A stretch of DNA of 64,000 nucleotides from IMG/VR virus record IMGVR_UViG_3300045988_183866; one strand, given 5' to 3'. A program made the position numbers and the translations under genes. Positions within the stretch are counted from its first letter, which is position 1; every line of letters begins with the position of its first letter. This DNA comes from a virus. Under the pieces are notes generated by a model. It worked only from the letters and a program-made list of their open reading frames with translations, ran no database searches and had not been told where the DNA came from. This document shows, piece after piece, positions 1 through 64,000 of the stretch.

Positions 1-2
1 TG

Positions 3-3000
3 TCTTCTGGCGGCTCTCACGGTCCTTTCCTAAAAACTACTATCTATGGTAGTAAGTCTCTTCGTATCCGCGCAAACGGCGGTTATACTTATGAAGAGGC
101 GATGGTCAACCCTGATATCAAGCATCGTACACCGACAAACTGGCCTTACAAGTTCAGTGTAGGACAGACGATTCCTGCTGCTCTGACGCACAGTAATGGT
201 CAGGTCGCATTCGACGACATCTGGGTTCAGTATGATGGTTGTGCGTCTGATTTTACAGATGCAGGACTTGGAAAGCTGTATGAGCCAACCGTCGATGGAC
301 GCAGCGGCACCAACAACTTCTATCTGGCTGGTTCCGGCAACTTTGTTATGAACCAGATTGGTCACTTGCCTCTTATTGGAGTTGGCGGTGCAAACAAAGC
401 ATCTCCTCAGGAGATGCAGCTTTGCGTCAACACTCTGATGTGGATTTCTCAGCGCAAGCAGTGTGAAGTCTGTGCCGCTGACCAAGCCGACCAGCAGATG
501 ACGCACTTCGTTCATCGTGTCAATGCAGCAAACGCCAAGAAGATTCTGACAGCTCTCGCTAACGGCGGCAGCTACTGGTATCCTCTGAGCGATTGCTACG
601 AACTGATGGAAGACCTCGACCTGACGAAGCTGGGCTTTGATTCCACGACTTGGAAGCCCATCAAGAACTTCACAGGTCACTGGAACAGCAAATACTTCGA
701 TGTAAAAGTCCCCAAAGACGGTGCTCTGTTCGATAACACCACCGGTGATTTGGGTGCATACCGTACCGGAGACGGCAACGACTGGAACCTTGGTACTGAC
801 AGACTGAAAGGTTGGGACACTGTCTTTAAGGACAGCGGTAACAGCTCTCCGTCCGTTCGTACCACCGGTATCGCTCGTATCTACGGCAAGCTGAGCGACG
901 CAAAGTTGTTCAACGATGGTCAGGTTCACGAGGGATATACCGTTCATATCCGGTACGAGGATAACACTGCGTTGCTGCAGGAAGGCGACGATTTCAGCTG
1001 TGTAGTCAACAACGTAGACCAGTATTGCATTTCTAACCTGCCCTGTATTTACGTAGGCGGCAAAACGATTCTTCGTGCCCGCGTATATGACAAGGCTGGT
1101 AACGAAGTCACCAAATACGGTCCTATCGTTGCAAAGGTTCCTCCTCATTTCTGGAACGACTGCGAAACGGTTCCTCTGGAACTGCTGACAATCGAAGCAA
1201 CACCTATTGAGAACTACCGTTACTGGGAAGGCGAGACCACCAAGGTTCTCGAAGGTTCCGGTATCATCTACAATCAGCCCATCAGCAATGAATCCGTAAC
1301 ATGGTATTACCGCGTGGTTGACCTGCGCAATACCAGTAATGCTCTGAGCGACTGGGTCAAGATTGGTCATTACGGTCAGTTCACTACCGAAGACGGTGCC
1401 GTAACAGGTATCATCAAAACGCCGGTATTCCACGACGGCAATGATGGTGTATACAATTACCCGCACAGTTCCGTGGATGTACAGCTGCAAATGCTGGCAT
1501 ATACAGGAAACGCTATTCAGCTTCGTACAGACTACGAGGTTGAGGGTAAGACTTATTCCACCATCGACCCCGGCGTAATCACTCCGGAAGCTTCCGGTAT
1601 CATTCAAATCGAAGAGCGCCCCATGTCCATGACGCAGGCACCGAATCAGCGTGTTATGACTCAGGACGAAGCAACCTTCGTATTTGAAACAGATTACTGG
1701 AAGGGTCTTGATGATAAGGGCTACAGCTACGATGTTCAGTACAAAGACCCCTATGATGACGATTGGCAGACTCTTGCCACATCCGTCACATTCGGCGGTA
1801 CTTATACATTGAATACCGTAGATAATAGTCAGGTAAACAAGGTTGACATTGAAGCACATACGGTCGATACCCTCGCAAAGGGGAAAGAGACCGCAAGTAT
1901 GATTCATGACAACAAATGGCTGCCTGCCGATTTCTGGCGTCCTGATGGTTTCACTGACCAGCAGTGTGCTCAGAAACACACTACTATCACACTTACCCTG
2001 CACGCGGCAGATTACAACTGGTCCGGATATTATTTCCGTATCGTTGCAAGCTATCGCTTTAACGAAAAGAGAACCAAGGTCGAGAACTCCTACAGCGCAA
2101 TCGGCGATGCTGACAACGCAGGATTCGACACTTCCCGTTATGGCCTGTTGCAGGTCGATGCACCTTTCGTTTCCGCAACTATGCTGGAAGCTCGTGCATT
2201 GATGATGCAGGAGCATAACAGCGAGGGCGATGCGACTGGCGATTTTGGTCAGAATTACTGGTCTGTTGAGACAACGCAAGACCAAGTGGATAACTGGAAT
2301 GCCAGCAGAGGCGATTCCAATAACCCGTTGATTTCTGATAAGAACGTGGCCGTTTATACAACGACTATCACATTCTCTCCCAGCAAATTGACAGAATCCG
2401 GAAACCGTATCCTTATCCCTGTATTGCAGTGGGGCTTCCAAGACGACTTGAATTCGGAATCTACCGATTATAAGCCCGTCATCAACCCCATCAATATCAA
2501 CGGGTACGCTAACAACGGTAACGGTTTGACTACCGAAAACTACAAAGACTGGGCAAATATCGTCAAAACCAGATACGACATCAATACAGATGACAGTTCT
2601 GTGATGAAGCAGGTCGTGGACGCAATCGAAACTGAGCATTCCGGTTCTCCGTTCGGCAAGTTCACCGCCTACATCACCATTGATGATATCAAACCTGTTG
2701 AGGATACGATGTTGAATGGTCAGCCGTTTGACATCAACAGTGCATATGCTAAGTGGAGCATTACCACGAGCCTGCACATTGAATCCGCAACGAACCCGAT
2801 GGACTTCGGTACTGAGCACTTCTATTTCCAGTGCAAGCCGTATCTGGAATACATTCGCGGCTACAACAGCACGAAACTGAAGAGTCAGACCATCACAAAT
2901 ACCCTTGCTCATAACTTTGACTATGTGAACGGCGGTATCGATGAAGATAACACCGACACTGGTGCAGAGTTGTGGCTGGATTACAATATCAGTATCCATG

Positions 3001-6000
3001 CAAACGAGCGCAATCTTGTTAGTTGCGGCGTTGATAAGCACTCTATTTTCATGTATCCCGAACTGACAATTGAAGCGCCTAATGGACTTCGGTACATTAT
3101 GTCCCGCTATCAGATTGTGAATGAGTTCCCGTATGGCAAGCACAGAGACACTTCTCGTACTGTGTTTAACCAGAGTGACCATCTGAGCGTCAATCTCGGT
3201 ACTCAGTATCGTGGACAAATGACAACCGTTACTCGTTATGACATGAACGGCAATCCTTCTCAGATTGATGTTCAGGGCAAGACGATGGCTGACCTTGGCA
3301 TTTCCCTCGATGAACGCGGATATCTGGACAAGAACAACGAGGACTATGCGCCTTATCTGGACCACGGCTATGCATTATGGTCCGATTATTCTTACCCGAA
3401 GGAAATCTGGCAATGGTTCTGGCGCAATGCTATCCAGTATCATTGCTACGACATGGAAGAGTTTGACGGCACCAACGAACAGGTTTTCTTCTACATCGAT
3501 GAAAAGAATGTTCGTGCGGCCGACAAGTCGTTTAAAGCCAATGACGGAAACAATCCCACTTCTTCTTGGACCGCTCCGTTCGATGCAACCTATCAGATTG
3601 ACCTGTGGGGTGCTGGCGGCGGCAATGCAAGTATGACAGATGGTATCAGCGGCAACTCCGGCAGCCACACCATTATCACAGCAGACATTAAGGAAGGCAC
3701 GACCCTCTACTTTGTCGCTGGCGGTGCAGGCGGTGGCGGTTCTACCGGCAGTGGTTCCGGTGGTTCCGGTGGCTATAACGGCGGTGGTTCCGGTGGTGTC
3801 GGCGCAGTGTTCTATGACTGCTATAAAGGGGGAGGCGACCCTGACCACAGCTACCACAGCAATTCTCCCATAGGCTTTGGCGGTGGTGGTGGCGCTACCA
3901 CGGTTGCTTTTGGCCTTATCGGCGATGGACAGCTGAAAAACTACGGTGACGGCTCGCCGATGTTCGGCGTTGCTGGCGGTGGTTCCGGTGCTGCGATAAT
4001 TTCCGGCAACGGATACACCACGCGCGGTGTCGGTGGTTCCGGTTCAAACAACAGTGGTCAGCGTTATCACTGTGCATTAAAGGAAGACAAGGTCTTCAGC
4101 GACGGCTACGAATACCATCATGGCGATATCTGTGGCTGGACTTACAGTGGCACCCACAGCAGTGATATCAAAATGCAGCGAGAAGACGAGGAAGGCTACA
4201 ACAACACACTGCACGAAAACGGTGGCGGTTCTGGTTGGCAGTCTGCTTCTACCGATGGTGCATTGCGTGGTTCTTCTTATGCCGCTTCTGTTGGTACAAA
4301 CCTTGACAACGGCAACATCATCATTAAAGCAAACGTCACTGGTGCAAACCAGCTGAATGACGGTGCCGGTTCCGGTATTGGTCAGGCTGGTCGTGCAAAA
4401 ATCAAGGTCGTTGACCTGAATAAGCGTCTGTACCGCCGAGTTGGCAAGAACGCAATGGATATTGGCTTCGAGGATGCAAACGAATGCACTCCTACTCGTG
4501 CCAAGGTCATGTTGACTGTTGCTAACAAGATGTACGACGGCAACCAGTTGACTGTTACCGCACACGTTGTATGGGACGGCGATACCGATGCAGGTATCGA
4601 TGAACAGGAAATCCTGCGCGGCGTAAACATCACCTATTCGAACAACGAATCTCCCAACATCACATATCCTACAAACGCTACTACCGATAGCAAGAAGAAG
4701 CCTCTCGTTCGTACCGGTTCCTACACTGCTACGGCAACCTACACGGGCAAGTACGAAGTTACTTTCTGCTGGGAGAACACGAAGCCCGGCAAGACTTATG
4801 TAGTCCGTGGCGAAAGCACTACACCTGATGAATATGTATCCGGCAACGGTAATGTCGTATACTTCGATATTTACCCGCGCCCGCTGCATCTTTACAGCTA
4901 TGACAACAATAAGATTTACGACAATATCAGCACCGCAAAGGTATCTGATATTAAAATCAAAGCAGCAACTGCTGATTCCGGTATTGTTCACGGCGATACT
5001 GTCGCGCTGAACAGCACACTGGCTTACGGCTATTATTGCGAAAACTATGCTCCTGAGGACTTCGCAAAAACGAGTTTCAGAGAGTCCATCCATACGGGTC
5101 TGCACAGTATTAAGACCGTTACGATTCTTGAACTGATTAACAACCCGTTCGACAACTATTATATTGCAAGTGAAGATTTCACTGGTACCATCAATCCTCG
5201 TCCTCTGTATGTTCACAGTCAGTATCATGATGTGAACAAATACAAGTGGAACTACGATGGTAACTCCAATGATATCGGAAACGGCAAGTATCTGACCGAC
5301 ACGACTGTCTACGATAATCAGAATGTGACTATCGAGCAGGCATATGAAATGATTCTTGCTGGTAAACAGGAAAACATCGATATTACCCGCTATACCAAGA
5401 CCGAACAGGATAACTACCAGAACACGGTAGTGAATCCGAACAACATCAAGGTATATGATTCCTACTACAACGCCAATATCGGTGAAGAAGGACAGGGAAA
5501 TATCTATATTGATAATATCACCAACTACGATTCCGTTGAACTGAATGCTCAGACCTATGTTGGTTCTTATGCTGACAGCAATGCTGGCGAACAGCTGACC
5601 GGGTATGATGCAAACGGCGACAATGGTGTCATCAAGGAAGACCGTTACAATGGTCTTTCGACGAATACGATTCGCCATCTGCCGTATTCTGTAAAGTACA
5701 GCTACAGCACGACCACCCCGCAGGTTGGTCAGAAGATGACTGTTACGATTGCAGTTACGAACAAGGATACCGGATATGGTCTGGCCGCGCAGAATAACTA
5801 TGTTGCTCCTGTTGCTATCCAGAACCTGCGTCTCAAGAGCAGATTTGCAGGCAATGGCCCCATCACTCTGAAATCCACCAATGGCATTCGTATGAACCAG
5901 CAGGGCACAGAGTTCTACATTGACACGATTCCGGTCGGCGGTACCGTAAACATCGAATTTGAGTACACTGTACAGGATATCGATGATACGAACGCACTGG

Positions 6001-9000
6001 TACGTGACATTGAGCAGAACAACGAAATGTACCTTGTGAACAACAACTACAACGACTACTATATCGCAGACAAGACTTTCAGCGGTGGTATTTACCGTAC
6101 GACGCTGCGTGCGCAGGTCAAGAGCGTAAGCACCACTTATGGACATGGCTTCAAGAATGTCAAACTTCCGTATGCAGACGATGTCTACTACTGGAATAAG
6201 GGTTCTGATAGCTGGCTGACCATGGAAGGTCTGGTCGAAGACCATAAGACTGCTGCACAGGACGATGAAAAACTCGACCTGAAAGCGAAGAAAACAAACA
6301 ACTATCAGAGCAAGTTCGTTTACAATGTAGTGCCGAGTGAGACGACAGATGCTGGTTCTTACCCCGTATCTTACATTGGTCTGAACGAATTCAACTATGA
6401 TGTGTTGAAGAACTATGTTGTCACGGAAGACCCCGGCTCCATCGAGGTTAAGCCCCGCAAGATTATGATTTCCGTTGACGAAAGCCAGAAGATTTACGGT
6501 ACGACGAACCCGTTCTTCAACTCCACCTTCAAGGTTCTTGGCACAGATGACCAAGGCAATGAGCTGGATGTTTCGGACGAGAACAACTGGACCGTTCTGG
6601 GTGATGACGCTACCGTTGATTACAACAACATGCATCTGATTGGTAATGACACCATCGGTAATGTGGTTGAAGTCGTAAACGGCGCTTCTCGCACCGCTCT
6701 GGCATTCAAGAACGGCACTTCTAATCTGCCTTATCTGACAACCGCTACACAGAGCAGTGATGTAATCTATCAGACGGATGTTCCCGAAGAAGAATGCGCT
6801 TACTGCTTGGAGAAATACAATGAAATGCACAAGGGTCATGAGCATTATCATGACGATGACCATCCGCATACCCATGTTCCCGTAAACGGATATCCTGTAT
6901 CCGTGAACGAAAACACCGGTTACGGCAACACTCTTGGCATCAAGACCGTCACGAACAGTGAAGGACAGGTAGTTTCCAACTACGAACTCGTTTACGAGTC
7001 CAATGTTCTGAAAGTACATCCTCGTCTGATTCGCATTGCGGCTCTGGATGCAACGAAGGCATACGGCGGCACGGAACCCGCATTGAAGTGGACTGTCGAT
7101 GGCGAAATCATTAAGCCTACCAGCGAAATGCTCGGCATCAAGGCAGTTCGTGACAGCGGCGAGAATGTCCGTGACGAAGGCTATACCATCCGTATCTCTT
7201 ACGAAAAGAGCACAGCAAGCAACTATATCGTCGAAACGAACGACGCTAAGATGACCATTACGCCTGTCCCGCTGACAATCGTATTTGGTAATCAGGAGCG
7301 TTACTACGGCGAAGATAACAAAAACGACTACACGCTGACCGTTGTTGGTTTGAAGCACGGCGATACTGCTGATGTTGCTTTGAAGAATAACGATGGCGCA
7401 ACCGCAAAGGTTCTTGAAACCGCAAAGAATACTCTGAGCGATTACATCAACCTGACTTACAATAAGTACACCGATGTCGGTTCCAATTACCTGTATGGCG
7501 ATAAGAGTTACTGCGAAGAGCATACGATTCTCGTTCCTCGTGAAAACGCAGATGGCGGTTATAACTATACGATTGCGAACTACACGCCTGGTGTTCTGAC
7601 TATCAAACCTCGTCCGATGCTGCTGGAAGTCACTGGTTGGCAGAAGGAACTTGGCGATGCTGATAAGGTTCAGGACTTCACCCTGACCGATATGATTACC
7701 CATAATTCCGTAAATGGTCAGCAGAAGCTCGGCGCAGGCAGCCGTATCACGGATGCAAGCGTTGTTGTGAACCCCGATAAAGTTCCCATCGTCTTCAATC
7801 TGGTTCGTGCAGAGGGTGAAGAAGTCGGTTCTTATCCCGTCTACTCCACGCCGCAGGACCGTCAGATTGGAAACCTCGCAGCAAACGACCAGAAACAGCT
7901 TGAGCTGGATAACCCGAACTACGACTTTGAGTACCGTTACGCAAACGACCTCATTGTCAAGCGTCAGGGTCTGATGATTACCGTGGATGATAAGGTTCGC
8001 TATTACGGCGACCGTGTCAACCGCTTCTACGATGGTTCTACCGATTACACCTATCATGTGTTTAAGGTAGAAAACGGCGAGGCTGTTGAAATCACGGCAG
8101 AGGAAGCCGGTATCAACACCAATTCCTTTACCTTTACCCATCTGGATACACAGACCAGCTCCAGCGGCACTTACAAGGATTGCATCAGCCTGTCCGGTGT
8201 CCACAGCACCATCTATGATGATGATGACATCACGATTACCGCTGGCAACCTGACTATCATTCCTCGCCCCGTTTCCGTTATTGCTGAGGATAACACCAAG
8301 GTTTACGGCGACGCTGACCCCGAATTGAAGTACACGCTCCATGACGGTGTCCGTGGCGAAGATGGCAACTACTACATTGAGTACGCAAACGGTCCCGTTC
8401 TCACCGAGAAGGAAGGCGCGGATGTGCCTGTCCAGCCCGGCGACCTCGAAGGTACTGGCGTGACTCGTGAACCCGGTGAGGATGTCTGGACTGGCGAGCA
8501 TTCGTTCGGCAAGGCTTACGCCATCAATGCCAACGATATCAGCCCTGTCAGCAAGGATGGTATCACCAACTACGTTATTACCATGGAGAACGGCAACTTT
8601 ACGATTACTCCGGCTGAGCTGGTTGTTACCGTAAAGGGTGGCTATTCCAAGACCTATGGCGAAGAGAATCCCGCATTTGATGCCGATATTACCGGCTTCA
8701 AGCGTGATGACACGAAGGAAACCGTTCTGAACGGTGAACTTGGCTTCGCTACTCTGTGCTTCGACCTGTCTGACGCTGGCAAGTACATCGTAACTGCTGG
8801 CAACAACAATGAGGATGCGGTGAACCCGGATTGCGTTGTTCTGGAAGACGGTGAAGAGCATATCGGCTCCACTTTCGAAGTCAAGAGCAACACAAACTTC
8901 GAGAAGAACTATGTTATCCGCTATGTCAATGGCGATATCACTGTCAACCCGAAGGAACTGATTGTTCGTATTGACCATAAGGTCAAGACCTACGGCACTG

Positions 9001-12000
9001 CTGACCCGGCATTTACCTTCCATTACGAAGACAATGCTGGCAATGTGATTGGCCTGATTGACCCCGAAAACAGCCCGCTGAATGTTGAGTTGTACCGCAC
9101 CAAGGGTGAAAATGTTGTGCGCGGCGATGTCACTGCAGCAGATTCTCTCAATAAGTGGGGAACTACCCTCTATGATGGTGATTACCTCATTTCCGCAAAG
9201 TACGATACAAACAACAAGAACTATGCCGTTACCGTATACGATGGTTCTCTGAAAATCATCCCCGCAACGCTCACTGTTACGGTCGATGGCGGATACAAGA
9301 CCACCTACGGCGATGAGATTCCCGAATTCACTTATTCCATCACAGGTTTTGTCGGTCGTGACGTTAAGGACGAAACCGGTACCGGTATCAAGGACGATGA
9401 ATCCAAGGTCTCCGGCACTGCTACAATGTACTGCAACGATAACGCTGGCAATCCCGTAACGAATAAGACGAAAGTTGGTAATTATCCCATCAACTACGAT
9501 AGACAGCAGTTGGTTGCTGACAACAGCAATTACAAGTTTATCTATGTTGGCGGTGACCTGACGATTGGTAAGAAACCTATCCATGTGAAGGCAGATGACC
9601 AGCAGAAGGTTTACGGAGAGAAAGACCCCGACCCGCTGACTTGGACGATTACTGACCCCGAAGAGCTGGTCAATCCCGGTGACGAAGACTTCTTCGATAT
9701 CACCACAAAGCGTCCCGGTGCTGATACTGATGACGGTGAGCAGGTAGGCAAGTATCCCATCACCATTGATGGCACTGACCCGTCCGGCAACTACGAAATC
9801 ATTACCACTCCCGGAACTCTGACCATTGTTCCTGCAACCATCGTTGTTACAGTTATTGACGACGAAAAGTATTTCGGCGAAGATAACCCGACACCCAACG
9901 TAACCATTACCGGCTATAAGCGCGGTGACACCATCGATGATATCGGTGGTAAAGATGCGCTCAAGACCAAGACTGATGCAGAGAAGTGGAGCCCTGTTGG
10001 TGAATATCCTGTATCTGCCAAGGATTCTACTTTCCATAACCCGAACTACGATTTCGTTTACATCGATGGTAAGCTGACCGTTAAACCCTTGATTATTAAC
10101 ATCAAGGCAGAAGACGACCGCAAGACCTACGGTGATAACGACCCCGATAAGTTCAATGTTTCCTATACGCTCACGAACGAGAAAGATGAGCCTTACACTC
10201 CGGATAAGGACCTGCGCGATTATATCGACCGTGCCCTGAATCTGGATGCAGCTCGTGTTCCGGGTGAGAATGTTCGTACCGAGAACCCCGGCTATTCCAT
10301 TGTTCCTACCTATACCGAGGTAGATAATATTGAGATTGGCACAGTAACTCCCGGACATTTCTTCATTGACCCGCGTGAGGTAACCATTATTGCAAACTCC
10401 GCAGAAAAGGTATATGACGGCACTCCGTTGACGGAACCCGGCTATACCTACGCTCCGGAACTCGTAGATAACGACCTGCTTGGCATTCACGATAAGATGG
10501 ATTCTGTGACCGTAACCGGTTCTCAGACCGAAGTGGGTTCCAGCAAGAACGTTCCCAGCGATGCAGTTATCATCAACACCGAAGATGGCAGCGGCAGCAA
10601 TGCCAACTACATCATCAAGTATGTGGATGGTACTCTGACCGTTCGCGATAAGGAAATTGTCTCTATCGAGAAATCTGCTGACCGTGAACGCGCTACGGAT
10701 TACGATGTGATTCGCTACACGATTACCGTTACGAATGCGACCAGTCATGACCTGCACAACGTCATCGTTAAAGATACCAACAACTTCGTTGGTGTTCCTG
10801 TCCTGTCTCAGGCAAACGGTGTGACCTATGATGCAGAGAAGGGCGAGTTCGTTATCGCAGAGATTTCCCATCTGCGCGATGAAACCCATACCAATGCTGT
10901 AACGTTCACCTATACCTACACGGTAGACCCGACCGACCACGGCACCAACAACAACGATATCCTCGAAAACAACGCCAAGATTACCGATATGAAGGTAGTC
11001 GAGAGCTATACTGAGAACCCTGATGGCAGCACCACTCCGAACTATACCGAGCCTAACAAGGATTGGTTGGTTGAGACTCCTGATGTTGATGTGGAAATCA
11101 TCCGTCAGAATCTGACCATCGAAAAGAGTGCTGATAAGACTGAGGCTGGCGTAGGTGATGTCGTCACTTACACGCTGAAAGTCACCAATACGGGCAACAC
11201 GAAGCTTGAAAATGTTGTCGTAAAGGATACGAACAACTTCATGGGCGAGCCTGTCGAGAACACGAAGCTCCACTTCGGCTATCGTGTCAACGATGATGGA
11301 ACATGGACAATCACCAGCCTTGGTGTTGGAAAGTCCGTAACCATTACCTATAAGTACACGGTTGTCGCAGATGACCTCGCAAACGGCAAGCTGGATAACA
11401 TTGCTACCGCAACGATTCCTGCTCGCGAAGACCCGACTATTCCTGAAAAACCTGTCGATTCCAACGAAGTAATCGTGCCGCTGTACTACAAGCACCTGAC
11501 GATTGTCAAGTCTGCTGACCGCGACCACGCTTATCCCGGCGAAGTCGTCAAGTATCAGGTCACTGTCACGAACGACGGCACTGTCGATATGACGAATGTT
11601 ACCGTCTCCGATGACACCAATGCTCTGGGTATGTTTATCGTCTCTACCGGCGACGGATATACCTATAACCCCGAAACCAGACTGTTCACCATTCCTGCTC
11701 TGAATGTCGGCGATTCCGTTACGCTGAATTACCTGTATATTGTGCAGAACGGTGACCCCGAAACGATTATCAACGTAGCTACTGCTCACGCTCCCAAGAA
11801 TCCCGATACTGAGATTCCGGGTGACAAGGACATCGAAGAGCCTTCTAAGCCTGTTGAGGTTGATGTGCTCCGTGATGAACTGACCATCGTAAAGAACGCT
11901 GACAAGAGCTTCGTTGATATGAACGGCAATGACACGACCGTAACCTATACTCTGACCGTTAAGAACAGCGGCAACACAAAGCTGACGAATGTTATCGTTA

Positions 12001-15000
12001 CCGATACATCCAACGGCAACGGCACTGTCGAGTATACTGGCGATTTGATGTATGACGGAAACGGCAAGTGGATGATTCCTGAGTTGAACGCAGGCGAATC
12101 CGTTGAAATCACTTATATCTACACTGCTGTGGCAGAGGATATGAACCTCGATAACGGTAACATCGTGAATACGGCTGTTGCTGAGGGCAAGAACCCCGAC
12201 AACAAGACTGTTACGAGCGACCCCGATACTGAGACTGTCCATGTAGGCGAAGTGCCTGACCGCGATATTCGCGTTGTGAAGACTTCTCTTGAATCCAGTG
12301 TGATGATTGGCGATACCATTCACTACACCATTACCGTTACGAACAACGGCACAATGACTGCTCAGAATGTAGTTGTACGCGACTTCAATGACGGCATTGG
12401 TGAAATCAATGCTGCAAGTTCCGACAAGTATACCTATGACGCAGCGACTCATTCCTTCACCATCGCAGAAATTGCGGCTGGTGAGGTCGTTGAGATTCCT
12501 GTCACCTATACCGTACAGGAAGGCGACAAGGGCACCGTAAACAATGCTGCTGTCGAGATTCCGGAAATTCCCGAAATCGAGAAAAAGGCAGATAAACAGA
12601 CCGTAGTGGTTGGCGAAGTGGTGACTTACACCATTACCGTTACCAATACGACTAACGAGACCAAGACGAATGTTGAGGTCAAGGATACGAACAACTTCAC
12701 GGGCGTTATCACGCCTGCCGAAAACACTGATGTTGTAAGCTATATTGGCGACAAGGTCTGGAATATTTCTTCTATCGGCGCTGGTGAGAGCGTAGACATT
12801 GTCTACACCTACACGGTAATGAATGAAGATGCTCCCAATACCATGCTTGTCAATAACGCTGAAATGACATATGTGACGGATTCCGGCAAGGTAAAGATTC
12901 CTTCCAATGAGGTTGATATCCCTGTCATCCCCGAAACTCCCACGCCGGAACATGTCGGACCCACCGTTGTGAAACAGGCAGACAAGGCCATTGCAAACAT
13001 CGGCGATACGGTGCATTACACCGTCGTCATGCACAACAATGACACTGTTGACTATGTGAATGCAGCGCTGCACGACAAGAACAACTTCAACGGCGTTATC
13101 ACGAATGTCAAGAACGGCACTCTGGAATCTGCATCTGCCGGTTCCGCAGTCATTAAGGTTGGTACTATCCCGGCTGGCAAGACTGTCACGGTAGAATATG
13201 ATTACATTGTGCTGAACACCGATGCCGGTAAGGGTCAGGATACCTACAACGAGCTGAAGAATGTGGCTACGCTGCATTACTGGTTCGCTGACGAAAACCA
13301 GACTCCTGAGAATGAAAAGACGAAGCCTTCTAACGAGGTCACCGTCAAGGTTCCCGGCAGTGATGTACCTGTTCCTGTCAACCCGCCCGAGGGCAAGTTG
13401 AAAGTCGAGAAATTCGTAGACAAGAAGAGTGCTTCTGTTGGCGATATGCTGCATTACACCGTTAAGGTGTCTAATGTTGGCGATGGCGAACTGAAAAATA
13501 TTCTGGTCGAAGACTTCTTCGATGGACACGGTAAACTCAACTACATCCCGGCTGTCGGTGTTGTAGTGAACGGTGATGGCACTTACACCATCAACAAACT
13601 GCCTGCCGGTACATTCATGGAGCTCCGCTTCACCTATGTTATCGTGGAAGGCGATGAGCCTGAGGTCCTGAACGCCGCTGTCGTCACGACGCCGCCCGTT
13701 GACCCGCCGCTCGAACCCACCAAGACGGCTGACAAGAAGTTCGCATTTGTCGATGAAATCGTGACTTACACCATCAGCGTGTATAACCCCGATACCAAGG
13801 CAAAGACGAATGTCACTGTCAAGGATACCAATAACTTTGTTGGCAGCATCAATGCCGCCAATACAGATAAGTACACCTATAACGGCGATAGCACTTGGAC
13901 GATTCCGGAAATCGGAGCAGGGGAGACCATCGACATTACCTATACCTACACGGTACAGAGCAATGATGAGAAGCTCCTCGAGAACAAGGCTGATGTGACG
14001 TATTCCGAGAACGGCGATACCGTGAAACTTGATACGCCGACTGTCGATGTGGTCGTACCCGATAAGGGCACTGTCTCCATCCACAAGGAAGCGGACAAGA
14101 AGATGGCTAAGCCGGGTGAGGTCGTCACCTACAATGTCACCGTTACTAACAACAAGGGCTTCGATGTTCACGATGTTGTAGTAACTGATGCCAACAACTT
14201 CGCTGGCGAAATCACTGGCGTTGACGGCGCAGATTACACCTTCGAGAACGGCGAGTTCCATATCGCTGAGATTGCCGCAGGCGCTTCGGTCACTCTGACC
14301 TACACCTACACGGTTGAAATTGGTGATGTGCCTACTCAGATTCTGGAAAACATCGCTACGGCTGATGTTCCCGGCACGAACCCCGAAGACCCGAACAACC
14401 CCGGTCACGGTAAAGACCCGAACAAGCCTATCGATAACGATGAGAAGATTCCTTCGAATCCTGTCGATGTTGAGGTTCCGGGTTCCGAGACTGAAACCAA
14501 GATTCCTGACCTTGTTCTGACAAAGAGTGTGGATAAGAATGAAGCCGTTGTCGGTGATACTCTGAACTACACGATTACTGTCAAGAACAACGGCAAGGGC
14601 GATGCTGAGAATGTCACAGTCAAGGACTTCTTCGACGGCAAGGGCACACTGAACTTCGTGGCTATGGATGGCGTCACCGATAACGGTGATGACAGTTACA
14701 CGATTGCAAGCGTCAAGGCTGGCGAAAGCGTAACGCTCAACTTCACCTATGTGGTAGTTGACGGAGACGCACCTGAGGTTTTGAATGCGGCAGTCATCAC
14801 GACTCCCGAACCGCCTACGGATATTGTGAAGAGCGCAGACAAGCATATCGCTAAGGTTAATGAGATTGTTACCTACACCATTACGGTGAAGAACAATTCC
14901 AAGGACACTTTGACGAATCTGCTGGTAAGCGATACGAACAACTTCAAGGGCGAAATTGAAGGCAAGGATGGCAAGGGCTACACCTACAACGGTGATAAGA

Positions 15001-18000
15001 CTTGGACCATCGCAACGCTCGAATCCGGCAAGTCCATCGACATTACCTACACCTATACGATGCAGGCAAGCGATGAAACTGTTATTGAAAACACTGCCGA
15101 TGTGCGTTATAGCCACAACGGTACTGACTACAATATTCCGTCCAACCCGGTTGATGTTGAGAAGCCTAACGATGGTGTAGTTACCATCTTTAAGACTGCC
15201 GACAAGACCAAGGCTGAACCGAACGAGGTCGTTACCTATACAGTTACGATTCACAACGGTAAGGATTACAACATCAAGAATGTCCGTCTGACTGACGCGA
15301 ACAACTTCGCGGGCAAGATTGAGGGCGTTGACGGTGCTGGCTACAAGTTCATCAACGGCGAATTTGTCATTGACAAGATTCCTGCTGGCGGTGACGCAGT
15401 GGTTCACTACACCTACACAGTCCAGATTGCCGATGTTCCGACCAAGATTCTTGAAAATGTTGCAACGGCTCATGTCCCCGGCAAGAACCCCGGCGACCCT
15501 GACGAGGAGATTCCTTCCAACAAGGTCGATGTTGAGGTTCCCGGTGACGGCACGCACGTTGATGTGCCGGAAGGCAAGCTCGAAATCGTTAAGAGTGTAG
15601 ACAAAACGGAAGCCAAGGTTGGCGATACGCTGAACTACACGATTACGCTGACGAATGTTGGCGGACAGGCAGTCAAGAACGCTGTCGTCAAGGATTTCTT
15701 TGACGGTAACGGTGTCCTGAACTTCGTTCCGATGGACGGTGTGACGGATAACGGTGATTACACCTACACGGTTGCGAATGTGGAGAAGGGTCAGAGCATT
15801 ACGCTCCGCTTCACTTACACGGTCGTTGCCGGAGATGCGCCGATGGTCCTGAACGCTGCTGTTGTGAAAGACCCGACGCCTCCCGTTGACATCGAGAAGA
15901 CCGCAGACAAGCATGTAGCGATGGTCGATGAAGTCGTCAACTATACCATCACGGTGAAGAACACGACTGATAAGACCGTTACCGACCTGCTGGTCAGCGA
16001 CACCAACAACTTTACAGGCGCAATCACCTCTAAAGACAACGCCAAGTACACCTACAATGGCAACCATACTTGGACTATCCCCAGCATCAAGGCTGGTGAG
16101 AGCATCGATATTCTCTACACCTATACGGTGAAGACTACCGACCCCTCTACGCTGGTCAACGAAGCTGATGTTCGCTACACGACCGATGACGGCGAGTATG
16201 TCATCAAGGCAGACCCTGTTGAAGTCGTTGTCCCGAAGGATGGCGAAGTTACGATTGTCAAGAGCGGTGACAAGAAGATTGCAGAGCCCGGTGAGGTCGT
16301 GACCTACACGGTTACGATTCACAACGGTAAGGCGCATGACATCACCAATGTGGTCGTAAGCGATTCCAACAACTTTGCTGGAACGATTACCGGCACGAAT
16401 GGTGTCGGCTACAAGTTCGTTGACGGACACTTTGTAATCGATAAGATTGCTGCTGGTGCAGACGCTGTTCTGACCTACACCTACACGGTGCAGATTGCAG
16501 ATGTACCCACTCACATTCTGGAAAATGTTGCCACGGCACATGTGCCCGGCACGAATCCGGAAGACCCTGAGAATCCCGGACACGGCAAGGACCCGGATAA
16601 ACCGATTGACCCCGATACGGACATTCCGTCCAATAAGGTCGAAGTGGAAGTCCCCGGTTCCGAAGTTGAGACCGAAATTCCGGAAATCTCTATTACCAAG
16701 TCTGTAGATAAGCCTACTGCCAAGATTGGTGATACGCTAAACTACACCGTCACTGTCAAGAACGGCGGTAACGCGGATGCTGAGAATATCCTGATTAAGG
16801 ATTTCTTTGACGGAAACGGAACGCTGAACTTCAAGGCCATGGATGGCGTGACAGATAACGGAGACAACACCTACACTATTTCTACGGTCAAAGCAGGGGA
16901 GAGCGTAAAGCTTCGTTTCAGCTATGTTGTAGTTGAAGGAGACGAACCTCTCGTACTGAACGCCGCAGTAATCAAAGACCCGACACCGCCTGTTGACGTT
17001 GAGAAGGAAGCCGACAAGCACATTGCAAAGGTTGATGAGGTTGTAACCTACACGATTTCCGTGAAGAACACCACTTCTGAGCCTGTTGACAATGTAACTG
17101 TCACCGATACTAACAACTTCAAGGGCGAAATCAAGGCCGAAAACGCTGACAAGTACACTTACAATGGCAATAAGACGTGGACTATCCCGACTATTGCCGC
17201 TGGCGAGACCATCTATATCACCTACACCTATACGATGCAGGCTGAGGATGCCACCGTCATCGAAAACATTGCAAATGTGACTTACAGCAAGGATGGCACA
17301 GATTACAATATCCCCTCCAACCCCGTCGATGTCGAAAAGCCCGATGATGGTGTTGTCACCATCCGCAAGGCTGCAGATAAGACAAAGGCTGAGCCGGGTG
17401 AGGTTGTAACCTATACCGTCACGGTTCATAACGGAAAGAATCACGACATCGAAAACGCTCGTCTGACAGACACCAACAACTTTGCTGGCGAAATCGTAAG
17501 CGTTGACGGTGCAGATTACACCTTCGAGAACGGCGAATTCACAATCAATAAGATTCCCGCAGGCGGTGATGTGGTTATCCACTACACTTATACGGTTGAA
17601 ATTGCTGATGTGCCCACGCAGATTCTCGAAAACATTGCAACAATCCATGTTCCCGGCACGAATCCCGAAGACCCGAATAATCCGGGTCACGGCAAAGACC
17701 CCGAGAAACCCATTGACCCCGATACGGAGATTCCGTCCAACAAGGTTGATGTGGAAGTTCCCGGCTCTGAAACCGAAACAGAGATTCCTGTAATCGAAAT
17801 CACCAAGTCCGTTGATAAGGCAGAAGCCAAGGTTGGCGATACGCTCAACTATACGGTTACTGTCGCCAACAAGGGCAAGGTTGATGCGGAAAATGTTGTT
17901 GTCGAAGACTTCTTCGATGGCAACGGAACGCTCAACTTCGTGCCCATGGATGGCGTTGCGGATAACGGCGACAACTCCTATACCATCAGCACTGTAAAGG

Positions 18001-19646
18001 CTGGCGAGAGCGTAACGCTTAACTTCACCTATGTGGTAGTTACCGCTGATGCTCCTAAGGTCCTGAACGCTGCTGTTGTGAAAGACCCGACACCGCCTAT
18101 CGATGTTGAAAAGGATGCCGATAAGTATATTGCTAAGGTGACGGATGTTGTGACCTACACCATTACGGTGAAGAACACGACAGACGAAACCGTAAACGAT
18201 ATCACTGTCGCAGACCATAACAACTTTGCGGGTGATGTTACGGCTGAGAGTTCTAACCGCTATACCTATAACGGAGACGGTACTTGGACTATCGGTCATC
18301 TGGATGCCGGTGAGGCTCTTGATATCGTTTATACCTATACGGTAGAGACGACCGATGAGAGCGTTATGGAAAATACCGCAACCATTAAGTACACGCACGA
18401 TGGCGAGCAGTATAATATCCCGTCCAATACAGTCGATGTGAAGAAGCCTGATGATGGCGTTGTCACCATCTGGAAGTCTGCAAACAAGACTGTCGCAAAG
18501 CCGGGTGAGACTGTCACCTATACCGTAACGGTACACAATGGTAAAGACCACGATATTCAGAATGCTGCTCTGACTGATGAGAATAACTTCTCCGGAAGCA
18601 TTTTCGCAGTGGAAGGCGCTGGTTATCACTATGAGAATGGTGTATTCACCATCGACACGATTCCTGCTGGCGGCGATGTGGTTGTCCACTACGCTTATAC
18701 TGTCGGTATCGCCGATGTGACTACGCACATCCTCGAAAACGTAGCGACGATTCATGTTCCCGGTACGAACCCTGAAGACCCGGAGAATCCCGGACAGGGT
18801 AAAGACCCGACGAAACCGATTGACCCTGATACGGATATTCCGTCCAACAAGGTCGATGTGGAAGTTCCGGGTTCCGGCACGGAAACTGACATCCCGCTCG
18901 AAAAGAGCCTCACGATTGTGAAGAGTGCTGACAAGACGAAAGTCAATGTCGGTGAAACCATCAATTATCGTGTGGTAGTAACCAATACCGGTGAAGTAGA
19001 CCTTGTCAATGTAACCGTAAAGGACAACAATGATGGCGCAAGCCATATTGAAGCCCAGAACGGTGATGGATATACTTACAATAGCGCAACGACAACGTTC
19101 ACTATTGCTCGTATCCCTGTTGGCGAATCCTTCACTCTGACCTATTCTTATGTTGCCGTTGACGCGGATGCCGGACACGATGTCATTAACGTGGCTGTCG
19201 CTAAGGCTCCGGGTCAGAATCCCGAAGACCCCGAGAATCCGGGTCATGGTAAGGACCCGTCCAAGCCGATTGATGAAGATGTAGAGAAACCTTCCAACGA
19301 GGTGAAAGTCCCTGTTGTGAAACCCTCTACTCCCACAACGCCTGACGAGCCTAAGCCGACTCCGACTCCTGACAACCCGAAGCCCACTCCGACCCCTGTT
19401 CCTACTGAGAAGCCAAAGACCCCGCCGATTGGCTGGCTCGATATCTTCAAGGTAGACGGCAAGCCCTTCTCCCTCTTCTCTATCTTCACGAGCAACAAGA
19501 AGACGGGTATCGGATTTGCACAGAGCATTGTTGGTCTGGTAGCAATGGTTGGCATTGGCGTCGCTGCTCTGGTGGTAGTAAACCACAAGCGCAAGAAGGA
19601 CGAAAACGACAACAAAGATAACCATAAGGATGATTCCGCTGAATAA
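3..19646 (+). CDS. Giant repetitive cell-surface adhesin, 5'-partial (>6514 aa). The N-terminal half contains a Gly-rich segment and ~90-aa modules with a K-x-Y-G-x-x-D-P motif (MBG/YDG-like). The C-terminal half is an array of DUF11-like 'conserved repeat' domains. The C-terminus is a Pro/Thr stalk, then NKKTG, a TM helix and a Lys-rich tail.
   Basis: The frame is open from nt 3 with no stop upstream of the ATG at 102, so the gene begins outside the window. Periodic motifs TIxPRPxxV...KxYGxxDP occur through aa ~2100-3500. Repeats LTIxKSADKxxAxVGDxxxYTITVxNtGN..L.NVxVxDTNNFxG occur from nt ~10650. The protein ends ..TSNKKTGIGFAQSIVGLVAMVGIGVAALVVVNHKRKKD. Minus-strand ORFs over this span are shadows. 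Confidence 0.9.
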   Translation, partial: SSGGSHGPFLKTTIYGSKSLRIRANGGYTYEEAMVNPDIKHRTPTNWPYKFSVGQTIPAALTHSNGQVAFDDIWVQYDGCASDFTDAGLGKLYEPTVDGRSGTNNFYLAGSGNFVMNQIGHLPLIGVGGANKASPQEMQLCVNTLMWISQRKQCEVCAADQADQQMTHFVHRVNAANAKKILTALANGGSYWYPLSDCYELMEDLDLTKLGFDSTTWKPIKNFTGHWNSKYFDVKVPKDGALFDNTTGDLGAYRTGDGNDWNLGTDRLKGWDTVFKDSGNSSPSVRTTGIARIYGKLSDAKLFNDGQVHEGYTVHIRYEDNTALLQEGDDFSCVVNNVDQYCISNLPCIYVGGKTILRARVYDKAGNEVTKYGPIVAKVPPHFWNDCETVPLELLTIEATPIENYRYWEGETTKVLEGSGIIYNQPISNESVTWYYRVVDLRNTSNALSDWVKIGHYGQFTTEDGAVTGIIKTPVFHDGNDGVYNYPHSSVDVQLQMLAYTGNAIQLRTDYEVEGKTYSTIDPGVITPEASGIIQIEERPMSMTQAPNQRVMTQDEATFVFETDYWKGLDDKGYSYDVQYKDPYDDDWQTLATSVTFGGTYTLNTVDNSQVNKVDIEAHTVDTLAKGKETASMIHDNKWLPADFWRPDGFTDQQCAQKHTTITLTLHAADYNWSGYYFRIVASYRFNEKRTKVENSYSAIGDADNAGFDTSRYGLLQVDAPFVSATMLEARALMMQEHNSEGDATGDFGQNYWSVETTQDQVDNWNASRGDSNNPLISDKNVAVYTTTITFSPSKLTESGNRILIPVLQWGFQDDLNSESTDYKPVINPININGYANNGNGLTTENYKDWANIVKTRYDINTDDSSVMKQVVDAIETEHSGSPFGKFTAYITIDDIKPVEDTMLNGQPFDINSAYAKWSITTSLHIESATNPMDFGTEHFYFQCKPYLEYIRGYNSTKLKSQTITNTLAHNFDYVNGGIDEDNTDTGAELWLDYNISIHANERNLVSCGVDKHSIFMYPELTIEAPNGLRYIMSRYQIVNEFPYGKHRDTSRTVFNQSDHLSVNLGTQYRGQMTTVTRYDMNGNPSQIDVQGKTMADLGISLDERGYLDKNNEDYAPYLDHGYALWSDYSYPKEIWQWFWRNAIQYHCYDMEEFDGTNEQVFFYIDEKNVRAADKSFKANDGNNPTSSWTAPFDATYQIDLWGAGGGNASMTDGISGNSGSHTIITADIKEGTTLYFVAGGAGGGGSTGSGSGGSGGYNGGGSGGVGAVFYDCYKGGGDPDHSYHSNSPIGFGGGGGATTVAFGLIGDGQLKNYGDGSPMFGVAGGGSGAAIISGNGYTTRGVGGSGSNNSGQRYHCALKEDKVFSDGYEYHHGDICGWTYSGTHSSDIKMQREDEEGYNNTLHENGGGSGWQSASTDGALRGSSYAASVGTNLDNGNIIIKANVTGANQLNDGAGSGIGQAGRAKIKVVDLNKRLYRRVGKNAMDIGFEDANECTPTRAKVMLTVANKMYDGNQLTVTAHVVWDGDTDAGIDEQEILRGVNITYSNNESPNITYPTNATTDSKKKPLVRTGSYTATATYTGKYEVTFCWENTKPGKTYVVRGESTTPDEYVSGNGNVVYFDIYPRPLHLYSYDNNKIYDNISTAKVSDIKIKAATADSGIVHGDTVALNSTLAYGYYCENYAPEDFAKTSFRESIHTGLHSIKTVTILELINNPFDNYYIASEDFTGTINPRPLYVHSQYHDVNKYKWNYDGNSNDIGNGKYLTDTTVYDNQNVTIEQAYEMILAGKQENIDITRYTKTEQDNYQNTVVNPNNIKVYDSYYNANIGEEGQGNIYIDNITNYDSVELNAQTYVGSYADSNAGEQLTGYDANGDNGVIKEDRYNGLSTNTIRHLPYSVKYSYSTTTPQVGQKMTVTIAVTNKDTGYGLAAQNNYVAPVAIQNLRLKSRFAGNGPITLKSTNGIRMNQQGTEFYIDTIPVGGTVNIEFEYTVQDIDDTNALVRDIEQNNEMYLVNNNYNDYYIADKTFSGGIYRTTLRAQVKSVSTTYGHGFKNVKLPYADDVYYWNKGSDSWLTMEGLVEDHKTAAQDDEKLDLKAKKTNNYQSKFVYNVVPSETTDAGSYPVSYIGLNEFNYDVLKNYVVTEDPGSIEVKPRKIMISVDESQKIYGTTNPFFNSTFKVLGTDDQGNELDVSDENNWTVLGDDATVDYNNMHLIGNDTIGNVVEVVNGASRTALAFKNGTSNLPYLTTATQSSDVIYQTDVPEEECAYCLEKYNEMHKGHEHYHDDDHPHTHVPVNGYPVSVNENTGYGNTLGIKTVTNSEGQVVSNYELVYESNVLKVHPRLIRIAALDATKAYGGTEPALKWTVDGEIIKPTSEMLGIKAVRDSGENVRDEGYTIRISYEKSTASNYIVETNDAKMTITPVPLTIVFGNQERYYGEDNKNDYTLTVVGLKHGDTADVALKNNDGATAKVLETAKNTLSDYINLTYNKYTDVGSNYLYGDKSYCEEHTILVPRENADGGYNYTIANYTPGVLTIKPRPMLLEVTGWQKELGDADKVQDFTLTDMITHNSVNGQQKLGAGSRITDASVVVNPDKVPIVFNLVRAEGEEVGSYPVYSTPQDRQIGNLAANDQKQLELDNPNYDFEYRYANDLIVKRQGLMITVDDKVRYYGDRVNRFYDGSTDYTYHVFKVENGEAVEITAEEAGINTNSFTFTHLDTQTSSSGTYKDCISLSGVHSTIYDDDDITITAGNLTIIPRPVSVIAEDNTKVYGDADPELKYTLHDGVRGEDGNYYIEYANGPVLTEKEGADVPVQPGDLEGTGVTREPGEDVWTGEHSFGKAYAINANDISPVSKDGITNYVITMENGNFTITPAELVVTVKGGYSKTYGEENPAFDADITGFKRDDTKETVLNGELGFATLCFDLSDAGKYIVTAGNNNEDAVNPDCVVLEDGEEHIGSTFEVKSNTNFEKNYVIRYVNGDITVNPKELIVRIDHKVKTYGTADPAFTFHYEDNAGNVIGLIDPENSPLNVELYRTKGENVVRGDVTAADSLNKWGTTLYDGDYLISAKYDTNNKNYAVTVYDGSLKIIPATLTVTVDGGYKTTYGDEIPEFTYSITGFVGRDVKDETGTGIKDDESKVSGTATMYCNDNAGNPVTNKTKVGNYPINYDRQQLVADNSNYKFIYVGGDLTIGKKPIHVKADDQQKVYGEKDPDPLTWTITDPEELVNPGDEDFFDITTKRPGADTDDGEQVGKYPITIDGTDPSGNYEIITTPGTLTIVPATIVVTVIDDEKYFGEDNPTPNVTITGYKRGDTIDDIGGKDALKTKTDAEKWSPVGEYPVSAKDSTFHNPNYDFVYIDGKLTVKPLIINIKAEDDRKTYGDNDPDKFNVSYTLTNEKDEPYTPDKDLRDYIDRALNLDAARVPGENVRTENPGYSIVPTYTEVDNIEIGTVTPGHFFIDPREVTIIANSAEKVYDGTPLTEPGYTYAPELVDNDLLGIHDKMDSVTVTGSQTEVGSSKNVPSDAVIINTEDGSGSNANYIIKYVDGTLTVRDKEIVSIEKSADRERATDYDVIRYTITVTNATSHDLHNVIVKDTNNFVGVPVLSQANGVTYDAEKGEFVIAEISHLRDETHTNAVTFTYTYTVDPTDHGTNNNDILENNAKITDMKVVESYTENPDGSTTPNYTEPNKDWLVETPDVDVEIIRQNLTIEKSADKTEAGVGDVVTYTLKVTNTGNTKLENVVVKDTNNFMGEPVENTKLHFGYRVNDDGTWTITSLGVGKSVTITYKYTVVADDLANGKLDNIATATIPAREDPTIPEKPVDSNEVIVPLYYKHLTIVKSADRDHAYPGEVVKYQVTVTNDGTVDMTNVTVSDDTNALGMFIVSTGDGYTYNPETRLFTIPALNVGDSVTLNYLYIVQNGDPETIINVATAHAPKNPDTEIPGDKDIEEPSKPVEVDVLRDELTIVKNADKSFVDMNGNDTTVTYTLTVKNSGNTKLTNVIVTDTSNGNGTVEYTGDLMYDGNGKWMIPELNAGESVEITYIYTAVAEDMNLDNGNIVNTAVAEGKNPDNKTVTSDPDTETVHVGEVPDRDIRVVKTSLESSVMIGDTIHYTITVTNNGTMTAQNVVVRDFNDGIGEINAASSDKYTYDAATHSFTIAEIAAGEVVEIPVTYTVQEGDKGTVNNAAVEIPEIPEIEKKADKQTVVVGEVVTYTITVTNTTNETKTNVEVKDTNNFTGVITPAENTDVVSYIGDKVWNISSIGAGESVDIVYTYTVMNEDAPNTMLVNNAEMTYVTDSGKVKIPSNEVDIPVIPETPTPEHVGPTVVKQADKAIANIGDTVHYTVVMHNNDTVDYVNAALHDKNNFNGVITNVKNGTLESASAGSAVIKVGTIPAGKTVTVEYDYIVLNTDAGKGQDTYNELKNVATLHYWFADENQTPENEKTKPSNEVTVKVPGSDVPVPVNPPEGKLKVEKFVDKKSASVGDMLHYTVKVSNVGDGELKNILVEDFFDGHGKLNYIPAVGVVVNGDGTYTINKLPAGTFMELRFTYVIVEGDEPEVLNAAVVTTPPVDPPLEPTKTADKKFAFVDEIVTYTISVYNPDTKAKTNVTVKDTNNFVGSINAANTDKYTYNGDSTWTIPEIGAGETIDITYTYTVQSNDEKLLENKADVTYSENGDTVKLDTPTVDVVVPDKGTVSIHKEADKKMAKPGEVVTYNVTVTNNKGFDVHDVVVTDANNFAGEITGVDGADYTFENGEFHIAEIAAGASVTLTYTYTVEIGDVPTQILENIATADVPGTNPEDPNNPGHGKDPNKPIDNDEKIPSNPVDVEVPGSETETKIPDLVLTKSVDKNEAVVGDTLNYTITVKNNGKGDAENVTVKDFFDGKGTLNFVAMDGVTDNGDDSYTIASVKAGESVTLNFTYVVVDGDAPEVLNAAVITTPEPPTDIVKSADKHIAKVNEIVTYTITVKNNSKDTLTNLLVSDTNNFKGEIEGKDGKGYTYNGDKTWTIATLESGKSIDITYTYTMQASDETVIENTADVRYSHNGTDYNIPSNPVDVEKPNDGVVTIFKTADKTKAEPNEVVTYTVTIHNGKDYNIKNVRLTDANNFAGKIEGVDGAGYKFINGEFVIDKIPAGGDAVVHYTYTVQIADVPTKILENVATAHVPGKNPGDPDEEIPSNKVDVEVPGDGTHVDVPEGKLEIVKSVDKTEAKVGDTLNYTITLTNVGGQAVKNAVVKDFFDGNGVLNFVPMDGVTDNGDYTYTVANVEKGQSITLRFTYTVVAGDAPMVLNAAVVKDPTPPVDIEKTADKHVAMVDEVVNYTITVKNTTDKTVTDLLVSDTNNFTGAITSKDNAKYTYNGNHTWTIPSIKAGESIDILYTYTVKTTDPSTLVNEADVRYTTDDGEYVIKADPVEVVVPKDGEVTIVKSGDKKIAEPGEVVTYTVTIHNGKAHDITNVVVSDSNNFAGTITGTNGVGYKFVDGHFVIDKIAAGADAVLTYTYTVQIADVPTHILENVATAHVPGTNPEDPENPGHGKDPDKPIDPDTDIPSNKVEVEVPGSEVETEIPEISITKSVDKPTAKIGDTLNYTVTVKNGGNADAENILIKDFFDGNGTLNFKAMDGVTDNGDNTYTISTVKAGESVKLRFSYVVVEGDEPLVLNAAVIKDPTPPVDVEKEADKHIAKVDEVVTYTISVKNTTSEPVDNVTVTDTNNFKGEIKAENADKYTYNGNKTWTIPTIAAGETIYITYTYTMQAEDATVIENIANVTYSKDGTDYNIPSNPVDVEKPDDGVVTIRKAADKTKAEPGEVVTYTVTVHNGKNHDIENARLTDTNNFAGEIVSVDGADYTFENGEFTINKIPAGGDVVIHYTYTVEIADVPTQILENIATIHVPGTNPEDPNNPGHGKDPEKPIDPDTEIPSNKVDVEVPGSETETEIPVIEITKSVDKAEAKVGDTLNYTVTVANKGKVDAENVVVEDFFDGNGTLNFVPMDGVADNGDNSYTISTVKAGESVTLNFTYVVVTADAPKVLNAAVVKDPTPPIDVEKDADKYIAKVTDVVTYTITVKNTTDETVNDITVADHNNFAGDVTAESSNRYTYNGDGTWTIGHLDAGEALDIVYTYTVETTDESVMENTATIKYTHDGEQYNIPSNTVDVKKPDDGVVTIWKSANKTVAKPGETVTYTVTVHNGKDHDIQNAALTDENNFSGSIFAVEGAGYHYENGVFTIDTIPAGGDVVVHYAYTVGIADVTTHILENVATIHVPGTNPEDPENPGQGKDPTKPIDPDTDIPSNKVDVEVPGSGTETDIPLEKSLTIVKSADKTKVNVGETINYRVVVTNTGEVDLVNVTVKDNNDGASHIEAQNGDGYTYNSATTTFTIARIPVGESFTLTYSYVAVDADAGHDVINVAVAKAPGQNPEDPENPGHGKDPSKPIDEDVEKPSNEVKVPVVKPSTPTTPDEPKPTPTPDNPKPTPTPVPTEKPKTPPIGWLDIFKVDGKPFSLFSIFTSNKKTGIGFAQSIVGLVAMVGIGVAALVVVNHKRKKDENDNKDNHKDDSAE
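6440..10650 (+). repeat. In-frame array of ~90-aa MBG/YDG-like modules (KxYGxxDP motif) within the giant adhesin gene
   Basis: Recurring peptides include KIYGTTNPFFNSTFKVLG, KAYGGTEPALKWTVDG, RYYGEDNKNDYTLTVVG, KVYGDADPELKYTLHDG, KTYGEENPAFDADITGF, KTYGTADPAFTFHYED, KVYGEKDPDPLTWTITD and KTYGDNDPDKFNVSYTL. Confidence 0.7.
14370..19000 (+). repeat. Tandem coding super-repeat with ~1110-nt period and about 5 copies. Each unit holds three DUF11-like domains plus a PGTNPEDPENPGHGKDPxKPIDPDTxIPSNKVDVEVPGSETE linker.
   Basis: The near-identical linker peptide PGTNPEDP(E/N)NPGHGKDP recurs at nt ~14370, 15475 (degenerate), 16540, 17650, 18760 and 19210. Peptides between linkers align at ~75-90% identity, e.g. 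KSVDKxEAKVGDTLNYTxTV.N.G..DAENVxVKDFFDGNGTLNF. Confidence 0.85.
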
Positions 19647-19660
19647 GCGGTAAAACAATA

Positions 19661-19697
19661 GAGCGGTGGTTCGAAAGAGCCGCCGCTCTTTTTTTTG
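19661..19697 (+). terminator. Rho-independent terminator after giant adhesin gene 1
   Basis: GC hairpin gagcggtgg-ttcgaaaga-gccgccgctc followed by T9. Confidence 0.7.
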
Positions 19698-19729
19698 CGT
19701 AAAAAACTTCTAATTTTCAGAATAATTAT

Positions 19730-19760
19730 TGACCGTTGCTGCAAAGTAAGTAATATAATA
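19730..19760 (+). promoter_or_regulatory. Promoter of the conserved-spacer family (copy a): TTGACC-gTTGCTGCAAAGTAag-TAATAT
   Basis: Matches a 7-member family with -35 TTGCAA/TTGACA, a 16-17 nt spacer containing TTGCTGCAAAGTAG, and a TAtAAT -10. It lies upstream of giant adhesin gene 2. Confidence 0.55.
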
Positions 19761-20073
19761 GATATAAATACAGCATCAAATTTCTCAGAACAAATAATAG
19801 CTATAGTCAAGCAGGTTTTGCGTTAATGTTTCAACCATCCATGTCCATACGAAATATGAGAATGCGTTCATGGGTGGCATTTTTGTGCCAAATTTTTTGA
19901 TTGACTTTTCTGTCTTTTTGTGGCATATTGTAAATATGCAATTTGATTGCTTGTGTTTTGATATACTTTCTTATCTACAATCGAGGCTGCACACTAGGGA
20001 GTAGGTAAGGGTGTATATAAATCCGGCTGTGGTAAAACCACAGAACACTCACATTATTAGGAGGGCAACTAAC

Positions 20074-23000
20074 ATGCAGAAACCTCGTAAGCGGTTTTTG
20101 AGTGCGATTGTCGCCGTAGCAATGTGCCTGTCTCAGTTTGCTCCTGTCACTGCTTATGCAGTGGAGAGCGCGAGTGGAATCACGCAGAGTGAAGAAGCTC
20201 CGAAGGAAACTGATGCGCTCAGCACTACGACAACAAACTCCGACTCTTCCGCTACTACTCCCGCGCCGAAAAGCGATGTTACCGACACAGCAAGTTCCGC
20301 GTCCAGCGACACTTCTGTGACGAGCGATGTTTCTTCTGAGGCTACAAGTCAGGCGGGGTCTGAAACGACCACTGCCTACGCAAACAGTGCTGCCTCTGAT
20401 ACTGGTGCAAGCACCAGCACTTCCAGCGAAGCTTCTACCACTGGCAGCATCAGTGAAGCAGCACAGGCATTTATCGATGCGGCTAACGCCCTTGTAAGCC
20501 GTAAAGATGAAATTCTGACTGCTGCAAACAACTTCGGTCTTGCAAGCAAGGCATGGCAGGCTGACAAGGAAAACGCGGTTCTTGATGCGATGGTCACGCG
20601 TCGCACTGAGGAACTGGATGCAGTTTATGACTGGGAGCCCATTGAAGACATGTATTATTCTCTGAGCGAGGATGAGCAGGTCGCCGAGCCCGTCATGAAT
20701 GCATACCTTGACATGTCTGACCTGTATCTGCAGGTTTGCGACCGTCAGGAAAACCCCGTAGACAACAGCGGTGCCAGCGCGTTTGATGGCGGCGGTTCTA
20801 CGACTGTCATCGGGGACTATCAGGCAATCACCGCTGCTGAGACTGGTAAGCAGATTGCCGCAGGCACTGGTATTCAGTATACCAAGATTAGCGGTCAGGA
20901 GAATGTTATTCGCATTCTGCCTCAGACTGTTACCTACACCTACGGTGACTCCTTCAAGTCTAAGGGTCTGACCATCGAATACAGCACTGCTGATTCCCGT
21001 ACTCCTCAGGAAGTCCAGAAGGATATTCAGGCAGCTATCGACGGTCTGAGCTTCATCATGTACGCTCCTGCTGATGGTGACGGCCAGAATCCTACAGACA
21101 TTCATTGCAATCACGGTACTTATCCGACTTATGTTGATACGGGTGCCACAAGCGTTACTGTGAATGGTCTAAATTACACCATCATTGACGGTTCCAACTT
21201 GGATTCTTCCAAGAACATCCGCAATGACACGGGCGTGACTATCAACAAGCGTCAGATTTTCATTGTCCCTCATACCACTTATGTTACGAAGGGCAATACC
21301 ATCAGCCAGATTAACTACACCGTTATGGATACCAATGGTGGTCTGGTTGACGGCGACCTGCTTCCTGCGGATGTTCTGACCACAGAGAACTTTGATAAGG
21401 ACACTACCGGTTCTTACAAAATCATCTTAGGTTCCTCTGCGAAGAGCAACACGAACTACAACGTCGACATCCAGCCTAACACCGGCGATGTGTATGTTGT
21501 CGTTTCCGAAAAGACTCTGACCCTGACTCCCGTATTTGTCTTTAAGGGCAATGATGGCGTACAGACGACTGGCAGCAAAGCCACTCGTCAGTATGGTCAG
21601 CAGAACCCTCAGGTTGACTTCGTGATTACCGGCTGGTCTGATACTGATAAGACGAATTTCGAGTATAAGACCAATAATGAACACAAGTCCAATGCGGTTG
21701 CTCTGAAAGAAATGCTTGGTCTGAGCGGTGAACCCACCGTTGTTCTGCCCAGCATCACCTCTGCTCCCGGTGGCTATACTGTTACAATCGGCAATATCCA
21801 GACGAATGCGCCTATCAATGGTTATAACATCAACCTTGCTACCGCAACGTTTGAAATTACCAAGCGTAATGTAACCATCACCAACAATCAAATTGATGCC
21901 ATCTATGGTGAGGCTGAAAAGGGCAAGAATTCCACCATCACCTTGGACGCTGTTGCTTATAACGGTGCTGCTCAGGCAGTATCTTCTGAAGCACGTATTG
22001 TTACCGGTAAAGACATCACCGCCGATGACGGTGTGAATAAACTGGTCAGCATGGTTCTGACAACTCAGCGTCAGGATATTGACAACAAGAATGTTGGCGA
22101 ATATCCGATGACCGTTGAAGTTCCTCCTGCATGTACTGCTTACTATGACGTCAAGGTCATCAACAGCAAGTACATCATCCATCCTGCAATGCTGACTGTC
22201 ACTCTCGATGACCTGTCTGCAATGTATGGTGCTGCTCGTTCCGGCAAGATTAAATCCATCGAAGGTTTCAAGCTGAACGATACACAGGCAAGCATCGGCT
22301 TGACCGAGGACAAGCTTGGCTTTACTATGGTAGATGCGGCTGGCAACAGCGGCATTCCTACAACTGCCAATGTCGGCGAGTACAATGTTACCGCAAGCGT
22401 TATGGGCGCTTCTCAGGAGCGTTGGTCTCCTGATTGGGACATGAAAGCCGATGGTAAGGACTATGACCGTTTCGACAACTACCTCGTTCGCTTCGTTGAC
22501 AGCAAGCTGACCATCACCAAGCGTCCTATCGCCATCAATGTGATGGGTGGTCAGACGAAGGTTTACGGCGACAGTGATGCCAAGGGCGGCGTTGCCTTTA
22601 CTCTTGACCCCGTCAATGGCAAGGGTGGCCGTGTTGGTTCCGACTTTGCTGGCTGCGTTGTGACTCGTGAGGTCGGCGAGACTGTTGGCTCTTACGCTTA
22701 CAGCGATGCTCAGTTCCAGACTGCTGAAATCGCCAAGAACTACGACATCACCTTCAATGCTCCCGATAAGTACACTATCACCAAGCGTACTCTGACCATC
22801 ACCGTTCCGAACCGTGAGCGTCTGTATGGCGCAGAGAATCCCAGCGATGCCGACATTACCGGCGCACTGGAATACAAGAACTTCGCAAGCAACGATGAAA
22901 TTGGCATCCATGATACTGTCGCTTCTCTGGGCGGCACTGTCACCATCAAGTATGGCGTTGATAATACCGTTGGTAAGCTGACTGGTGTCGGTACCTATCC

Positions 23001-26000
23001 TATTGTTGTTTCCGGTTACACCAACCCCAACTACAACATCGTTTATACCGGTACTTACAGCGATGGTACAAGCGGTACGCTGACTATCAATGCACTGCCT
23101 GTCACCATCAAGGGTACTACCAACAGCGTCCGTAAGTACGGCGTTGCCGGTAAGAACACCCCCAGCTATGCGCTGTATGACGAGACCGGTTCTCAGGCTA
23201 TCAATGTGGTTGACCCGCAGGGCAGCCCGCTGAACATCCACATCGACCTGACCAAGTGGGAAGACCCCACCACGGTTGTTGGTAACTATGAGGCTACCAT
23301 CTCCTATGATGAGAACCCCAACTACATCGTAACGATTGCTCCGCAGGCTACGTTCCAAGTCACCGAGGCTGATGTCTCTGTCACCTTCAACGCACTGCAG
23401 ACTACTTACGGTGAGAAGAAGCCCGATACCATCGCCAAGGAAGTTTCCGTCAATGTGAATACCTCCGACGGCACTCAGATTTACCATGATGGCGAAACCG
23501 TCAACATCAAGATGGACGGCAAGGATGTTTCTCTGGGCGTTGTTCGTATCGCCGTTGAGGCTACTGCGAACGCTTCTGGTTTGTACGATGCAGGTTCTTA
23601 CAACCTGACCTTCCGTCTGGATAACCAGCCCGCAAACAGCGTTAAGCTGTCTGAGCCCGATGGCAAGAACATGCTGATTGTTCATCAGATGCCCCTGACC
23701 ATCACTCCTCGCTATGGCCTGTCCAAGACTTACGGCGAGACTGACCCCAGCTTTGCAGTCAACGATACTTATGTCATCTTCGACTACAACACCACCAGCT
23801 TCGCAGAGCCCAAGGCCGACTTCGCACAGGCTCGTCTGAGCCGTGAAGCAGGCGAGAACGCTGGCACTTATCCGATTTACAGCGGTAACATCTATGAGCA
23901 GACGATGGCAAAGAACTATCGTATCAGCTTCACCAATGATGTTCGCTTCACCATCAATAAGCGTACTGCCGTTATCAACCTGCTCGAAACCGAAAAGACC
24001 TATGGTGAGACCCTCACTTCTATGAACGTGAAGGATTACATCAAGGGCGGCACTGGTCTGCTGACTACTACTGATGTTCAGGCAGCAGAAGCCGAAAAGA
24101 TTCTTAAGGGCATTACCCTGACTTCCGGTGCAACTTCTGCTTCCGCAAGCGTTGGCACTTATGCTCTGAAAGCTATCTACGCACAGCCTGCCAACTACGA
24201 CCTGACGGTGATTGATTCTACCATCACCATCACTCCTCGTCCCATCACCCTGACTTTCTCCAACTACGAGAAGGATTACGGCGATGCAGACCCCGCATTC
24301 TCTTACAGCGAGATTTCCGGCAACATTTCCAACGATGGTCTGAAGAAGAATACGCTGGAACTGACTACTGGTGCTCTGAGCGGCTCTGTTACTCGCAAAG
24401 CCGGTGAGGATGTCGGTGAATACCCCATCAGCTCTACTCTGTACAACAAGTACGGCAACTACGCAATCACCATCGTGACTGGCTCCGGCACTTCCGTCGA
24501 CGTTGGTTCTTCCACCACTGAGCCCGAGGCTCTGGAAGTTGCTACTCTGACCATCAAGCCCGTTAAGGTCACCTTTACCGTGGCTGGCGGTTACTCCATG
24601 ATTTATGGCGGCACCGTTCCCACGTTCAGCTACACCGTTACTGGCTTGAAGAACAATGACACCGTTGCTTCCGCATTCACTGGCTCGGTTGTCTACAACA
24701 TCAAGAATGCTGACGGTTCTCTGTCCGAGATTCCTGCTCGTCCTGCTGCTGGCGATTATGTCATCACCATGAGTGGTCTGGAAAACAAGGGCGCAAAGAA
24801 CTATGACCCCATCGTCTTTGTTGATGGTTCTCTGCATGTCGATAAGCGCGATGTAATCGTGGTTGTTGACGAAGGCCAGAAGAAGGTCTACGGCGAGGCT
24901 GACCCCGAACTGACTTGGACTGCAACTGGCGACGGCGCTTACTATGTAAGCGAAGATGCAGGTGACCTTGCAAACCTGAAGGTTGTTCGTCCTGACGCTG
25001 GCACCGATGCTGGTGAGGATGTCGGCAAGCACCCGATGATTATCGAGGGCGATGATGTCAACTTCAACATCACCCGCGTAAACAACACCTTCGAAATCAC
25101 TCCTGCTACGCTGAATGTTACTCTGGCTCCCCAGAGCAAGATTTACGGCGATGAGAACCCTGTTCTCTCCGGCGACGACCTGATTTTCGATGGATTCGTT
25201 GTGAAACCCGTCAAGGGCAACACTACTCCTGATGACGCTGGTGTTCTGAGCATTGCAAACCTGACCTTCAACTTTACCGATGCTGAGGGAGCTCCCGCAA
25301 CGGTAGCTTCTCACGCTGGTACCGGCAAGGTCGTTCCTGCAAATGTTGAGAATGCCGCAGCAAACAACTACACCTTTGTTTACGCTCCCGTTGATTTTGT
25401 TATCGACAAGCGTCCCATCACTGTCACTGCTAAACCCCAGACTTCTATCTATGGCGACGATGTTGCTGTTGAAGATTGGTCTGATTACGGCACCGTGAAC
25501 GTTCTGGAATACACTGGTGACACTGCCAAGGCAGCTCTGGTCAATGGTGATATTCTGGAAGGCACGAACCTGTGCCTCGTCACTTCTGCAAGCCATGTCG
25601 GAGGCTATGACATTGTTCCTTCCTTCTCCGGTCTGGCTCACCGCGTCGGTCAGGCTTCTTATCAGGATTATCTGGTAACTGCTATGAACGGCACTTACAC
25701 GGTCACTCAGCGTCCTCTGACTTGGACCATCGGCACTGTTGGTTCTGTCTACGGCAATGAAATGGCCGAACTGAGCAATACCCTTACCTATACTGGTGAT
25801 GCCGATAAGAAGACCATCGTTAATGGCGATGACCTGAAAGCTATTATCAGCATCACTCAGAAGGATGTTGAGAACGCGGTTGCCGAAAAGATTTCCATGA
25901 AGTCTGCTGATGGTGCTGCTTCTCTGGTTGCGGAGAGCGTGCCCGAATCTGTCAAGAATTACGGTGCATACGACATGGTCGGTTCTTACGACAATGATGA

Positions 26001-28017
26001 TTACCTGATTACGATTGTTAATGGCGTTTATACCATTGGCGAGCGTCTGGTCGAAGTCACTGTCACCGAGCCCAAGGATATCGTCTATGGCGATACCACT
26101 AACCCCGACTTTACCGTAAATGCTGTTGCCACCAATGGCGATGGTACGCACGGTGCAGCTGTCAAACCTGATTCTCTGGGCCTGAAGATGGCACTTGTTT
26201 ATACTCCTTTCGAGAACGACAAGACCACCGACAATGCACAGACTGCTCCCTTGACTGCTGATGCAAAGGCGACTCTGACTCCTGATATCGCCAGCGGCGA
26301 TGACGGCGTGGAGAGCGACAGCCAGTTCAAGACCGAGAATGTCAAGAACGCTGGTACTTACACCTACACCGTTACCTCTGATTACGATGCTGCTGTTGAG
26401 CAGAATTACGCAGTAACAATCAATGTCGTCGATGCTGATAAGAACGAAGCCGATGGTCAGTTCGTTATCGCTCGCAAAGACCTGACGGTTACTCTCGACC
26501 CGAACCCCGTCGTCAAGCTGTATGGCACCAAGACGGAGATTCCCGAAATCAAGACCAGCGGTTACGCTTTCGACGAGACTGCTGAAACCGTTAAGCTGCC
26601 TTCCTTCGAACTCATTGTTGCTTCCAGCATCGATGGTATCTTCGGTAATGTTGGCTTGACGAAGGACGCTTTCAAGTATGTTGGCGGCGCTTACGACAAC
26701 TACAATTACCTGCCGACCACAGGAGACATCGAAGTTCAGCGTCTGCATCTTGCCGATGTAGAACCTGCAACTATCGTTGGTACTGTGGCTGACGAAAAGA
26801 CCGGTAAGCCTGTTGAGGTTACCAAGAAGACGACTGATGACCTGAGTGGCCTGTACTTCAACTCTAAGGTTGAAGTTATCGCTCCTAAGGGTTACGCAAT
26901 CGGAACCAGCGATTCCCTGACCGATGCTGAGTGGGCCGAGAAGATGGTCATTTCCGCTAATAGTGAGAAGGTTACTTCTACCTATTACCTGATTGACCTG
27001 AAGACAGGTGCCATTACCGAGATGGGAACTATCACCACATCTGTTGATACCGAAGCTCCTGTCGTTGCTTCTGCTTTCGCTGCCGATAAGGTTGATTCCA
27101 CCAATAAGACCGATTTGCTGAACGAGAAGTTCGTCAAGTTCGAGAGCACCATCAATGTGTTCATTACTGGTGAAGAGACCGGCAAGGCACCTGAGAAGGA
27201 AGACGACAAGAAGGACGATACCGATAAGAAGGAAGATTCCGACAAGAAGGATGAAACCGAATCCGGTACCGAGGAGAAAGTTCCCAGCGAGTCCGAGAAG
27301 ACCGAAACAACCGATGACAAGACCGAAGCCACTACGCTTCGTATTGCTCATGGTAAGCCCGCTCTCTTCACAACCGGCGACGAGACCGGTGATGAAAACG
27401 GTAACGATGTCGTTGCTACTCCCGACGAAAACGGTGGCAAGGATGATACCGAAGACCCCGACTTCGTGCCTGTTGTAAAGGTCAAGGATTCCGTTCCTGC
27501 TATCTCCGCTCTGGATGGCGAGTACAACTCCGGTGTCGCTAAGATTCAGTATTACAAGGTCAATGGTTCTGCTATTGCCAAGAGTGCTGAGGGCGATTAC
27601 ACCTTCGACGAAACCAAGTTCGAGACTGTCAATGTTACAAACATTGATAAGGACAACGGTTACGTTACCTTCAAGCTGAGCCCCGATTGGACTGGTTACA
27701 TTGTGACCCGTACAGTCGATAAGGCAGGCAACTACGGTGATGTTCGGGTAGCAAGTGTTAAGCTGGAGAATCCTCCGGAAGAAAGCAGACCGACTCCGAC
27801 TCCTGTAGTCAAGAATGAACCTGTTCCCACTCCGGCACCTGTTGTAGTCAACTACAAGACTGGCGTTGGTTTTGGCGCAGACATCATCGTTCCTGTTATC
27901 GTTGTTGTTGCTCTGATTGGCGTTGGCGCATTTGTCATCGTTAAGAAGAAGAAGGGCGATAGCGAAGATAAAGCTGCTGAAAAGACCGAGGATAAAACCG
28001 AGGAAAAGAAGCAGTAA
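20074..28017 (+). CDS. Giant cell-surface adhesin 2 (2647 aa). It has a signal peptide, a Ser/Thr-rich N-terminal region and at least 12 MBG/YDG-like KxYGxxDP modules. An acidic K/D/E region and a Pro/Thr stalk precede NYKTG, a TM helix and a Lys-rich tail.
   Basis: The RBS aggagg sits 7 nt before the ATG at 20074 (MQKPRKRFLSAIVAVAMCLSQFAPVTAYA|VESASG). The in-frame ATG at 20011 is a less likely start because it has no RBS. Motifs include RQYGQQNPQVDFVITGW, KVYGDSDAKGG, RLYGAENPSDADITG, KTYGETDPSFAV, KDYGDADPAFSYSEISG, KVYGEADPELTWTATG, KIYGDENPVLSGDD. The C-terminus is ..VVNYKTGVGFGADIIVPVIVVVALIGVGAFVIVKKKKGDSEDK.. Confidence 0.9.
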   Translation: MQKPRKRFLSAIVAVAMCLSQFAPVTAYAVESASGITQSEEAPKETDALSTTTTNSDSSATTPAPKSDVTDTASSASSDTSVTSDVSSEATSQAGSETTTAYANSAASDTGASTSTSSEASTTGSISEAAQAFIDAANALVSRKDEILTAANNFGLASKAWQADKENAVLDAMVTRRTEELDAVYDWEPIEDMYYSLSEDEQVAEPVMNAYLDMSDLYLQVCDRQENPVDNSGASAFDGGGSTTVIGDYQAITAAETGKQIAAGTGIQYTKISGQENVIRILPQTVTYTYGDSFKSKGLTIEYSTADSRTPQEVQKDIQAAIDGLSFIMYAPADGDGQNPTDIHCNHGTYPTYVDTGATSVTVNGLNYTIIDGSNLDSSKNIRNDTGVTINKRQIFIVPHTTYVTKGNTISQINYTVMDTNGGLVDGDLLPADVLTTENFDKDTTGSYKIILGSSAKSNTNYNVDIQPNTGDVYVVVSEKTLTLTPVFVFKGNDGVQTTGSKATRQYGQQNPQVDFVITGWSDTDKTNFEYKTNNEHKSNAVALKEMLGLSGEPTVVLPSITSAPGGYTVTIGNIQTNAPINGYNINLATATFEITKRNVTITNNQIDAIYGEAEKGKNSTITLDAVAYNGAAQAVSSEARIVTGKDITADDGVNKLVSMVLTTQRQDIDNKNVGEYPMTVEVPPACTAYYDVKVINSKYIIHPAMLTVTLDDLSAMYGAARSGKIKSIEGFKLNDTQASIGLTEDKLGFTMVDAAGNSGIPTTANVGEYNVTASVMGASQERWSPDWDMKADGKDYDRFDNYLVRFVDSKLTITKRPIAINVMGGQTKVYGDSDAKGGVAFTLDPVNGKGGRVGSDFAGCVVTREVGETVGSYAYSDAQFQTAEIAKNYDITFNAPDKYTITKRTLTITVPNRERLYGAENPSDADITGALEYKNFASNDEIGIHDTVASLGGTVTIKYGVDNTVGKLTGVGTYPIVVSGYTNPNYNIVYTGTYSDGTSGTLTINALPVTIKGTTNSVRKYGVAGKNTPSYALYDETGSQAINVVDPQGSPLNIHIDLTKWEDPTTVVGNYEATISYDENPNYIVTIAPQATFQVTEADVSVTFNALQTTYGEKKPDTIAKEVSVNVNTSDGTQIYHDGETVNIKMDGKDVSLGVVRIAVEATANASGLYDAGSYNLTFRLDNQPANSVKLSEPDGKNMLIVHQMPLTITPRYGLSKTYGETDPSFAVNDTYVIFDYNTTSFAEPKADFAQARLSREAGENAGTYPIYSGNIYEQTMAKNYRISFTNDVRFTINKRTAVINLLETEKTYGETLTSMNVKDYIKGGTGLLTTTDVQAAEAEKILKGITLTSGATSASASVGTYALKAIYAQPANYDLTVIDSTITITPRPITLTFSNYEKDYGDADPAFSYSEISGNISNDGLKKNTLELTTGALSGSVTRKAGEDVGEYPISSTLYNKYGNYAITIVTGSGTSVDVGSSTTEPEALEVATLTIKPVKVTFTVAGGYSMIYGGTVPTFSYTVTGLKNNDTVASAFTGSVVYNIKNADGSLSEIPARPAAGDYVITMSGLENKGAKNYDPIVFVDGSLHVDKRDVIVVVDEGQKKVYGEADPELTWTATGDGAYYVSEDAGDLANLKVVRPDAGTDAGEDVGKHPMIIEGDDVNFNITRVNNTFEITPATLNVTLAPQSKIYGDENPVLSGDDLIFDGFVVKPVKGNTTPDDAGVLSIANLTFNFTDAEGAPATVASHAGTGKVVPANVENAAANNYTFVYAPVDFVIDKRPITVTAKPQTSIYGDDVAVEDWSDYGTVNVLEYTGDTAKAALVNGDILEGTNLCLVTSASHVGGYDIVPSFSGLAHRVGQASYQDYLVTAMNGTYTVTQRPLTWTIGTVGSVYGNEMAELSNTLTYTGDADKKTIVNGDDLKAIISITQKDVENAVAEKISMKSADGAASLVAESVPESVKNYGAYDMVGSYDNDDYLITIVNGVYTIGERLVEVTVTEPKDIVYGDTTNPDFTVNAVATNGDGTHGAAVKPDSLGLKMALVYTPFENDKTTDNAQTAPLTADAKATLTPDIASGDDGVESDSQFKTENVKNAGTYTYTVTSDYDAAVEQNYAVTINVVDADKNEADGQFVIARKDLTVTLDPNPVVKLYGTKTEIPEIKTSGYAFDETAETVKLPSFELIVASSIDGIFGNVGLTKDAFKYVGGAYDNYNYLPTTGDIEVQRLHLADVEPATIVGTVADEKTGKPVEVTKKTTDDLSGLYFNSKVEVIAPKGYAIGTSDSLTDAEWAEKMVISANSEKVTSTYYLIDLKTGAITEMGTITTSVDTEAPVVASAFAADKVDSTNKTDLLNEKFVKFESTINVFITGEETGKAPEKEDDKKDDTDKKEDSDKKDETESGTEEKVPSESEKTETTDDKTEATTLRIAHGKPALFTTGDETGDENGNDVVATPDENGGKDDTEDPDFVPVVKVKDSVPAISALDGEYNSGVAKIQYYKVNGSAIAKSAEGDYTFDETKFETVNVTNIDKDNGYVTFKLSPDWTGYIVTRTVDKAGNYGDVRVASVKLENPPEESRPTPTPVVKNEPVPTPAPVVVNYKTGVGFGADIIVPVIVVVALIGVGAFVIVKKKKGDSEDKAAEKTEDKTEEKKQ

Positions 28018-28057
28018 CCAACTGAAATAATCTCTACTCCGCGTAAGAGATAACATA

Positions 28058-28096
28058 TAGCGCTCCGCAGGTAAATCTGTGGGGCGCTATTCTTTG
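28058..28096 (+). terminator. Putative intrinsic terminator after adhesin gene 2
   Basis: Hairpin tagcgctccgcag-gtaaatc-tgtggggcgcta followed by ttctttg. Confidence 0.5.
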
Positions 28097-28130
28097 TTGA
28101 CTATTTATGCTTTTGGTGGTATAATATAAG
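28097..28130 (+). promoter_or_regulatory. Sigma-A type promoter with extended -10 (TTGACT-N14-TtGGTATAATATA), family 1 copy
   Basis: One of 6 near-identical copies of the TGTGGTATAATATA family. Confidence 0.65.
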
Positions 28131-28193
28131 CATAGTGCATGAAGCTTGTTTATGCACATCAAACAAACACACATGAAAAAGGAGAAGTTACTC

Positions 28194-28853
28194 ATGCAGA
28201 AGGTTAACAAGAGTTCTGTAAAGAAGGGTGCTGCGCTGTGTCTCGCTATGGCAATGGCCTGCACTGCATTTGTTGGTTGTGGCAAGAAGGATGATGCTGC
28301 CAGTGCAAGCGGCGCGACCAGTGAGTCCGCAGTTGAGGTTCTGGATAACAGCAAGCTGACTGAGATGCCCGATGGTGTTTCTCTGAGTGAGGACCAGATG
28401 AAGACCACCATGAACGCTTATGCCGCTTATATGACCGAGGCTCTGGCAAGCGATGGCTATACCGTCACCGTTCGCTATGACGAGGATGGCAGCGTTCATT
28501 TCGACGGTACCAAGACCGCTGATGACGGTTCTACTGTTGAGGTTCCTGACCTGTCCAAGTTCGACAATCTGAGCGCCGCGTTCGCATATCTGTACAACTG
28601 TGGTCAGGCTGATGCCGAGGGCAATCTGCTGGTGGCTACCTCCGTGCCTGCTGAGGAAGCGGCCGCATCCGAGGCTGAGAGCACTGCTGAATCTGAAGCT
28701 GCTGACAGTGAGGCTTCTGACAGCGAGGCTGAAAGCGCCGAGACTGATGGCGATGCCGCCGAATCCACTGAGGAGGCTTCCTCTGAGGATACTGCCGAGG
28801 CTGATTCTGCTGCTGAGTCCGAGGCCCCTGCTGACGAAACCGCAGTAGGCTAA
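28194..28853 (+). CDS. Lipoprotein with an acidic low-complexity C-terminal tail
   Basis: The RBS aaaaggaga precedes the ATG at 28194. The signal MQKVNKSSVKKGAALCLAMAMACTAFVGC carries a lipobox, and the C-terminus is a run of AESEAADSEASDSEAE repeats. Confidence 0.7.
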   Translation: MQKVNKSSVKKGAALCLAMAMACTAFVGCGKKDDAASASGATSESAVEVLDNSKLTEMPDGVSLSEDQMKTTMNAYAAYMTEALASDGYTVTVRYDEDGSVHFDGTKTADDGSTVEVPDLSKFDNLSAAFAYLYNCGQADAEGNLLVATSVPAEEAAASEAESTAESEAADSEASDSEAESAETDGDAAESTEEASSEDTAEADSAAESEAPADETAVG

Positions 28854-29004
28854 AAGACGCCTTGTGAGGCTGGCACATAAACTCGATTATTTTCTCAAAG
28901 TGTGATGCAGGATGTATAGACCTGCGGTTGGCGAGCAACGATAAAACCAGTCATCAGGAAAGCAGAACAGTGTTTAGGCACTGAATGTGGACCTCAAATC
29001 TTCA

Positions 29005-29040
29005 GATAGCCGCTCAGAAATGGGTGGCTATCTTTTTTTG
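29005..29040 (+). terminator. Rho-independent terminator
   Basis: Hairpin agatagccgctc-agaaat-gggtggctatct followed by T7. Confidence 0.8.
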
Positions 29041-29051
29041 TATTATACAAG

Positions 29052-29083
29052 TTGACCATTAAGGCAAAATGTGGTATAATATA
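29052..29083 (+). promoter_or_regulatory. Promoter TTGACC-N12-TGTGGTATAATATA, family 1 copy
   Basis: Conserved extended -10 element 13 nt upstream of the RBS gaggagg. Confidence 0.65.
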
Positions 29084-29096
29084 GAAAAGAGGAGGA

Positions 29097-29657
29097 ATGA
29101 AAATGCCGATTATTCTTTATTTAGGATTGACTTTACATCTTTGTACGAAGGGGCTTGGCTTCTTACACTTCATTGCTAATCTGCTGACTACCGTAACACT
29201 TCTTTTTATTTTTGTTTGTGTTATGAAAATGTCCTATAAGGCATATAAGAAGGGAGCTTCTCCGCTCATTTTCGCCTATGGTACCTATGGCGTGTATCCG
29301 CTGGTATACGGTGTAGGCTCTATCATTCAGTGTGTTCCGTCTTGGCTTTGGGTATGGTATTTTATGAACCATGTTGAGTTGGGAACTGGATTTACAATGT
29401 TCCAGTTCGATTCCATTGCTTACACTCTTGCATTGTCTGCTTATTGCTGGTTCTTCTACAAGAAACTGGCAAAAGCGTTTGATAAGGATGAAGCATTTGC
29501 CAAGAAGCTGTTTTTTGCCTATCCGTTAGCATTAAAGGAACTTGCGTTTGGCGATAGTGAATATGTACTCAAATGTCGTTGTGAGCCCACACCTAAGTAC
29601 ATTCCGAAAGAGGAACGAGTAAACACGACTGTCAACGAAGACGTCGATGAAGATTGA
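29097..29657 (+). CDS. Hypothetical polytopic membrane protein
   Basis: Several hydrophobic helices, for example LLTTVTLLFIFVCV and YGVYPLVYGVGSIIQCVPSWLWVWYF. The RBS gaggagg is present. Confidence 0.6.
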   Translation: MKMPIILYLGLTLHLCTKGLGFLHFIANLLTTVTLLFIFVCVMKMSYKAYKKGASPLIFAYGTYGVYPLVYGVGSIIQCVPSWLWVWYFMNHVELGTGFTMFQFDSIAYTLALSAYCWFFYKKLAKAFDKDEAFAKKLFFAYPLALKELAFGDSEYVLKCRCEPTPKYIPKEERVNTTVNEDVDED

Positions 29658-29671
29658 TATGTGATGGGGAT

Positions 29672-29704
29672 GCCGAGCGGTGATAAGCCGCTCGGCTTTT
29701 TTCT
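29672..29704 (+). terminator. Rho-independent terminator
   Basis: Hairpin gccgagcgg-tgataa-gccgctcggc followed by T6. Confidence 0.8.
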
Positions 29705-29733
29705 TTGCTATTTGCTGCAAAGTAGATACAATA
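29704..29733 (+). promoter_or_regulatory. Promoter of the conserved-spacer family (copy b): tTTGCT-aTTTGCTGCAAAGTAGA-TACAAT
   Basis: Conserved motif TTGCTGCAAAGTAGATACAAT about 65 nt upstream of the lipoprotein gene at 29798. Confidence 0.5.
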
Positions 29734-29797
29734 AAAGGAGAATTCGAAAGGAGGCGGCGTACAGGCAGACAAGCTGCTAAGACGCCAAAAAAAAGCT

Positions 29798-30877
29798 ATG
29801 AAAAATATAATGAGAGTGCTTGCTTTTGTAAGTGCGCTGCTTTGTGTAGGATGTATTTCTACACAAGCGTTGACTTCTCTTGGTGATATTGATATTGATA
29901 TCACTCGTGAGTTCAATTACAAGGACCAAGAAGAAGCCGATGCCAATCCTCTTCCGAAGGAAATTGAGGAGAACGGTAATACCTATGTCCTCGACGAAGA
30001 CAGCGTAGATTATCAGCAAAGGGAACTCAATACCAAGTATCAAGAAACCGTAGAATATACGGATTTGACTGTAAAAGAAGTTCCTCAGACCTATACTGTA
30101 ACGCTGGGCGGAGAACAGTATGAATTGCCGCTCGAAGATGTTCAGTACACGGAAGAGCAAGCCGATATTCCCACAGAAATGACAGTAGAGTATAAGGGCG
30201 AAGACAAGAAACCGAACGCCCCGCAAAACAAGACCTTCACTCTTGATGATGGTACGGAAGTTGAAGGCGTTCTGAAAGAGGTCAATGAAGTCGAGGACAC
30301 CGATACATGGGTCGATTTCACGATTGATGGACAAGTCGTAATTCCGGAAGGTGCCACCGCATATGTCTATCTCGGAAAAGTCCACACATACAATCCCGCC
30401 ACACCGCTTTGGGATGGTTATAAGAGCGATTTGATGTCTGCCATCGGTCTGAACAGTGATTCCTATAAAATCACAGGCGGTAAGTGGACAAGCGACCCAG
30501 TAGCGAGGGCAGAAGGCGGATTCTACCGCACACTGTCTATCTACGGTCAAAAGAATACCGGCAAGAGTTATGTAGCTGTATATGAAACCGCTGCACCTAT
30601 CGAAATCAAGTATGTAGCCAGCGCAACCTATTCCATGTCGCTGCTCAGCATCGGTCTTGATGAATCGTTCGGTAACGCTTCTGAACTTACGATTTGCGCG
30701 ATTGCACACTATGTATTGGAACAGGTAGCTAACGCCAATTTCATTGTAGGCGCTGTATATCGAAACAGACTCATCATGCCCGTCATGGCAGTAATCTTTG
30801 GAATTTCTGCAGGCGCATGCGGTTTTGTTGGGTTCTCTAAGGATAGTCGCAAAGAAGAAGACAGCGAAGAAGCCTAA
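29798..30877 (+). CDS. Lipoprotein / secreted protein with a C-terminal hydrophobic segment and an acidic tail
   Basis: The N-terminus MKNIMRVLAFVSALLCVGC carries a lipobox. The C-terminus ..LIMPVMAVIFGISAGACGFVGFSKDSRKEEDSEEA has a hydrophobic stretch. Confidence 0.6.
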   Translation: MKNIMRVLAFVSALLCVGCISTQALTSLGDIDIDITREFNYKDQEEADANPLPKEIEENGNTYVLDEDSVDYQQRELNTKYQETVEYTDLTVKEVPQTYTVTLGGEQYELPLEDVQYTEEQADIPTEMTVEYKGEDKKPNAPQNKTFTLDDGTEVEGVLKEVNEVEDTDTWVDFTIDGQVVIPEGATAYVYLGKVHTYNPATPLWDGYKSDLMSAIGLNSDSYKITGGKWTSDPVARAEGGFYRTLSIYGQKNTGKSYVAVYETAAPIEIKYVASATYSMSLLSIGLDESFGNASELTICAIAHYVLEQVANANFIVGAVYRNRLIMPVMAVIFGISAGACGFVGFSKDSRKEEDSEEA

Positions 30878-30928
30878 CAACACAAAAGAGCAGAAGGCGA
30901 GTGAGAAGTATCTTGCTCGTCTTTTTGA

Positions 30929-30960
30929 TTGATTCGTTTGCTTATTTGTGGTATAATATA
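30929..30960 (+). promoter_or_regulatory. Promoter TTGATT-N16-TGTGGTATAATATA, family 1 copy
   Basis: Conserved extended -10 family, upstream of the small Cys-rich protein and flotillin operon. Confidence 0.6.
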
Positions 30961-30995
30961 ATATATCGATTGGAAAGACAGGGGGAATTCCATTT

Positions 30996-31226
30996 ATGAC
31001 ATCGAACAGCAATACTGGAAGTGCGAGCGAACACGACATTTTTAGAACCTGTTATCAATGCCCACATCGCAAAGCTGGATGTCATTCCGTATGCGAAGGC
31101 TATTCGGCTCGTGTTGCCAAACAGCAGGAGATATATAAAATGCGTTTGGCACAATGTGATGAATATGCATTCAAGAAAGAGGTCGCCAGCAAAGTGTCAA
31201 AGTATTGCAAATCCCATTGCAGATAA
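30996..31226 (+). CDS. Small Cys-rich protein, probably zinc-binding (76 aa)
   Basis: The RBS aggggga precedes the ATG. The sequence contains CYQCPHRKAGCHSVCEGY...CDEY...CKSHC. Confidence 0.5.
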   Translation: MTSNSNTGSASEHDIFRTCYQCPHRKAGCHSVCEGYSARVAKQQEIYKMRLAQCDEYAFKKEVASKVSKYCKSHCR

Positions 31227-31241
31227 GAAAAGGAGTATACC

Positions 31242-32777
31242 ATGTTTTTAGGAATCGTCATTGTCGTATTGTTTGTTTTGTTCGCATTCACATGCTACAA
31301 AAAAGCGCCTCCCACAGCAGCCATCGTTGTGACTGGATTTGGCTTGAAAAAGCCCAAGGTCGTTTGTGGAAAGGGTACATTCGTCATACCTGTGCTGCAG
31401 CGTGCAGATAAGCTGAATATGCGTCTTCTGAAAATTGATGTCAAAACCCCTGAGACGGGTGTCAAGACAAAAGAAGGTGTATCGCTCTGGATTGATTCTG
31501 TTGTAACGATTCAGGTATACAGCGATAATTCTACTGTTCTCGACTCTGAGGTTCAGGCATCTGGTGCAAAGGATGTCAAGGAATATATTACGGGTCGTCA
31601 GCAGTCGGCTATTTCGAACTTCCTTGGCATGGACGAAAAAGGCATCAATGACAAAGTAAATGATGTCTTGCAAGGCAACCTGCGCGAAATCGTTTCGGAT
31701 ATGACGGTTGACCAGATTCTCACAAATCGTAAACAAATGGCGCTGTCAGTAATCGAAAATGCCCGTCCTGACCTTGCAAAGATGGGCCTTGAAGTTGTAA
31801 CCTTCAATGTGCAGGATGTAAAAGACGCCGTCGATGCGCAGGGTCACAATCACGGTGTCATTGAGGCTATTGGTATTGAGCAGGAAGAAGCCGTTAAGAA
31901 ACGTGCAGAGATTGCTCGTGCCGAAGCCGCTCGTGATATTGCTCGCGCAAAGGCTGACGCTGAAATGGCAGCCAATGAAAAGGAAGTTGAAGCCCAGACT
32001 GCTATTGCACAGCGCAACAATGAATTGCAGCTGGCAAAGGCCAAATTGAAGGCCGAGGCTGACAAGGCTGCTGCTGATGCCAACGCTGCAGGACAGATTC
32101 AGACAAATCTTCGCGCCAAGGAAATCAAGGAAGCCGAAGCTGATGCGGAAATTGCAAAGCAGAAGAAGATGGTCGACCTTGCTGCACAGGAAGCCGAGGT
32201 GCAGAAGAGAAAACTGGATGCAGAGGTTCGCAAAGCTGCGGATGCCGAATTGTATAAACGCCAAAAAGAAGCAGAAGCAAAAAAATACGAAGCCGAACGC
32301 GCTGCTGAGGCTCAGAAATTTGCAAAGCAGCAGGAAGCCGAAGGTATTGCCCTTGTAGGTAAGGCAGAAGCTGAGGCTATCCGTCAGAAGGGTATTGCTG
32401 AAGCCGAAGCTATGAAGCAAAAGGCGGAAGCTTACAAGCAGTACAACGATGCCGCTGTCGCTGAAATGCTTATCAAGGTCCTGCCTGATATTGCTAAGAA
32501 TGTGGCTCAGCCCTTGTCCGCAATCGATAAGGTATCTATCATCGGCGGCGATGCATCTGGCGTGTCCGGCGTGTCTGGGAATGTCCCCGTGCTGATGGCA
32601 CAGACTATGCAGACTGTCAAGGAAGCTACCGGTATTGATATGGCCGATATCGTTCGTGCGAACAGTATCAATGCTAAGACCGACCGCAATATCAACATTC
32701 ACGGTTTGCCTGCAATCGAGAAGGCTGATGACAATGCACACATCGAACCTGACGAAAGCGCAAGCGATATAAAATAA
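31242..32777 (+). CDS. floT: Flotillin-like SPFH/band-7 domain protein (FloT/YuaG-like)
   Basis: It has an N-terminal TM helix and an SPFH-like region. A long Ala/Glu/Lys-rich coiled coil follows (AEIARAEAARDIARAKADAEMAANEKEVEAQTAIAQR...), typical of flotillin repeats. Confidence 0.75.
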   Translation: MFLGIVIVVLFVLFAFTCYKKAPPTAAIVVTGFGLKKPKVVCGKGTFVIPVLQRADKLNMRLLKIDVKTPETGVKTKEGVSLWIDSVVTIQVYSDNSTVLDSEVQASGAKDVKEYITGRQQSAISNFLGMDEKGINDKVNDVLQGNLREIVSDMTVDQILTNRKQMALSVIENARPDLAKMGLEVVTFNVQDVKDAVDAQGHNHGVIEAIGIEQEEAVKKRAEIARAEAARDIARAKADAEMAANEKEVEAQTAIAQRNNELQLAKAKLKAEADKAAADANAAGQIQTNLRAKEIKEAEADAEIAKQKKMVDLAAQEAEVQKRKLDAEVRKAADAELYKRQKEAEAKKYEAERAAEAQKFAKQQEAEGIALVGKAEAEAIRQKGIAEAEAMKQKAEAYKQYNDAAVAEMLIKVLPDIAKNVAQPLSAIDKVSIIGGDASGVSGVSGNVPVLMAQTMQTVKEATGIDMADIVRANSINAKTDRNINIHGLPAIEKADDNAHIEPDESASDIK

Positions 32778-32802
32778 TTTGCTCAAAAAAATATAACTTC
32801 AG

Positions 32803-32842
32803 CCGTCGTAAATGCGAAAACTAACATTTGCGACGGTTTTTG
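32803..32842 (+). terminator. Rho-independent terminator
   Basis: Hairpin ccgtcgtaaatg-cgaaaactaa-catttgcgacgg followed by T5. Confidence 0.7.
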
Positions 32843-32845
32843 TCG

Positions 32846-32877
32846 TTGACTACCTTGTTTTAATGTGGTATAATATA
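32846..32877 (+). promoter_or_regulatory. Promoter TTGACT-N12-TGTGGTATAATATA, family 1 copy
   Basis: Conserved extended -10 family. Confidence 0.65.
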
Positions 32878-33038
32878 GATATGTTCAAGATGAACAGGGA
32901 ATATCGGTGATATTTCTATGGTGGAACAGCGCAGAAGAACATCTGTGCGATTTTTTACGCAGTTTTTTGATGTTGACTATATTAGAATAAATAGGCAATA
33001 TCATACGAATCAACAAGCAAACACGGGGGACAGATTCA

Positions 33039-33758
33039 ATGGTAGAAAAACGTTATGTAGCAAAGAAAAGAATTCCGGAGTATTGCCCTTTCGGGTCAGT
33101 TATGTCCCTGAAAGTAGAAAGTGAAAACGATGCGCCTGCATGTTTTGGCCGTGTCGTTGGCTATCAGTACGAGGGTTCTGACGAAGTCGTTTCAACGATT
33201 GAGGGCGACAATCTGAAAGCCAAGGGCGAGAGAATTATTGACCGTCTTATGTACGACGGCTATCTCGTCAAACATCAGACTGTCAAGAAGATTGACAATC
33301 TCGGCACCGTCAACGTTACACAGTACGGAATCATGTACGAGGCAGAGAGTGCAGCGCAGCACAAGGGAACTCCTACGCACGGAATTCCGTCACCGACAGC
33401 GGGACAGTTCATCTGTACCTTTGAACTTCTGATGGTTACGGAAATCAACGGAGAGCTTTACGAGCGGTACATCACCATCCGTAAGAAAACGCCTCCGGTA
33501 TTCCGGTTCACTACAACCGATTTCTTCTGCAACATGGGTAGTTATATTACCACGATGCTGTGCAGAGGAGAGAGTGGATTCAAAATGCTGGATACCGATG
33601 ACAATCCGAATCGCTGCTCTGCTCAGTTCTATGATACCTTTGGCGAGAAGAAGAACATCATCTTCAATAGCACCAAAGACCTGCTTGCTACCATTGTTTC
33701 TGTAAGGCTTGTTGATGTAAAGCCATTCGAGGTTGCTGAAAGCAGCATCGCAGGATAA
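33039..33758 (+). CDS. Hypothetical protein (239 aa)
   Basis: The RBS gggggac precedes the ATG, and the ORF has coding periodicity. No family was recognised. Confidence 0.5.
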   Translation: MVEKRYVAKKRIPEYCPFGSVMSLKVESENDAPACFGRVVGYQYEGSDEVVSTIEGDNLKAKGERIIDRLMYDGYLVKHQTVKKIDNLGTVNVTQYGIMYEAESAAQHKGTPTHGIPSPTAGQFICTFELLMVTEINGELYERYITIRKKTPPVFRFTTTDFFCNMGSYITTMLCRGESGFKMLDTDDNPNRCSAQFYDTFGEKKNIIFNSTKDLLATIVSVRLVDVKPFEVAESSIAG

Positions 33759-33777
33759 GCAGAAACGGTGGTAGACC

Positions 33778-34416
33778 ATGAGCAAAAAGAAATTCTACGT
33801 ACTTCAAAGCGACGCAGATACTCTCCCCGCAGAGATGAAGGGAATTTATACAGGAGATGAGTTCCCTGAATATAAGGGTGCGGAAACAATCACCTTTAAC
33901 AACAAGACTTACATCAACGGATTGGATTATCAAACCGTTAAGTCCGGAAAACATGTCCGAATCGAAGAATGCCCTATTTGCAATAGGCTTTCTATCATAT
34001 ATGCGCGGGGTGTATGCAAAGCCTGTGCGCAACGAACATTGTACAGGCACAGAAGAGATAAGACCGGCGATGTCATGACAGAACGGAATATCCGCGAAGC
34101 AAACATTGCCTTCCGTAAGGGTTGGCCCGTGAATATCATTTGCGGGCTGGACGGGGTCAGGTATAACATCGACGATTATCCTTATTCGAAAAAAGAAGAA
34201 GCGAAAATTGTCGATGCTATTCTTTCAATCAGAGATACGACTGTTACGGATTATCTCTTGAAGCATTACAAAGACGGCATCAAGTATTCTGATATGGCTT
34301 ATGCCGAAAACAAAAGTAAGCAGAATGCACATGGCTTTGGCAGAAGACGCCTTGCATATGTGCGGAACATTCTCAGAACCAAGGGGCTTTTAAAAGGCCC
34401 AAAAACCACGAAATAA
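33778..34416 (+). CDS. Hypothetical protein with a zinc-ribbon (CPICN...CKAC)
   Basis: CxxC-N13-CxxC motif, with no other recognisable domain. Confidence 0.5.
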   Translation: MSKKKFYVLQSDADTLPAEMKGIYTGDEFPEYKGAETITFNNKTYINGLDYQTVKSGKHVRIEECPICNRLSIIYARGVCKACAQRTLYRHRRDKTGDVMTERNIREANIAFRKGWPVNIICGLDGVRYNIDDYPYSKKEEAKIVDAILSIRDTTVTDYLLKHYKDGIKYSDMAYAENKSKQNAHGFGRRRLAYVRNILRTKGLLKGPKTTK

Positions 34417-34445
34417 ACATCATCAATCGTAAGGGGAAGATTGCC

Positions 34446-34964
34446 ATGAACAGCGTAGAAACGAAAACAACGGATAAGACTTATGCAGTCAAGAATACTC
34501 ACAAACAGGAATGGGAGACGCCTCAGGGGCTTTTCGATGACCTGAACAAGGAATATGGTTTCACTCTGGATGCGGCTGCATCGGACAAAAATCATAAATG
34601 CAAGAAATATTACACGGAGCGTGTCGATGGTCTCTTGCAGGACTGGAAAGGTGAAACAGTATTTTGTAATCCCCCGACAGGGCACAAGTCCTTTAAGTTG
34701 TGGGTGCGCAAGGCGTACGAGGAGTCAAGGAAAAGGAATACCACGGTCGTCATGCTTTTACCCGTTTCTACGGACTCTGACTGGTTCCAGAGATACATTT
34801 ATGGACAGCAGGGAGTAAGGGTAAAGTTTCTGCCTGCCAGAATCAAGATGACGAACCCTTATCTGTTCATTGACTCTGAGAATCGGAAAGAGACTATCGG
34901 CAGTCGTCGTCCTTCTATGATTGTTGAGTTCACAAACAAAAAGCGTAAGTTCTCGATTATTTAA
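34446..34964 (+). CDS. Phage-type DNA N6-adenine methyltransferase (Dam, PF05869-like)
   Basis: EWETPQGLFDDLNKEYGFTLDAAASDKNHKCKKYYTERVDGLLQDWKGETVFCNPPTGH...VVMLLPVSTDSDWFQRYIY..VKFLPARIKM matches the phage Dam family pattern (WxTPxxLF..L...FxLDxAA..N.....YYT...DGL...W...vF.NPPY). Here the motif reads NPPT rather than NPPY. Confidence 0.75.
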   Translation: MNSVETKTTDKTYAVKNTHKQEWETPQGLFDDLNKEYGFTLDAAASDKNHKCKKYYTERVDGLLQDWKGETVFCNPPTGHKSFKLWVRKAYEESRKRNTTVVMLLPVSTDSDWFQRYIYGQQGVRVKFLPARIKMTNPYLFIDSENRKETIGSRRPSMIVEFTNKKRKFSII

Positions 34965-35048
34965 GCGAGGCAAACAGGCCATACCGCCATTTCTTATAGG
35001 AAATAGAGCGCATGGCCTTTTTGCCGTATTTAGAGTGAGGGTTAAATC

Positions 35049-35330
35049 ATGTACGGAAAATTTGGCTGTGGCGTAACACATGAACAGGCTGTAGAGGAAT
35101 TCAACGGAGGAAAAACGGTCGTTCAGATTGCCAGAAAGTATGGTATCACAACAAAGGAAGTAAAGACCATTCTTCGGGAAGGCGAAATCGAAAAGAAGAA
35201 AGAAGAGAAGAAAACCGTCAAAGCCCAACACGGTGTTATTTGCAGTCGGGCGCACTGCGAGTGGGGCAATAACACATACGGCGTCTGTTGCCTTCCTTGT
35301 TGTATGAAAAATAAAGTCCATCGAACTTAA
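35049..35330 (+). CDS. Small protein with a possible HTH and a Cys-rich C-terminus
   Basis: TVVQIARKYGITTKEVKTIL is HTH-like. The C-terminus is CSRAHCEWGNNTYGVCCLPCC. Confidence 0.4.
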   Translation: MYGKFGCGVTHEQAVEEFNGGKTVVQIARKYGITTKEVKTILREGEIEKKKEEKKTVKAQHGVICSRAHCEWGNNTYGVCCLPCCMKNKVHRT

Positions 35331-35354
35331 ACTGCCGGTGAAGGAGTTGATAAC

Positions 35355-37025
35355 TTGGTTACACAGAATGTGATTAACGGCTTTGTGATTCCTGATGATA
35401 TTGCTGAAATCAGGGATTTCCCGCGAGAATTTAAAATCAGCACCGTTGATTTCGTGTATCAGCGAATTGCTTTTCTAATCGAGTGCTTTCCTCTGAGGAA
35501 GGAAATCATTGAACTGGCTCAGTCAGACAATGATTGCCAGAAGATGAAAAGGAAAATCCTTAAAGGCGAAAATGACCTTACCATCATTCTTGCAGGGAAT
35601 GATGGATTGACAGATACGGCACTTGACATCCTTTCGTATCTGGTCATCAAAGCCGATAAGACGAATCCCACGCTGTACCAGATTGTAAAGAAAATCGACG
35701 GCGAATCGGATAAGCTATTCGAAAAGATGTTCCACGAGAATGATTTGAGTAAGAGAACCATTACGCGTGGATTTAAGGCTGCATTGGACATTTTTCAGGC
35801 AGCATCCGTAAAGGACGGAGACAGTATCAGGAAAATCGTCAAAGATTTCGATAACTCCTTCTCTGACAGCGGCACGGAAGCGATGATGGCCTTTGTGAAA
35901 GAAGCAGTGTCCGATATCTGGGATGTCGCTACACTCGGCGATATGATTTATGCGCTGCGATACGACAGTGACTGTAACAGCTGGGATATGCCGGAAATGG
36001 CGGATTTCTTTACGCAAGCCGTCAAGAATGGCGTCGCTCCTGCACCTCCGTTAAATGTGTCCAGTCGTCCGCGTATCGATATGTGTATGAGTTCTTTCCG
36101 GATTTCCACCAGTATTGGTGTCAATCATCATTCGCTTTATAAGTTCCCTATCACGGAGAAAATGAAAGAGCGAATTTGCGCAATTATGGCAATGAGCTGC
36201 ACAGTAGACCCGAGAAAGATGGTACATAGAGCGTCTATCGACAGAGGAATTCGTGATGCTTATATTGCTCTTGTCTGGCAATATGTTGTTTCTTCTTTTG
36301 GAGAAAAGCAGCAAAAGAATGCAATTCTCGAAAAGAGCACTACAATCTATAACCAGAGAAAACTGAGAAAACGCGAACTCGAAAACAAAAAATACGAGGA
36401 GCAGCTAAAGCAAAAGGCTTCCGAAGTCAAAAAGGAAGTGGCTGAGGCAAGCACAAACGCCAAACTGGAAAAGGTCAAGAAAGAACTTTACGATTTCAAG
36501 GCCACATCCATGAAACGAGAAACGGCTTTGCGCAAAAAGAACGATGATGCCGAGAGTAGAATCCATGAACTGGAAAAGCTGTTGGCGAACGCAGAGCGAA
36601 AGCTCATTCAGCTTCGGCCAGAAACTTCCGAGTTTGATGACTTTGATGATTCCGATGCAGGTATCTGTGAACAGGAAACAGAAGTCATAGACTATCATAA
36701 AGAGCTGAATCAGATGGCAAAGAACAAGAAAATTGTTTTCTGCGGTGGACAGCAGAACTTTGTCAACATGCTTCGTAATGCACAGCCGGACATCTCGTAT
36801 GTTGACCAGTGTAATCTGGCTACCTGCGATGCGCTTATCGCAAACAGTGACATTGTTATTTTCCGTGTTACACAGATGAGTCATTCTTTGTACGGAAAGG
36901 CGAAGCAGATTTGTAAGGCTCGTGGTATTCGATTCGAGCATCTGCCAAATGTTACATCTATTCCTCTTACAGAGGAGTTAATCTATACACTCATCACGAA
37001 AAAGGAGGCAACCGGTAATGAGTAA
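35355..37025 (+). CDS. Hypothetical protein (556 aa) with a central coiled coil
   Basis: A TTG start sits 8 nt after the RBS aaggag. The coiled-coil segment is KLRKRELENKKYEEQLKQKASEVKKEVAEAS... Confidence 0.5.
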   Translation: MVTQNVINGFVIPDDIAEIRDFPREFKISTVDFVYQRIAFLIECFPLRKEIIELAQSDNDCQKMKRKILKGENDLTIILAGNDGLTDTALDILSYLVIKADKTNPTLYQIVKKIDGESDKLFEKMFHENDLSKRTITRGFKAALDIFQAASVKDGDSIRKIVKDFDNSFSDSGTEAMMAFVKEAVSDIWDVATLGDMIYALRYDSDCNSWDMPEMADFFTQAVKNGVAPAPPLNVSSRPRIDMCMSSFRISTSIGVNHHSLYKFPITEKMKERICAIMAMSCTVDPRKMVHRASIDRGIRDAYIALVWQYVVSSFGEKQQKNAILEKSTTIYNQRKLRKRELENKKYEEQLKQKASEVKKEVAEASTNAKLEKVKKELYDFKATSMKRETALRKKNDDAESRIHELEKLLANAERKLIQLRPETSEFDDFDDSDAGICEQETEVIDYHKELNQMAKNKKIVFCGGQQNFVNMLRNAQPDISYVDQCNLATCDALIANSDIVIFRVTQMSHSLYGKAKQICKARGIRFEHLPNVTSIPLTEELIYTLITKKEATGNE

Positions 37026-38367
37026 GGAGTCTTATATCGCCGAGTCTGAGGCGTTGAATAAGCTGTTCAACAATATGACACAGCGCAAAGTTGATGCCGC
37101 AGAAAAGGAAAAACTCAAGAAGGAGGAGAATAAGGGGGAACAGGTGGAAGCAAAGAAGCCTCTGCAGGCAGCTCCCACGACATCTCGTCCGATTCACTCT
37201 GAGTATCTCGAAAAGAAAAAGAAAGAAGAAGAAGAAGCAAAGCGCATTGAGGAGGCTCGCCGCGCAAAGATGCGCAAGCAAATTGAAAAGGAAGAAGCCG
37301 AAAAGGCAGAGCAGGAACGTAAGCTTGCGGAAGAACGCAAGAAGCAGGAAGCTGAAAGGAAGAAGAAAGAGGAAGAACGTCTCGCAAATCTTTTCGGTGT
37401 CACCGCTAAGAAAGAGCCAAAACCGCAATCAAATCCCGTCGTCAAGCCTGCAACAAAGGATGAACCCGTAAAAGAAGAATCTCTTCCTGTAAAGGACGAA
37501 TCCAAGAATGAGGCTACCGAGTCTAAAACGAAGGAAGCGCTCCATGTTTTTGAAACGGTTCTGAACAAAACGGAAGAAAACGAACAAGGGCCGAAAGATG
37601 CCGAACCGGAACAGAAGAAGGTTGCTCCGGTGATTGCAAAGCCTTCTGTTTCCGAACAGATTTCGGAACAGCCTAAGCCTCCTGTCATTCCGGTTAAGGA
37701 TAAAAAGCCCGTGACAGATAAGACGGCTTCTGCACCGGAAATGAAGTCAGAGGCGAAACCCGTTCAGAAGCCTGTTTCACAGCCTGCACAGCGCACAGAA
37801 TCTTCTCAGAAAGGGAATAGTGCAATCATGGCTCGTGGACAGTCCGGTATGCAGATGGAGAAGCCTAAGACAGACAAGCTTTCTATTACCGGCATTGTTC
37901 CGATGAAGAGCGACCGTGGTTCAAAATATGATTCCGCCATGAAGGCTTCGAATGCATTCCGTACGAATGTATTCCTCACTTGCGTTTACAACGACGAGAC
38001 GCGTGAAGGCGCTTACGGTATCGTGGTAGATATGGGAGACAAGCGAATCATCCACGGTATGTGTGGACACACGAGCGATGAATGGGAGTACGGCTTTGCC
38101 GGAGCTATCGAGGCTATGCGTATCTGCACGGAAAACAACGTGAAGGAAATCATGTTTGTTGTACTGGACCCGCTTTGCGAAATTCTACAGCAAAACGCCG
38201 ATGGTCTTCGTTGGGGGTATTCGTACACCCGTTCTCAGTTTACGAAGGCTATCGACGTTTTGAAGAGGGAAGCTGCTATCGGTTTTATCCCGGAGCACGT
38301 TGAGAGCGAGTTTCAAGACCTTGCTGAGACAATCGCTAAGACGCTGGTTTTTCCGGTAAACGATTAA
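37018..38367 (+). CDS. Lys/Glu-rich protein with a C-terminal RNase H-like (RVT_3-like) domain
   Basis: C-terminal EGAYGIVVDMGDKRIIHGMCGHTSDEWEYGFAGAIEAMRICTENNVKEIMFVVLDPL fits an RNase H-like fold pattern. The N-terminal half is highly charged and low-complexity. Confidence 0.45.
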   Translation: MSKESYIAESEALNKLFNNMTQRKVDAAEKEKLKKEENKGEQVEAKKPLQAAPTTSRPIHSEYLEKKKKEEEEAKRIEEARRAKMRKQIEKEEAEKAEQERKLAEERKKQEAERKKKEEERLANLFGVTAKKEPKPQSNPVVKPATKDEPVKEESLPVKDESKNEATESKTKEALHVFETVLNKTEENEQGPKDAEPEQKKVAPVIAKPSVSEQISEQPKPPVIPVKDKKPVTDKTASAPEMKSEAKPVQKPVSQPAQRTESSQKGNSAIMARGQSGMQMEKPKTDKLSITGIVPMKSDRGSKYDSAMKASNAFRTNVFLTCVYNDETREGAYGIVVDMGDKRIIHGMCGHTSDEWEYGFAGAIEAMRICTENNVKEIMFVVLDPLCEILQQNADGLRWGYSYTRSQFTKAIDVLKREAAIGFIPEHVESEFQDLAETIAKTLVFPVND

Positions 38368-38594
38368 CCGTTCCTGTCATTGGAAATACCAAGCAGCCAG
38401 TCAGACGAAACATGTAAGGCTTTTGCTAAATTGCATAGCATTTGTGCTCGCGGCATCGTCTTTCCTGACTCCCATTTTTGGATGCAGCGATAGGAACAAT
38501 TCGTGCTTGCCGCCAACTGTTCTTGGCTGTAATTGATTTCCATTCGTTGCTTTTTGATTCGCTTTCCTACCATGGTATCAAAGGTGGATGGCAT
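38364..38594 (-). CDS. XRE-family helix-turn-helix transcriptional regulator (Cro/CI-like, 76 aa)
   Basis: MVGKRIKKQRMEINYSQEQLAASTNCSYRCIQKWESGKTMPRAQMLCNLAKAL is a canonical XRE HTH. It is one of only two minus-strand genes in the island and is divergent from the par genes. Confidence 0.8.
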   Translation of the reverse strand: MPSTFDTMVGKRIKKQRMEINYSQEQLAASTNCSYRCIQKWESGKTMPRAQMLCNLAKALHVSSDWLLGISNDRNG

Positions 38595-38832
38595 AAATAA
38601 CTCCTTTCTTTTTTGTTGTCTATGCGAACAAAAGTTCGTTGCTGGACAACTGCATGTGTGGTATCATGATAACAACAGGCAGTTGTATATTAGTTGTTCT
38701 TTCCGTTTTAACAACCGCTATACATCAGTCAGTGAGTCCCATTGTTATCTGGTAGACACTTATATTTTATCACGCAGAGTATCCCAAAATTCGTACTTTC
38801 AACTATATTGCGACTCGTTCGGAGGATTTTTT

Positions 38833-39792
38833 ATGGAGATTATTGGAGTAGATACCGGAAACAAAGCAATGAAGACGCCTGGCTGTGAGCCGTTTCCCAC
38901 TGGTCTTGTTCGTCACGGTACGACTGAACCAGCTATCAAGGGAGAGACGATGTGCTACATGGGGAAGTATTATTCCCTCAATGACAGCCGCACGCCTTAT
39001 CAGCAGGATAAGACGAAGGATGATACTTACTTTTTGCTGACGCTGATTGCCGTAGCAAAGAACCTTATAAAGAAGTATCCCAATCAGAAATTCTACAAAT
39101 ACGATGTATGCCTCGCGATGGGCTTGCCCCCGCAGCATATGTCCCTGAAAGCGAAGTATGATGAGTATTTCGGCAAAAGCGGGAAACTCATCAATTTCAT
39201 GTACAAAGATATCCCGTTTGAGATTACTGTCAAGCATGTCTTTGTCTATCCTCAGGGCTTTTCTATTACGGCAGCAGGCGAGATTCAGAAGGAAATCAAG
39301 CGCTATCCTCGTTCTTATGTTGTAGACATCGGCGGGTATACCACGGATGTGATTCGTTTCTCTGGTCGTGGCAACACTTATGCTCCGGACCTTTCTTTCT
39401 GCGAAAGCTATGACCGTGGAGTCATTGAACTCCTGAGCACTGTCGAGAGCGAGCTGCGCGTCCATTGTTCCTTGTCGGTCGATGACTACATGGCTGAGGC
39501 AATCCTTGCAGGAAACAACAACATGCTGGTCGATGAAAACGCCGTGAAGATTGCCAAGGAAACCGCAGACAATTATGCAACAGCATTGATTCGCACGATT
39601 TCCGAAAAAATCAAGGACGATTTCAAAACATCCTATTTCATCTTTATGGGCGGTGGTTCTGCTATGATGCGCGAAAGCATCGAGCGAGCCATTGACACCA
39701 AGAACCTTTTCTTCTTGACGGATGTAACCGCGAATGCAAAAGGATATGAAATCATGGCTCGTGCAAAGCTGACCATGAGCGGTGAAATTTAA
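38833..39792 (+). CDS. parM: Actin-like segregation ATPase (ParM/StbA/Alp family)
   Basis: The RBS ggagg sits 8 nt before the ATG at 38833. MEIIGVDTGNKAMK is phosphate-1, VVDIGGYTTDVI is phosphate-2 and IFMGGGSAM is the adenosine motif. Length is ~320 aa. The upstream in-frame extension from 38533 is rejected. Confidence 0.75.
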   Translation: MEIIGVDTGNKAMKTPGCEPFPTGLVRHGTTEPAIKGETMCYMGKYYSLNDSRTPYQQDKTKDDTYFLLTLIAVAKNLIKKYPNQKFYKYDVCLAMGLPPQHMSLKAKYDEYFGKSGKLINFMYKDIPFEITVKHVFVYPQGFSITAAGEIQKEIKRYPRSYVVDIGGYTTDVIRFSGRGNTYAPDLSFCESYDRGVIELLSTVESELRVHCSLSVDDYMAEAILAGNNNMLVDENAVKIAKETADNYATALIRTISEKIKDDFKTSYFIFMGGGSAMMRESIERAIDTKNLFFLTDVTANAKGYEIMARAKLTMSGEI

Positions 39793-39825
39793 GAGCACCG
39801 GTTTTGAAAGCGTGGTGAGCACTGA

Positions 39826-40290
39826 ATGCCGCGTGGACGTCCCAAAAAGAATGAAGCAGAAAAAGAGACCGTTGGCACGACGGTACGAACCACACTTGTT
39901 TTTGATTTAAGCAAAGACAATCATGTACTTGTATATGATTATCTGAATAGTTTGCAACGCGGCGGAAAAACCGATGCGGTTGTAAATGCTATAATCGACA
40001 AGGCTACAAAACAACATGAGATGCAAGAAGCGCAGTCCATCTTAAAAGAGGAATTGCAAAACACAATAGCAGAAGAAATCAGAAGCTGTATTCCTCAGAT
40101 TGTAGATGCAGTGACAAGCAGCATTCAGAAAAACGGGATTGCGGTAGCTGCGCCAGCTTCAAATTACTCCCCCCAAAACATTACAGACACACAAACCATC
40201 AACACAACTCCCAAAACAGAAGAAGCACCGCCTCCTATTTCAGAAGAAGCGATGCTTGCATTACAGTTAGCCGATATGTTTGGCGGCTAA
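39826..40290 (+). CDS. Small basic DNA-binding protein, candidate ParR-like adaptor
   Basis: The N-terminus MPRGRPKKNEAEKETVGTTVRTTLVFDL is AT-hook/RHH-like. It lies immediately downstream of parM. Confidence 0.4.
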   Translation: MPRGRPKKNEAEKETVGTTVRTTLVFDLSKDNHVLVYDYLNSLQRGGKTDAVVNAIIDKATKQHEMQEAQSILKEELQNTIAEEIRSCIPQIVDAVTSSIQKNGIAVAAPASNYSPQNITDTQTINTTPKTEEAPPPISEEAMLALQLADMFGG

Positions 40291-40953
40291 TCATTTGTCG
40301 TGATTGGCTTTCTCTATTTTATCGAGACGCTTAATCTTATTCTCAGCGTTATCTAATCTGTTGCGGTACTGAACTTCATTGGGTAACGCTTCACCATCAT
40401 TACCATAGAAGTATTTCTTTGCCTTTGAAAGTATTTGAGAACTTGTTTTTCTTAAATTCGGGTCAAGGTATTCGGCACCGACCAATGTTCTTGAAATATC
40501 ATCCATTGCATCGGGGCCAAGAGAAATCAGAAAAGAAGCCAGTTCCAAAGAGTATAGGTCTGCCACTGTTTGCGGAGCAGACACGGAATCAGGAATTGAC
40601 AAATTATAGCCAAACAGATAGCAAAACTGAACCACATAAGGAAATACTACAGTTCCAAAATTTGCATTTGGTTGCATGAATGTCTTGTTGTAAGCGGCAG
40701 TGCTGCTGTATCCCAACATTGCTGCAAATTCATCAGCGGTAAACCCATAACGGAGTCTCGTCCGTTCCATCAGAACATTCAGATATTTCACGGTATTCTC
40801 CGTGTCAACAAAGCAAGATTTTGCCTGTTCCATAAAGGTATCTACAATTTTTGCTCGTTCTTGCTTGGAAGCAGTGTTCATTTTGCCTCCCATCAAGAAA
40901 GCATTGAAGATATTCTCTACCGATTCGTGGTTGTTGTTGATATTGTTACTCAT
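40291..40953 (-). CDS. Putative HTH transcriptional regulator (221 aa)
   Basis: The RBS aggaggg precedes an ATG (plus-strand cat at 40951-40953). YGFTADEFAAMLGYSSTAAYNKTF is HTH-like. It is divergent from the gene at 41108. Confidence 0.45.
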   Translation of the reverse strand: MSNNINNNHESVENIFNAFLMGGKMNTASKQERAKIVDTFMEQAKSCFVDTENTVKYLNVLMERTRLRYGFTADEFAAMLGYSSTAAYNKTFMQPNANFGTVVFPYVVQFCYLFGYNLSIPDSVSAPQTVADLYSLELASFLISLGPDAMDDISRTLVGAEYLDPNLRKTSSQILSKAKKYFYGNDGEALPNEVQYRNRLDNAENKIKRLDKIEKANHDK

Positions 40954-41107
40954 AATTTCCCTCCTGCTTGGTTTAACAGACAAGTTTATATAATTACCGA
41001 AAACAACAATTTTTGTAACCGGTAATATAAATTATACCTTTACTGCACTTATATAATACCACAAAAACGTGAAAAAGTCAATTACTGTACATTAGGGGGA
41101 GCGATTT

Positions 41108-41563
41108 ATGGCCGCTATTATTTATCTTGATATCGTCAAAACGCCGGAACTGAATGGGGAGGTGTGCGTTCACAGTTTTGTCGTAAATCCTTCCGCCAAG
41201 TCGGATAGACAGAAGGATACTTATTTTATGGCTACTCCAATTGGTTATACAAGGCTGAAATTGGCAGAGCTCTGCCGCATTATCGAGAACATCGGTTTAC
41301 CAACAGGGTCTCAGATTGTCGTATTCAGCAGCGATAATGCGATTGCGCGTACTGGTGCTTCTTTTGGCGTAGAGGACGGCGATACTGAGCCCAGTCATAA
41401 CAAAGACCTTTGGGCGCGACTTAAATATGCCTGTAGCGCAAAGAAGTACAAGGTCATGTTCCATTATAGTGGCCTTTTGTCCGAAACCGTACATGATAAC
41501 ACGCATATTCATATTGAAACGAATCTTGCGAAAGGAGGGAAGGCAAATTGTCCGAAGCATTGA
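41108..41563 (+). CDS. Ribonuclease H-like protein (RNase HI family-like)
   Basis: AAIIYLDIV...YTRLKLAELCRIIENIGLPTGSQIVVFSSDNAIA...DLWARLKYACSAKKYKVMFHYSGLL..NTHIHIETNLA resembles the RNase HI layout (iYtDGs...ELlA.i.aL.......v.l.sDS.y...lW.rL......v.w.wvkGH.g...N...D.LA). Confidence 0.5.
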   Translation: MAAIIYLDIVKTPELNGEVCVHSFVVNPSAKSDRQKDTYFMATPIGYTRLKLAELCRIIENIGLPTGSQIVVFSSDNAIARTGASFGVEDGDTEPSHNKDLWARLKYACSAKKYKVMFHYSGLLSETVHDNTHIHIETNLAKGGKANCPKH

Positions 41564-42609
41564 ATAAAGCCCAAGAACAGCAGCTTTACGCATTGCTCGA
41601 TGCTATTATGCAGGACAACATTGTTCTGCGTAGAAGTTTTGGCGGAGACATCCCCAATTCTTATGTGCTGACAAAGTGCGTAAACCGTGTTGTGGAAGAG
41701 CGGCCGGAACTGAAAGAAGCGGCTGTTCTGATGATATTGTATCCGGCACTCAAATGGATGATGCAGGCACAAGACCTTGATGTCATGATGCAGAACTGTG
41801 AAAACGTTCACGACGATGAGATGTGCGATGTCGAAGCCATTTCCCGTCTGCGCCGTATTCAAAGCTGGCTGGCTCCGAACATTGAGGAAGAGTCTTTGCA
41901 TTTCAGGAAACGCAAAGAATACTTCGAAAGTTGTCAGATGCTTCTTGACGCCATTGAGGAGTCGCGGTTAGAACTCTTGTACGAAGTCGATTATTGTTCC
42001 AGCATGCGGGAGGTGTTTGATTGCTTTTTGAATCCCGCCGTTCTTCCGAAGAATGGACGCATCAAAATCATGAAGTATTGCGAGCGGTGCATTGAATCCG
42101 TTTACAATACAGCAGGTAGTGTTATCAAGGAATATTATAAAATCCTGATGACAAGCAGTGATGTGGACGGGGTAGAAGAAGCAAGCCTTTATCATAATGT
42201 TCCACTGCTCCTTACGGAATACACGCGTATTCTGTATCGTGCCTCACGGTCAAAGGACCCCGCCATGAAGCTGCTTGGGTCTTCTTCGTACGAAGATTTG
42301 AGTAAAATCAAAGTTTCTGATAAAAACAGAAGCGATGCCTATCTCATTGTGGAGTATGTGAAACTCATACGAGGGGCTATCGAAATCATGAAACAGTTCC
42401 CGCTTGGTCAACGTTATTATGACGTTATCCTTGCAATGATTGAGGGGAAAAAGTACAACTGGACAGATGAGCAGATTGCCGGGCATCTTGGTGTTACGGC
42501 AGGAACATTCTCTACCAGAAAAGGACATGCCATTGGTGTGTTCGGATGCTTATTGTTTGGCTGTGACGCGAACGGGCTGCTGAATTGCCTGATTGACGCT
42601 CGCGTTTAA
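41548..42609 (+). CDS. Putative transcription factor with a sigma-70 region-4-like C-terminal HTH
   Basis: C-terminal KKYNWTDEQIAGHLGVTAGTFSTRKGHAIGVF resembles sigma region 4 (L.deEIAe.lg.s.gtV.sr..rA). Confidence 0.4.
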   Translation: MSEALNKAQEQQLYALLDAIMQDNIVLRRSFGGDIPNSYVLTKCVNRVVEERPELKEAAVLMILYPALKWMMQAQDLDVMMQNCENVHDDEMCDVEAISRLRRIQSWLAPNIEEESLHFRKRKEYFESCQMLLDAIEESRLELLYEVDYCSSMREVFDCFLNPAVLPKNGRIKIMKYCERCIESVYNTAGSVIKEYYKILMTSSDVDGVEEASLYHNVPLLLTEYTRILYRASRSKDPAMKLLGSSSYEDLSKIKVSDKNRSDAYLIVEYVKLIRGAIEIMKQFPLGQRYYDVILAMIEGKKYNWTDEQIAGHLGVTAGTFSTRKGHAIGVFGCLLFGCDANGLLNCLIDARV

Positions 42610-42625
42610 ATAAGAGGTACAGATT

Positions 42626-43120
42626 ATGGCTCGGAATCATTGTACTTCTGAAAACAGCAACCATACAGAAACCCAAAAACAAAGTACAACTCCTAAAACC
42701 ATAACGTACGAACGCAAATGCAAGGAATGCGGCAGAATTTTTTATTCTACCGCCAAAAACACTCAATATTGCAAGTCCTGCAGTACCCTAAGAAGAGAAA
42801 CTCAGGTAAAGAAGAACACAGAAACGAGGCGAATGAAGATAGGACAGACAAGAAATAAAATCACTACGGGACATGCTTACAATCTGGACGGGAAAAGGGT
42901 TGTAATCCCGAATGATTATATGCTGAATGCTGTCAGCATATTCGCCAGTTATCTCGGTGTTTCATACGGCAAATTCGATTCATGGAAAGAGAAAAATATG
43001 GACGAATACCTTGAATGGGAACGTCAGATGCTCATTGATTATGTTGAGCAGAGTAAAAAGTGCAAGATGTGCGGTCCGAGAGCTCCTTCGCGCAAGGTGT
43101 TCGAAAAGTACAAGAGATAA
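42626..43120 (+). CDS. Zinc-ribbon protein (CKECG..CKSC; CKMCG)
   Basis: CxxC pairs at the N- and C-termini. Confidence 0.45.
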   Translation: MARNHCTSENSNHTETQKQSTTPKTITYERKCKECGRIFYSTAKNTQYCKSCSTLRRETQVKKNTETRRMKIGQTRNKITTGHAYNLDGKRVVIPNDYMLNAVSIFASYLGVSYGKFDSWKEKNMDEYLEWERQMLIDYVEQSKKCKMCGPRAPSRKVFEKYKR

Positions 43121-43134
43121 GGGGTGTGATAAAC

Positions 43135-44121
43135 ATGAATGAGCATTATGTTATCGGTCAGGTACGCGCCATGTATGAAGGCAAGGAACGTGTTTTCGAT
43201 GTCTATGATGATGGTACGGTAATTCTGCCTAACGGGGAACAGATGACGCTTGACGATTCCGTTGTGGAAACGCTTCGCGCCGAATACAACAACGCAAAGT
43301 CTGCCAACAACAATGGCGCAAAAGGGCTGAATGTGAATGTCGGCCATAGAGAGACCAAAGCTTACGAAGTGCTTACAAAGACAAGCGATACACTGGATGA
43401 AGCAAACCAGACGCTTAAAGATACTAAGCATGCCAGTAAGGAAATCCTAGAACAGGCACAAATCATCAAAAACAATAACAAGCGTAATATCGGTATCGCA
43501 ATGTTCATTGTTGCCGTTGTCGCCATCGCTATTGGCTTCTTCGTATACACAAACTGGGTCCAAATCAGCGGGCAGCTTACCGGAGAATATAAAGTTGCTG
43601 TCGTAAATGTGGATATTCCTTCTGGGGATACCATCGAGGATTCAGAACTCAGCTATAAGACTTTGAGTGTCAACGAATACGAATCCTTATGCGGTTCGCA
43701 TTTTGTAGATGGCGACGGGAAGATGCAGCAGGATACCCCCGTGTTCTTTGTGGATAGAACAGGTTCCATCGTAAACAAGTTTGCGACCTCTGATATGAAG
43801 GCCGGAGATATTGTTATGACGTCTTCTGTATCTGCACAAAAAGCGTCACAGGATATGTATGTGGTTGAGACCGAAGATAAGGATGGAAATCGTCAGAAGC
43901 AAACAATAGATGGCGCATTGCTTGCGGGGGATACGACCATTCAATATATCGCACGGGTAACTACTTCGTCTGGGGAGTCTTACGATGTTGTTTTGTCCAG
44001 TATTAAACTACGCGACAAGACAATCGAGGACGTTTTGAATGAGCAGGGTGCAAGTATTTTACAGTCTGCCAGTACGACAAACAGCGCAGATAAAGATTCT
44101 AACGTAGAAGGCGGTGAATAA
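43135..44121 (+). CDS. Hypothetical single-pass membrane protein
   Basis: The RBS aaggggtg precedes the ATG at 43135. TM helix IGIAMFIVAVVAIAIGFFVY. Confidence 0.5.
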   Translation: MNEHYVIGQVRAMYEGKERVFDVYDDGTVILPNGEQMTLDDSVVETLRAEYNNAKSANNNGAKGLNVNVGHRETKAYEVLTKTSDTLDEANQTLKDTKHASKEILEQAQIIKNNNKRNIGIAMFIVAVVAIAIGFFVYTNWVQISGQLTGEYKVAVVNVDIPSGDTIEDSELSYKTLSVNEYESLCGSHFVDGDGKMQQDTPVFFVDRTGSIVNKFATSDMKAGDIVMTSSVSAQKASQDMYVVETEDKDGNRQKQTIDGALLAGDTTIQYIARVTTSSGESYDVVLSSIKLRDKTIEDVLNEQGASILQSASTTNSADKDSNVEGGE

Positions 44122-44797
44122 AATGTCTAAGATTTATCATCCGGATTGCAAATCCCTTATCACATCTATGTATGTGAAGAATGGGCTTATCGCTATTCTG
44201 TTCTTGATTGCTTCTATTTTCGGTGTTGTTGTAATGCAGGAGTGGAAGATTCTTCTCATCGGCTTGATGTGCGCCGCTTATTTTATTTTTCAAATTTATG
44301 AGATTCATAATGATGAAAAAAATGAACGGTATAAGACTGTTAAGGGAATTGTTGTATCCGATGAGTCCAGCAAAAATATGATTCGCCAGCAGATTTCAAC
44401 CTATCGAATCATCCCTGTCAATGAGGATGGAGAGTTTATCGACAAAAACGGAAAATACGATTTTTTCCTCAGCGTCAACGAATCAAAGAAAAACGTTAAA
44501 AACTCTTTCTTCGTTGGTGCTATGTATGATTTTATTTTTAAATCAAATGAGGATGGCGTAACTGCGTTTAATGACAGAAATCTCGTAACCTGCAGTCGTG
44601 TAACGACAGCCGTCAAAAACGATGATACTATCGTCCCTGCTGATACGCAGAAATCAGTACCTTCCATGAGCCCGTTGGAAGCGTACGATAAAGTCAAACA
44701 AGAAGCTGAAAAAGAAGTTATTGAACAAAAAAAGAAACACACAAAAGAAAATCTTGTCTTTTTGGACGGATTTGGCGAAGGCGGTGATTCAAAGTGA
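44114..44797 (+). CDS. Hypothetical membrane protein
   Basis: Two N-terminal TM helices. It overlaps the upstream stop. Confidence 0.45.
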
Positions 44798-46218
44798 ATA
44801 GCTTTGTATCATTCGTCTTGCTGATGCTCGTTCCGTATATTTTTTCTTTAAGCATTATCTCCATAAATGTTAAGTACCTTACATTGCTTATTATTGCTGC
44901 GTATTGCATGGTAAACACATGGTACTCTGAAAACTCCTTTACTTTTATGGGAAGGCGTGTTCATAAGCGCGGTATATTGGTGCGCGGTATTGTGCAGAAC
45001 GTATGGCGCGGTGAAGATGATACCTATGTAGTAGATATTGCCGCAAAAGATTCTGACGGCATCGAAACGATTATTGTTCCTGCGCGGTCTGTTGGAAATG
45101 AATTCTTACGTGCATTCTTGGCATCACAGAAGAATGGTGAGTATTTTGATATTGCTGTAATTCAGTACACAGACAGCTTAGGAGAAAAGACTTACGAGAT
45201 ACCTTGTGATTGGGCAACGAACGGTTTGTCAAGTGGTTTGTCTTATCACCCGCAGAAGGGGAGAGACAGTTTTATGCAAAACCGAAAAGACCAAGGAGAT
45301 AAAACAGTATTTATCATGCGCGGTATCTGCGAGCTGCTGATTCCGGTGTCGTTTATCTGTTTTATTTTTGATGCAGGACTTGCTATTGTTTTACTGGTTG
45401 TTTCTCTGTGCGGTATTGTATGCTTTGTGCCGAGCCGCAAGTTGTCAAACCACAAATTTTGTGGTATAATATTAGTAGAAAGAACGATTGCTACTATTGA
45501 GAAGTGGTGGAATTCGAAATCTGACATGAATGTGCCTGCTGAGATAAAGGAAAGCGAAAATACCGCATCAGCAGAAAAAGAAAAGAAAGAAAAAACCGAG
45601 GCGATTCGCCGTGCAGTACAGAAGGCGGAGTCCGAAGAAAAGAAGTCTGAGGCCGTTGTAGCAATCGACGGTCTTTTGCAGAAGGGAACTGCTAAGATTC
45701 CAGTAAAGGAAGAATCTGTTGTGCAAGAAGAACAAGGTTCAAACGCACAAGAGTCTTCTGCTTTGGAATCAAAACAATCCGACAAAGATGATTTATCAAA
45801 AAACAAAAAGGTTCAGGAACCCGTCACAGAAACAAACAAGGATAAGGCTTCAGCGGATGCGGTTGCTGATTCAAACACAGCAAGTGCAAAAACAAGCGAT
45901 GGTGGTTCCAATGAACCTGTAAAGTCAAAAAGAACTTCCAAAAAACGCCAAACAACCAAGAAAAGAGAAAAGAAACCAGCGTCCTCAAATTCTCAGTTGA
46001 CATTTGATTTGCTTTCAGATGTTGCAAAAGAGGATGCACAAATCACCAATCCATCGGATAAGGTTCAGAATGAAAAAGACGATGATTCCTCTGACGAAAT
46101 CGAAAAAGTGGAGGATACCGACATCGAGGTCATTGAACCGCCGAAAGAACATGTAAATCGATTCGGGGACTCTTTGATAAAGAAGAAACCCGATGATAAC
46201 ATCGTGGCAGAATATTGA
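44794..46218 (+). CDS. Membrane protein with a long K/E/S-rich low-complexity C-terminal half. It contains an internal consensus promoter.
   Basis: The N-terminal half has TM helices. Nt 45442-45474 encode [13 protein letters not shown] but also form a perfect family-1 promoter. Confidence 0.45.
45442..45474 (+). promoter_or_regulatory. Family-1 promoter (TTGTCA-aaCCACAAATTTTGTGG-TATAATAT) located inside the CDS 44794..46218
   Basis: Best match to the -35/-10 consensus in the window. The spacer contains a perfect inverted repeat, CCACAAA/TTTGTGG. Confidence 0.5.
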
Positions 46219-46249
46219 TTCTGTCACTCCTTCCAAAGGAGGAGCCTGT

Positions 46250-46903
46250 ATGCCGAAGAAGTCTAATGCAGAAAAAGTATGGTCCAATAAACTCCCTAAG
46301 ATACTCAAACCTGTTGGCTGTTCGTTTTCTGATGATGAATGGAACGACTTTTCCAGCTTTTTTCCTGTAAACGGATGGGATGCGTATCCTCCTGAACCCG
46401 ATAAGACCGGTGAAATCATAAAAAAGCTATTAGAGAACAAGGCTAATAAGTACAAGAATATTGTTTCTCAAAATAAATGCCTTTTGTGCGGTGAAGTCAC
46501 AGATGGTCTCTCTTCTCACTACCGCAAAGATTTAGGCTTATGCGTTGCCTGCTGCCAAAGCGTGTTCTATGTGCGCCGCTGTAAGCGCAACCGCCTTGTA
46601 ATAGACCCGGAAAACGGAAAAGAAATAAAGGAATGGGATAGAGATAAGACGCATGCAAAATGCGCCGTCTGCGGGAATGAAGGCATTTCTAATGTCGCGC
46701 TTTGCTTATGCAAGAAATGTTCTTCTCGCGCATCGAATCAACGTATCAGAAAGACCGCAGCAGATATCAAACCGGAAGAACTCGGCGTAAAGTATGTTAC
46801 GAAACGCTATCAGGATTATGCTAAAGAGATGTTCCCCGATAGTCTGAAAAACACTTCAGAAATAAAACTCGTACGACAAGATATGGGGTACGGTATTCGA
46901 TAA
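46250..46903 (+). CDS. Cys-rich zinc-finger protein (217 aa)
   Basis: The RBS aaaggagg precedes the ATG at 46250. Multiple CxxC motifs (CLLCGE, CVACC, CAVCGN, CLCKKC). Confidence 0.5.
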   Translation: MPKKSNAEKVWSNKLPKILKPVGCSFSDDEWNDFSSFFPVNGWDAYPPEPDKTGEIIKKLLENKANKYKNIVSQNKCLLCGEVTDGLSSHYRKDLGLCVACCQSVFYVRRCKRNRLVIDPENGKEIKEWDRDKTHAKCAVCGNEGISNVALCLCKKCSSRASNQRIRKTAADIKPEELGVKYVTKRYQDYAKEMFPDSLKNTSEIKLVRQDMGYGIR

Positions 46904-46921
46904 GGCACTTCTGATATTTCA

Positions 46922-46952
46922 CATGCCCTGCTTCGGCGGGGCATTTTTTTAT
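46922..46952 (+). terminator. Rho-independent terminator
   Basis: Hairpin atgccctgc-ttcg-gcggggcat followed by T7. Confidence 0.7.
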
Positions 46953-46964
46953 TCGCAATTTGTA

Positions 46965-46997
46965 TTGACCACATTATATTTATGTGGTATAATATAA
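46965..46997 (+). promoter_or_regulatory. Promoter TTGACC-ACATtatatttATGTGG-TATAATATA, family 1 copy
   Basis: Conserved extended -10 family. The spacer carries a CCACAT..ATGTGG inverted repeat. Confidence 0.65.
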
Positions 46998-47040
46998 ATA
47001 TTCCAAGCAAAACATTGCTTTTTAGTCAAAGGAGAAATTT

Positions 47041-47556
47041 ATGAAGAAGAACATTCTGTCCGTTATTGGTGCCGCCACCGTTGCAGCCGTTGCCCTGAAA
47101 CTCACGACCAAGTATGTGAAGAACGAGGTCATCAAAGAGTTGGAGGATGACGGTTATCTTTATGATGACGACGATTGTGATGACTGTGATGAGTGCTGCG
47201 GTTGTGATGAGCGCATCGATGACATTCATCACGCGCCCGTGGCTGCCGTTCATGTCATCCGCGTAGAACGCAAGCATGATGAGACGAAAAAGGATACTGA
47301 TAAAGCAACCGAGGCGAATCCTGATGCCGGTAAGGATGAATCCGGCAAGGTGGATTCCGATAGTGCGTCCGAGGTCACTGAGGCCAAGGATGAATCCGCA
47401 GAGAAGCCTGTTGAAGAAAAGGCGGCGGAGAAAAAGAAGAATGAGCCTGATATCGTTGTTCCTGTAAAACAGCCCGCCAAGAAAGATGATGACAAGTCCG
47501 ACTTGAACGTCCACGTTGATGAAATTATCGATTCTTTTTCTGGCCCCAACGCCTAA
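47041..47556 (+). CDS. Acidic protein with an N-terminal signal/anchor and a Cys cluster (CDDCDECCGCDE)
   Basis: The signal MKKNILSVIGAATVAAVALKL is followed by D/E/K-rich low complexity. Confidence 0.45.
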   Translation: MKKNILSVIGAATVAAVALKLTTKYVKNEVIKELEDDGYLYDDDDCDDCDECCGCDERIDDIHHAPVAAVHVIRVERKHDETKKDTDKATEANPDAGKDESGKVDSDSASEVTEAKDESAEKPVEEKAAEKKKNEPDIVVPVKQPAKKDDDKSDLNVHVDEIIDSFSGPNA

Positions 47557-47599
47557 TCAATCATTATTTTAATTTTTTACCATAAAGGAGACTTAAACC

Positions 47600-48289
47600 A
47601 TGAAAGATGCAGCAAAGAAATTCCGCAAGACCTGTGAGAAGTGCAACAAGCCGTTCAGCACCGCCAATGAGAGCGAGGTGCTGTGCCGCGAGTGTCGTAT
47701 GCGTGACGATTTCGCAAAGCGCCGCGCAGAGGATGAAGCTCGCAAGGAAGCTGATGCAAAGAGCAATGAGGTGTTTGAGACCCGCAAGTGCGTTGACTGC
47801 GGTCATGAATTCGACATCACCAATCGTGACCGCGATTTCTTCGAGAGTCACGGTTATTCTCTGCCGAACCGCTGCCCGGAATGCCGCAAAATTCATCGCG
47901 ACTTCGTGAAGCGCGGGCTGGATAACATCGGTCTGGAAGACACCTGCGCAGATTGCGGTCAGAAGCTGCAGTTTACCAATCGCGAGCTGTACTGGTATGT
48001 CGTCCATGACTACAAGCTCCCCACCCGCTGCAAGGCTTGCCGTGAAAAGCGCAATGAGCACTTCGCAAAAATCGCAGCAAAGAAAGTGACTGCTGATGGA
48101 GTCAAGGATGCGGTTATTGAAGCGCCCATCAATGAGTCGGTCGCAGAAGATGCCAATGTCCCCGCAATCACCGGGGATATTACTTCTCCCGCAGAGACTG
48201 TCACGGAAACTCCGGTAGAGGCCGCTGCCGAGACGGTTGCCGAGACCGCCTCCAATACGACTCCTGACGCCAACGGCGCATCCGCTTAA
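47600..48289 (+). CDS. Protein with three tandem zinc-ribbon modules
   Basis: The RBS aaaggaga precedes the ATG. Repeats are CEKCNKPF..CRECR, CVDCGHEFDITNRDRDFFESHGYSLPNRCPECR and CADCGQKLQFTNRELYWYVVHDYKLPTRCKACR. Confidence 0.5.
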   Translation: MKDAAKKFRKTCEKCNKPFSTANESEVLCRECRMRDDFAKRRAEDEARKEADAKSNEVFETRKCVDCGHEFDITNRDRDFFESHGYSLPNRCPECRKIHRDFVKRGLDNIGLEDTCADCGQKLQFTNRELYWYVVHDYKLPTRCKACREKRNEHFAKIAAKKVTADGVKDAVIEAPINESVAEDANVPAITGDITSPAETVTETPVEAAAETVAETASNTTPDANGASA

Positions 48290-48588
48290 TGTCGTCTTTG
48301 CACAGTTTCTGTATCGAGCTTCTAATTGTATACGGATTCTGTATTGCAACATGGGCTTTGTTTCGAACTTTGTTTGTGCTTAATCGCAACAAAATCAAGA
48401 AAAACCATGTTGACGGGGATTGCGACAGTAACAAAAAAGATGCTGCCGCAACAAATGTATTTGACGAAGGTATCGACAAACTCGATTGGTTCATGTGGCT
48501 TGCAACGAAGTTGGCCGTTGTAGCCTTTCTGATGCGAATCATCGTTGCTTTCTTTGCTCGATAATCTCAGTCGCGGAAGGAGTAAGCA

Positions 48589-49929
48589 TTGGACAACATT
48601 AAAAATCCGGCGAAAAAGCCGAAACTCAAAAAGTCTTATTCGAACAGCACTATCTTTCAGAAGCTGATGGTGGATGATGTTCGCAACAAGATTCTCTTCA
48701 CCATCCTTTGTCTTCTGATTTATCGTCTGGGTTGCGGTATTACGATTCCGTTCGTAAACACCGCTGCGCTTCAGACTATGTTCGGAAGCACCTCTGTACT
48801 GGATTATTACAATCTGGTTTCCGGTGGCGCACTTTCTCAGTGTGCGGTATTTGCGATTGGCGTATCTGCATACATCAACGCAAGCATCATTATCCAGCTT
48901 TTGACTGTTGCGATTCCGAAACTGGAAGAAATCAGCAAGGACATCGGCGGGCAGAAGCAAATCAATAAAATCACGCAGTATGTTGGTTGTGGTTTGGCGG
49001 TCGTAACAGCTATCGGGTACTTCTTTATTATGAAGAACTACGGTGCGATGAAATACACTTCCGGCATTTCGCAGGTTGTGGAAGCCATTACTGTTATTGC
49101 CATTCTGACTGCTGGCTCTCAAATCGTCATCTGGCTTGGATGGCTGATTGACGAAAAAGGTATTGGCAACGGTATTTCCCTTATCATCTTTACCGGTATC
49201 ATTTCCAGATGGGATGCTGTCATCTCGTTGTTCCAGAACTCTATTGCAATGGGCAAAGAAAATGGATGGTGGTATTATCTGATGATTCCCGGCATCATCC
49301 TCTTTGTTTTGGCGGCCACCTTCTATGTCGTTTTCGCAAGCGATGCAGAGCGCCGCGTTCCTGTTCAGTATGCCGGTAAAAATGTAGGGAACAAAGCATC
49401 CACTGGTCAGTCCAGTTATATCCCCATCAAACTGATTATGTCGGGTGTTATGCCTATTATTTTCTCGTCCACCATTTGCAGTATGCCGTCCCTCGTGACG
49501 ATGTTCCTCGATTACAACAAGCACCCCAGCCTGTATATGGCGCTGGCATCTTGGAATTCGCGGAATTGGATTTATGATGTTGCGTATGTAGCCCTGATTT
49601 TCGCATTCAACTTATTCTACATCGACATCACATTCGACCCCATCGAAATGGCAAACAACCTGCGCAAGAACGGCGGCAGTATCCCCGGTATTCGAGCAGG
49701 CAAAGCTACCAGTGATTATCTGCGCAATGCTTGCCATTCTCTCGCCGGTTCGGGAGCATTTGTTCTTTCGGTTATTGCATGTGTGCCTATCTTGGCAACT
49801 GCGGTTACAGGTCTGAACATGCACTTTGGCGGTACCAGTCTGTTGATTGTCACAGGTGTTACGCTTGAAGTTATCGATTCTCTTAACAGCCATTTGGTGG
49901 TTCGCCATCACAAGGGTTTCTTGAATTGA
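48589..49929 (+). CDS. secY2: Divergent SecY-family protein-conducting channel subunit (accessory SecY2-like)
   Basis: A TTG start sits 7 nt after the RBS ggaaggag. SecY hallmarks are present. GGALSQCAVFAIGVSAYINASIIIQLL matches LGImPYItASIIiQLL. KDIGGQKQINKITQYVGCGLAVVTAIGY matches KEGexGRrKIsqyTRY. GNGISLIIFTGI is present. C-terminal GGTSLLIVTGVTLEVIDSL matches GGTSLLIvVGVaLdt. About 10 TM segments. It is not in a ribosomal-protein/adk context. Confidence 0.85.
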   Translation: MDNIKNPAKKPKLKKSYSNSTIFQKLMVDDVRNKILFTILCLLIYRLGCGITIPFVNTAALQTMFGSTSVLDYYNLVSGGALSQCAVFAIGVSAYINASIIIQLLTVAIPKLEEISKDIGGQKQINKITQYVGCGLAVVTAIGYFFIMKNYGAMKYTSGISQVVEAITVIAILTAGSQIVIWLGWLIDEKGIGNGISLIIFTGIISRWDAVISLFQNSIAMGKENGWWYYLMIPGIILFVLAATFYVVFASDAERRVPVQYAGKNVGNKASTGQSSYIPIKLIMSGVMPIIFSSTICSMPSLVTMFLDYNKHPSLYMALASWNSRNWIYDVAYVALIFAFNLFYIDITFDPIEMANNLRKNGGSIPGIRAGKATSDYLRNACHSLAGSGAFVLSVIACVPILATAVTGLNMHFGGTSLLIVTGVTLEVIDSLNSHLVVRHHKGFLN

Positions 49930-49944
49930 CGGGAGGGCAACACA

Positions 49945-50199
49945 ATGGCAATTTATGAAATCATTCTGTGCATCTTGATTCTGTTGGTTTCTGTTCTGGT
50001 TTGTGCGGTTACGCTTTCCATGGATAAGGCCGACAAGAACAGTCTTAGTGTTATCACCGGAATCAGTGATACAATGCGCTCGAATGCTAAAGACAGCACG
50101 AAAACGTCCGCAAATAAACTGGTTGCTGTATGTACAGCTATTCTGCTTGTTATCGCAATCATCATGTTCGTAGTAACCGGAGTAGGAGGTGCGGCATGA
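49945..50199 (+). CDS. SecG-like small two-TM membrane protein (Asp5/SecG-like)
   Basis: 84 aa. TM1 IILCILILLVSVLVCAV, a polar loop DKADKNSLSVITGISDTMRSNAKD (cf. SecG KSAGLSGAISGGAEQLFG) and TM2 AVCTAILLVIAIIMFVV. It sits directly after secY2. Confidence 0.55.
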   Translation: MAIYEIILCILILLVSVLVCAVTLSMDKADKNSLSVITGISDTMRSNAKDSTKTSANKLVAVCTAILLVIAIIMFVVTGVGGAA

Positions 50200-50447
50200 A
50201 AGATAAACTGAAAAAGGTAGGAACGACTATTGCGAATTTCGTGAAGGCAATTCCTTCTTTCGTCAAGAGCACGCCTAAGAAGCTTCACAATTTGGTTGCA
50301 CCCAAAAATGTGACTTGGCCGAGTATGCACAACACGCTCCATCGAACCGGAGCAGTTCTTGTTGTGAGTGCTGTATCCGCCGTTATTATTGGCATTATGG
50401 ATGCGGCATACGCTCTGTTGCTTCACGTTCCGTTCCTGTTCGTTTAA
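50196..50447 (+). CDS. SecE-like small membrane protein (Asp4/SecE-like)
   Basis: The ATG overlaps the upstream stop (ATGA), and the RBS aggaggtg is present. KKLHNLVAPKNVTWPSMHNTLHRTGAVLVVSAVSAVIIGIMDAAYALL matches the SecE signature (kkVtWPsrkE + single TM). Confidence 0.55.
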   Translation: MKDKLKKVGTTIANFVKAIPSFVKSTPKKLHNLVAPKNVTWPSMHNTLHRTGAVLVVSAVSAVIIGIMDAAYALLLHVPFLFV

Positions 50448-50461
50448 AATACTGCCCCGGT

Positions 50462-50498
50462 AGGCAACCTGTCTGCCGGGGTCTTTTTTATAAAGGAG
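50462..50498 (+). terminator. Rho-independent terminator ending the secY2-secG-secE-like operon
   Basis: Hairpin ccccggtagg-caacctgtct-gccgggg followed by T6. Confidence 0.6.
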
Positions 50499-50505
50499 TT
50501 TTTTT

Positions 50506-51669
50506 ATGAAAAAAAATGCAAAAGAGATTTTGGCAGTCATCAGTGCCGCATGTATTGCATTGACCGCGTGTGGCAAAAACGTGACCGATGCAAGTACATC
50601 TGAGACTGCGGAAACAGCCACCTCCGAAACGGCGACCGCTATTGAGTATGACCTCGGTCTTGATGATGATGGGTATTTTCGCAATGTGACTGCATCCAAG
50701 TACATAAAAATGCCCAAGGATTATAAGGAGTATACGGTCAGCAAAGATGTATACGCCGTTACAGACGAGGAGATTCAAAATGAGTTGGATTATTTTCAGT
50801 CCAATTACAAGCTGACGACAGAGGTAACAGACCGCGCCGCACAGGAAGGCGATGTTGTGAACATTGACTATGAGGGTACGGTTGATGGTGTTGCTTTTAC
50901 CGGTGGAACAACAGAAGACTACGATTTGGAACTCGGTTCCAATACATTTATTGACGGATTTGAAGACCAAATCGTCGGGCATAACACGGGGGATTCGTTT
51001 GACGTCACAGTAACATTCCCTGATGGATATAGCAGTACAACAGATAGAACTACAGGCGAGCAGACTATCGAACTCGCCAACAAGGAAGCTGTTTTCCATG
51101 TAACGCTTAATAAAATTTCTCAATATAGCATGACAGATGCTGATGTTGCCGGTATCATGAGTGGCTACAAGCTGCAAGACGGTACTGCTGTAACCACAGT
51201 AGCTCTGCTTCGTGAATATGTTGAAGAGAATCTTCGGATGAATAAGATTCAGAATGAGATTGAACAGTATTTCATTGACAATGTAAAACTCAAAAAGGAT
51301 ACGACAGACCTTGTCAATCTGAGTCTTGAAACTAACTTGAAGTATGTCGAAAACGAAGCAACTGCCTACAATATGGACTTGGAGACATTCGTTCAGACAT
51401 ACAGCAATTATAAGACCTCGGAGGAGTATTCAGAAAGTCTTCGTAGTCAGACGGAAGAAAATGTTTTACTGAGCCTTGTTGCGCAGTATCTGGCAGAGGA
51501 ACAGGACTATAAACCGTCTGTCGATGAAGTGAAAGCTTATATTGGCAGTAACTACGATAACGCCGTTGATACCTATGGAGCAGGTCCTTTGGCACAGGAG
51601 TGTATGTATAACAAGATTATGGGCAACTACTGCATTGATGTGTACGAGCGGTCTGCCGCAGCTGAGTAA
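50506..51669 (+). CDS. Trigger-factor-like lipoprotein (FKBP-type PPIase domain plus TF C-terminal domain, with a lipoprotein signal replacing the ribosome-binding domain)
   Basis: The RBS aaggag precedes the ATG. MKKNAKEILAVISAACIALTACGK is a signal II / lipobox. AVTDEEIQNELDYFQSNYKLTTEVTDRAAQEGDVVNIDYEGTVDGVAFTGGTTEDYDLELGSNTFIDGFEDQIVGHNTGDSFDVTVTFPDGY closely parallels the trigger-factor PPIase domain (..GDrVtIDFtGsvDGeeFeGGkaedf.L.lGsg.mIpGFEdgi.Ghk.Ge.f.idVtFPe.Y). A TF-like C-terminal helical domain follows. Confidence 0.75.
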   Translation: MKKNAKEILAVISAACIALTACGKNVTDASTSETAETATSETATAIEYDLGLDDDGYFRNVTASKYIKMPKDYKEYTVSKDVYAVTDEEIQNELDYFQSNYKLTTEVTDRAAQEGDVVNIDYEGTVDGVAFTGGTTEDYDLELGSNTFIDGFEDQIVGHNTGDSFDVTVTFPDGYSSTTDRTTGEQTIELANKEAVFHVTLNKISQYSMTDADVAGIMSGYKLQDGTAVTTVALLREYVEENLRMNKIQNEIEQYFIDNVKLKKDTTDLVNLSLETNLKYVENEATAYNMDLETFVQTYSNYKTSEEYSESLRSQTEENVLLSLVAQYLAEEQDYKPSVDEVKAYIGSNYDNAVDTYGAGPLAQECMYNKIMGNYCIDVYERSAAAE

Positions 51670-51680
51670 GGTGATGTATT

Positions 51681-52652
51681 ATGGCAAAAACACCTATTAT
51701 TCCACCACTGCCCAAAGAAGAATATTTCGAGCAGGAACTTGGTGCGTACAATTACATTCCAAATGATGAGGATGATGGAACTGGTGAAAACTTCCCTCAT
51801 CAAAAGGCAAGCCATGACGAGGATGACAATGAATCGATGGATGCGATGGACGTGTCAGAGGGCAAAGAGAAACGGCGATTTTCCATCTGGACAGTTTTGT
51901 TGGTCGTAATTTGCATCGTTCTTATTGCCATGATTGGCTATATTGGATGGAAGGCGTATGATTACTATCATATTCCTGCATATGAAACAGGAGACATCTC
52001 CGACGATGTAGAAGAACCCGTTTCTACCCCCTCGATTCTTATCCCGTCTTCTAATTCAAGTGAGAGTGATTCAGAACCGGAACCGACACCAAAGCCAGCG
52101 TATTCCAAAAACACCGTTGGTTACTTAACCGTTCCCGGCGTTGATGTTACAGATGAGCCCATTTTGCAGCATCCCACAGACGATGATTATTACCTGACTC
52201 ACAATGAGTTCGATAGGGAAAGTATCTGGGGCGCTTATTTTGTTCCTTCCGAATGGAATGTCAGCAATGTTGACGATATGTACAGAGTAACTGTTATTTT
52301 TGGACATAGCAACGGAAATAGTATGCACAAGAAATTCAGTGTTTTGAAATACTTTCGCGATGTCAACTTTGCAAAGGAACATCGGTATATTTATCTTACC
52401 TTGGGTGAACAGCAGACACGATGGAAAATCTTTGCTGTTGCCGATTATCCTATTGACCCAAGTTATACCATTGCGAATCCGGATGATTCGTATTTCCTGA
52501 CAGAGATTGCAAGTATGAAAGCTTACTCTTACAATCAGTATGCCACAGAAGTTGGATTGAATGATAAGGTTTTGATTTTGTCCACCTGTTCAGGCAGTGA
52601 TAATTACGATACTCGTTTTATTGTATGTGCAAAACTTGACGAAGTCTTCTGA
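51681..52652 (+). CDS. srtB: Class B sortase (SrtB family) with an N-terminal cytoplasmic segment and a TM anchor
   Basis: TVGYLTVPGVDVTDEPILQHPTDDDYYLTHNEFDRESIWGAYFV matches SrtB (ivGWikl.gT.lnYPVlqg.dndyYL..dF.re....GsiFmD). VTVIFGHSNGNSMH is the catalytic His. VLILSTCSGSDNYDTRFIVCAKL is the TLSTC catalytic Cys plus the conserved Arg. TM helix WTVLLVVICIVLIAMIGYIGW. Confidence 0.9.
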   Translation: MAKTPIIPPLPKEEYFEQELGAYNYIPNDEDDGTGENFPHQKASHDEDDNESMDAMDVSEGKEKRRFSIWTVLLVVICIVLIAMIGYIGWKAYDYYHIPAYETGDISDDVEEPVSTPSILIPSSNSSESDSEPEPTPKPAYSKNTVGYLTVPGVDVTDEPILQHPTDDDYYLTHNEFDRESIWGAYFVPSEWNVSNVDDMYRVTVIFGHSNGNSMHKKFSVLKYFRDVNFAKEHRYIYLTLGEQQTRWKIFAVADYPIDPSYTIANPDDSYFLTEIASMKAYSYNQYATEVGLNDKVLILSTCSGSDNYDTRFIVCAKLDEVF

Positions 52653-52660
52653 AAAAGCTC

Positions 52661-52776
52661 TTGCATTATGCTGCGAAGTTAATATAATTGAGACATAACA
52701 TAAATCAAATGATTTAACTGTATTATTGCAATCGGCAACTGAGCCGCCAGTGGATTGTCCCATTGGCGGCTTTTTG
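52661..52776 (+). promoter_or_regulatory. Conserved-spacer promoter (copy g: TTGCAT-tATGCTGCgAAGTtaa-TATAAT) followed by a GC hairpin + T-run leader element
   Basis: -35 at 52661, -10 at 52683, then gacataacataaatcaaatg. Hairpin gccgccagtgg-attgtcc-cattggcggc followed by T5 at 52744-52775. The architecture matches copies c-f. Confidence 0.55.
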
Positions 52777-52830
52777 CTGTTTATATAGATGTCCGAACAT
52801 TAACCTATTTAAAACATGGAGGTATTCGCT

Positions 52831-53145
52831 ATGTTAAACTTCTTTGATGCTGTTGCATCTATTGCTGCTTTGGTTTGGGCTCTCGCTGTGGGGGCTTGTA
52901 TCTTCCTTGCCATCGATTGGGATGGTTTATTTGAGGCTAAATACATCAAAGTTTTTCTCGTTGTCGCCATCATTGCGCAAGCCACGCTGTTCATCATCAA
53001 AAAAATTGGTGCTGTTCTGTATTGCGGTATGTTCGCCAGCCTTACAATTTCAGTTCTTGGAATGATTGAGAACTTGTATTTGTACGCATATTTGGCGATT
53101 ATGATTGCAGCTATGTTTGGCATGACAAAGCGCTATCACAGATAA
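52831..53145 (+). CDS. Small 3-TM membrane protein (paralogue A)
   Basis: The RBS ggaggt precedes the ATG at 52831. MLNFFDAVASIAALVWALAVGACIFLAIDWDGLFEAK...MFGMTKRYHR. Confidence 0.5.
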   Translation: MLNFFDAVASIAALVWALAVGACIFLAIDWDGLFEAKYIKVFLVVAIIAQATLFIIKKIGAVLYCGMFASLTISVLGMIENLYLYAYLAIMIAAMFGMTKRYHR

Positions 53146-53200
53146 TGCGATTCGATGTCCATAAACCCGTAAACCATCAGTAATTTTGGAGGTAACTGAT

Positions 53201-53518
53201 ATGAGTAACTTTTTTGACACAGCAACCCTTATTTTCGCTTTTGTTTGGGTCATCTGCATGGGAGCCAGCTTCATTGCTGTTCTTGACTGGGACGGAATCA
53301 TTGAGGCCAAGCGTCTCAAGCTTCTTGTTCCTGCGGCAGTCGTTGCCCAGATGTTGATGTTTTTGGTCGATAAACTTGGTGCCGCTTTTTATTGTGGTGC
53401 TTTTTCGAGCTTTACCATCGTGATTCTGAACATGATTGAAAAGGGATACACTTACATCTACCTTGCATTGGCGCTTGCGGCTATGTTCGGTATGATGCAA
53501 CGCTATCACAGAGATTAA
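53201..53518 (+). CDS. Small 3-TM membrane protein (paralogue B, tandem duplicate of the gene at 52831)
   Basis: The RBS ggaggt precedes the ATG at 53201. MSNFFDTATLIFAFVWVICMGASFIAVLDWDGIIEAK...MFGMMQRYHRD is about 45-50% identical to paralogue A. Confidence 0.5.
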   Translation: MSNFFDTATLIFAFVWVICMGASFIAVLDWDGIIEAKRLKLLVPAAVVAQMLMFLVDKLGAAFYCGAFSSFTIVILNMIEKGYTYIYLALALAAMFGMMQRYHRD

Positions 53519-53563
53519 AACGATTTACAACTAAATCGTCCACACGAAAGGAAAGGTAAAAAA

Positions 53564-54163
53564 ATGGAAAAGATTCTCAATGTAAAAATTCACAATCAGA
53601 CCGAGGAAGTCGCCAGTAAGGCAAAGAACGAGGCTCGCAACACTGCCAAGAATCCCCACATGGCAATGTTCGTCTTGTTTGCCGTCCTGTTCAACATTCT
53701 GGCGTTCGTCGTTCCCGCCAACGCAAATGACCTGTGGGGTTCTCGCATGAGTGCCTATAAGGTCGGCTGCGGCATCGGGTGTGCTGTTTTGGCGTGGTGC
53801 CTGCTGCATCTGCGCGACATTATTCGTGAACCAAGTCTTATCGGGGCTTATCAGATGTCCTACGATAAGCAGCGCACATTTAAAAAGCGCGGCATCATTG
53901 CAAGTATTGGTACTGTTCTGAATAGTGTTGTGTATGCGGCACTTACGGTAACGATTGCTTCGCTGCCAACGCTTGGCGCTCTCGCAGTCAGTTCTATTTA
54001 TTGCAAAAGTTTCGCAGGATTTGAGACGCTTGATGTTGGTATCATGATTAGCGGAATCATTCTTTATCTTGGCGCAATGCTTCTTAATCGTTTCGGCCGA
54101 ACGATTGATGCTTTCGTTGAGAAGAAGAAGTCTCCGAAAATTTCTTCGGATAACAAAGAATAA
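53564..54163 (+). CDS. Hypothetical polytopic membrane protein
   Basis: The RBS aaaggaaaggt is present. About 4 TM helices. Confidence 0.5.
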   Translation: MEKILNVKIHNQTEEVASKAKNEARNTAKNPHMAMFVLFAVLFNILAFVVPANANDLWGSRMSAYKVGCGIGCAVLAWCLLHLRDIIREPSLIGAYQMSYDKQRTFKKRGIIASIGTVLNSVVYAALTVTIASLPTLGALAVSSIYCKSFAGFETLDVGIMISGIILYLGAMLLNRFGRTIDAFVEKKKSPKISSDNKE

Positions 54164-54174
54164 ATAACACTAAG

Positions 54175-54207
54175 GCGCTTCCCCGTAATACGGGAGGCGC
54201 TTTTTAT
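54175..54207 (+). terminator. Rho-independent terminator
   Basis: Hairpin gcgcttccccg-taata-cgggaggcgc followed by T5. Confidence 0.75.
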
Positions 54208-54219
54208 TGTATCCTGTAC

Positions 54220-54376
54220 TTGCAAATTGCTGCAAAGTTAATAATATATAGTTATCCGATAAATAAAATCACACAATGCATCGTACCAGAGTTTTGTGGG
54301 CGTGCATGATTGAATTATCGCCAATCACAATGTACTAAAGGTAGCTATTTTTGAGAAAATAGCTGCCTTTTTTATT
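54220..54376 (+). promoter_or_regulatory. Conserved-spacer promoter (copy c: TTGCAA-aTTGCTGCAAAGTTaa-TAATAT) with a downstream hairpin + T-run leader
   Basis: Hairpin aggtagctatttt-tgag-aaaatagctgcct followed by T-rich sequence at 54337-54375, about 95 nt after the -10. The gene at 54411 follows. Confidence 0.55.
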
Positions 54377-54410
54377 TAGAAAAATAATATATTACGGAGG
54401 ATATGTGAAC

Positions 54411-54662
54411 ATGAAAACTTTTAACGAGTATGTCGCGGAGACTACTGCTCCTATCATTATGGACGCTGTTCGTATGCAGAAGTACGAAAAGCGCATTCGT
54501 TCTGCACGCATCGAAAAGAGAAAGCGTACCATGCGCAGCGACAAGAGCATTTCTATTGTTAAGAACACGCTGAAAAAGCGTGGCTACTACAGTGAGAAGA
54601 CCAAGGGTGTTCCCGCGCGTTCTATCAACAGCGATGTCGAAAAGTATTTCGAGGTGGCGTGA
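54411..54662 (+). CDS. Small basic protein (84 aa)
   Basis: The RBS ggagg precedes the ATG at 54411. The protein is K/R-rich. Confidence 0.4.
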   Translation: MKTFNEYVAETTAPIIMDAVRMQKYEKRIRSARIEKRKRTMRSDKSISIVKNTLKKRGYYSEKTKGVPARSINSDVEKYFEVA

Positions 54663-54674
54663 TAGGAGGACACT

Positions 54675-54971
54675 ATGAGTTACGAGACTGTGATGACGGC
54701 AGCAAAAATCATTGCCACTGCGCATCCTATCGCACGAGGGGTTTGTAAGTGCGATACGCCTGCAGACGTATCTTTCAAGGATGTTGCCAGTACGCTTCTC
54801 GATTCCGGATGGGAAAGCGTTCTTATTGCCGATAAAAATCTGTTGATTGCGAACACCGATGTCGCAAGAAACGATTATGTGAATGCTCATCCCAAGAGCA
54901 AATTCACGATTTATCGACGGAAAATCGACAAGCACGGCATCCCTCGGAAAGTCACCGAAGTGTGGGGGTGA
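54675..54971 (+). CDS. Hypothetical protein (98 aa)
   Basis: The RBS taggagga is present. Moderate coding signal. Confidence 0.4.
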   Translation: MSYETVMTAAKIIATAHPIARGVCKCDTPADVSFKDVASTLLDSGWESVLIADKNLLIANTDVARNDYVNAHPKSKFTIYRRKIDKHGIPRKVTEVWG

Positions 54972-55645
54972 AATGTGTGAGCTGCACTCGAACCGTTTGG
55001 CTGATTGACACTGAGAATATCCCTAAAAAATGGGTAAAGACAGTGTATTTCAAGACCAAAAGAGATAAACTAATTATCTTTCTCGGTCCAGAGGCCACCT
55101 GTATGTCACTCAAAGAGTTGCAGGTATTCCTGACAAAATATCCAGCTAACCAAGTTGAGTTCTGCAATTCCAATGCAGGAAAAAACAGCATGGATTTTCA
55201 CATTGCGGCCAAGCTTGGAAGCCTTTGCACAACAGGGAAGAAAAGCCATTATATCATCGTATCGGGAGATAAAGGATATGATGGGCTTATTCAGACCATG
55301 TGCGAAAATGGATTTTGTGTTAGTCGAATGACTTGTGATGCAGCACCCGCACAAAAAGAATCACCGGAAACGGTGAAAAGTATTTCTGCTATCACTGATA
55401 GCAAAAGCAAGGAAGTTTTTTGCGCACGACTTCGAGAATTGTGTATTCAGCAAAAAATTAACACTGAAAACACAAACAAGATTATCGATGCTGCAAAGAA
55501 AATTTCTTCTCCTTACAAAAAGAATTTCATCACGCATGTCAATCCTAAGATTTCTCATGCCGGTGCCGGAAATGCACAAAACGCAGCGCATGCTGCAGCA
55601 CTGATGAGAGCTGTAAAGAAAGAAATATATCCTTTGCTTGCATAA
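54962..55645 (+). CDS. NYN/LabA-like domain protein (putative nuclease)
   Basis: VWLIDTENIP...KDKLIIFLG...GKNSMDFHIAAKLG...HYIIVSGDKGYDGLIQTMCENGFCV fits the NYN pattern (iDgeN..........GKNaaDial..d.....vlvSgDsDF.plv..l.e.G..V). The start is uncertain (GTG). Confidence 0.5.
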   Translation: MGVKCVSCTRTVWLIDTENIPKKWVKTVYFKTKRDKLIIFLGPEATCMSLKELQVFLTKYPANQVEFCNSNAGKNSMDFHIAAKLGSLCTTGKKSHYIIVSGDKGYDGLIQTMCENGFCVSRMTCDAAPAQKESPETVKSISAITDSKSKEVFCARLRELCIQQKINTENTNKIIDAAKKISSPYKKNFITHVNPKISHAGAGNAQNAAHAAALMRAVKKEIYPLLA

Positions 55646-55655
55646 TTCAAAACCC

Positions 55656-55688
55656 AACCGCTTACCTTTTCGGGTGAGCGGTTTTTAT
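55656..55688 (+). terminator. Rho-independent terminator
   Basis: Hairpin aaccgcttacc-ttttcg-ggtgagcggtt followed by T5. Confidence 0.7.
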
Positions 55689-55712
55689 TAAAAAGTATAA
55701 GAAAGGAATATA

Positions 55713-56060
55713 ATGCTTAAAGATATTACAATTCAGCATGGTGATTTTGGGACTGTTCAGCCGGAGATTATTCATATCTCTGTCAAGGGAAAGTCTCTCG
55801 GCACTGGTTCTTTTTTTGGTATGTTGTTAAGGCATATTGAAAAAGAAAAGGGAACTGATAGCGGAATGGCTGCATTTTCTCTTGCGATGTTGGCTGATAA
55901 GCCTGCTGTTATCTATGTTGATGATGTTATGGCGGCCGCCGATGACACTTTGCTGAATCCCGGCGCACTTATCAGCTACGGTGTGGATATCGCCAAGAAC
56001 GCATCGCCCAAATGGACAGTCATTATTACGAAGAGTATTGATACCGCACTTTGTAAATGA
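55713..56060 (+). CDS. Hypothetical protein (115 aa)
   Basis: RBS aaggaatat; coding periodicity. Confidence 0.4.
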   Translation: MLKDITIQHGDFGTVQPEIIHISVKGKSLGTGSFFGMLLRHIEKEKGTDSGMAAFSLAMLADKPAVIYVDDVMAAADDTLLNPGALISYGVDIAKNASPKWTVIITKSIDTALCK

Positions 56061-56076
56061 GGAGGGCATAATCGAT

Positions 56077-56616
56077 ATGAAATATAGTTGGAACGCTAAA
56101 ACGCCTATGACTTCTCCTGATATGGTTGCGAAACCTATCAAGTGGAATCCGATGAGTGAGGACTGGAAAAAACGAGTGGAGGCAATGCAGCTGTACAACG
56201 AGGACGCTACCGCGCCTTGGCTCACAAACGAAATGAAAAAGACTTTGCGTGCTCTGCGTGATAGAATTTTAACTTTCGGCGGTGATGAGGTTTTGCTCAA
56301 TACCCGTGATGAGGATGCGGAAAAAGTTTTGGAACGAGGACAGTTCTTCTATGGCTCCAAGTACATGAAGAAGGGCGAAGATTGTCGTTGCCATCAGAAC
56401 GCTGCTTATCTGTGGGATGCAAATCGTGGCAGATGTCAGATTGCGACCGGATATGCCCTGAGCGAAGATGGCCTTTGGCGACAGCATTCGTGGGTCGTTC
56501 AGCCTATGACGCGTACCGTTAAGGTGTGGGAAACCACCGTCAAGCGTGTTGCCTACTTTGGTGTTGTGTTGAACGATGAGGAATGTCAGGAGTTCTTTGA
56601 CATCGTGACATATTAA
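56077..56616 (+). CDS. Hypothetical protein (179 aa)
   Basis: The RBS gaggaggg precedes the ATG at 56077. Confidence 0.45.
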   Translation: MKYSWNAKTPMTSPDMVAKPIKWNPMSEDWKKRVEAMQLYNEDATAPWLTNEMKKTLRALRDRILTFGGDEVLLNTRDEDAEKVLERGQFFYGSKYMKKGEDCRCHQNAAYLWDANRGRCQIATGYALSEDGLWRQHSWVVQPMTRTVKVWETTVKRVAYFGVVLNDEECQEFFDIVTY

Positions 56617-56632
56617 GAAGCGAGGTACATTT

Positions 56633-56854
56633 ATGACTTTCCCAAATCGAGAAATCGTCGCTGCGCTCCGTGCCGAATATCCAGCTGGGACACGCGTGAA
56701 ACTGCTGAAAATGGATGATATTCAGGCTCCGCCTATTGGAACACTCGGCACAGTTTCAGGTATAGACGATACCGGCAGTATCATGGTTTGCTGGGATAAC
56801 GGCTCTGGTCTGTTCGTGGTTTACGGTGAAGATGTCGTTGAAAAAGTACCGTGA
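56633..56854 (+). CDS. Small hypothetical protein (73 aa)
   Basis: The RBS agcgaggt precedes the ATG. Confidence 0.4.
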   Translation: MTFPNREIVAALRAEYPAGTRVKLLKMDDIQAPPIGTLGTVSGIDDTGSIMVCWDNGSGLFVVYGEDVVEKVP

Positions 56855-56885
56855 ATACGATGTTGCATTCCTGTTGTGGCTATCT

Positions 56886-57010
56886 TGTCAATTGCTGCAA
56901 AGTAGATATAATTAAGGAACTAAGATAAATCAAAGTATCAATTCCTTGACTTGTTTTAGTTCAAAATCTGTTCGTGCAGCCATCTCAATCGAGATGGCTG
57001 TTTTTTTTGT
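56886..57010 (+). promoter_or_regulatory. Conserved-spacer promoter (copy d: TTGTCA-aTTGCTGCAAAGTAGA-TATAAT) with a conserved leader ACTAAGATAAATCAAAG and a hairpin + T-run
   Basis: Hairpin gcagccatctc-aatc-gagatggctg followed by T8 at 56978-57009. The RBS aaggagg and the gene at 57032 follow. Confidence 0.6.
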
Positions 57011-57031
57011 TGTGTTAAGGAGGAAATTGAA

Positions 57032-57229
57032 ATGTTTACAATTAACGTAAAAGAAAACAACGCCGTCAAGAAGTATATCTGCAGCTCCGCAAAAGCCGTG
57101 GCAGCAAAAATGTCTGAGCTTGCTCTGTGGACGAAGGATGTGCAAATCAGTTGGGGGGATGATGTCTACGGCACCGCTTACGATGCCCAGCGACAGATTC
57201 CGGCCAACGATTTTCTGGCTTTTGTTTGA
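57032..57229 (+). CDS. Small hypothetical protein (65 aa)
   Basis: The RBS aaggagga precedes the ATG. Confidence 0.4.
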   Translation: MFTINVKENNAVKKYICSSAKAVAAKMSELALWTKDVQISWGDDVYGTAYDAQRQIPANDFLAFV

Positions 57230-57250
57230 TTGAGAAGGGAGATAAGTGCT

Positions 57251-57991
57251 ATGTTTAAGATTTGTAATGATAAGACTTATTATGTTGTTCAGACCACCTC
57301 TGAAGATGTAGTTGTCGAAATCTATACCAAAAAAGACGGACGAGGTAGTGGCATTAGTCTTCATGAAATGCATCTCGACCTGTGCCGTGCTATCCGAAAG
57401 CTACAGCATGATGGCTATACAATCATGAAGGTTTATCCTGCTATGGGTGACCGAAGAGAGAGTATTGATGTGCTGTCTATGCCGGAATTCATCCAGTCTG
57501 CGAAACGCCCCGACAACGATGTTGAGGAAGCGGTTGTCTTTTCTTACTTCGAGTCCGGAGCAACATTCCAGTTGCCTTGCAAGGTAAACAAGGAAACGCA
57601 CGAAATTTTCGATGTCACCTGTGCAGCAATGCCGTGTGACGACGACTGTTTCAGTTATGCAGAAGTGGTAATCAACGGCAAGGATTATCCTGTCAATTTT
57701 ATTGACGATATTCTTATCGAAAACAATGTTGATGATGCGCTGGATGAGTTTTATAGAATTCAGCAGACAGGCGAGTATTGGCAGCCTGATGGTAACAAAA
57801 CGCTGGATGATGCCATTCACGAATGCCGTTGGGCGATTCTGAAAGACGCCTTGATGCAACGCGGTCATGATGCCGTTGCTGATTTTATTGGCACTGATGT
57901 TTCCAGTGATTCTTACGAAAGACTGTTGGATGAAACGGAAGCACAGATGCCGAACGAGGAATTCGAAAAGTTCTGGGAGAGATACATTTGA
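57251..57991 (+). CDS. Hypothetical protein (246 aa)
   Basis: The RBS gaagggag precedes the ATG at 57251. Its 3' end is duplicated at 58483-58560. Confidence 0.45.
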   Translation: MFKICNDKTYYVVQTTSEDVVVEIYTKKDGRGSGISLHEMHLDLCRAIRKLQHDGYTIMKVYPAMGDRRESIDVLSMPEFIQSAKRPDNDVEEAVVFSYFESGATFQLPCKVNKETHEIFDVTCAAMPCDDDCFSYAEVVINGKDYPVNFIDDILIENNVDDALDEFYRIQQTGEYWQPDGNKTLDDAIHECRWAILKDALMQRGHDAVADFIGTDVSSDSYERLLDETEAQMPNEEFEKFWERYI

Positions 57992-58108
57992 GGAGGACTT
58001 ATTTTGGAAAATATGTATGTGTTGAGCCGTAAAGCGTAAGAGCGATACTACCAACATTAACGTGTTCCAAAAAGTCATCGCTGAAGACAAAAAGAAGGAG
58101 ATGGAAGC

Positions 58109-58450
58109 ATGATATCCTATTATCCGGGTGACCTACCTCAGATTACGGGTAATCCAGACGATATTTTCCTTTGTGACCCTATTAAAGAGGCAGCATCTGA
58201 ATACTTGCAGTCGGAAGCTAAGCGTCGAAAGGAAATCATCGCTCAAATCGAAAAAGCTGATGCCATTACATATCAGTTAAACACTGGTATTTACATTATT
58301 GTAAGCCCATCATTTGAGCCAGATTATGCCTACCGAGTCACTTATATGGATTCGCAAGGGCCATATGCTCACCACGATTTTGCAACAGCATCAAAAGTTG
58401 CTGATGAAATTGGGTCTGGTGCTGTAGCATTGGAAGCCGTTATCATTTGA
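58109..58450 (+). CDS. Hypothetical protein (113 aa)
   Basis: The RBS agaaggag precedes the ATG. Confidence 0.4.
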   Translation: MISYYPGDLPQITGNPDDIFLCDPIKEAASEYLQSEAKRRKEIIAQIEKADAITYQLNTGIYIIVSPSFEPDYAYRVTYMDSQGPYAHHDFATASKVADEIGSGAVALEAVII

Positions 58451-58587
58451 CGAAAATAAATACCCTAATAAGGAAAGGAAATGTTTCCAGCGATTCCTAC
58501 AAAAGACTGTTGGATGAAGTGGAAGCACAAATGCCGAGCGAGGAATTCGAGAAGTTCTGAGAGAAGTATATTTGAGGAGGACTTATT

Positions 58588-58776
58588 TTGGAAAATATGT
58601 ATGCGCTAAGCCGTAAAGACCCGTTTTTTGGAGATGTGCGTTTTTACGTAGAGTGTAAGAGTGATACTGCCAACATTAACGAAGCGACGCGGGTCAGCTT
58701 GGATGAGGCGATGAAGCGGGCAAAGTTCCTGAATTGTGGAGCTTGCCACTATTCTTGCGTACGCGTACCCGCGTAA
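58588..58776 (+). CDS. Small hypothetical protein (62 aa). A truncated paralogue lies at 58001-58037.
   Basis: The RBS gaggagg precedes a TTG start. The same RBS and start context at 58001 yields only LENMYVLSRKA*. Confidence 0.35.
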   Translation: MENMYALSRKDPFFGDVRFYVECKSDTANINEATRVSLDEAMKRAKFLNCGACHYSCVRVPA

Positions 58777-58793
58777 GACAAAGGAGAAAATAA

Positions 58794-59591
58794 ATGGCAA
58801 ACAATATCATGAATATCATGTCTGTTTCTTTCAATTCTCAGGCAGAGTTGGAGGATTTTCTGAATTGTGTCAAGGGAAAAGACGATGATGGCGAAAAAGA
58901 TTTTTCGCTTCAGTCTGTTGTTCCTATGCCGGAATCACTGCAAATCGTATCGCCATGTGACAGGATGCTCGCATGGGCGGCCGTAAATAAATACGGAATT
59001 GACCCGGAGAAGTATCCGGAAAACGTAAGAAAGGCTATTTGCAGAGAAACTTTTCTCCTGCACAGGAAGGAAAAACTTACTGCATCAGATATGGTTGGTG
59101 TTTGCAAGGAAGCTGCGGAAGCTCGCTCCAAACTGGAACACGTGAAAGATAGCAAACTCATCAACCTGAAACGTATCCCCTATAATGTCGAAGAGTTCGA
59201 TACTGTAGCGGAGCGTGCTTTGGAAAATGCCGTAAAATATGGATATGCTTCATGGTATTATTGGCGTGTCGCAAACTGGGGCGTAAAGTGGGATGTTTTT
59301 GATGTGAATATCCGTAGAATAAATGATACGGAAATTGCCATCAATTTTAAAACCCCTTGGAATACACCTGCATGCGCCATTGTCGAACTGAGCCGTAAAT
59401 TTCCACACGCCAATATTCGTGTAAAATATGCGGATGAGGATATCGGAAGTAATTGTGGCTGGTATGCGCTTTGCAAAGGAGATTTTGTTGACGACGGTTA
59501 TCCCAGCAAAGGTAACGCAGCAATCGATTTTGCTTGTAATATCTGGGGCTACGACGCCAATACGTATCGTGCAGAGATGAGTTTGCTGTAA
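58794..59591 (+). CDS. Hypothetical protein (265 aa)
   Basis: The RBS aaaggaga precedes the ATG. Confidence 0.45.
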   Translation: MANNIMNIMSVSFNSQAELEDFLNCVKGKDDDGEKDFSLQSVVPMPESLQIVSPCDRMLAWAAVNKYGIDPEKYPENVRKAICRETFLLHRKEKLTASDMVGVCKEAAEARSKLEHVKDSKLINLKRIPYNVEEFDTVAERALENAVKYGYASWYYWRVANWGVKWDVFDVNIRRINDTEIAINFKTPWNTPACAIVELSRKFPHANIRVKYADEDIGSNCGWYALCKGDFVDDGYPSKGNAAIDFACNIWGYDANTYRAEMSLL

Positions 59592-59648
59592 GTAAAGCGA
59601 AAAAATAAAACCCCCGGAAAAAGTTGAAGCGCCACTAAATAGCTGCGC

Positions 59649-59756
59649 TTGCAAATTGCTGCAAAATCGATATACTAAGTATATTCGATAGATAAAATAC
59701 AATTACAATTCAAAATCAACATACCGCTATCTCGTAAGAGGTGGCGGTATTTTTTG
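59649..59756 (+). promoter_or_regulatory. Conserved-spacer promoter (copy e: TTGCAA-aTTGCTGCAAAaTcga-TATACT) with a hairpin + T-run leader
   Basis: Hairpin accgctatctc-gtaa-gaggtggcggt followed by T7 at 59721-59755. Confidence 0.55.
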
Positions 59757-59784
59757 TTATCGCCGAAAGGATGATGAAGAAAAA

Positions 59785-60240
59785 TTGATAAAAAAGACAA
59801 AAAGCTGTTTATCAAGTCAGGAGTTTCCCGGCAAAAATATCGTTTGTGTTTTTTGTGATAGCAGTGGTGTTTTCAAAAACGAATCTATTGAAAGCATGTT
59901 TCCGGATGCCAAGGTACGGTATGACAAATCTGAACATCACTTGGGACATGTTGTGAACTGCTATGGTAATAAAAGGACCGTAATAGCAGATATGATTTGT
60001 CTTGAAAATAACAAGGTGAATTACGGATACTTATACGGTTGTTTCCTACAAGTGGTCATGAAAGCAAAGCTGGCCGAAGCAAATATTCTGCTTATGAGCC
60101 CCGGCTGTAAAATCACAGAAAATCAATGGCACAAAATCAAGCCAATCCTTGAAGGTGCTCTTGAGAAAGAGGGACCGGATGTGGACGTGATTGTTTGCTT
60201 GTCGAATGATGATAATGTCATTCGCGTTCGTTGTGCCTGA
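59785..60240 (+). CDS. Hypothetical Cys-containing protein (151 aa)
   Basis: TTG start from the ORF track. The RBS is weak, so the start is uncertain. Confidence 0.35.
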   Translation: MIKKTKSCLSSQEFPGKNIVCVFCDSSGVFKNESIESMFPDAKVRYDKSEHHLGHVVNCYGNKRTVIADMICLENNKVNYGYLYGCFLQVVMKAKLAEANILLMSPGCKITENQWHKIKPILEGALEKEGPDVDVIVCLSNDDNVIRVRCA

Positions 60241-60262
60241 CTGTTTATTGAGGAGGATTACT

Positions 60263-60571
60263 ATGACAAAGGTTTTTACAATTGTTGCTAATGAGATTGT
60301 TGACCGTGCAGTGGAATGCACACTGATTCAGTTTAGCTATAATCCGGAGCAAATCCATGACCCGGAAAGCGTCCTGCGCGGCGCAATCAAAGATTATCTC
60401 AAGACGGACGAAGGCAAACGACAGCTTGAAATCAACTGTGGTTGCTGGAACTGGGGCGATGTCGATGACATTCCCGGCTCGTTCTTCTTGAATTACGGTC
60501 TGGGTAAAATTACACCACTTGATGTGGATATCATCGTTGACCGCAATGAGAGCTTTGCGGACGAGAATTGA
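60263..60571 (+). CDS. Hypothetical protein (102 aa)
   Basis: The RBS gaggagga precedes the ATG at 60263. Confidence 0.45.
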   Translation: MTKVFTIVANEIVDRAVECTLIQFSYNPEQIHDPESVLRGAIKDYLKTDEGKRQLEINCGCWNWGDVDDIPGSFFLNYGLGKITPLDVDIIVDRNESFADEN

Positions 60572-60588
60572 TGAAAGGAGTAAATAGA

Positions 60589-61353
60589 ATGTATATTTCG
60601 AGTGCATGTGATGTGGTAATTGAGATTACCCGTCGCTGTAATATGTGCTGTGCGCATTGTTTGCGTGGTGATGCGGAGGCGGTCGATATTCAGGAAAGAT
60701 ATATCGATGCGTTTCTTGACAGTTTTGCTAATGCAGGATACATCAGTTCCTTGACCTTTACGGGTGGAGAAATTTCTTTGAACATTCCTGCTATTCGCTA
60801 TACTTTGAACGCCGTAAGAGAGCGAAACATTTCCGTTGGGAGTTTTTATATGGTAACCAACGGGAAAGCCGTCGATAAGATGGTAGAACTCGCTTTGGCG
60901 AGCCTCGAATGGTGGAATTATTGCGATGACAAGGATGACTATTCGTGTGGTCTTTGTATCAGCAGCGATGATTTTCATGAAGAAATTCCCCGCGAAAGTG
61001 CGAGTATTCTTAGCGGTTTGAGATATAATCGTAATGATAAAGTAACGGATTTTCGCAAGCAATATCTCATTAACGAGGGTCGTGCCAAAACTATCAGCGC
61101 AAATCAGATTCTAAAGAGAGAACCTATAGTTTCGGAACTTGTGATTGAATATGAGAGAGATTGTAAACCGGGAAATGAAGCCGGAATCAATATCACTGAT
61201 GGAGAACTGTATCTGAATGCCATCGGTGATGTTGTCGTCGGTTGTGACTGGTCCTATGAATCCCAGAGGAAGTATCGTATTGGCAATGTTATGGATGAAA
61301 AATGGTTGGAAAACATTCGTAGCAGCGAATTGTGCATCGAAGAAAATAGCTAA
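60589..61353 (+). CDS. Radical SAM domain protein
   Basis: The RBS aaaggag precedes the ATG at 60589. ITRRCNMCCAHCL is a CxxxCxxC cluster motif. LTFTGGEISL matches the GGEP-type SAM-binding motif. Confidence 0.55.
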   Translation: MYISSACDVVIEITRRCNMCCAHCLRGDAEAVDIQERYIDAFLDSFANAGYISSLTFTGGEISLNIPAIRYTLNAVRERNISVGSFYMVTNGKAVDKMVELALASLEWWNYCDDKDDYSCGLCISSDDFHEEIPRESASILSGLRYNRNDKVTDFRKQYLINEGRAKTISANQILKREPIVSELVIEYERDCKPGNEAGINITDGELYLNAIGDVVVGCDWSYESQRKYRIGNVMDEKWLENIRSSELCIEENS

Positions 61354-61382
61354 AAAATAATAAAAACAGAAAGGAAGAAATT

Positions 61383-62408
61383 ATGACTATCAATTTAACT
61401 CGTGAGGATTTTGAGCAGGCTATCAAATCCGGCGCATCCGTGTTCGAAGGCAACACAATTCCCGATACCGGAAAACCGTCCGGGCGCTACTACCGTTTCA
61501 TTCGTGTTCCGCTCGCCAATGGCGAACACAAGGTAGATGCCTTGTACGGGCAGCGGTTTTATGGAACCTTGGAAAAGAAACCCGTAACATTCAACCAAGA
61601 GATACGCTTCCTTTGCCTCGTTGTCGACAATGCCAAAACCGTCAATGAAACACAGGACTTCAAAACGATTTTCTGCCGTTCTTCTTTTACCTCGGATTCT
61701 GTCATAGAGGAAATGGCACAGAAGCTGTTCGATATGTTCCGAGAGAATGTGACGGAAGAAGACAAGAAGAAAATTCTCAAGGGCGGTTATTACGACAAGA
61801 TAGCACGACAGAACGCTTTCTGTCGCATAATAAAGGGGTATAAGAATTATCGCAGCCCTATTGACAGCATTGTCGATGAGATTGGAAATGGGTCTTGCTT
61901 TGGCCTGACATCCACAAATGCCGATGAACTGGTAGTGGATTATCTTGCTAATCCCACCGGCTGGGCTGAACGGACGATGGAGAAAATCAAAAAGGCAAAT
62001 TCCGGGCGGTCTGGACGCCTATACGGGATTACATTGGCTGTGGTGGAAGAGTTGACGGAAGAGTATATGAGAAAGTACAATAGTCCGAACACTCAGGAAA
62101 TCATGTTCAGGCTTCTTGTGGAACTTGCTAAGCAATACGAAACCGTTCGCCTTGTCCTGAACATCAACGGTAAAACGACCGAAGTAAAGTATCCGGTCAA
62201 AGGTATGATGAACAGTGATATCCTGTACGGTGGAGGTTTTTCGACTTGCAACATCACCCCGCGCAGTGAAGAAAATCGCATCGAGGAGTTTATCGCGAAC
62301 AACGATTCGCAACTCGAAGACAATCGCAGAATTCCCATCAAGTACATTCCCGAAGTCTATTACGGGAATAAGTTGATTTGGAAGAATCCGAATTTTGCAA
62401 ACACCTGA
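61383..62408 (+). CDS. Hypothetical protein (341 aa)
   Basis: The RBS aaaggaag precedes the ATG. Confidence 0.45.
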   Translation: MTINLTREDFEQAIKSGASVFEGNTIPDTGKPSGRYYRFIRVPLANGEHKVDALYGQRFYGTLEKKPVTFNQEIRFLCLVVDNAKTVNETQDFKTIFCRSSFTSDSVIEEMAQKLFDMFRENVTEEDKKKILKGGYYDKIARQNAFCRIIKGYKNYRSPIDSIVDEIGNGSCFGLTSTNADELVVDYLANPTGWAERTMEKIKKANSGRSGRLYGITLAVVEELTEEYMRKYNSPNTQEIMFRLLVELAKQYETVRLVLNINGKTTEVKYPVKGMMNSDILYGGGFSTCNITPRSEENRIEEFIANNDSQLEDNRRIPIKYIPEVYYGNKLIWKNPNFANT

Positions 62409-62434
62409 TTCCCAAAAAGGAGGAAATCGAAAAT

Positions 62435-63841
62435 ATGATTGCCAAAATTGGTAAAATGATGACCAAAAGGGAAGATAAATCGTTTTCCTACGAAGAACTT
62501 GCCGCAATGCTGAAAACCAGCCCTGATGCCCTCAAAACATTCGAGGACACCTACAAGAAACAGGTGCTGGACAGCGGGGCATTATCCGAGAACTTTTTAC
62601 AGTGGGATACCGCTACTGTCAAAGCTATGTTTGACAAGAGGGTGCCGTTTACGCGGGACCTTGAAACACTCATTGACCGTATCGTAGGTGAGTTAACAGA
62701 TGGTACTCGCCTGTACATCTACAATGATAAACGCGGCGGATATTATGTAAACTATGCAGCATCTCGATACGCTGTGCCGGTAACGAACAATGACCTGAAA
62801 AAATACCCGGAAGAGCTCAGACCTCAGCTGACAGGAAATCTCGTGAAGGTCGATATTTCGGAGCCGTCGTATAAGATTCTGCTTCAGAATTACGCCGAGT
62901 ACAAGGATGTACGCGATGACCGCATGAAAAAGTTCTACTACAACCAGTTCCGTCAGGGTCTTGATATTCTTGACCTCGACGACTTCACCTACCAGATGCT
63001 CGAAATGAATCCCAACACGATGGGATTCTGGCTTCCGCCGCTGGCAAAAGCGTTGTACGGGAACAAATTCTTCAGGATTCCTGATACCAAGATTTTGCGT
63101 GTTCCGCTGCCGATGCTGCAGCTCACTCGCCTTGGTTTTGAAACCCTGAATCCCGTAACCAAGGAAATCGTGAACCGTTATTGCAAGCGGATATTCAAGC
63201 TGGATGAGCACGAGGATTACTTCATCAAGACCGGAACTTATTCTTCCAAGTATGAGTTTCGCAACGCTCATATCCATGACCCAAAGGAAATCAATGAGAT
63301 GGGCGAGTATTTCCTGTTTCTGAATCATCTGACCTGTTCTATGGCTTCGCCGTTGAATAATGCCTGCTTCTATGGTGCTAATACAACAAACGAGTGGGTG
63401 CTCAGGGAATATGTCAAGGACAAGGAACACAACCCGACCATCTACAACGGTTTGCCGCTGCATACTGAGTACCGCGTATTCGTCGATTTCGACGCTGATG
63501 AGGTGCTGGGTATCAGTCCTTATTGGCGTGCCGATGTGATGAAGGGTAAGTTCAAGAACGCAAGTACGCCGCAGGAACGCCACGACTATGTTATCTATCA
63601 GATGCACGAGGATATCCTGCAATCTCGATACGATGACAGTGCTAGGATGATTTTGGATGAAATCAAGAAGATTCTTCCCGCTGTCGAATTGGTAGGGCAG
63701 TGGAGTATTGATGTAATGCGCAATGGTGATGATTATTACATCATCGACATGGCGCTTGCTGAAAACTCCGCTCTGAACGATTGCGTGCCACGCAACAAAC
63801 TTCGAGCCTACCCGCAGCAGTGGTTGCCTGAACATGCTTAA
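62435..63841 (+). CDS. ATP-grasp-like hypothetical protein (468 aa)
   Basis: The RBS aaaggagg precedes the ATG at 62435. YFIKTGTYSSKYEF, EYRVFVDFDADEVLGISPYW and GDDYYIIDMALAENSAL resemble an ATP-grasp fold. Confidence 0.35.
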   Translation: MIAKIGKMMTKREDKSFSYEELAAMLKTSPDALKTFEDTYKKQVLDSGALSENFLQWDTATVKAMFDKRVPFTRDLETLIDRIVGELTDGTRLYIYNDKRGGYYVNYAASRYAVPVTNNDLKKYPEELRPQLTGNLVKVDISEPSYKILLQNYAEYKDVRDDRMKKFYYNQFRQGLDILDLDDFTYQMLEMNPNTMGFWLPPLAKALYGNKFFRIPDTKILRVPLPMLQLTRLGFETLNPVTKEIVNRYCKRIFKLDEHEDYFIKTGTYSSKYEFRNAHIHDPKEINEMGEYFLFLNHLTCSMASPLNNACFYGANTTNEWVLREYVKDKEHNPTIYNGLPLHTEYRVFVDFDADEVLGISPYWRADVMKGKFKNASTPQERHDYVIYQMHEDILQSRYDDSARMILDEIKKILPAVELVGQWSIDVMRNGDDYYIIDMALAENSALNDCVPRNKLRAYPQQWLPEHA

Positions 63842-63857
63842 GAAGACGACACCGTTC

Positions 63858-63990
63858 TTGCAAACTGCTGCAAAGTAGCTACAATAAAAGCACTAAGATA
63901 AATAAAAAGCGCTATTTGTTAGCTTCTATTATCTTAATTTAAAATCAAGTTACATTGCGACCATCTCGTCAGAGATGGCCGCTATTTTTT
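63858..63990 (+). promoter_or_regulatory. Conserved-spacer promoter (copy f: TTGCAA-aCTGCTGCAAAGTAGc-TACAAT) with the conserved leader CACTAAGATAAAT and a hairpin + T-run
   Basis: Hairpin gcgaccatctc-gtca-gagatggccgc followed by T6 at 63957-63990. The downstream gene lies beyond the window. Confidence 0.55.
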
Positions 63991-64000
63991 GCGAAAGGAA

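Follow-up and report, generated by a model that had tools for sequence, protein, structure and literature searches.

The window (the whole 64,000-nucleotide stretch of IMG/VR virus record IMGVR_UViG_3300045988_183866 analysed here) begins inside a giant surface-protein gene. The reading frame is open from base 3 and is truncated at its 5' end by the left window edge; counted from an internal ATG at position 102, 6,514 codons are visible. A preliminary description of this DNA gave the gene a length of 19.5 kb, which is too short because the window edge cuts the frame: in relatives, the open reading frame (ORF) starts 2400 nt upstream of the position of this edge, for a total of approximately 21.9–22.0 kb. 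With the 5' end taken from relatives, the full protein has approximately 7,314–7,324 amino acids (aa) in the window's lineage. The main parts of the gene and its 3' flank are as follows.

1–19646, + strand: giant surface-protein gene (5'-truncated by the window)
4302–10650, + strand: MBG (YGX-type) domain region (Pfam MBG_2, E 6.1e-65, 7 stretches)
5706–6017 (aa 1869–1972), + strand: isolated DUF11-like domain inside the MBG region (match to a self-built HMM)
10653–13283, + strand: seven diverged single DUF11/CLIPPER domains (Pfam and self-built HMM)
10653–10994, 11106–11423, 11490–11798 and 11874–12194, + strand: single DUF11 domains 1 to 4
12261–12566, 12561–12878 and 12957–13283, + strand: single DUF11 domains 5 to 7
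18903–19214, + strand: terminal (23rd) DUF11/CLIPPER domain, outside any triple
19209–19319, + strand: last long linker, the start of a segment spanning 19209–19427
19320–19427, + strand: Pro/Thr-rich spacer, with a 27-nt repeat (2.1 copies) at 19341–19398
19494–19601, + strand: cell-wall sorting signal (NKKTG, 19494–19508; hydrophobic helix, 19509–19580; charged tail NHKRKKD, 19581–19601)
19660–19699, + strand: terminator-like hairpin (13 pairs) and subsequent T-run, directly 3' of the giant gene

In the related loci L052 to L057, the giant ORF opens with MQKGKTWQRVASAVLAVMMTMSTFSSTIAYA followed by AEP, a signal peptide; AAAGGAG serves as the ribosome-binding site, and a promoter-like site reads TTGACT...TGGCATAAT. 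All six related loci that extend to the gene start encode the signal peptide; the window's copy lacks this start as the gene is cut. At the other end, the surface anchor consists of NKKTG, a 24-residue hydrophobic helix and HKRKK, and the pattern N-x-K-T-G is kept in each of the 44 intact giant-protein tails found among relatives. The N-terminal 2,250 aa, the part that would carry an adhesive head, had no match in sequence searches of Pfam, PHROGs, NCBIfam and PDB. A phmmer search of PDB likewise found nothing for the N-terminal regions or for one repeat unit, and when segments of this protein and of the second giant protein encoded downstream were compared with PHROGs and NCBIfam, only DUF11 was matched.

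DUF11 domains fill the middle to C-terminal part of the protein. Pfam DUF11 (PF01345) matches 23 stretches (E 5.6e-241; 784 bits against a cut-off of 24.6), TIGR01451 matches as well in the NCBIfam search, and our HMM places 23 contiguous DUF11 (CLIPPER) domains at 10653–19214, essentially the DUF11-type array that had been proposed at 10650–19150. In an alignment of the 23 domains, K7, D41 and N106 are invariant. The domain profile matches PDB 9IFR, a solved CLIPPER domain (E 1.1e-5): the Lys and Asn of 9IFR fall on the invariant K and N, and the Asp of its 'LNDT' falls on the invariant D. The K-to-N spacing in the 9IFR chain is 91 residues, in agreement with the study in which DUF11 is presented as an isopeptide-forming domain in the stalks of fibrillar adhesins (PMC12617251). 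The Lys-Asp-Asn triad, which makes such a bond in the solved family member, points to intramolecular isopeptide bonds in the stalk domains, as far as sequence can predict them. The fold expected of the family is a CnaA-like Ig beta-sandwich. An AlphaFold2 model of repeat unit 4 (pLDDT 90.6) is all-beta with three beta-sandwich domains; when this three-domain rod was used as a Foldseek query, only generic multi-Ig proteins were retrieved (TM 0.2–0.27).

Fifteen of the 23 domains are organized as five tandem units at 13392–18902, each comprising three DUF11 domains (A, B and C) and a Pro/Asp-rich linker, with successive periods of 1113, 1068, 1107 and 1107 nt.

13392–14504, + strand: unit 1, 371 aa, A-B-C and long linker (linker motif from 14370)
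14505–15572, + strand: unit 2, 356 aa, A-B-C and short linker with a 15-aa deletion (linker motif from 15477)
15573–16679, + strand: unit 3, 369 aa (linker motif from 16545)
16680–17786, + strand: unit 4, 369 aa (linker motif from 17652)
17787–18902, + strand: unit 5, 372 aa (linker motif from 18759)

The linker motif also starts at 19209, in the last long linker. Tandem Repeats Finder is blind to this array (its period limit is 500 nt), and self-blastn and a repeat search were used instead. The self-comparison, which had been suggested in the form of a dot-plot, gave diagonals at four offsets (1113, 2181, 3288 and 4389 nt; up to 1182 bits), and the repeat search found five copies spaced by 1107–1113, 1068, 1107 and 1107 nt. 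Both agree with the preliminary description, which had recognized a tandem super-repeat of three DUF11-like domains and the same linker. Its count of about five units is correct; its span of 14370–19000 is not, since the first A-B-C triple precedes the first linker.

The units are considerably more diverged than the >75% nucleotide identity at first ascribed to them. Unit-versus-unit DNA identity is 60–71% for whole units, 66–68% by blastn and 60–77% over 300-nt pieces, and protein identity is 54–71%. DNA identity rises to 72–86% only in the linker and at the end of domain C, only 14% of 100-nt windows are at least 75% identical, and the longest exact tract common to the window's units is 31 nt. 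Third codon positions are 40–50% identical between units. For these paralogous units, pS is 0.65–0.74 and dN/dS is 0.10–0.20; pS at identical residues is 0.66, compared to 0.78 expected under random codon choice, and pS in the linker is 0.56, compared to approximately 0.70 in the domains. Judging from these values, the duplication of the triple is old and synonymous sites between copies are near saturation, the leftover DNA similarity being mostly what protein-level purifying selection preserves. Adjacent domains are 25–42% identical in protein whereas domains of the same type three positions apart are 54–75% identical, indicating duplication with a period of three domains.

Copy number was surveyed in about 50 related contigs, representing about 40 distinct natural sequences. 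Such a comparison of structural variants across strains had been proposed at the outset, and it shows five units in all 24 distinct sequences from the window's lineage (lineage A), which are up to about 5% diverged, and six units in 15 of 16 sequences of a sister lineage (lineage B), with one sequence that differs. The two lineages are distinguished by exactly one in-register unit, and the orthologue of the window's unit 5 is unit 6 in lineage B. The additional unit in lineage B shares 73–76% identity with its neighbours, compared to 82–85% between orthologues; it is thus older than the split between the lineages, and the five-versus-six difference is an old event. An origin of five units from six by a single crossover was rejected, as sliding-window identities form a patchwork with no one breakpoint. 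A distant relative (L047) has five units, of which the interior ones share 88% identity and, in units 2 and 4, an exact run of 294 nt; on this evidence, its interior units are independently duplicated or converted.

Internal deletions are found in four of the approximately 50 contigs, in register in L019 (OUQF01003621), L038 (OMGY01003968) and L045 (UMEZ01019925) and out of frame in L031 (OLOQ01005371). The one-unit deletion on one 137-kb contig is probably real, and those on three short contigs may be mis-assemblies. In L019 (2.8x k-mer coverage) and L038, the deletion junctions coincide exactly with the longest tracts of identity of the joined units, 33 and 93 nt, respectively; such joins fit either recombination or a de Bruijn mis-join, making the assembly hazard of the preliminary description plausible. 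That the array or its copy number is itself an artefact, collapsed or expanded in short-read metagenomes, is very unlikely. The two joins, at tracts common to the units concerned, are what such an artefact would produce, and four contigs (L002, L031, L038 and L050) begin inside the array; against this, units that are 29–40% different from each other leave nothing to collapse in the window's lineage, the same five units occur in the same order in 24 independent assemblies and the same six in 15, and the published range of protein lengths (discussed below) fits five and six units.

The preliminary description considered the array recombinogenic and predicted copy-number variation from strain to strain and inside populations, with possible phase or antigenic variation. 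A contingency locus of this type, undergoing frequent unequal crossing-over, could account for the one-unit difference between lineages, for the four contigs with internal deletions (three of them in register) and for the lower pS of the linker; identical tracts of 81–93 nt common to units 5 and 6 of lineage B, like the 294-nt run of L047, point to gene conversion or a recent duplication in other members of the family. Nevertheless, we consider it unlikely. At 60–71% identity, with pS of 0.65–0.74 and no common tract longer than 31 nt, the window's units are a poor substrate for recombination; their synonymous sites are near saturation, copy number is fixed at five throughout lineage A to approximately 5% divergence, and the extra unit of lineage B predates the lineage split. 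The deletions in L019 and L038 lie at tracts whose lengths match those of typical assembly k-mers. Between orthologous units, dN/dS is 0.06–0.10, indicating purifying selection and no antigenic diversification, and nothing points to an on/off switch. What stands of the prediction is a weak, slow variability, seen in the five-versus-six difference, in L047 and in the deletion on the 137-kb contig. Copy number changes only rarely, this is not a fast-switching locus, and the array is an ordinary, slowly evolving adhesin stalk.

Downstream of the giant gene lie a second gene of the same kind and, further on, a cluster for secretion and anchoring.

20074–28017, + strand: second giant surface-protein gene (gene 2), 2,647 aa, with signal peptide and MBG domains
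27850–27864, + strand: sorting signal of gene 2 (NYKTG), followed by a hydrophobic helix and KKKK
48589–52652, + strand: secretion/anchoring cluster
48589–49929, + strand: SecY
49945–50199, + strand: SecG-like protein
50130–50447, + strand: SecE
50506–51669, + strand: trigger-factor-like PPIase
51681–52652, + strand: sortase B homologue (PDB 5B23 sortase B, E 7.5e-12)

Gene 2 is preceded by a promoter-like site (19901–19929) and a ribosome-binding site (20060–20065). A GTG at 20011 was dropped as its start codon in favour of the ATG at 20074. Gene 2 has NYKTG or QAPTG as its motif. The NKKTG of the giant protein lacks the proline of NP(Q/K)(T/S)(N/G/S)-type sortase B motifs; the helix, the positive tail and a sortase B homologue are all present. 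The two giant genes are reported to be co-transcribed in the Hodor megaplasmids described below (PMC12934698), whereas here the stretch between them contains a strong terminator-like hairpin and a promoter-like site of its own. The remaining neighbourhood consists mostly of orphan ORFs, with Dam, dCMP deaminase, HNH and nonspecific endonuclease genes present and two ORFs that match PHROG families of unknown function; a megablast search of the region 28–52 kb against plasmid and phage collections gave no match, nor did an exact-protein look-up of the ORF at 61383–62408.

All related contigs come from the human gut and are up to 389 kb in length. No relatives were found in a scan of 185,579 species genomes, and the only named match is a partial MBG protein of Ruthenibacterium lactatiformans (36% identity). 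'Hodor' elements are conjugative megaplasmids of the human gut that have been misfiled in viral databases (Yuan et al., bioRxiv 2026, PMC12934698). They are described as encoding a giant protein of 7309–7704 aa, a neighbour of about 2642 aa, SecY, SecG, SecE, trigger factor, sortase B and ParM, along with Rep_3, ParA/B/M and a type IV secretion system; there is no terminase in these genomes apart from that of inserted prophages (PMC12934698). The element studied here matches this published description, which, rather than deposited genome sequences, was the basis of the comparison. Shared features are the human gut source, contigs of up to 389 kb, filing in a viral database, MBG domains, signal peptides, C-terminal sorting signals, the SecY/SecG/SecE/trigger factor/sortase B set, ParM, a gene 2 product of 2,647 aa (compared to approximately 2642 aa) and giant proteins of 7,324 aa (L057 with L009) and 7,699 aa (L055 with L006), as calculated from contig coordinates. 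The published range of 7309–7704 aa is thus explained by five versus six units.

Relatives of the window are catalogued in IMG/VR as viral genomes of 89–389 kb, and together with the orphan-rich neighbourhood, its Dam, dCMP deaminase, HNH and nonspecific endonuclease genes and the two PHROG matches, this would fit a huge phage, in which the protein would form a fibre or decoration of the virion and its Ig-like repeats would bind the host or mucus. This reading was dropped as highly improbable in view of the publication on Hodor megaplasmids (PMC12934698) and of the signal peptide, sorting signal and sortase. Together, the Sec signal peptide, the C-terminal sorting signal that includes a membrane helix and the nearby genes for sortase B, SecYEG and trigger factor make up a cell-wall rather than a virion architecture, and the Hodor genomes are reported to have plasmid functions (Rep_3, ParA/B/M, type IV secretion system) and no native terminase. 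Furthermore, no part of either giant protein matches a PHROG, and no similar protein occurs in 50,697 phage records, in which tblastn of a unit gave one weak match of 28%.

Of the features of a fibrillar adhesin, the protein has a signal peptide (in relatives), a stalk of tandem domains (MBG and 23 DUF11) and a surface anchor; no ligand-binding domain was recognized in its N-terminal 2,250 aa. It is likely that the array is the stalk of a giant wall-anchored fibrillar adhesin of a Hodor megaplasmid in a Gram-positive gut host, built from an old triple whose unit number rarely changes. The protein would exit via Sec, possibly aided by the SecYEG and trigger factor that the plasmid encodes, and the neighbouring sortase B would fix it to the wall through the C-terminal N-x-K-T-G. 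Its N-terminal head would sit at the tip of a rod probably more than 100 nm long, which probably promotes cell-cell contact for plasmid transfer. Rare shifts in unit number may occur by in-register unequal recombination or by slippage at short identity tracts. More doubtfully, unit number may be a lineage-specific setting of stalk length, with five units predicted for the lower-GC Hodor group G2, six for the higher-GC group G1 and a reshuffled interior in distant relatives. If so, the stalk would act not as a phase switch but as a slow 'molecular ruler', with its length tuned to the thickness of the host envelope or capsule or to donor-recipient contact in conjugation, and the rare in-register deletions (approximately 2–8% of assemblies) would be real standing variation under selection.

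In the main text of the only paper on Hodor megaplasmids, the giant protein is left uncharacterised, and DUF11, tandem repeats and the cause of the length range are unmentioned (PMC12934698). The present analysis provides an anatomy for this protein, adding the 23-domain CLIPPER stalk, the five- or six-unit super-repeat, the N-x-K-T-G motif and the copy-number survey. It reveals no new mechanism. It does show, in approximately 40 distinct natural sequences, that even when a tandem repeat is long and alarming in protein space, divergence of its DNA can leave it genetically stable, which is useful for judging repeat-rich adhesin genes in metagenome assemblies.

Among known systems, DUF11/CLIPPER adhesins (PF01345; 9IFR; PMC12617251) are similar in their tandem mid-to-C-terminal domains, signal peptide and sorting signal; the Pfam match is very strong, both DUF11 and DUF7507 models match and the Lys/Asp/Asn triad is invariant. 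The protein described here differs in its period-3 super-repeat, in the conserved linker of 30–45 aa after every third domain and in being carried by a megaplasmid.

Alpha C/Rib of group B Streptococcus, the G5-E repeats of SasG/Aap, Esp and Bap are encoded by almost identical DNA repeats that vary between close isolates. They resemble the present protein as wall-anchored Gram-positive proteins with tandem Ig-like repeats, in which unit number sets stalk length; in contrast, the units of the present array are 60–71% identical and fixed at five in 24 of 24 sequences.

As in the super-repeats of titin, blocks of different Ig-like domains have been duplicated together, such that neighbours are 25–42% identical here and domains one period apart are 54–75% identical. 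Unlike titin, this array is bacterial, extracellular, predicted to be locked by isopeptide bonds and has a period of three domains. Wright and colleagues reportedly set out in 2005 the rule that neighbouring domains stay dissimilar; by analogy, the dissimilarity of neighbours here may be tied to the avoidance of misfolding.

PrgB/Asc10 of pCF10/pAD1 are plasmid-encoded, sortase-anchored adhesins that are thought to help donor-recipient contact. The giant protein would likewise be a sortase-anchored surface adhesin on a conjugative plasmid; it has no sequence relation to PrgB/Asc10, is approximately 5 times larger and has a predicted sortase-B-type signal instead of LPXTG.

The window contains a single very long open reading frame (ORF), which ends with a stop codon at 19646. 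A preliminary description presented it as a 19.5-kb gene; this missed the gene boundary, as the frame is open from window base 3 and is cut at the left edge, with the true start 2.4 kb upstream. In six related loci (L052-L057; L-numbers denote relatives from IMG/VR or human-gut metagenomes), the ORF extends 2400 nt further and begins with an ATG preceded by a ribosome-binding site (AAAGGAG). In these relatives a promoter-like site (TTGACT...TGGCATAAT) is found upstream of the gene, and the protein N-terminus (MQKGKTWQRVASAVLAVMMTMSTFSSTIAYA followed by AEP) is a typical Sec signal peptide. The full-length giant protein is approximately 7,314 aa (800 + 6,514), or 7,324 aa from the contig coordinates of L057 and L009. 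Pfam assigns MBG (YGX-type) domains to the central region of this protein. An isolated DUF11-like domain (5706-6017; 27 bits with a self-built HMM) sits inside this MBG region, approximately 4.6 kb upstream of the main array, and the N-terminal part contains a glycine-rich stretch of approximately 270 aa (GGAGGGGSTGSGSGGSGGYNGGGSGG..., 3609-4409) without family or structure match. In relatives, the giant gene is directly preceded (L057 5945-7324) by one for a 459-aa protein that has three Big_2 Ig-like domains and may likewise belong to the surface module.

From approximately 10.6 kb on, Pfam matches DUF11 in 23 stretches (E 5.6e-241), and the related DUF7507 also matches. A self-derived HMM resolves 23 contiguous domains spanning nt 10653-19214, in agreement with the previously proposed span of 10650-19150. 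Seven diverged single domains are followed by five repeat units, each consisting of a triple of domain types A, B and C plus a Pro/Asp-rich linker, and by one terminal domain:

13392-14504, unit 1 (A-B-C plus linker)
14505-15572, unit 2 (linker 15 aa shorter than those of the other units)
15573-16679, unit 3
16680-17786, unit 4
17787-18902, unit 5

This repeat is real and far beyond chance, as indicated by three results: a self-blastn comparison gives strong parallel diagonals of up to 1182 bits at four offsets (1113, 2181, 3288 and 4389 nt), a repeat search finds five in-register copies (spacing 1107-1113, 1068, 1107 and 1107 nt), and the linker motif reported earlier is recovered at six exact start positions (14370, 15477, 16545, 17652, 18759 and 19209). 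Tandem Repeats Finder, with a period limit of 500 nt, reported none in the array. The five tandem units had been located at 14370-19000; the count stands, but the location shifts to 13392-18902, because the first A-B-C triple precedes the linker at 14370.

The units are less similar at the DNA level than the >75% nucleotide identity originally claimed. Whole units are 60–71% identical in DNA (66–68% by blastn), 54–71% in protein and 40–50% at third codon positions, and only 14% of 100-nt windows reach 75%. By segment, mean DNA identity is lowest in domain B (0.61), followed by A (0.64) and C (0.67), and highest in the linker (0.75). The >75% figure fits only the end of domain C plus the linker, where identity is 72–86%. 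Exact in-register tracts shared between units of the window reach at most 31 nt. The sighting of a domain super-repeat was therefore correct, with its DNA identity overestimated and the gene boundary missed.

Adjacent domains share 25–42% protein identity, and same-type domains one period apart share 54–75%. Between paralogous units, pS is 0.65–0.74 and dN/dS 0.10–0.20. At residues identical between units, pS is 0.66, compared to the 0.78 expected if synonymous codons are drawn randomly from the gene's own usage; with pS this close to the random expectation, the DNA similarity is mostly a by-product of protein conservation. Saturation is slightly lower in the linkers (pS 0.56), so that a degree of conversion may have occurred in the past. 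Orthologous units have a dN/dS of 0.06–0.10. The repeat is old and kept by purifying selection, and its unit number changes only rarely.

Copy number was compared in arrays obtained from 51 loci, using the start of gene 2 (the second giant surface-protein gene, downstream) as an anchor with 10-kb flanks; units were counted from a segment-by-segment map and linker spacing. Protein identity to the gene 2 N-terminal query is 97–99% in the window's lineage and 82–84% in the sister lineage. The window's lineage always has units 1-2-3-4-5 (24 distinct sequences, some up to approximately 5% diverged), and 15 of the 16 distinct sister-lineage sequences have six units. The six-unit protein is 7,699 aa (L055 + L006), so one unit explains the published length range. 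Between lineages, identity is 93–97% for units 1–3 and 82% for unit 4; the counterpart of the window's unit 5 is unit 6 of the sister lineage (85%). The extra unit 5 of the sister lineage is only 73–76% identical to its neighbours and is thus older than the lineage split, so the window's lineage probably lost a unit. Sliding-window identities between lineages form a patchwork, not one clean breakpoint. Along the array (13392-18902 against L007 and L006), dS between the two lineages is very uneven, reaching 0.89 in unit 4 and 0.76 in the last unit, against 0.26 in unit 2 and 0.13 in units 1 and 3. This pattern points to a more recent exchange between lineages in the 5' part of the array than in the 3' part. 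The domain plan of 7 + 5x(A-B-C) + 1 recurs in a distant relative, L047, whose gene 2 product is 53% identical to that of the window in its first 500 aa; all linkers of L047 are short. At both ends the L047 array matches that of the window, first unit with first and last with last. Its units 2 and 4, in the interior, are 88% identical and share an exact run of 294 nt, as is usual for the turnover of interior repeats.

Four contigs deviate from these patterns:

L019 (6.8 kb, 2.8x k-mer coverage), unit 3 joined to unit 5 at a 33-nt identical tract, the longest common to these units
L038 (9.5 kb), unit 5 joined to unit 6 at a 93-nt identical tract
L031 (8 kb), unit 4 joined out of frame to the terminal domain, with approximately 4 nt of homology
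L045 (137 kb), one unit absent, with the junction at the linker start and ≤14 nt identity to any sampled parent

Since the L019 and L038 tracts are as long as common k-mers, these joins could equally be recombinants or de Bruijn mis-joins. The L045 tract is too short for a k-mer artefact, and this one-unit deletion is probably real. Short contigs L002, L031, L038 and L050 begin inside the array. The anticipated copy-number variation is thus seen as a difference of five versus six units between lineages and as rare deletions, but not within the window's lineage, where all 24 sequences are fixed at five. The anticipated assembly hazard is plausible, given the joins at shared tracts and the contigs starting within the array, as is rare recombination; frequent variation is not.

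When all 23 domains are aligned, eight columns are invariant, including K7, D41 and N106, and the 23-domain profile matches PDB 9IFR (E 1.1e-5), the structure that accompanied the renaming of DUF11 as CLIPPER (PMC12617251). The Lys and Asn of the 9IFR chain align with the invariant K and N, and the Asp in its 'LNDT' with the invariant D. That study demonstrated an intramolecular Lys-Asp-Asn isopeptide bond in the CLIPPER domain and assigned the family to the stalks of fibrillar adhesins (PMC12617251). AlphaFold2 models unit 4 with confidence (pLDDT 90.6, pTM 0.81) as three all-beta domains; Foldseek with this three-domain rod returned generic multi-Ig proteins only.

At its C-terminus the giant protein has a spacer rich in Pro and Thr, then SNKKTG, a hydrophobic helix of 24 residues and finally NHKRKKD. 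Sortase B motifs such as NPKTG resemble N-x-K-T-G, which is present in 44/44 intact tails of relatives and is a putative, sortase-B-like sorting motif. It is unchanged everywhere, unlike that of gene 2, which is NYKTG in the window's lineage (followed in the window by a helix and KKKK) and in L047; the six-unit lineage (L005, L006) has QAPTG there. Gene 2 and other genes in the neighbourhood are as follows:

20074-28017, gene 2 (2,647 aa; signal peptide, MBG domains)
48589-52652, secretion cluster (SecY, SecG-like, SecE, trigger-factor-like PPIase, sortase B homologue)
31242-32777, 34446-34964, 38533-39792 and 54962-55645, with L108 13314-20563, scattered among orphans, flotillin/Band_7, phage-type Dam methylase, ParM/Alp7A-like actin, PIN protein, dCMP deaminase, nonspecific endonuclease and HNH endonuclease

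SecY (E 8e-87) and SecE (E 7e-8) are matched in the window, and the SecG match is weak. The sortase B homologue directly follows the PPIase (PDB 5B23, E 7.5e-12); it is missed by Pfam and was detected only by phmmer against PDB. Pfam gives no match for most neighbouring ORFs, with exceptions including flotillin, Dam, ParM-like actin, PIN domain, dCMP deaminase and HNH. An ORF at 62378-63841 matches phrog_12834 (E 8e-67); SPbeta-like Staphylococcus phages encode hypothetical proteins with 40% identity to it, and weaker matches come from phages of Clostridium and Fusobacterium.

Between the two giant genes are a 13-pair terminator-like hairpin with a T-run (19660-19699) and a gene 2 promoter-like site (19901-19929; TTGACT-17-CATATT, TG upstream) very similar to that of the giant gene. 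The spacer from stop to start is 428 nt in the window's lineage and approximately 515 or 791 nt in the six-unit lineage, a 276-nt indel (L006 and L008 versus L005 and L007). The two genes are reported as co-transcribed in the Hodor conjugative megaplasmids (PMC12934698).

Megablast with 28-52 kb of the window gave no match in plasmid or phage collections, and no relative was found among 185,579 species genomes. Relatives are found in IMG/VR viral genomes of 89–389 kb (L003-L009, L052-L115) and among human-gut metagenome assemblies, where 42 contigs reach lengths of up to 374 kb. Hodor elements, described in a 2026 preprint, are 211–389 kb, come from the human gut and were first filed among huge phages; besides ParM and a SecY/SecG/SecE/trigger factor/sortase B cluster, they encode a giant uncharacterised protein of 7309–7704 aa whose neighbour measures approximately 2642 aa (PMC12934698). 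DUF11 and tandem repeats are absent from the main text of that paper, whose 'S-layer' domain label may refer to these DUF11 repeats. Loci of the six-unit lineage are approximately 2.5 points higher in GC, and the window probably belongs to the lower-GC Hodor group G2. The present analysis annotates the 'uncharacterised' giant protein and explains its two length classes.

We judge the window to be a piece of a Hodor megaplasmid by its match to the published description. Filed as viral in IMG/VR, the element fits the description of these conjugative megaplasmids. The array is probably the stalk, of predicted isopeptide type, of a giant adhesin that would be anchored by sortase and is encoded by a gut megaplasmid of a known class: a fully described example of an already known kind.

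Follow-up and report, generated by a model that had tools for sequence, protein, structure and literature searches.

The C-terminus of a giant surface protein carried by a gut megaplasmid raises the question of whether it works as a cell-wall sorting signal and, if so, which sortase would act on it. The window analysed, 64,000 nucleotides of IMG/VR record IMGVR_UViG_3300045988_183866, belongs to a >300 kb Hodor conjugative megaplasmid of the human gut (PMC12934698) and is not a chromosomal island, where the initial annotation had spoken of an island. Viral databases file the Hodor megaplasmid as a huge phage. A 2026 preprint has already described its Sec/foldase/sortase module and concluded that the two giant proteins conform to the sorting-signal paradigm and are likely sortase substrates, the authors being undecided whether a class A and/or class B sortase anchors them (PMC12934698). 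The general reading given here agrees with that account and was reached independently. The observation is real and its interpretation sensible, and both have largely been described before.

Giant surface protein 1 is encoded by ORF 3..19646 on the plus strand, as are all features described below. Its reading frame is already open at base 3, and no signal peptide was found at the first ATG, indicating that the N-terminus is cut off by the window edge and that the protein exceeds 6547 aa, where the initial annotation gave >6514 aa. The full-length protein is 7309-7704 aa (PMC12934698), with the L012 orthologue bearing the signal peptide MSKGKTWQRVASAFLAAVMTFSTFSTTIAYA at its start. MBG_2 domains and approximately 20 DUF11/CLIPPER and DUF7507 repeats precede the tail, whose segments were defined by translation of 18900..19646 with a check of coordinates. 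A Pro/Thr-rich stalk, KPSTPTTPDEPKPTPTPDNPKPTPTPVPTEKPKTPP (19320..19427), which would cross the cell wall, is followed by a 22-residue hydrophobic/aromatic spacer, IGWLDIFKVDGKPFSLFSIFTS (19428..19493), and by NKKTG (19494..19508), the candidate sortase recognition pentapeptide, with the scissile bond predicted between T and G. Beyond this lie a 24-residue hydrophobic segment, IGFAQSIVGLVAMVGIGVAALVVV, with a conserved I-G-F at its start (19509..19580), the basic cluster NHKRKK (19581..19598) and an unusual 15-residue acidic extension, DENDNKDNHKDDSAE, with the stop codon (19599..19646). The initial annotation had identified the tail correctly but quoted it only as far as ...DEND, 11 residues short of the end. 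The tripartite layout of a sortase substrate that it proposed is borne out, the same layout recurring in the adjacent giant protein and being conserved in relatives, and in layout, as judged from the sequence, the C-terminus is confirmed as a non-LPXTG sortase-style cell-wall anchoring signal.

The next gene (20074..28017) encodes giant surface protein 2, of 2647 aa, with a signal peptide (MQKPRKRFLSAIVAVAMCLSQFAPVTAYA), MBG_2 domains, a Pro/Thr stalk and a tail of the same layout in which NYKTG (27850..27864) replaces NKKTG; the hydrophobic segment occupies 27865..27942, and KKKK then leads into a charged extension of 20 residues. A six-frame scan of the window for C-terminal tails with a hydrophobic segment and basic residues recovered only these two that bear an xxxTG motif.

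In orthologues of ~50-80% identity T-G-[VI]-G ahead of the hydrophobic segment is invariant while the upstream linker cannot be aligned, arguing that the pattern is not due to chance. Four variants were found, NKKTG, NYKTG, PSKTG and QAPTG. In giant surface protein 1, NKKTG and VVVNHKRKKD are identical in the second plasmid clade, with PSKTG in relatives of ~50% identity, while in giant surface protein 2 residues P4 to P2 are wholly changed between clades (NYK to QAP), with ~80% identity in the hydrophobic segment and conservation of the basic and acidic tail as well. As both Asn and Lys are replaceable (PSKTG, QAPTG), the NxKTG or [NS]xKTG motif first proposed gives way to T-G-[VI]-G. Nor does its likeness to the class B signals NPKTG, SPKTG and PPKTG stand, as these have Pro at P3, whereas all four variants lack it. 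Class B motifs on record are NPQTN, NPKTG and (S/P)PXTG, with NAKTN demonstrating that a non-proline P3 is possible, and primed-side residues matter for SrtB of B. anthracis and C. difficile (PMC11987632, PMC4155245, PMC8225981). No NCBIfam sorting-signal model reached its cutoff for either giant protein, LPXTG_anchor scoring 14.4 against a cutoff of 15.9 on giant surface protein 2 and giving no match to giant surface protein 1. The charged extension of 15-20 residues past the basic cluster is atypical among sorting signals.

These features would also suit a permanent, uncleaved membrane anchor in which TG[VI]G is a small-residue helix start and the charged extension has a role of its own, for example in contacting plasmid-encoded cytoplasmic or conjugation proteins. 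Such an anchor fits giant surface protein 2 equally well, since P4 to P2 have changed while the hydrophobic segment, basic cluster and acidic extension are better kept, and it is in keeping with the atypical extension and with every sorting-signal model falling under cutoff. It is nevertheless an unlikely explanation, as a wall-spanning Pro/Thr stalk together with isopeptide-type repeats typifies adhesins anchored in the wall (bioRxiv 10.1101/2025.04.25.650565), with further evidence against it coming from the sortase and its distribution.

The only sortase gene in the window (51681..52652) starts 32,035 nt past ORF 3..19646, in agreement with the SrtB gene placed 32 kb downstream by the initial annotation. 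It encodes a membrane-anchored protein with an N-terminal transmembrane helix and an invariant His-Cys-Arg triad (H209, C303, R312), and is the candidate for processing the tails. All 15 matches in a PDB sequence search were SrtB, and in a fold search the best 19 were class B (E = 3e-16 to 1e-11) with class A, C and E matches starting only near 2e-7, while the score against the class B model TIGR03064 was 77.9 bits, under the NCBIfam cutoff of 153.75. By sequence and fold the enzyme is a divergent class B sortase. It lies at the end of a conserved SecY-SecG-SecE/FKBP lipoprotein/sortase cluster. A conserved zinc-ribbon (zf_Tbcl) protein (47600..48289) just upstream of SecY probably corresponds to 'hyp' in the published module (PMC12934698). 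Plasmid-encoded SecY (48589..49929; Pfam SecY, E = 8e-87) is 90% identical to its second-clade counterpart, and is followed by an 84 aa SecG-like protein with two transmembrane segments (49945..50199), matching PF03840 over the full model length at E = 0.0018, below the Pfam cutoff, and named SecG in the preprint (PMC12934698). SecE (50196..50447; PF00584, E = 4e-8) precedes an FKBP/trigger-factor-like protein (50506..51669) with a lipoprotein signal peptide whose lipobox, LTAC, is kept in the relatives L008 and L026.

The sortase accompanied the two giant proteins on each related contig open to checking. The whole cluster goes with both of them on 7/7 IMG/VR contigs, sortase and giant surface protein 2 lying on the same seven, and at all 16 second-clade loci the adhesin pair ends ~9 kb upstream of the SecY-SecG-SecE-FKBP-sortase cluster. 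In L076, a 40%-identical sortase directly follows three Flg_new/BspA-type surface proteins ending in VPTTG-VG, VPKTG-VE and VPKTG-ID, and in both L076 and L001 T-G occupies exactly the register expected, in passenger proteins that are unrelated and lie beside same-class sortases. This strict co-inheritance and shared register argue against an uncleaved membrane anchor.

SrtB is a plausible enzyme for the signal but not the only candidate, because a class A sortase is also reported on the plasmid. The tail could thus be a genuine signal for the plasmid class A (or C) sortase or a host housekeeping enzyme, with the class B sortase serving other substrates. Class A and B sortases occur in both Hodor groups and class C in G1 (PMC12934698), the adhesins and class B sortase are 32 kb apart in the window, and the presence of NKKTG and QAPTG on one plasmid demands a permissive enzyme. 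Class A and C sortases characteristically require LPXTG, whereas Leu-Pro occurs in none of the four variants. Likewise, it is the class B and not the class A enzyme that sits in the Sec/foldase cluster, one of the few modules common to both plasmid groups (PMC12934698), and the ~9 kb spacing in the second clade and the VP[KT]TG-[VI] substrates adjoining the related L076 sortase also tell against another enzyme, making this an improbable reading. Chance resemblance, an ordinary hydrophobic C-terminus after KTG, might be suggested by so short a motif that no curated model recognises, but is effectively refuted by recurrence of the register in the two giant proteins, in every orthologue down to ~50% identity and in another three proteins beside a homologous sortase, and is scarcely credible.

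The chances are about even that the tail functions in sortase-dependent sorting to the cell wall, with x-x-[K/P]-T-G-[V/I]-G as a non-canonical core devoid of proline and the plasmid's class B sortase as the enzyme. Standing against this are the missing P3 Pro, the lack of any model at cutoff, the long charged extension, the 32 kb separation, the sortase score below the class B cutoff and the class A sortase reported on the plasmid. Under a class B sorting signal, the N-terminal signal peptide would export the giant protein, probably via the plasmid's own SecYEG, with the FKBP lipoprotein helping it to fold outside the membrane. The hydrophobic segment and basic cluster would then hold it in the membrane until the class B sortase cut between T and G and joined it to peptidoglycan. 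The stalk would run through the wall, leaving the array of isopeptide-type repeats to point outward. If so, the module would let the Hodor plasmid decorate any Bacillota host that it entered.

The giant surface protein at the left edge of the window (adhesin 1, 3..19646, + strand) ends in a tail with the layout of a sortase substrate, and translation with a coordinate check bore out the arrangement that the initial annotation had read at 19440..19646. A Pro/Thr stalk (19320..19427, +) is followed by a 22-residue hydrophobic and aromatic spacer IGWLDIFKVDGKPFSLFSIFTS (19428..19493, +), the pentapeptide NKKTG (19494..19508, +), the hydrophobic segment IGFAQSIVGLVAMVGIGVAALVVV directly after it, the basic cluster NHKRKK and an acidic end of 15 residues, DENDNKDNHKDDSAE (19599..19643), the last of which had been given incompletely in an otherwise correct quotation of the tail. 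In the second clade, relatives with a 75% identical sortase, the spacer is replaced by the shorter IQGIVSIITG. The frame of adhesin 1 is open from base 3 and its first ATG lacks a signal peptide, so that the protein is cut by the window edge; the orthologue in the second-clade locus L012 begins with a signal peptide. The domains of adhesin 1 comprise MBG_2 and about 20 DUF11/DUF7507 repeats, of which DUF11, under its recent new name CLIPPER, is regarded as an isopeptide-bond domain (bioRxiv 10.1101/2025.04.25.650565). A strong terminator-like hairpin (19660..19699) with a 13-bp stem, 8 G-C pairs and a following run of seven T lies 14 nt past the stop codon; despite it, the preprint on the Hodor conjugative megaplasmids reports co-transcription of the giant gene with the three genes that follow it (PMC12934698). 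Long antisense ORFs lie opposite the giant genes at 4077..16583, 21427..28056, 30..3365 and 16737..19658 (all - strand; 4168, 2209, 1111 and 973 aa, respectively), probably as a side effect of repeats and codon bias in the sense strand.

The adjacent giant protein, adhesin 2 (20074..28017, +; 2647 aa), starts with the clear signal peptide MQKPRKRFLSAIVAVAMCLSQFAPVTAYA and ends in a Pro/Thr stalk, NYKTG, VGF with a hydrophobic segment, KKKK and a 20-residue charged extension, GDSEDKAAEKTEDKTEEKKQ (27955..28014). The hydrophobic residues number 24 in adhesin 1, before NHKRKK, and 26 in adhesin 2, before KKKK; examples of tail peptides from the family are FTSNKKTGIGFAQS, VVVNYKTGVGFGAD and AAQAPTGVGLSAN. 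Both tails run on past the basic cluster for 15-20 strongly charged, mostly acidic residues, and these extensions are kept between the plasmid clades and are atypical for sorting signals. The initial annotation had proposed to look for a shared motif among C-termini with a hydrophobic segment and a basic tail; adhesin 2 does carry a KTG tail, but a six-frame scan of the window found no ORF besides the two adhesins with xxxTG before a hydrophobic-plus-basic C-terminus. In NCBIfam and Pfam scans of the tails no sorting-signal model reached its cutoff: TIGR01167 scored 14.4 against 15.9 for adhesin 2 and did not match adhesin 1. The residues at P5 to P2 are not LPX. A match of the tails to Loki-CTERM (16.7 against a cutoff of 19.9) was rejected as reflecting similarity of the transmembrane segment only.

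C-termini were pooled from homologue searches, mostly as gene fragments, and from related loci, and were aligned on the T-G dipeptide, with P4-P1 and P1′ denoting the residues around the predicted cleavage site between T and G. Adhesin 1 reads NKKTG-IGF both in this plasmid clade and in the second clade and PSKTG-VG[VL] in relatives of about 50% identity, while adhesin 2 reads NYKTG-VGF in this clade and QAPTG-VGL in the second, with no motif found among relatives of about 50% identity. NKKTG and QAPTG occur on one contig in the second clade (L012, L013, L026-L029). T-G is invariant among the aligned orthologues and stands in the correct register before the hydrophobic segment, a register that, judged from these alignments, is not due to chance because the upstream linkers cannot be aligned. 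The NxKTG motif first proposed thus describes both adhesins of the window and does not extend to the family: Asn at P4 is shared by the two window proteins, but gives way to Pro (PSKTG) or Gln (QAPTG) in orthologues. The predicted family core, drawn from the motif variants aligned across the clades, is T-G-[V/I]-G, with Lys usual at P2. None of NKKTG, NYKTG, PSKTG and QAPTG has Pro at P3, which is K, Y, S or A; Pro at this position is present only in the distant loci L076 (VPKTG) and L001 (SPKTG). A literature search with the literal motif strings found no paper.

The sole sortase in the window is the ORF at 51681..52652 (+), a divergent class B-type enzyme with an N-terminal membrane helix. 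It scored 77.9 bits with the class B model TIGR03064, about half the curated equivalog cutoff of 153.75, and gave no match to the Pfam Sortase model at E <= 1; more distant relatives carry PF04203. The family comprises 41 cluster representatives from a database of 5.8 billion proteins, and in an alignment of 26 of these the catalytic H209 (GHSNGN), C303 (LSTC) and R312 (TRF) are invariant. All 15 matches of the family profile to the PDB are SrtB, that of B. anthracis being best (2.8e-22), followed by those of Listeria, C. difficile, C. perfringens and S. aureus. With an AlphaFold2 model of the sortase (mean pLDDT 77, core >90), the top 19 Foldseek matches in the PDB were all class B, the predicted fold giving target-normalised TM-scores of 0.66-0.84, and for this model matches to classes A, C and E started at E-values some four orders of magnitude higher. 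Cluster members are labelled 'SrtB family sortase' by IMG. The naming of this gene as srtB in the initial annotation therefore agrees with the catalytic triad, the PDB profile matches and the predicted fold, with the qualification that the TIGR03064 cutoff is missed. GTDB species representatives essentially lack the family: a profile search of their contigs returned a single distant locus, in an Acetatifactor MAG (24% identity). A tblastn search of phage records with the sortase and SecY gave distant or contaminant-like matches only.

The sortase and the adhesins are co-inherited. Upstream of the sortase lie genes for a zinc-ribbon protein, SecY, a SecG-like protein (84 aa), SecE and an FKBP/trigger-factor-like protein, and this cluster is kept in relatives with sortase identities of 69% and 75%. 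Adhesin 2 is present on 7/7 IMG/VR contigs that bear the sortase, and 16/16 loci of the 75% clade with a full flank show the adhesin pair ending some 9 kb upstream of the cluster. The gap in the window is 32 kb; most of the intervening 20-kb stretch with flotillin, Dam and ParM genes is missing in the second clade, whose module is compact. Beyond these close relatives, locus L076 (2763..10798 on the 145.7-kb JGI contig Ga0247608_10000127) encodes a 40%-identical sortase that scores above the Pfam Sortase cutoff, directly preceded by three consecutive Flg_new/BspA-LRR surface proteins that end in VPTTG-VG, VPKTG-VE and VPKTG-ID. The L076 contig is large and mostly unannotated, with NERD, RNase_T and Toprim genes nearby. 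In the Acetatifactor MAG, the SrtB gene lies directly upstream of that for an SPKTG-tailed protein, forming a classical SrtB/SPKTG reference pair. Within 10 kb either side of sortase homologues of 37-51% identity, tail-bearing ORFs were found nowhere but at L076. Published class B specificities include NPQTN, NPKTG, NAKTN/NPKSS and (S/P)PXTG, and residues past the cleavage site matter for these enzymes (PMC11987632, PMC4155245, PMC8225981); the L076 and Acetatifactor pairings fit these specificities and this role of the residues after the cut. Sortase homologues of 38-51% identity without adjacent SecYEG were also found on L006 (an ENA contig of 345,480 bp) and L010 (a termite gut contig of 127 kb), beside DnaE, topoisomerase, SLT, sigma-70, RepB primase, RRXRR-HNH, DUF4314 and toxin-antitoxin genes, and these may be further large Hodor-like elements, one of them from outside the human gut.

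The tails might instead be uncleaved membrane anchors. Between the clades the hydrophobic segment of adhesin 2 is about 16/20 identical and, together with the basic cluster and the charged extension, is better kept than P4 to P2, and such strong conservation of a transmembrane segment and cytoplasmic tail alongside weak conservation at P4-P2 speaks for an anchor of this kind, whereas a T-G register common to unrelated sortase-adjacent proteins and the possession of a wall-spanning stalk argue against it. Processing of the signal by another sortase is a second alternative. The most evident candidate would be the class A enzyme of the plasmid, but the lack of Leu-Pro in the motifs and the place of the class B gene within the module argue against it.

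Contigs of 240-389 kb, whose source names indicate a human gut origin, bear the sortase and adhesin at 98-99% or 75% identity. Related loci L016-L029 from IMG/VR are filed as viral, for example IMGVR_UViG_3300023499_000220 (345,980 bp) and IMGVR_UViG_3300045988_181067 (389,222 bp). A 25-kb segment, compared by megablast with INPHARED phages and with PLSDB plasmids, gave no match. The window also encodes a flotillin/SPFH protein (31242..32777), a Dam-type N6-adenine methylase (34446..34964) and a ParM/Alp7A-like actin (38533..39792), the last matching the partition protein phrog_691 (E = 1.5e-28), most other genes being without annotation. Among 20 window proteins PHROGs found no virion genes: besides the partition protein, the flotillin gene matched a family annotated as lipoprotein, and the remaining matches were to a radical-SAM family and to a few families without known function; the 10 kb past the right window edge hold only unannotated genes, with no hallmark or virion genes. 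In related locus L003, an IS605-type OrfB/TnpB insertion (3978..5081, -) separates genes that are adjacent in the window, the copy being otherwise collinear.

A 'huge phage' reading of the IMG/VR matches was dropped in view of ParM, Dam and similar genes and then of the Hodor preprint. Hodor elements are conjugative megaplasmids of the human gut with a mean size of 357 kb, divided into groups G1 and G2 and earlier collected as huge phages (Yuan et al., bioRxiv February 2026, PMC12934698), which explains the viral filing. In both groups the surface module comprises a giant protein of 7309-7704 aa and an MBG protein of about 2642 aa, together with a hyp-SecY-SecG-SecE-trigger factor-class B sortase cluster, and the methods describe the two giant proteins as following the paradigm of signal peptide plus cell-wall sorting signal, with candidate motifs marked in Supplementary Figure 9 (PMC12934698). 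A class A sortase is present in G1 and G2 and a class C enzyme in G1, and the authors left open whether the giant proteins are anchored by class A and/or B (PMC12934698). Gene set and order agree with the window, from the giant protein (>7300 aa in the preprint) and the MBG protein of about 2640 aa, with their signal peptides and sorting signal, to the Sec-trigger factor-sortase cluster, as do ParM, the human gut source and the filing of contigs of about 340-390 kb as huge phages. Because nothing essential differs from the Hodor module, the window is almost certainly a piece of a Hodor megaplasmid. Rep_3, ParA/ParB, VirD4/VirB4/VirB6 and a MOBH-like relaxase lie beyond the 64 kb of the window, in which the ParM/Alp7A-like gene alone was seen. 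The GC content of the flanking loci, at 43.6-43.9% against 46.6-47.9% in the other clade, suggests that the window probably belongs to group G2.

The mobile element carries a complete SecY, an 84-aa SecG-like protein and SecE of its own (48589..50447), the SecG-like match to PF03840 (E = 0.0018) being under the cutoff and the SecG-like and SecE ORFs sharing a 4-nt overlap; the window showed no SecA-like gene. The adjacent 'trigger factor' (50506..51669) starts with a lipoprotein signal peptide, MKKNAKEILAVISAACIALTAC ahead of GKN, whose LTAC lipobox is kept in relatives (LAAC in L008, LTAC in L026 and L041), and its TIGR00115 match covers profile positions 108-371 of 410, the ribosome-binding N-domain being missing. 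Because of the lipobox and the missing N-domain, the gene product resembles a membrane-tethered FKBP foldase outside the cytoplasm, in a PrsA-like position, and not the cytosolic trigger factor that the wording of the Hodor preprint suggests. The best-supported scheme is one of export, folding, retention and cleavage with the class B sortase, in which the giant protein would be exported by its signal peptide, plausibly via the plasmid's own SecYEG, would fold outside the membrane and would be held back by the hydrophobic segment and basic cluster; we infer that the class B sortase would then cleave the T-G bond and link the protein to the wall.

The reference pairs for such a system are SrtB-IsdC of S. 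aureus (NPQTN) and of B. anthracis (NPKTG), SrtB of L. monocytogenes (NAKTN, NPKSS) and SrtB of C. difficile ((S/P)PXTG). With these the window shares the class B fold and catalytic triad, a three-part signal, Thr at P1 and Gly at P1′, Lys at P2 as in NPKTG, SPKTG and PPKTG, and Asn at P4 as in NPKTG, and dependence on the primed side has precedent among the known enzymes. It differs in having K, Y, S or A in place of Pro at P3, a P4 Asn that is not conserved, and [VI]-G-[FLV] in place of acidic residues at P2′ to P4′. Instead of haem receptors, the putative substrates are adhesins 2,600 to >7,000 aa long, and the sortase reaches only half the NCBIfam equivalog cutoff, is plasmid-borne and is clustered with its own SecYEG and foldase. 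The accessory Sec system (SecA2/SecY2) exports serine-rich-repeat adhesins in streptococci and staphylococci, and has in common with the window a dedicated extra SecY encoded beside a very large adhesin, sortase-anchored there and putatively so here. Here, however, the set is SecY, SecG and SecE, the repeats are MBG and DUF11 rather than serine-rich, and no SecA2, Asp proteins or glycosyltransferases were seen in the window. Plasmids of the pCW3 family carry the adhesin gene cnaC, dam and parM, the latter two paralleling the Dam methylase and ParM-like genes of the window. Both pCW3 and the present element are Gram-positive conjugative plasmids with their own sortase, although pCW3 differs in sortase class and motif, is about seven times smaller, lacks SecYEG and foldase genes and encodes adhesins of ordinary size. 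In Clostridium perfringens the pCW3 sortase SrtD is needed for efficient conjugative transfer, as related in a passage citing Revitt-Mills 2021 (PMC8225981).

The feature is real and its initial interpretation was broadly sensible. However, the Hodor preprint had already presented these proteins as putatively sortase-anchored, its main text neither giving a motif nor deciding which sortase acts (PMC12934698). What is new here is the explicit set of motif variants with their T-G-[VI]-G core and their lack of Pro at P3, the comparison with L076 and the recognition of the 'trigger factor' as a lipoprotein. A further and tentative suggestion, which we regard as rather unlikely, is that the Hodor class B sortase has a new specificity, reading a proline-less signal mainly via T-G and the primed side (T-G-[V/I]-G-[F/L], cleaved between T and G) with nearly any residues at P4 to P2, as part of a self-contained, host-independent display kit (its own SecYEG, extracytoplasmic FKBP lipoprotein foldase and sortase) that would place adhesins of >7,000 aa on any Bacillota host entered. 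If confirmed, the signal would widen the recognition range of class B sortases to proline-less, primed-side-dependent motifs, would be useful for predicting surface proteins of gut Firmicutes and might provide an orthogonal tag for sortase-mediated ligation. Its confirmation would further show how a very common megaplasmid of the human gut displays giant adhesins with its own machinery for export, folding and anchoring, a display that is probably relevant to mating-pair formation or colonisation.

Follow-up and report, generated by a model that had tools for sequence, protein, structure and literature searches.

The two giant surface proteins encoded in the window (the whole 64-kb stretch of DNA that was analysed), here called A1 and A2, end in the same C-terminal module, which probably acts as a non-canonical cell-wall sorting signal and, judging from sequence, is most likely read by the class B sortase (SrtB) of the same megaplasmid. 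The module follows the consensus [N/Q/P/I]-x-[K>Q]-T-G-[V/I]-[G], which leads directly into a membrane helix some 24 residues long, with a basic cluster behind it. We favour the sorting-signal reading because T-G-[VI] is invariant among the relatives, because a canonical LPATGD stands in this place in one A2 homologue (P0088), and because distant relatives end in textbook signals.

Layout of the C-terminal module in A1 and A2

A1 consists of DUF11/CLIPPER and DUF7507 repeats with a Pro/Thr-rich stalk, and its full-length counterparts span 7,309-7,704 aa according to the text of a preprint on the “Hodor” megaplasmids (PMC12934698). A2 is built of MBG (YGX-type) repeats, and its N-terminus with the Sec-type signal peptide is also kept in the full-length relatives P0083-P0087; the same preprint text reports signal peptides on both giant proteins (PMC12934698). 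Translation of positions 27601-28017 showed that A2 ends in PTPTPVVKNEPVPTPAPVVVNYKTGVGFGADIIVPVIVVVALIGVGAFVIVKKKKGDSEDKAAEKTEDKTEEKKQ before its stop codon, and the corresponding end of A1 is FTSNKKTGIGFAQSIVGLVAMVGIGVAALVVVNHKRKKDENDNKDNHKDDSAE. Both ends have a three-part layout of NYKTG or NKKTG, 24-26 hydrophobic residues, and KKKK or HKRKK (Table 1): in A2, NYKTGVGFGA is followed by a hydrophobic helix of 26 residues, by KKKK and by a tail rich in K, E and D, and in A1, NKKTGIGFAQ is followed by a helix and HKRKK. Beyond the basic cluster the tails are unusually long and acidic. In the lineage of the window they measure 19-24 aa and are nearly charge-neutral, with the motif lying 50-55 residues from the C-terminus. 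The motif peptides of the two modules, as putative sortase substrates, are VVVNYKTGVGFGA, FTSNKKTGIGFAQ, PVVVNYKTGVGFGAD and IFTSNKKTGIGFAQS. The product of a neighbouring gene (359 aa; 29798..30877) has a C-terminal helix and an acidic tail and lacks the motif.

A preliminary description of this DNA had proposed that the second giant adhesin repeats the motif, transmembrane segment and basic end of the first, with KTG[IV]GF[AG] common to both (KKTGIGFAQ versus YKTGVGFGA), and translation of both ends bears this out. The module lies where it had been placed, but its frame starts at 27841 and not at 27840, the latter frame being interrupted by stops; the protein also continues 14 residues past the C-terminal string that had been quoted. 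In a six-frame translation of the window, KTG[IV]GF occurs twice, both times at the A1 and A2 C-termini, compared to 0.001 occurrences expected per residue shuffle of A1 and A2. Synonymous codons differ between the two modules (ACG/ACT, GGT/GGC, GGA/GGT) and the DNA is 50% identical in register; the pair is therefore not a recent DNA duplication, and this origin was ruled out.

Table 1 Positions of the giant surface proteins, their C-terminal modules and the sortase and Sec cluster in the window.
Feature	Position	Strand	Description
Giant surface protein A1	3..19646	+	Open from base 3 onwards, with 6,547 aa or more inside the window; start lies before the window
A1 sorting pentapeptide NKKTG (predicted)	19494..19508	+	Conserved core K-T-G-I-G extends to 19514
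A1 hydrophobic membrane-spanning segment	19509..19580	+	IGFAQSIVGLVAMVGIGVAALVVV (translation)
A1 charged tail	19581..19643	+	NHKRKKDENDNKDNHKDDSAE (translation)
Giant surface protein A2	20074..28017	+	2,647 aa from ATG 20074; ORF opens at GTG 20011
A2 Sec-type signal peptide	20074..20160	+	MQKPRKRFLSAIVAVAMCLSQFAPVTAYA; by eye: basic n-region, hydrophobic core, AYA site
A2 sorting pentapeptide NYKTG (predicted)	27850..27864	+	Conserved core K-T-G-V-G at 27856-27870
A2 hydrophobic membrane-spanning segment	27865..27942	+	VGFGADIIVPVIVVVALIGVGAFVIV (translation)
A2 tail, KKKK then K/E/D-rich stretch	27943..28014	+	GDSEDKAAEKTEDKTEEKKQ (translation)
Plasmid-borne SecY paralogue	48589..49929	+	TIGR00967, 330 bits, above cutoff
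84-aa membrane protein	49945..50199	+	SecG according to the preprint text (PMC12934698)
SecE	50196..50447	+	Identical gene in L001-L006 matches PF00584
FKBP / trigger-factor-like protein	50506..51669	+	Lipoprotein signal (…ALTAC/GK)
Divergent class B sortase	51681..52652	+	323 aa; acidic N-terminal extension, membrane helix 69-96, catalytic H209/C303/R312

Conservation of the motif among relatives

Motif counts were taken over 19 distinct non-LPXTG modules from both the A1 and the A2 families, and per-column information was computed for 16 of them. The threonine, the glycine and a [VI] after that glycine are present in all 19, and a further glycine follows T-G-[VI] in 14/19. Position 3, before the threonine, is mostly lysine (K14/Q3/P1/S1), position 1 varies more widely (N8/Q4/P4/I3), and the relatives have S, K, A, P, Y or W at position 2; the LP pair at positions 1-2 occurs in none of the 19 variants, and proline is missing from the motif in most of them. 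Neither the first two motif residues nor the F and [AG] of KTG[IV]GF[AG] are conserved among the 19 modules. The earlier suggestion that the recognition motif may extend beyond five residues is thus matched by conservation of the invariant [VI] and the frequent glycine, but not of F and [AG], and the extended motif as it had been written fails since some lineages have Q, P or S in place of K and Q, P or I in place of the leading N. Conservation in orthologous adhesins, on which the proposal had been made to depend, was found for the core, T-G-[VI] being kept in 19/19 modules.

The Pro/Thr-rich linker flanking the motif and the tail diverge freely among relatives, and T-G stays invariant even though the helix sequence is wholly different between the A1 and A2 families. 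Long, near-neutral tails are conserved within the lineage of the window; distant relatives lack the long tail and retain the motif, as textbook signals with 35-38 residues from motif to C-terminus and short, purely basic tails. In P0088 the canonical LPATGD is followed by a helix and RRRK in the same gene order. The element carrying this LPATG (L120) gave no trigger-factor or SrtB match in the 19.7 kb examined, with about 10 kb of the contig lying outside, and was not counted as evidence. Among the distant elements, L118 was read to about 4.3 kb short of its contig end, and L119 is a short contig that ends just past its A2-like gene; neither covered stretch contains a sortase gene. In the element L121, the giant proteins end in IPSTGIEF and IPKTGIGF and neighbouring SpaA pilins in LPKSGG and LPITGG; IPxTGI-type signals beside LPxTGG-type ones suggest that a single element holds two distinct signal classes. 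A plain helix followed by a basic tail, with no x-x-x-T-G motif, forms the end of some DUF11 relatives. Homologues of A1 and A2 were always found as a pair in the elements examined.

Six variant tails were also searched, in long and short form, against the NCBIfam profiles, and no curated sorting-signal model clearly passed. The best-scoring curated models were LPXTG_anchor and Rumino_NPXTG, with the alignment on the helix and tail. For LPXTG_anchor (TIGR01167; cutoff 15.9), A2 scored 13.0 bits with the 138-aa query and 16.0 bits with the 47-aa query, and A1 scored 13.4; for Rumino_NPXTG (NF033846), A2 (8.2), A1 (11.1) and the P0018 tail (17.8 bits) all stayed below the cutoff of 23.5. The P0018-type tail (PSKTGVG) aligns to nearly the entire length of either model. 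A QVPTGV-class model was not among the matches of the six tails at E values up to 10. Weak matches to Loki-CTERM, Heimdall-CTERM and DLW-39 covered only the helix and were dismissed, and a Pfam match of the A2 tail to Psg1 was below threshold and reflects low complexity and the helix.

Several observations count against the sorting-signal reading: no curated model clearly recognises it, the tails are long and nearly neutral, the motif lies 50-55 residues from the end, compared to the 17-45 residues that are the range used for C. difficile substrates (PMC4155245), most of its variants lack proline and C. difficile SrtB leaves the proline-free NVQTG uncut in vitro (PMC4155245), some DUF11 relatives lack it, the sortase gene is 23.7 kb away, and a class A sortase has been reported on the plasmids. 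An alternative explanation is that the module is a permanent, uncleaved membrane anchor, in which T-G-[VI]-G would be an interface or helix-packing element and the charged tail a region of cytoplasmic interaction. Such a role would suit the long, nearly neutral and conserved tails, the plain helix anchors of related DUF11 proteins and the motif-free end of the 359-aa neighbour, as well as the lack of proline and the failure of C. difficile SrtB to cleave NVQTG (PMC4155245). We nevertheless consider it unlikely, as it does not fit an invariant T-G beside a completely diverged helix, a canonical LPATG at the same position in P0088, distant relatives that keep the motif without the long tail, or the co-conservation of a dedicated sortase.

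The class B sortase and the candidate enzymes

SrtB had been described as lying next to the adhesins; in fact, the window has a single sortase gene, which lies 23.7 kb, about 25 genes, downstream of them. The catalytic domain of the enzyme spans about residues 135-323. Its catalytic triad is invariant in 15 sortase homologues and aligns with GH, TC and R in C. perfringens SrtB, and class B sortases are its best sequence matches among solved structures. A Foldseek search with the AlphaFold model (core pLDDT approximately 85-95) returned class B sortases only at ranks 1-19 (E 1.2e-15 to 7.6e-11), while other classes appeared from 8e-7 only, the first class A match among them. The protein scored 77.9 bits (E 7e-22) against TIGR03064, under the threshold of 153.75 bits, and gave no Pfam match to PF04203 at E values up to 0.01; its homologues at 36-55% identity carry PF04203. 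Judged by sequence and predicted fold, it is a divergent subfamily of class B.

All seven IMG/VR contigs that carry this sortase (7/7) encode homologues of both A2 and A1. No host or chromosomal copy was found in GTDB species genomes, where all relatives are at most 31% identical. The nearest chromosomal relatives (24-31% identity) adjoin small proteins ending in SPQTGE, SPKTGE or SPQTGA with a helix and basic tail, and the sortase lineage is therefore associated with x-x-[KQ]-T-G signals. The gene sits in a cluster of SecY-SecG-SecE, a foldase lipoprotein and SrtB, of which the lipoprotein is probably an exported foldase. The proposal that the module is a sorting signal keeps the three-part layout, the conservation in related and distant elements and the co-conserved class B sortase on its side, and loses the extended motif and the adjacency.

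Under the favoured reading, A1 and A2 would be exported via Sec, possibly through the plasmid’s own SecYEG; the helix and the basic stop-transfer cluster would keep them in the membrane, after which a sortase would cut between T and G and transfer the protein to a peptidoglycan precursor. This enzyme would most likely be the class B sortase of the same megaplasmid, and we infer that SrtB is the cognate enzyme of the module.

The module could also be a genuine sortase signal that is processed by a class A sortase, either the one reported on the plasmids or a host housekeeping enzyme, rather than by SrtB. The preprint, whose authors do not decide on the acting sortase, leaves “class A and/or B” open and reports a class A sortase on Hodor plasmids, with a class C sortase in group 1 (PMC12934698). 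The invariant T-G recalls LPXTG, a true LPATG stands at the same position in one family member, and the short A2 query just reached the LPXTG_anchor cutoff, but the lack of LP at positions 1-2 in 19 of 19 variants, the K/Q at position 3 that is typical of class B signals and the separation of LPxTGG- and IPxTGI-type signals in L121 make processing by class A improbable. Moreover, SrtB, and not SrtA, is among the few genes that the preprint text gives as common to both Hodor groups together with the two giant proteins (PMC12934698). A further, speculative and very improbable reading, that SrtB is a polymerising pilin-type enzyme (like Spy0129/SrtC2) linking the two giants into a fibre, through the C-terminal threonine of one and a lysine of its partner, instead of anchoring them to the wall, draws on the likeness of T-G-V to the signals QVPTGV/EVPTG read by pilin-type class B sortases, on QAPTGV in a second lineage, on the constant pairing of the giant proteins and on Spy0129 being among the structural matches, but sequence and fold matches are better for housekeeping-type SrtB (S. 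aureus, C. perfringens, C. difficile, Listeria) than for Spy0129, and the window showed neither a pilin motif nor a SipA-like gene.

Returning to wall anchoring by SrtB, we tentatively suggest, as a possibility we would not yet favour, that the enzyme reads mainly the T-G-[VI]-G junction, from the cut site into the first part of the helix, and tolerates nearly any residue at positions 1-3, so that signal and enzyme form a private pair. Sortase recognition ordinarily works the other way round. The giant adhesins would then be independent of, and invisible to, host sortases, and together with its own SecYEG and the exported foldase the plasmid would bring a self-contained surface-display cassette into any Bacillota host it enters.

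Relation to Hodor megaplasmids and to known sortase signals

The element matches the description of the “Hodor” conjugative megaplasmids (bioRxiv, February 2026; PMC12934698). The preprint text describes a giant protein of more than 7,300 aa and another, MBG-domain protein of about 2,642 aa, both with signal peptides and C-terminal sorting signals (PMC12934698). Human gut origin, contigs of 340-390 kb, some of them from IMG/VR, and a GC content of approximately 45-47% are likewise shared. The SecY-SecG-SecE, trigger factor and SrtB cluster, the giant pair and a human-gut element of more than 300 kb were all found here, in agreement with this text. A phage origin was rejected: the contigs are listed in IMG/VR, yet the window contains plasmid-type genes (ParM-like), and the preprint argues for megaplasmids. 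The preprint also predicts both giant proteins to be sortase substrates with a sorting signal; its main text gives no motif, which is placed in Supplementary Figure 9 (PMC12934698). The element and the sortase-substrate prediction are thus already published and only the motif definition is new. Because the element, the proteins and the substrate layout are in the 2026 preprint, our contribution consists of the T-G-[VI]-G core and consensus, which are our own derivation, and of the case made for SrtB. Should the signal prove real and specific to SrtB, it would explain how a broad-host-range gut megaplasmid displays two very large adhesins on different hosts without their anchoring machinery. 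A proline-free sortase signal weighted to the residues after the cut would then join the known repertoire, which could help to predict substrates and perhaps serve orthogonal sortase ligation.

Class B sortases recognise signals such as NPQTN and NPKTG (S. aureus, B. anthracis), with K or Q typical at position 3, and proline is normally central to sortase recognition; sortases of the SrtC2/Spy0129 type polymerise pilins. The module resembles class B signals (NPQTN/NPKTG and the (S/P)PXTG of C. difficile) in its three-part layout, in K/Q, T and G at positions 3, 4 and 5, and in the N at position 1 of A1 and A2 of the window. It differs from NP[QK]T[NG] in having Y or K instead of Pro at position 2, and from the class B signals named above in its degenerate positions 1-2 (NK, NY, NW, NS, QS, QA, PS, PA, IP). 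For C. difficile SrtB, cleavage between T and G has been shown, and it increased approximately twofold when two native downstream residues were added (PMC4155245), while B. anthracis SrtB requires residues both N- and C-terminal to the motif (PMC11987632); these cases are precedents for recognition that goes past a pentapeptide. Whereas C. difficile signals continue with a polar residue (TGD/TGE), the module has an invariant [VI] after the glycine and a helix that starts immediately. In this respect it resembles QVPTGV, which a reference cited in PMC7900414 gives as the motif of S. pyogenes SrtC2 and which is a further precedent of this kind: both have T-G-V, a helix directly after the motif and a sortase of class B fold, putative in the case of the module, and the second lineage carries QAPTGV. 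However, the V-P at positions 2-3 is missing in the window, which shares with QVPTGV only T-G-V in A2 or T-G-I in A1.

The C-terminal module and its conservation

A1 and A2, the two giant surface proteins (adhesins) of the window, both end in a short motif, a membrane helix and a charged tail, translated as ...FTSNKKTGIGFAQSIVGLVAMVGIGVAALVVVNHKRKKDENDNKDNHKDDSAE in A1 and ...PAPVVVNYKTGVGFGADIIVPVIVVVALIGVGAFVIVKKKKGDSEDKAAEKTEDKTEEKKQ in A2. Translation confirmed the module that a preliminary description had quoted for the A2 end with three small corrections, among them a reading frame starting at 27841 rather than 27840 and a quoted string that is correct as far as it goes and stops 14 residues short of the C-terminus. 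KTG[IV]GF occurred exactly twice in a six-frame translation of the whole window, at the A1 and A2 C-termini, compared to an expectation of 0.001 by chance (residue shuffle of A1 and A2). At the DNA level the copies use different synonymous codons and are only 50% identical, indicating that their likeness is kept at the protein level; recent copying of the module between A1 and A2 was ruled out on the same grounds.

The C-termini of relatives were collected from homologues of both C-termini, an exhaustive profile search with the A2 C-terminal domain against 1.8 billion representative proteins, a scan of metagenomes with the A1 C-terminus and the flanks of several matches. This yielded 19 distinct non-LPXTG modules (16 in the column statistics, 3 added from further loci). 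The A1 family displayed NKKTGIGF[A/M/V]Q, NWKTGIGFAQ, PSKTGVG[V/L], PAKTGVGP, PAKTGVGL and IPSTGIEF; the A2 family displayed NYKTGVGFGA, NYKTGVSLFA, QAPTGVGLSA, QSQTGVGIVQ, QSKTGVDLLQ, QSQTGVSIME, NSKTGVGP (two variants), IPQTGITATQ and IPKTGIGFLD. Absence of the motif from orthologues, which would speak against the preliminary description, was looked for in these 19 modules and not found, so that this attempt at refutation failed: T and the following G were each present in 19/19, preceded by K (14), Q (3), P (1) or S (1) and followed by V (12) or I (7) and then by G (14), S (2), D, T or E (1 each). The first pentapeptide position was N (8), Q (4), P (4) or I (3), and no conservation was seen among the 19 at the second position, at F or at [A/G]. 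The proposed extension past the pentapeptide thus holds with a core of [K/Q]-T-G-[V/I]-G, but not as KTG[IV]GF[AG], in which F and [A/G] vary. Overall, the module is a real and non-random feature, conserved in many lineages and in both protein families, and probably represents a non-canonical sortase sorting signal with this core.

The last 880 residues of A1 comprise DUF11/CLIPPER and DUF7507 repeats and, after these, a Pro/Thr-rich stalk; A2 contains MBG (YGX-type) repeats and, judged by eye, a typical Sec signal peptide. The enormous stop-free antisense ORFs within both genes are almost certainly not genes but an artefact of the codon composition of the repeats. The 359-aa secreted protein, which is conserved (also at 11404..12471 of the related locus L122), has a C-terminal membrane helix and an acidic tail and lacks an x-x-x-T-G motif at its C-terminus, showing that the sorting signal is not shared by all exported proteins that the operon encodes. 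About 3 kb downstream of the two adhesins lies a gene for a FloT-like flotillin (NCBIfam E 3.6e-77, below cutoff).

Features of the window discussed in the text
Feature	Coordinates	Strand	Remarks
A1	3..19646	+	ORF open at window edge, N-terminus cut off; at least 6,547 aa here
Antisense ORF in A1	4077..16583	-	4,168 aa
A2	20011/20074..28017	+	Very large ORF; 2,647 aa from ATG
Antisense ORF in A2	21427..28056	-	2,209 aa
NYKTG of A2	27850-27864	+	From translation of the A2 end
359-aa secreted protein	29798..30877	+	
FloT-like flotillin	31242..32777	+	
ParM-like gene	38533..39792		Plasmid-type function
SecY	48589..49929	+	In cluster ending with sortase
FKBP/trigger-factor-like protein	50506..51669	+	Same cluster
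Sortase-like gene	51681..52652	+	Only one in window

The sortase gene and its element

The sortase had been placed next to the adhesins; it lies instead 23.7 kb downstream, where it closes a Sec/foldase cluster that also encodes SecY, a SecG-like 84-aa protein, SecE and an FKBP/trigger-factor-like protein. It matched the NCBIfam class B sortase model (E 7e-22; 77.9 bits, under the equivalog cutoff of 153.75) and had no Pfam match. All 15 homologues compared (36-99% identity) retain H209, C303 and R312, and among proteins of solved structure the closest in sequence are SrtB of C. perfringens, Listeria, C. difficile and S. aureus. In a structure search with its AlphaFold model (pLDDT about 85-95 in the catalytic core), the first 19 chains were all class B (E 1e-15 to 1e-11), with non-class-B sortases ranking lower (E 8e-7 and worse). 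By these sequence and predicted-structure matches, together with the score under the cutoff, the product is a divergent class B sortase. An acidic extension of ~65 residues, predicted to be disordered and differing widely in length among aligned homologues, precedes its membrane helix (69-96). At its N-terminus the trigger-factor-like neighbour has a signal of lipoprotein type, MKKNAKEILAVISAACIALTAC|GK, and it covers only positions 108 to 371 of the 410-position trigger-factor profile, which leaves it without the ribosome-binding N-domain; these features suggest an exported lipoprotein acting as an FKBP foldase, in a PrsA-like role, rather than a cytoplasmic trigger factor.

The window matches, feature for feature, the published description of the "Hodor" conjugative megaplasmids of human-gut Bacillota (Feb 2026 preprint, PMC12934698). 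These have genomes of 211-389 kb, some taken from huge-phage and IMG/VR collections, a GC content of 47.1% or 44.6% by group, and a module with MBG domains and signal peptides, in which a giant protein (7,309-7,704 aa) is co-transcribed with three neighbours, among them one of about 2,642 aa (PMC12934698). Our results fit this picture: a sortase of identical sequence is present on many contigs from the human gut, the longest of them falling in the 0.2-1 Mb range, members of its cluster lie on contigs of 344-378 kb, and window GC is 46.6%. Related IMG/VR contigs (L019-L025, 89-389 kb) are catalogued there as viral genomes; elements like these were reclassified as conjugative megaplasmids (PMC12934698). 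More distant sortase homologues (38-51% identity) on a 345-kb contig (L042) and a 127-kb termite-gut contig (L043, with a Band_7 gene near the sortase) neighbour DNA polymerase III alpha, topoisomerase, sigma-70 and RepB-primase genes, which suggests a wider Hodor-like family beyond the human gut.

The system and its interpretation have already been published as a prediction (PMC12934698), with the sorting motif given there only in a supplementary figure; the motif definition, a sortase distant rather than adjacent and the supporting comparative evidence are added here. Every Hodor plasmid is also reported to carry a class A sortase, and group 1 a class C sortase in addition (PMC12934698); an alternative explanation is that a class A sortase processes the module.

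Linking the sortase to its candidate substrates

The window sortase or its 75%-identical sister is encoded on seven IMG/VR contigs, each of which (7/7) also encodes homologues of A2 and A1; in the sister lineage only ~9 kb separates the stop of A2 from the sortase. Among GTDB species genomes, no relative of the window sortase exceeded 31% identity; distant chromosomal relatives there directly adjoin small proteins that have VSPQTGE, VSPKTGE or KSPQTGAG, a helix and a basic tail at the C-terminus.

Another reading is that the module is an uncleaved membrane anchor. Two observations speak for a true sorting signal rather than a motif that lies next to the membrane by chance: the A2-family protein P0088, whose element shares the window's gene order, carries a canonical LPATGD, a helix and RRRK at the equivalent position, and the modules of distant relatives are of textbook size (35-38 residues from the motif to the C-terminus; short, purely basic tails). 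Long K/E/D-rich tails are found in the window's lineage and some others and are absent from these distant relatives. The related element L120 shares the window element's lipoprotein/ParM/SecY/SecE gene order and encodes an A2-family protein with LPATGD (5825..9757 and 15795..17530); neither a trigger-factor nor a SrtB homologue turned up in the 19.7 kb covered (the contig is about 10 kb longer), and this may reflect signal-sortase co-variation.

Locus L121 (1..24818) encodes, in order, a giant protein of >4,600 aa ending in IPSTGIEF, a radical SAM gene, an A2-like protein ending in IPKTGIGF, and SpaA/GramPos_pilinD1 pilin genes whose SpaA products end in LPKSGG and LPITGG, pointing to two signal classes on one element. 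The two non-homologous giant proteins of one element tend to have motifs of one flavour, namely N-x-K-T-G-[IV]-G-F for the window and I-P-x-T-G-I-x-F for L121, which fits one reader for both. A third rival reading is a pilus-like joining of A1 and A2. Co-occurrence, chromosomal neighbours, the L121 classes and the shared motif flavour support a sortase that would read x-x-[KQ]-T-G-[VI], and we lean towards the plasmid-encoded SrtB as the enzyme acting on the module.

Comparison with known sortase signals

The endings beside the chromosomal sortase relatives are C. difficile-type class B signals. The window motifs differ in having no proline, as does NVQTG, which C. difficile SrtB does not cleave (PMC4155245), and this absence is the main reason for caution about a sortase signal. 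Recognition beyond five residues has precedent in class B enzymes: B. anthracis SrtB requires residues that flank its pentapeptide on either side (PMC11987632), and among other known signals the S. pyogenes SrtC2 motif is QVPTGV, according to a reference cited in PMC7900414.
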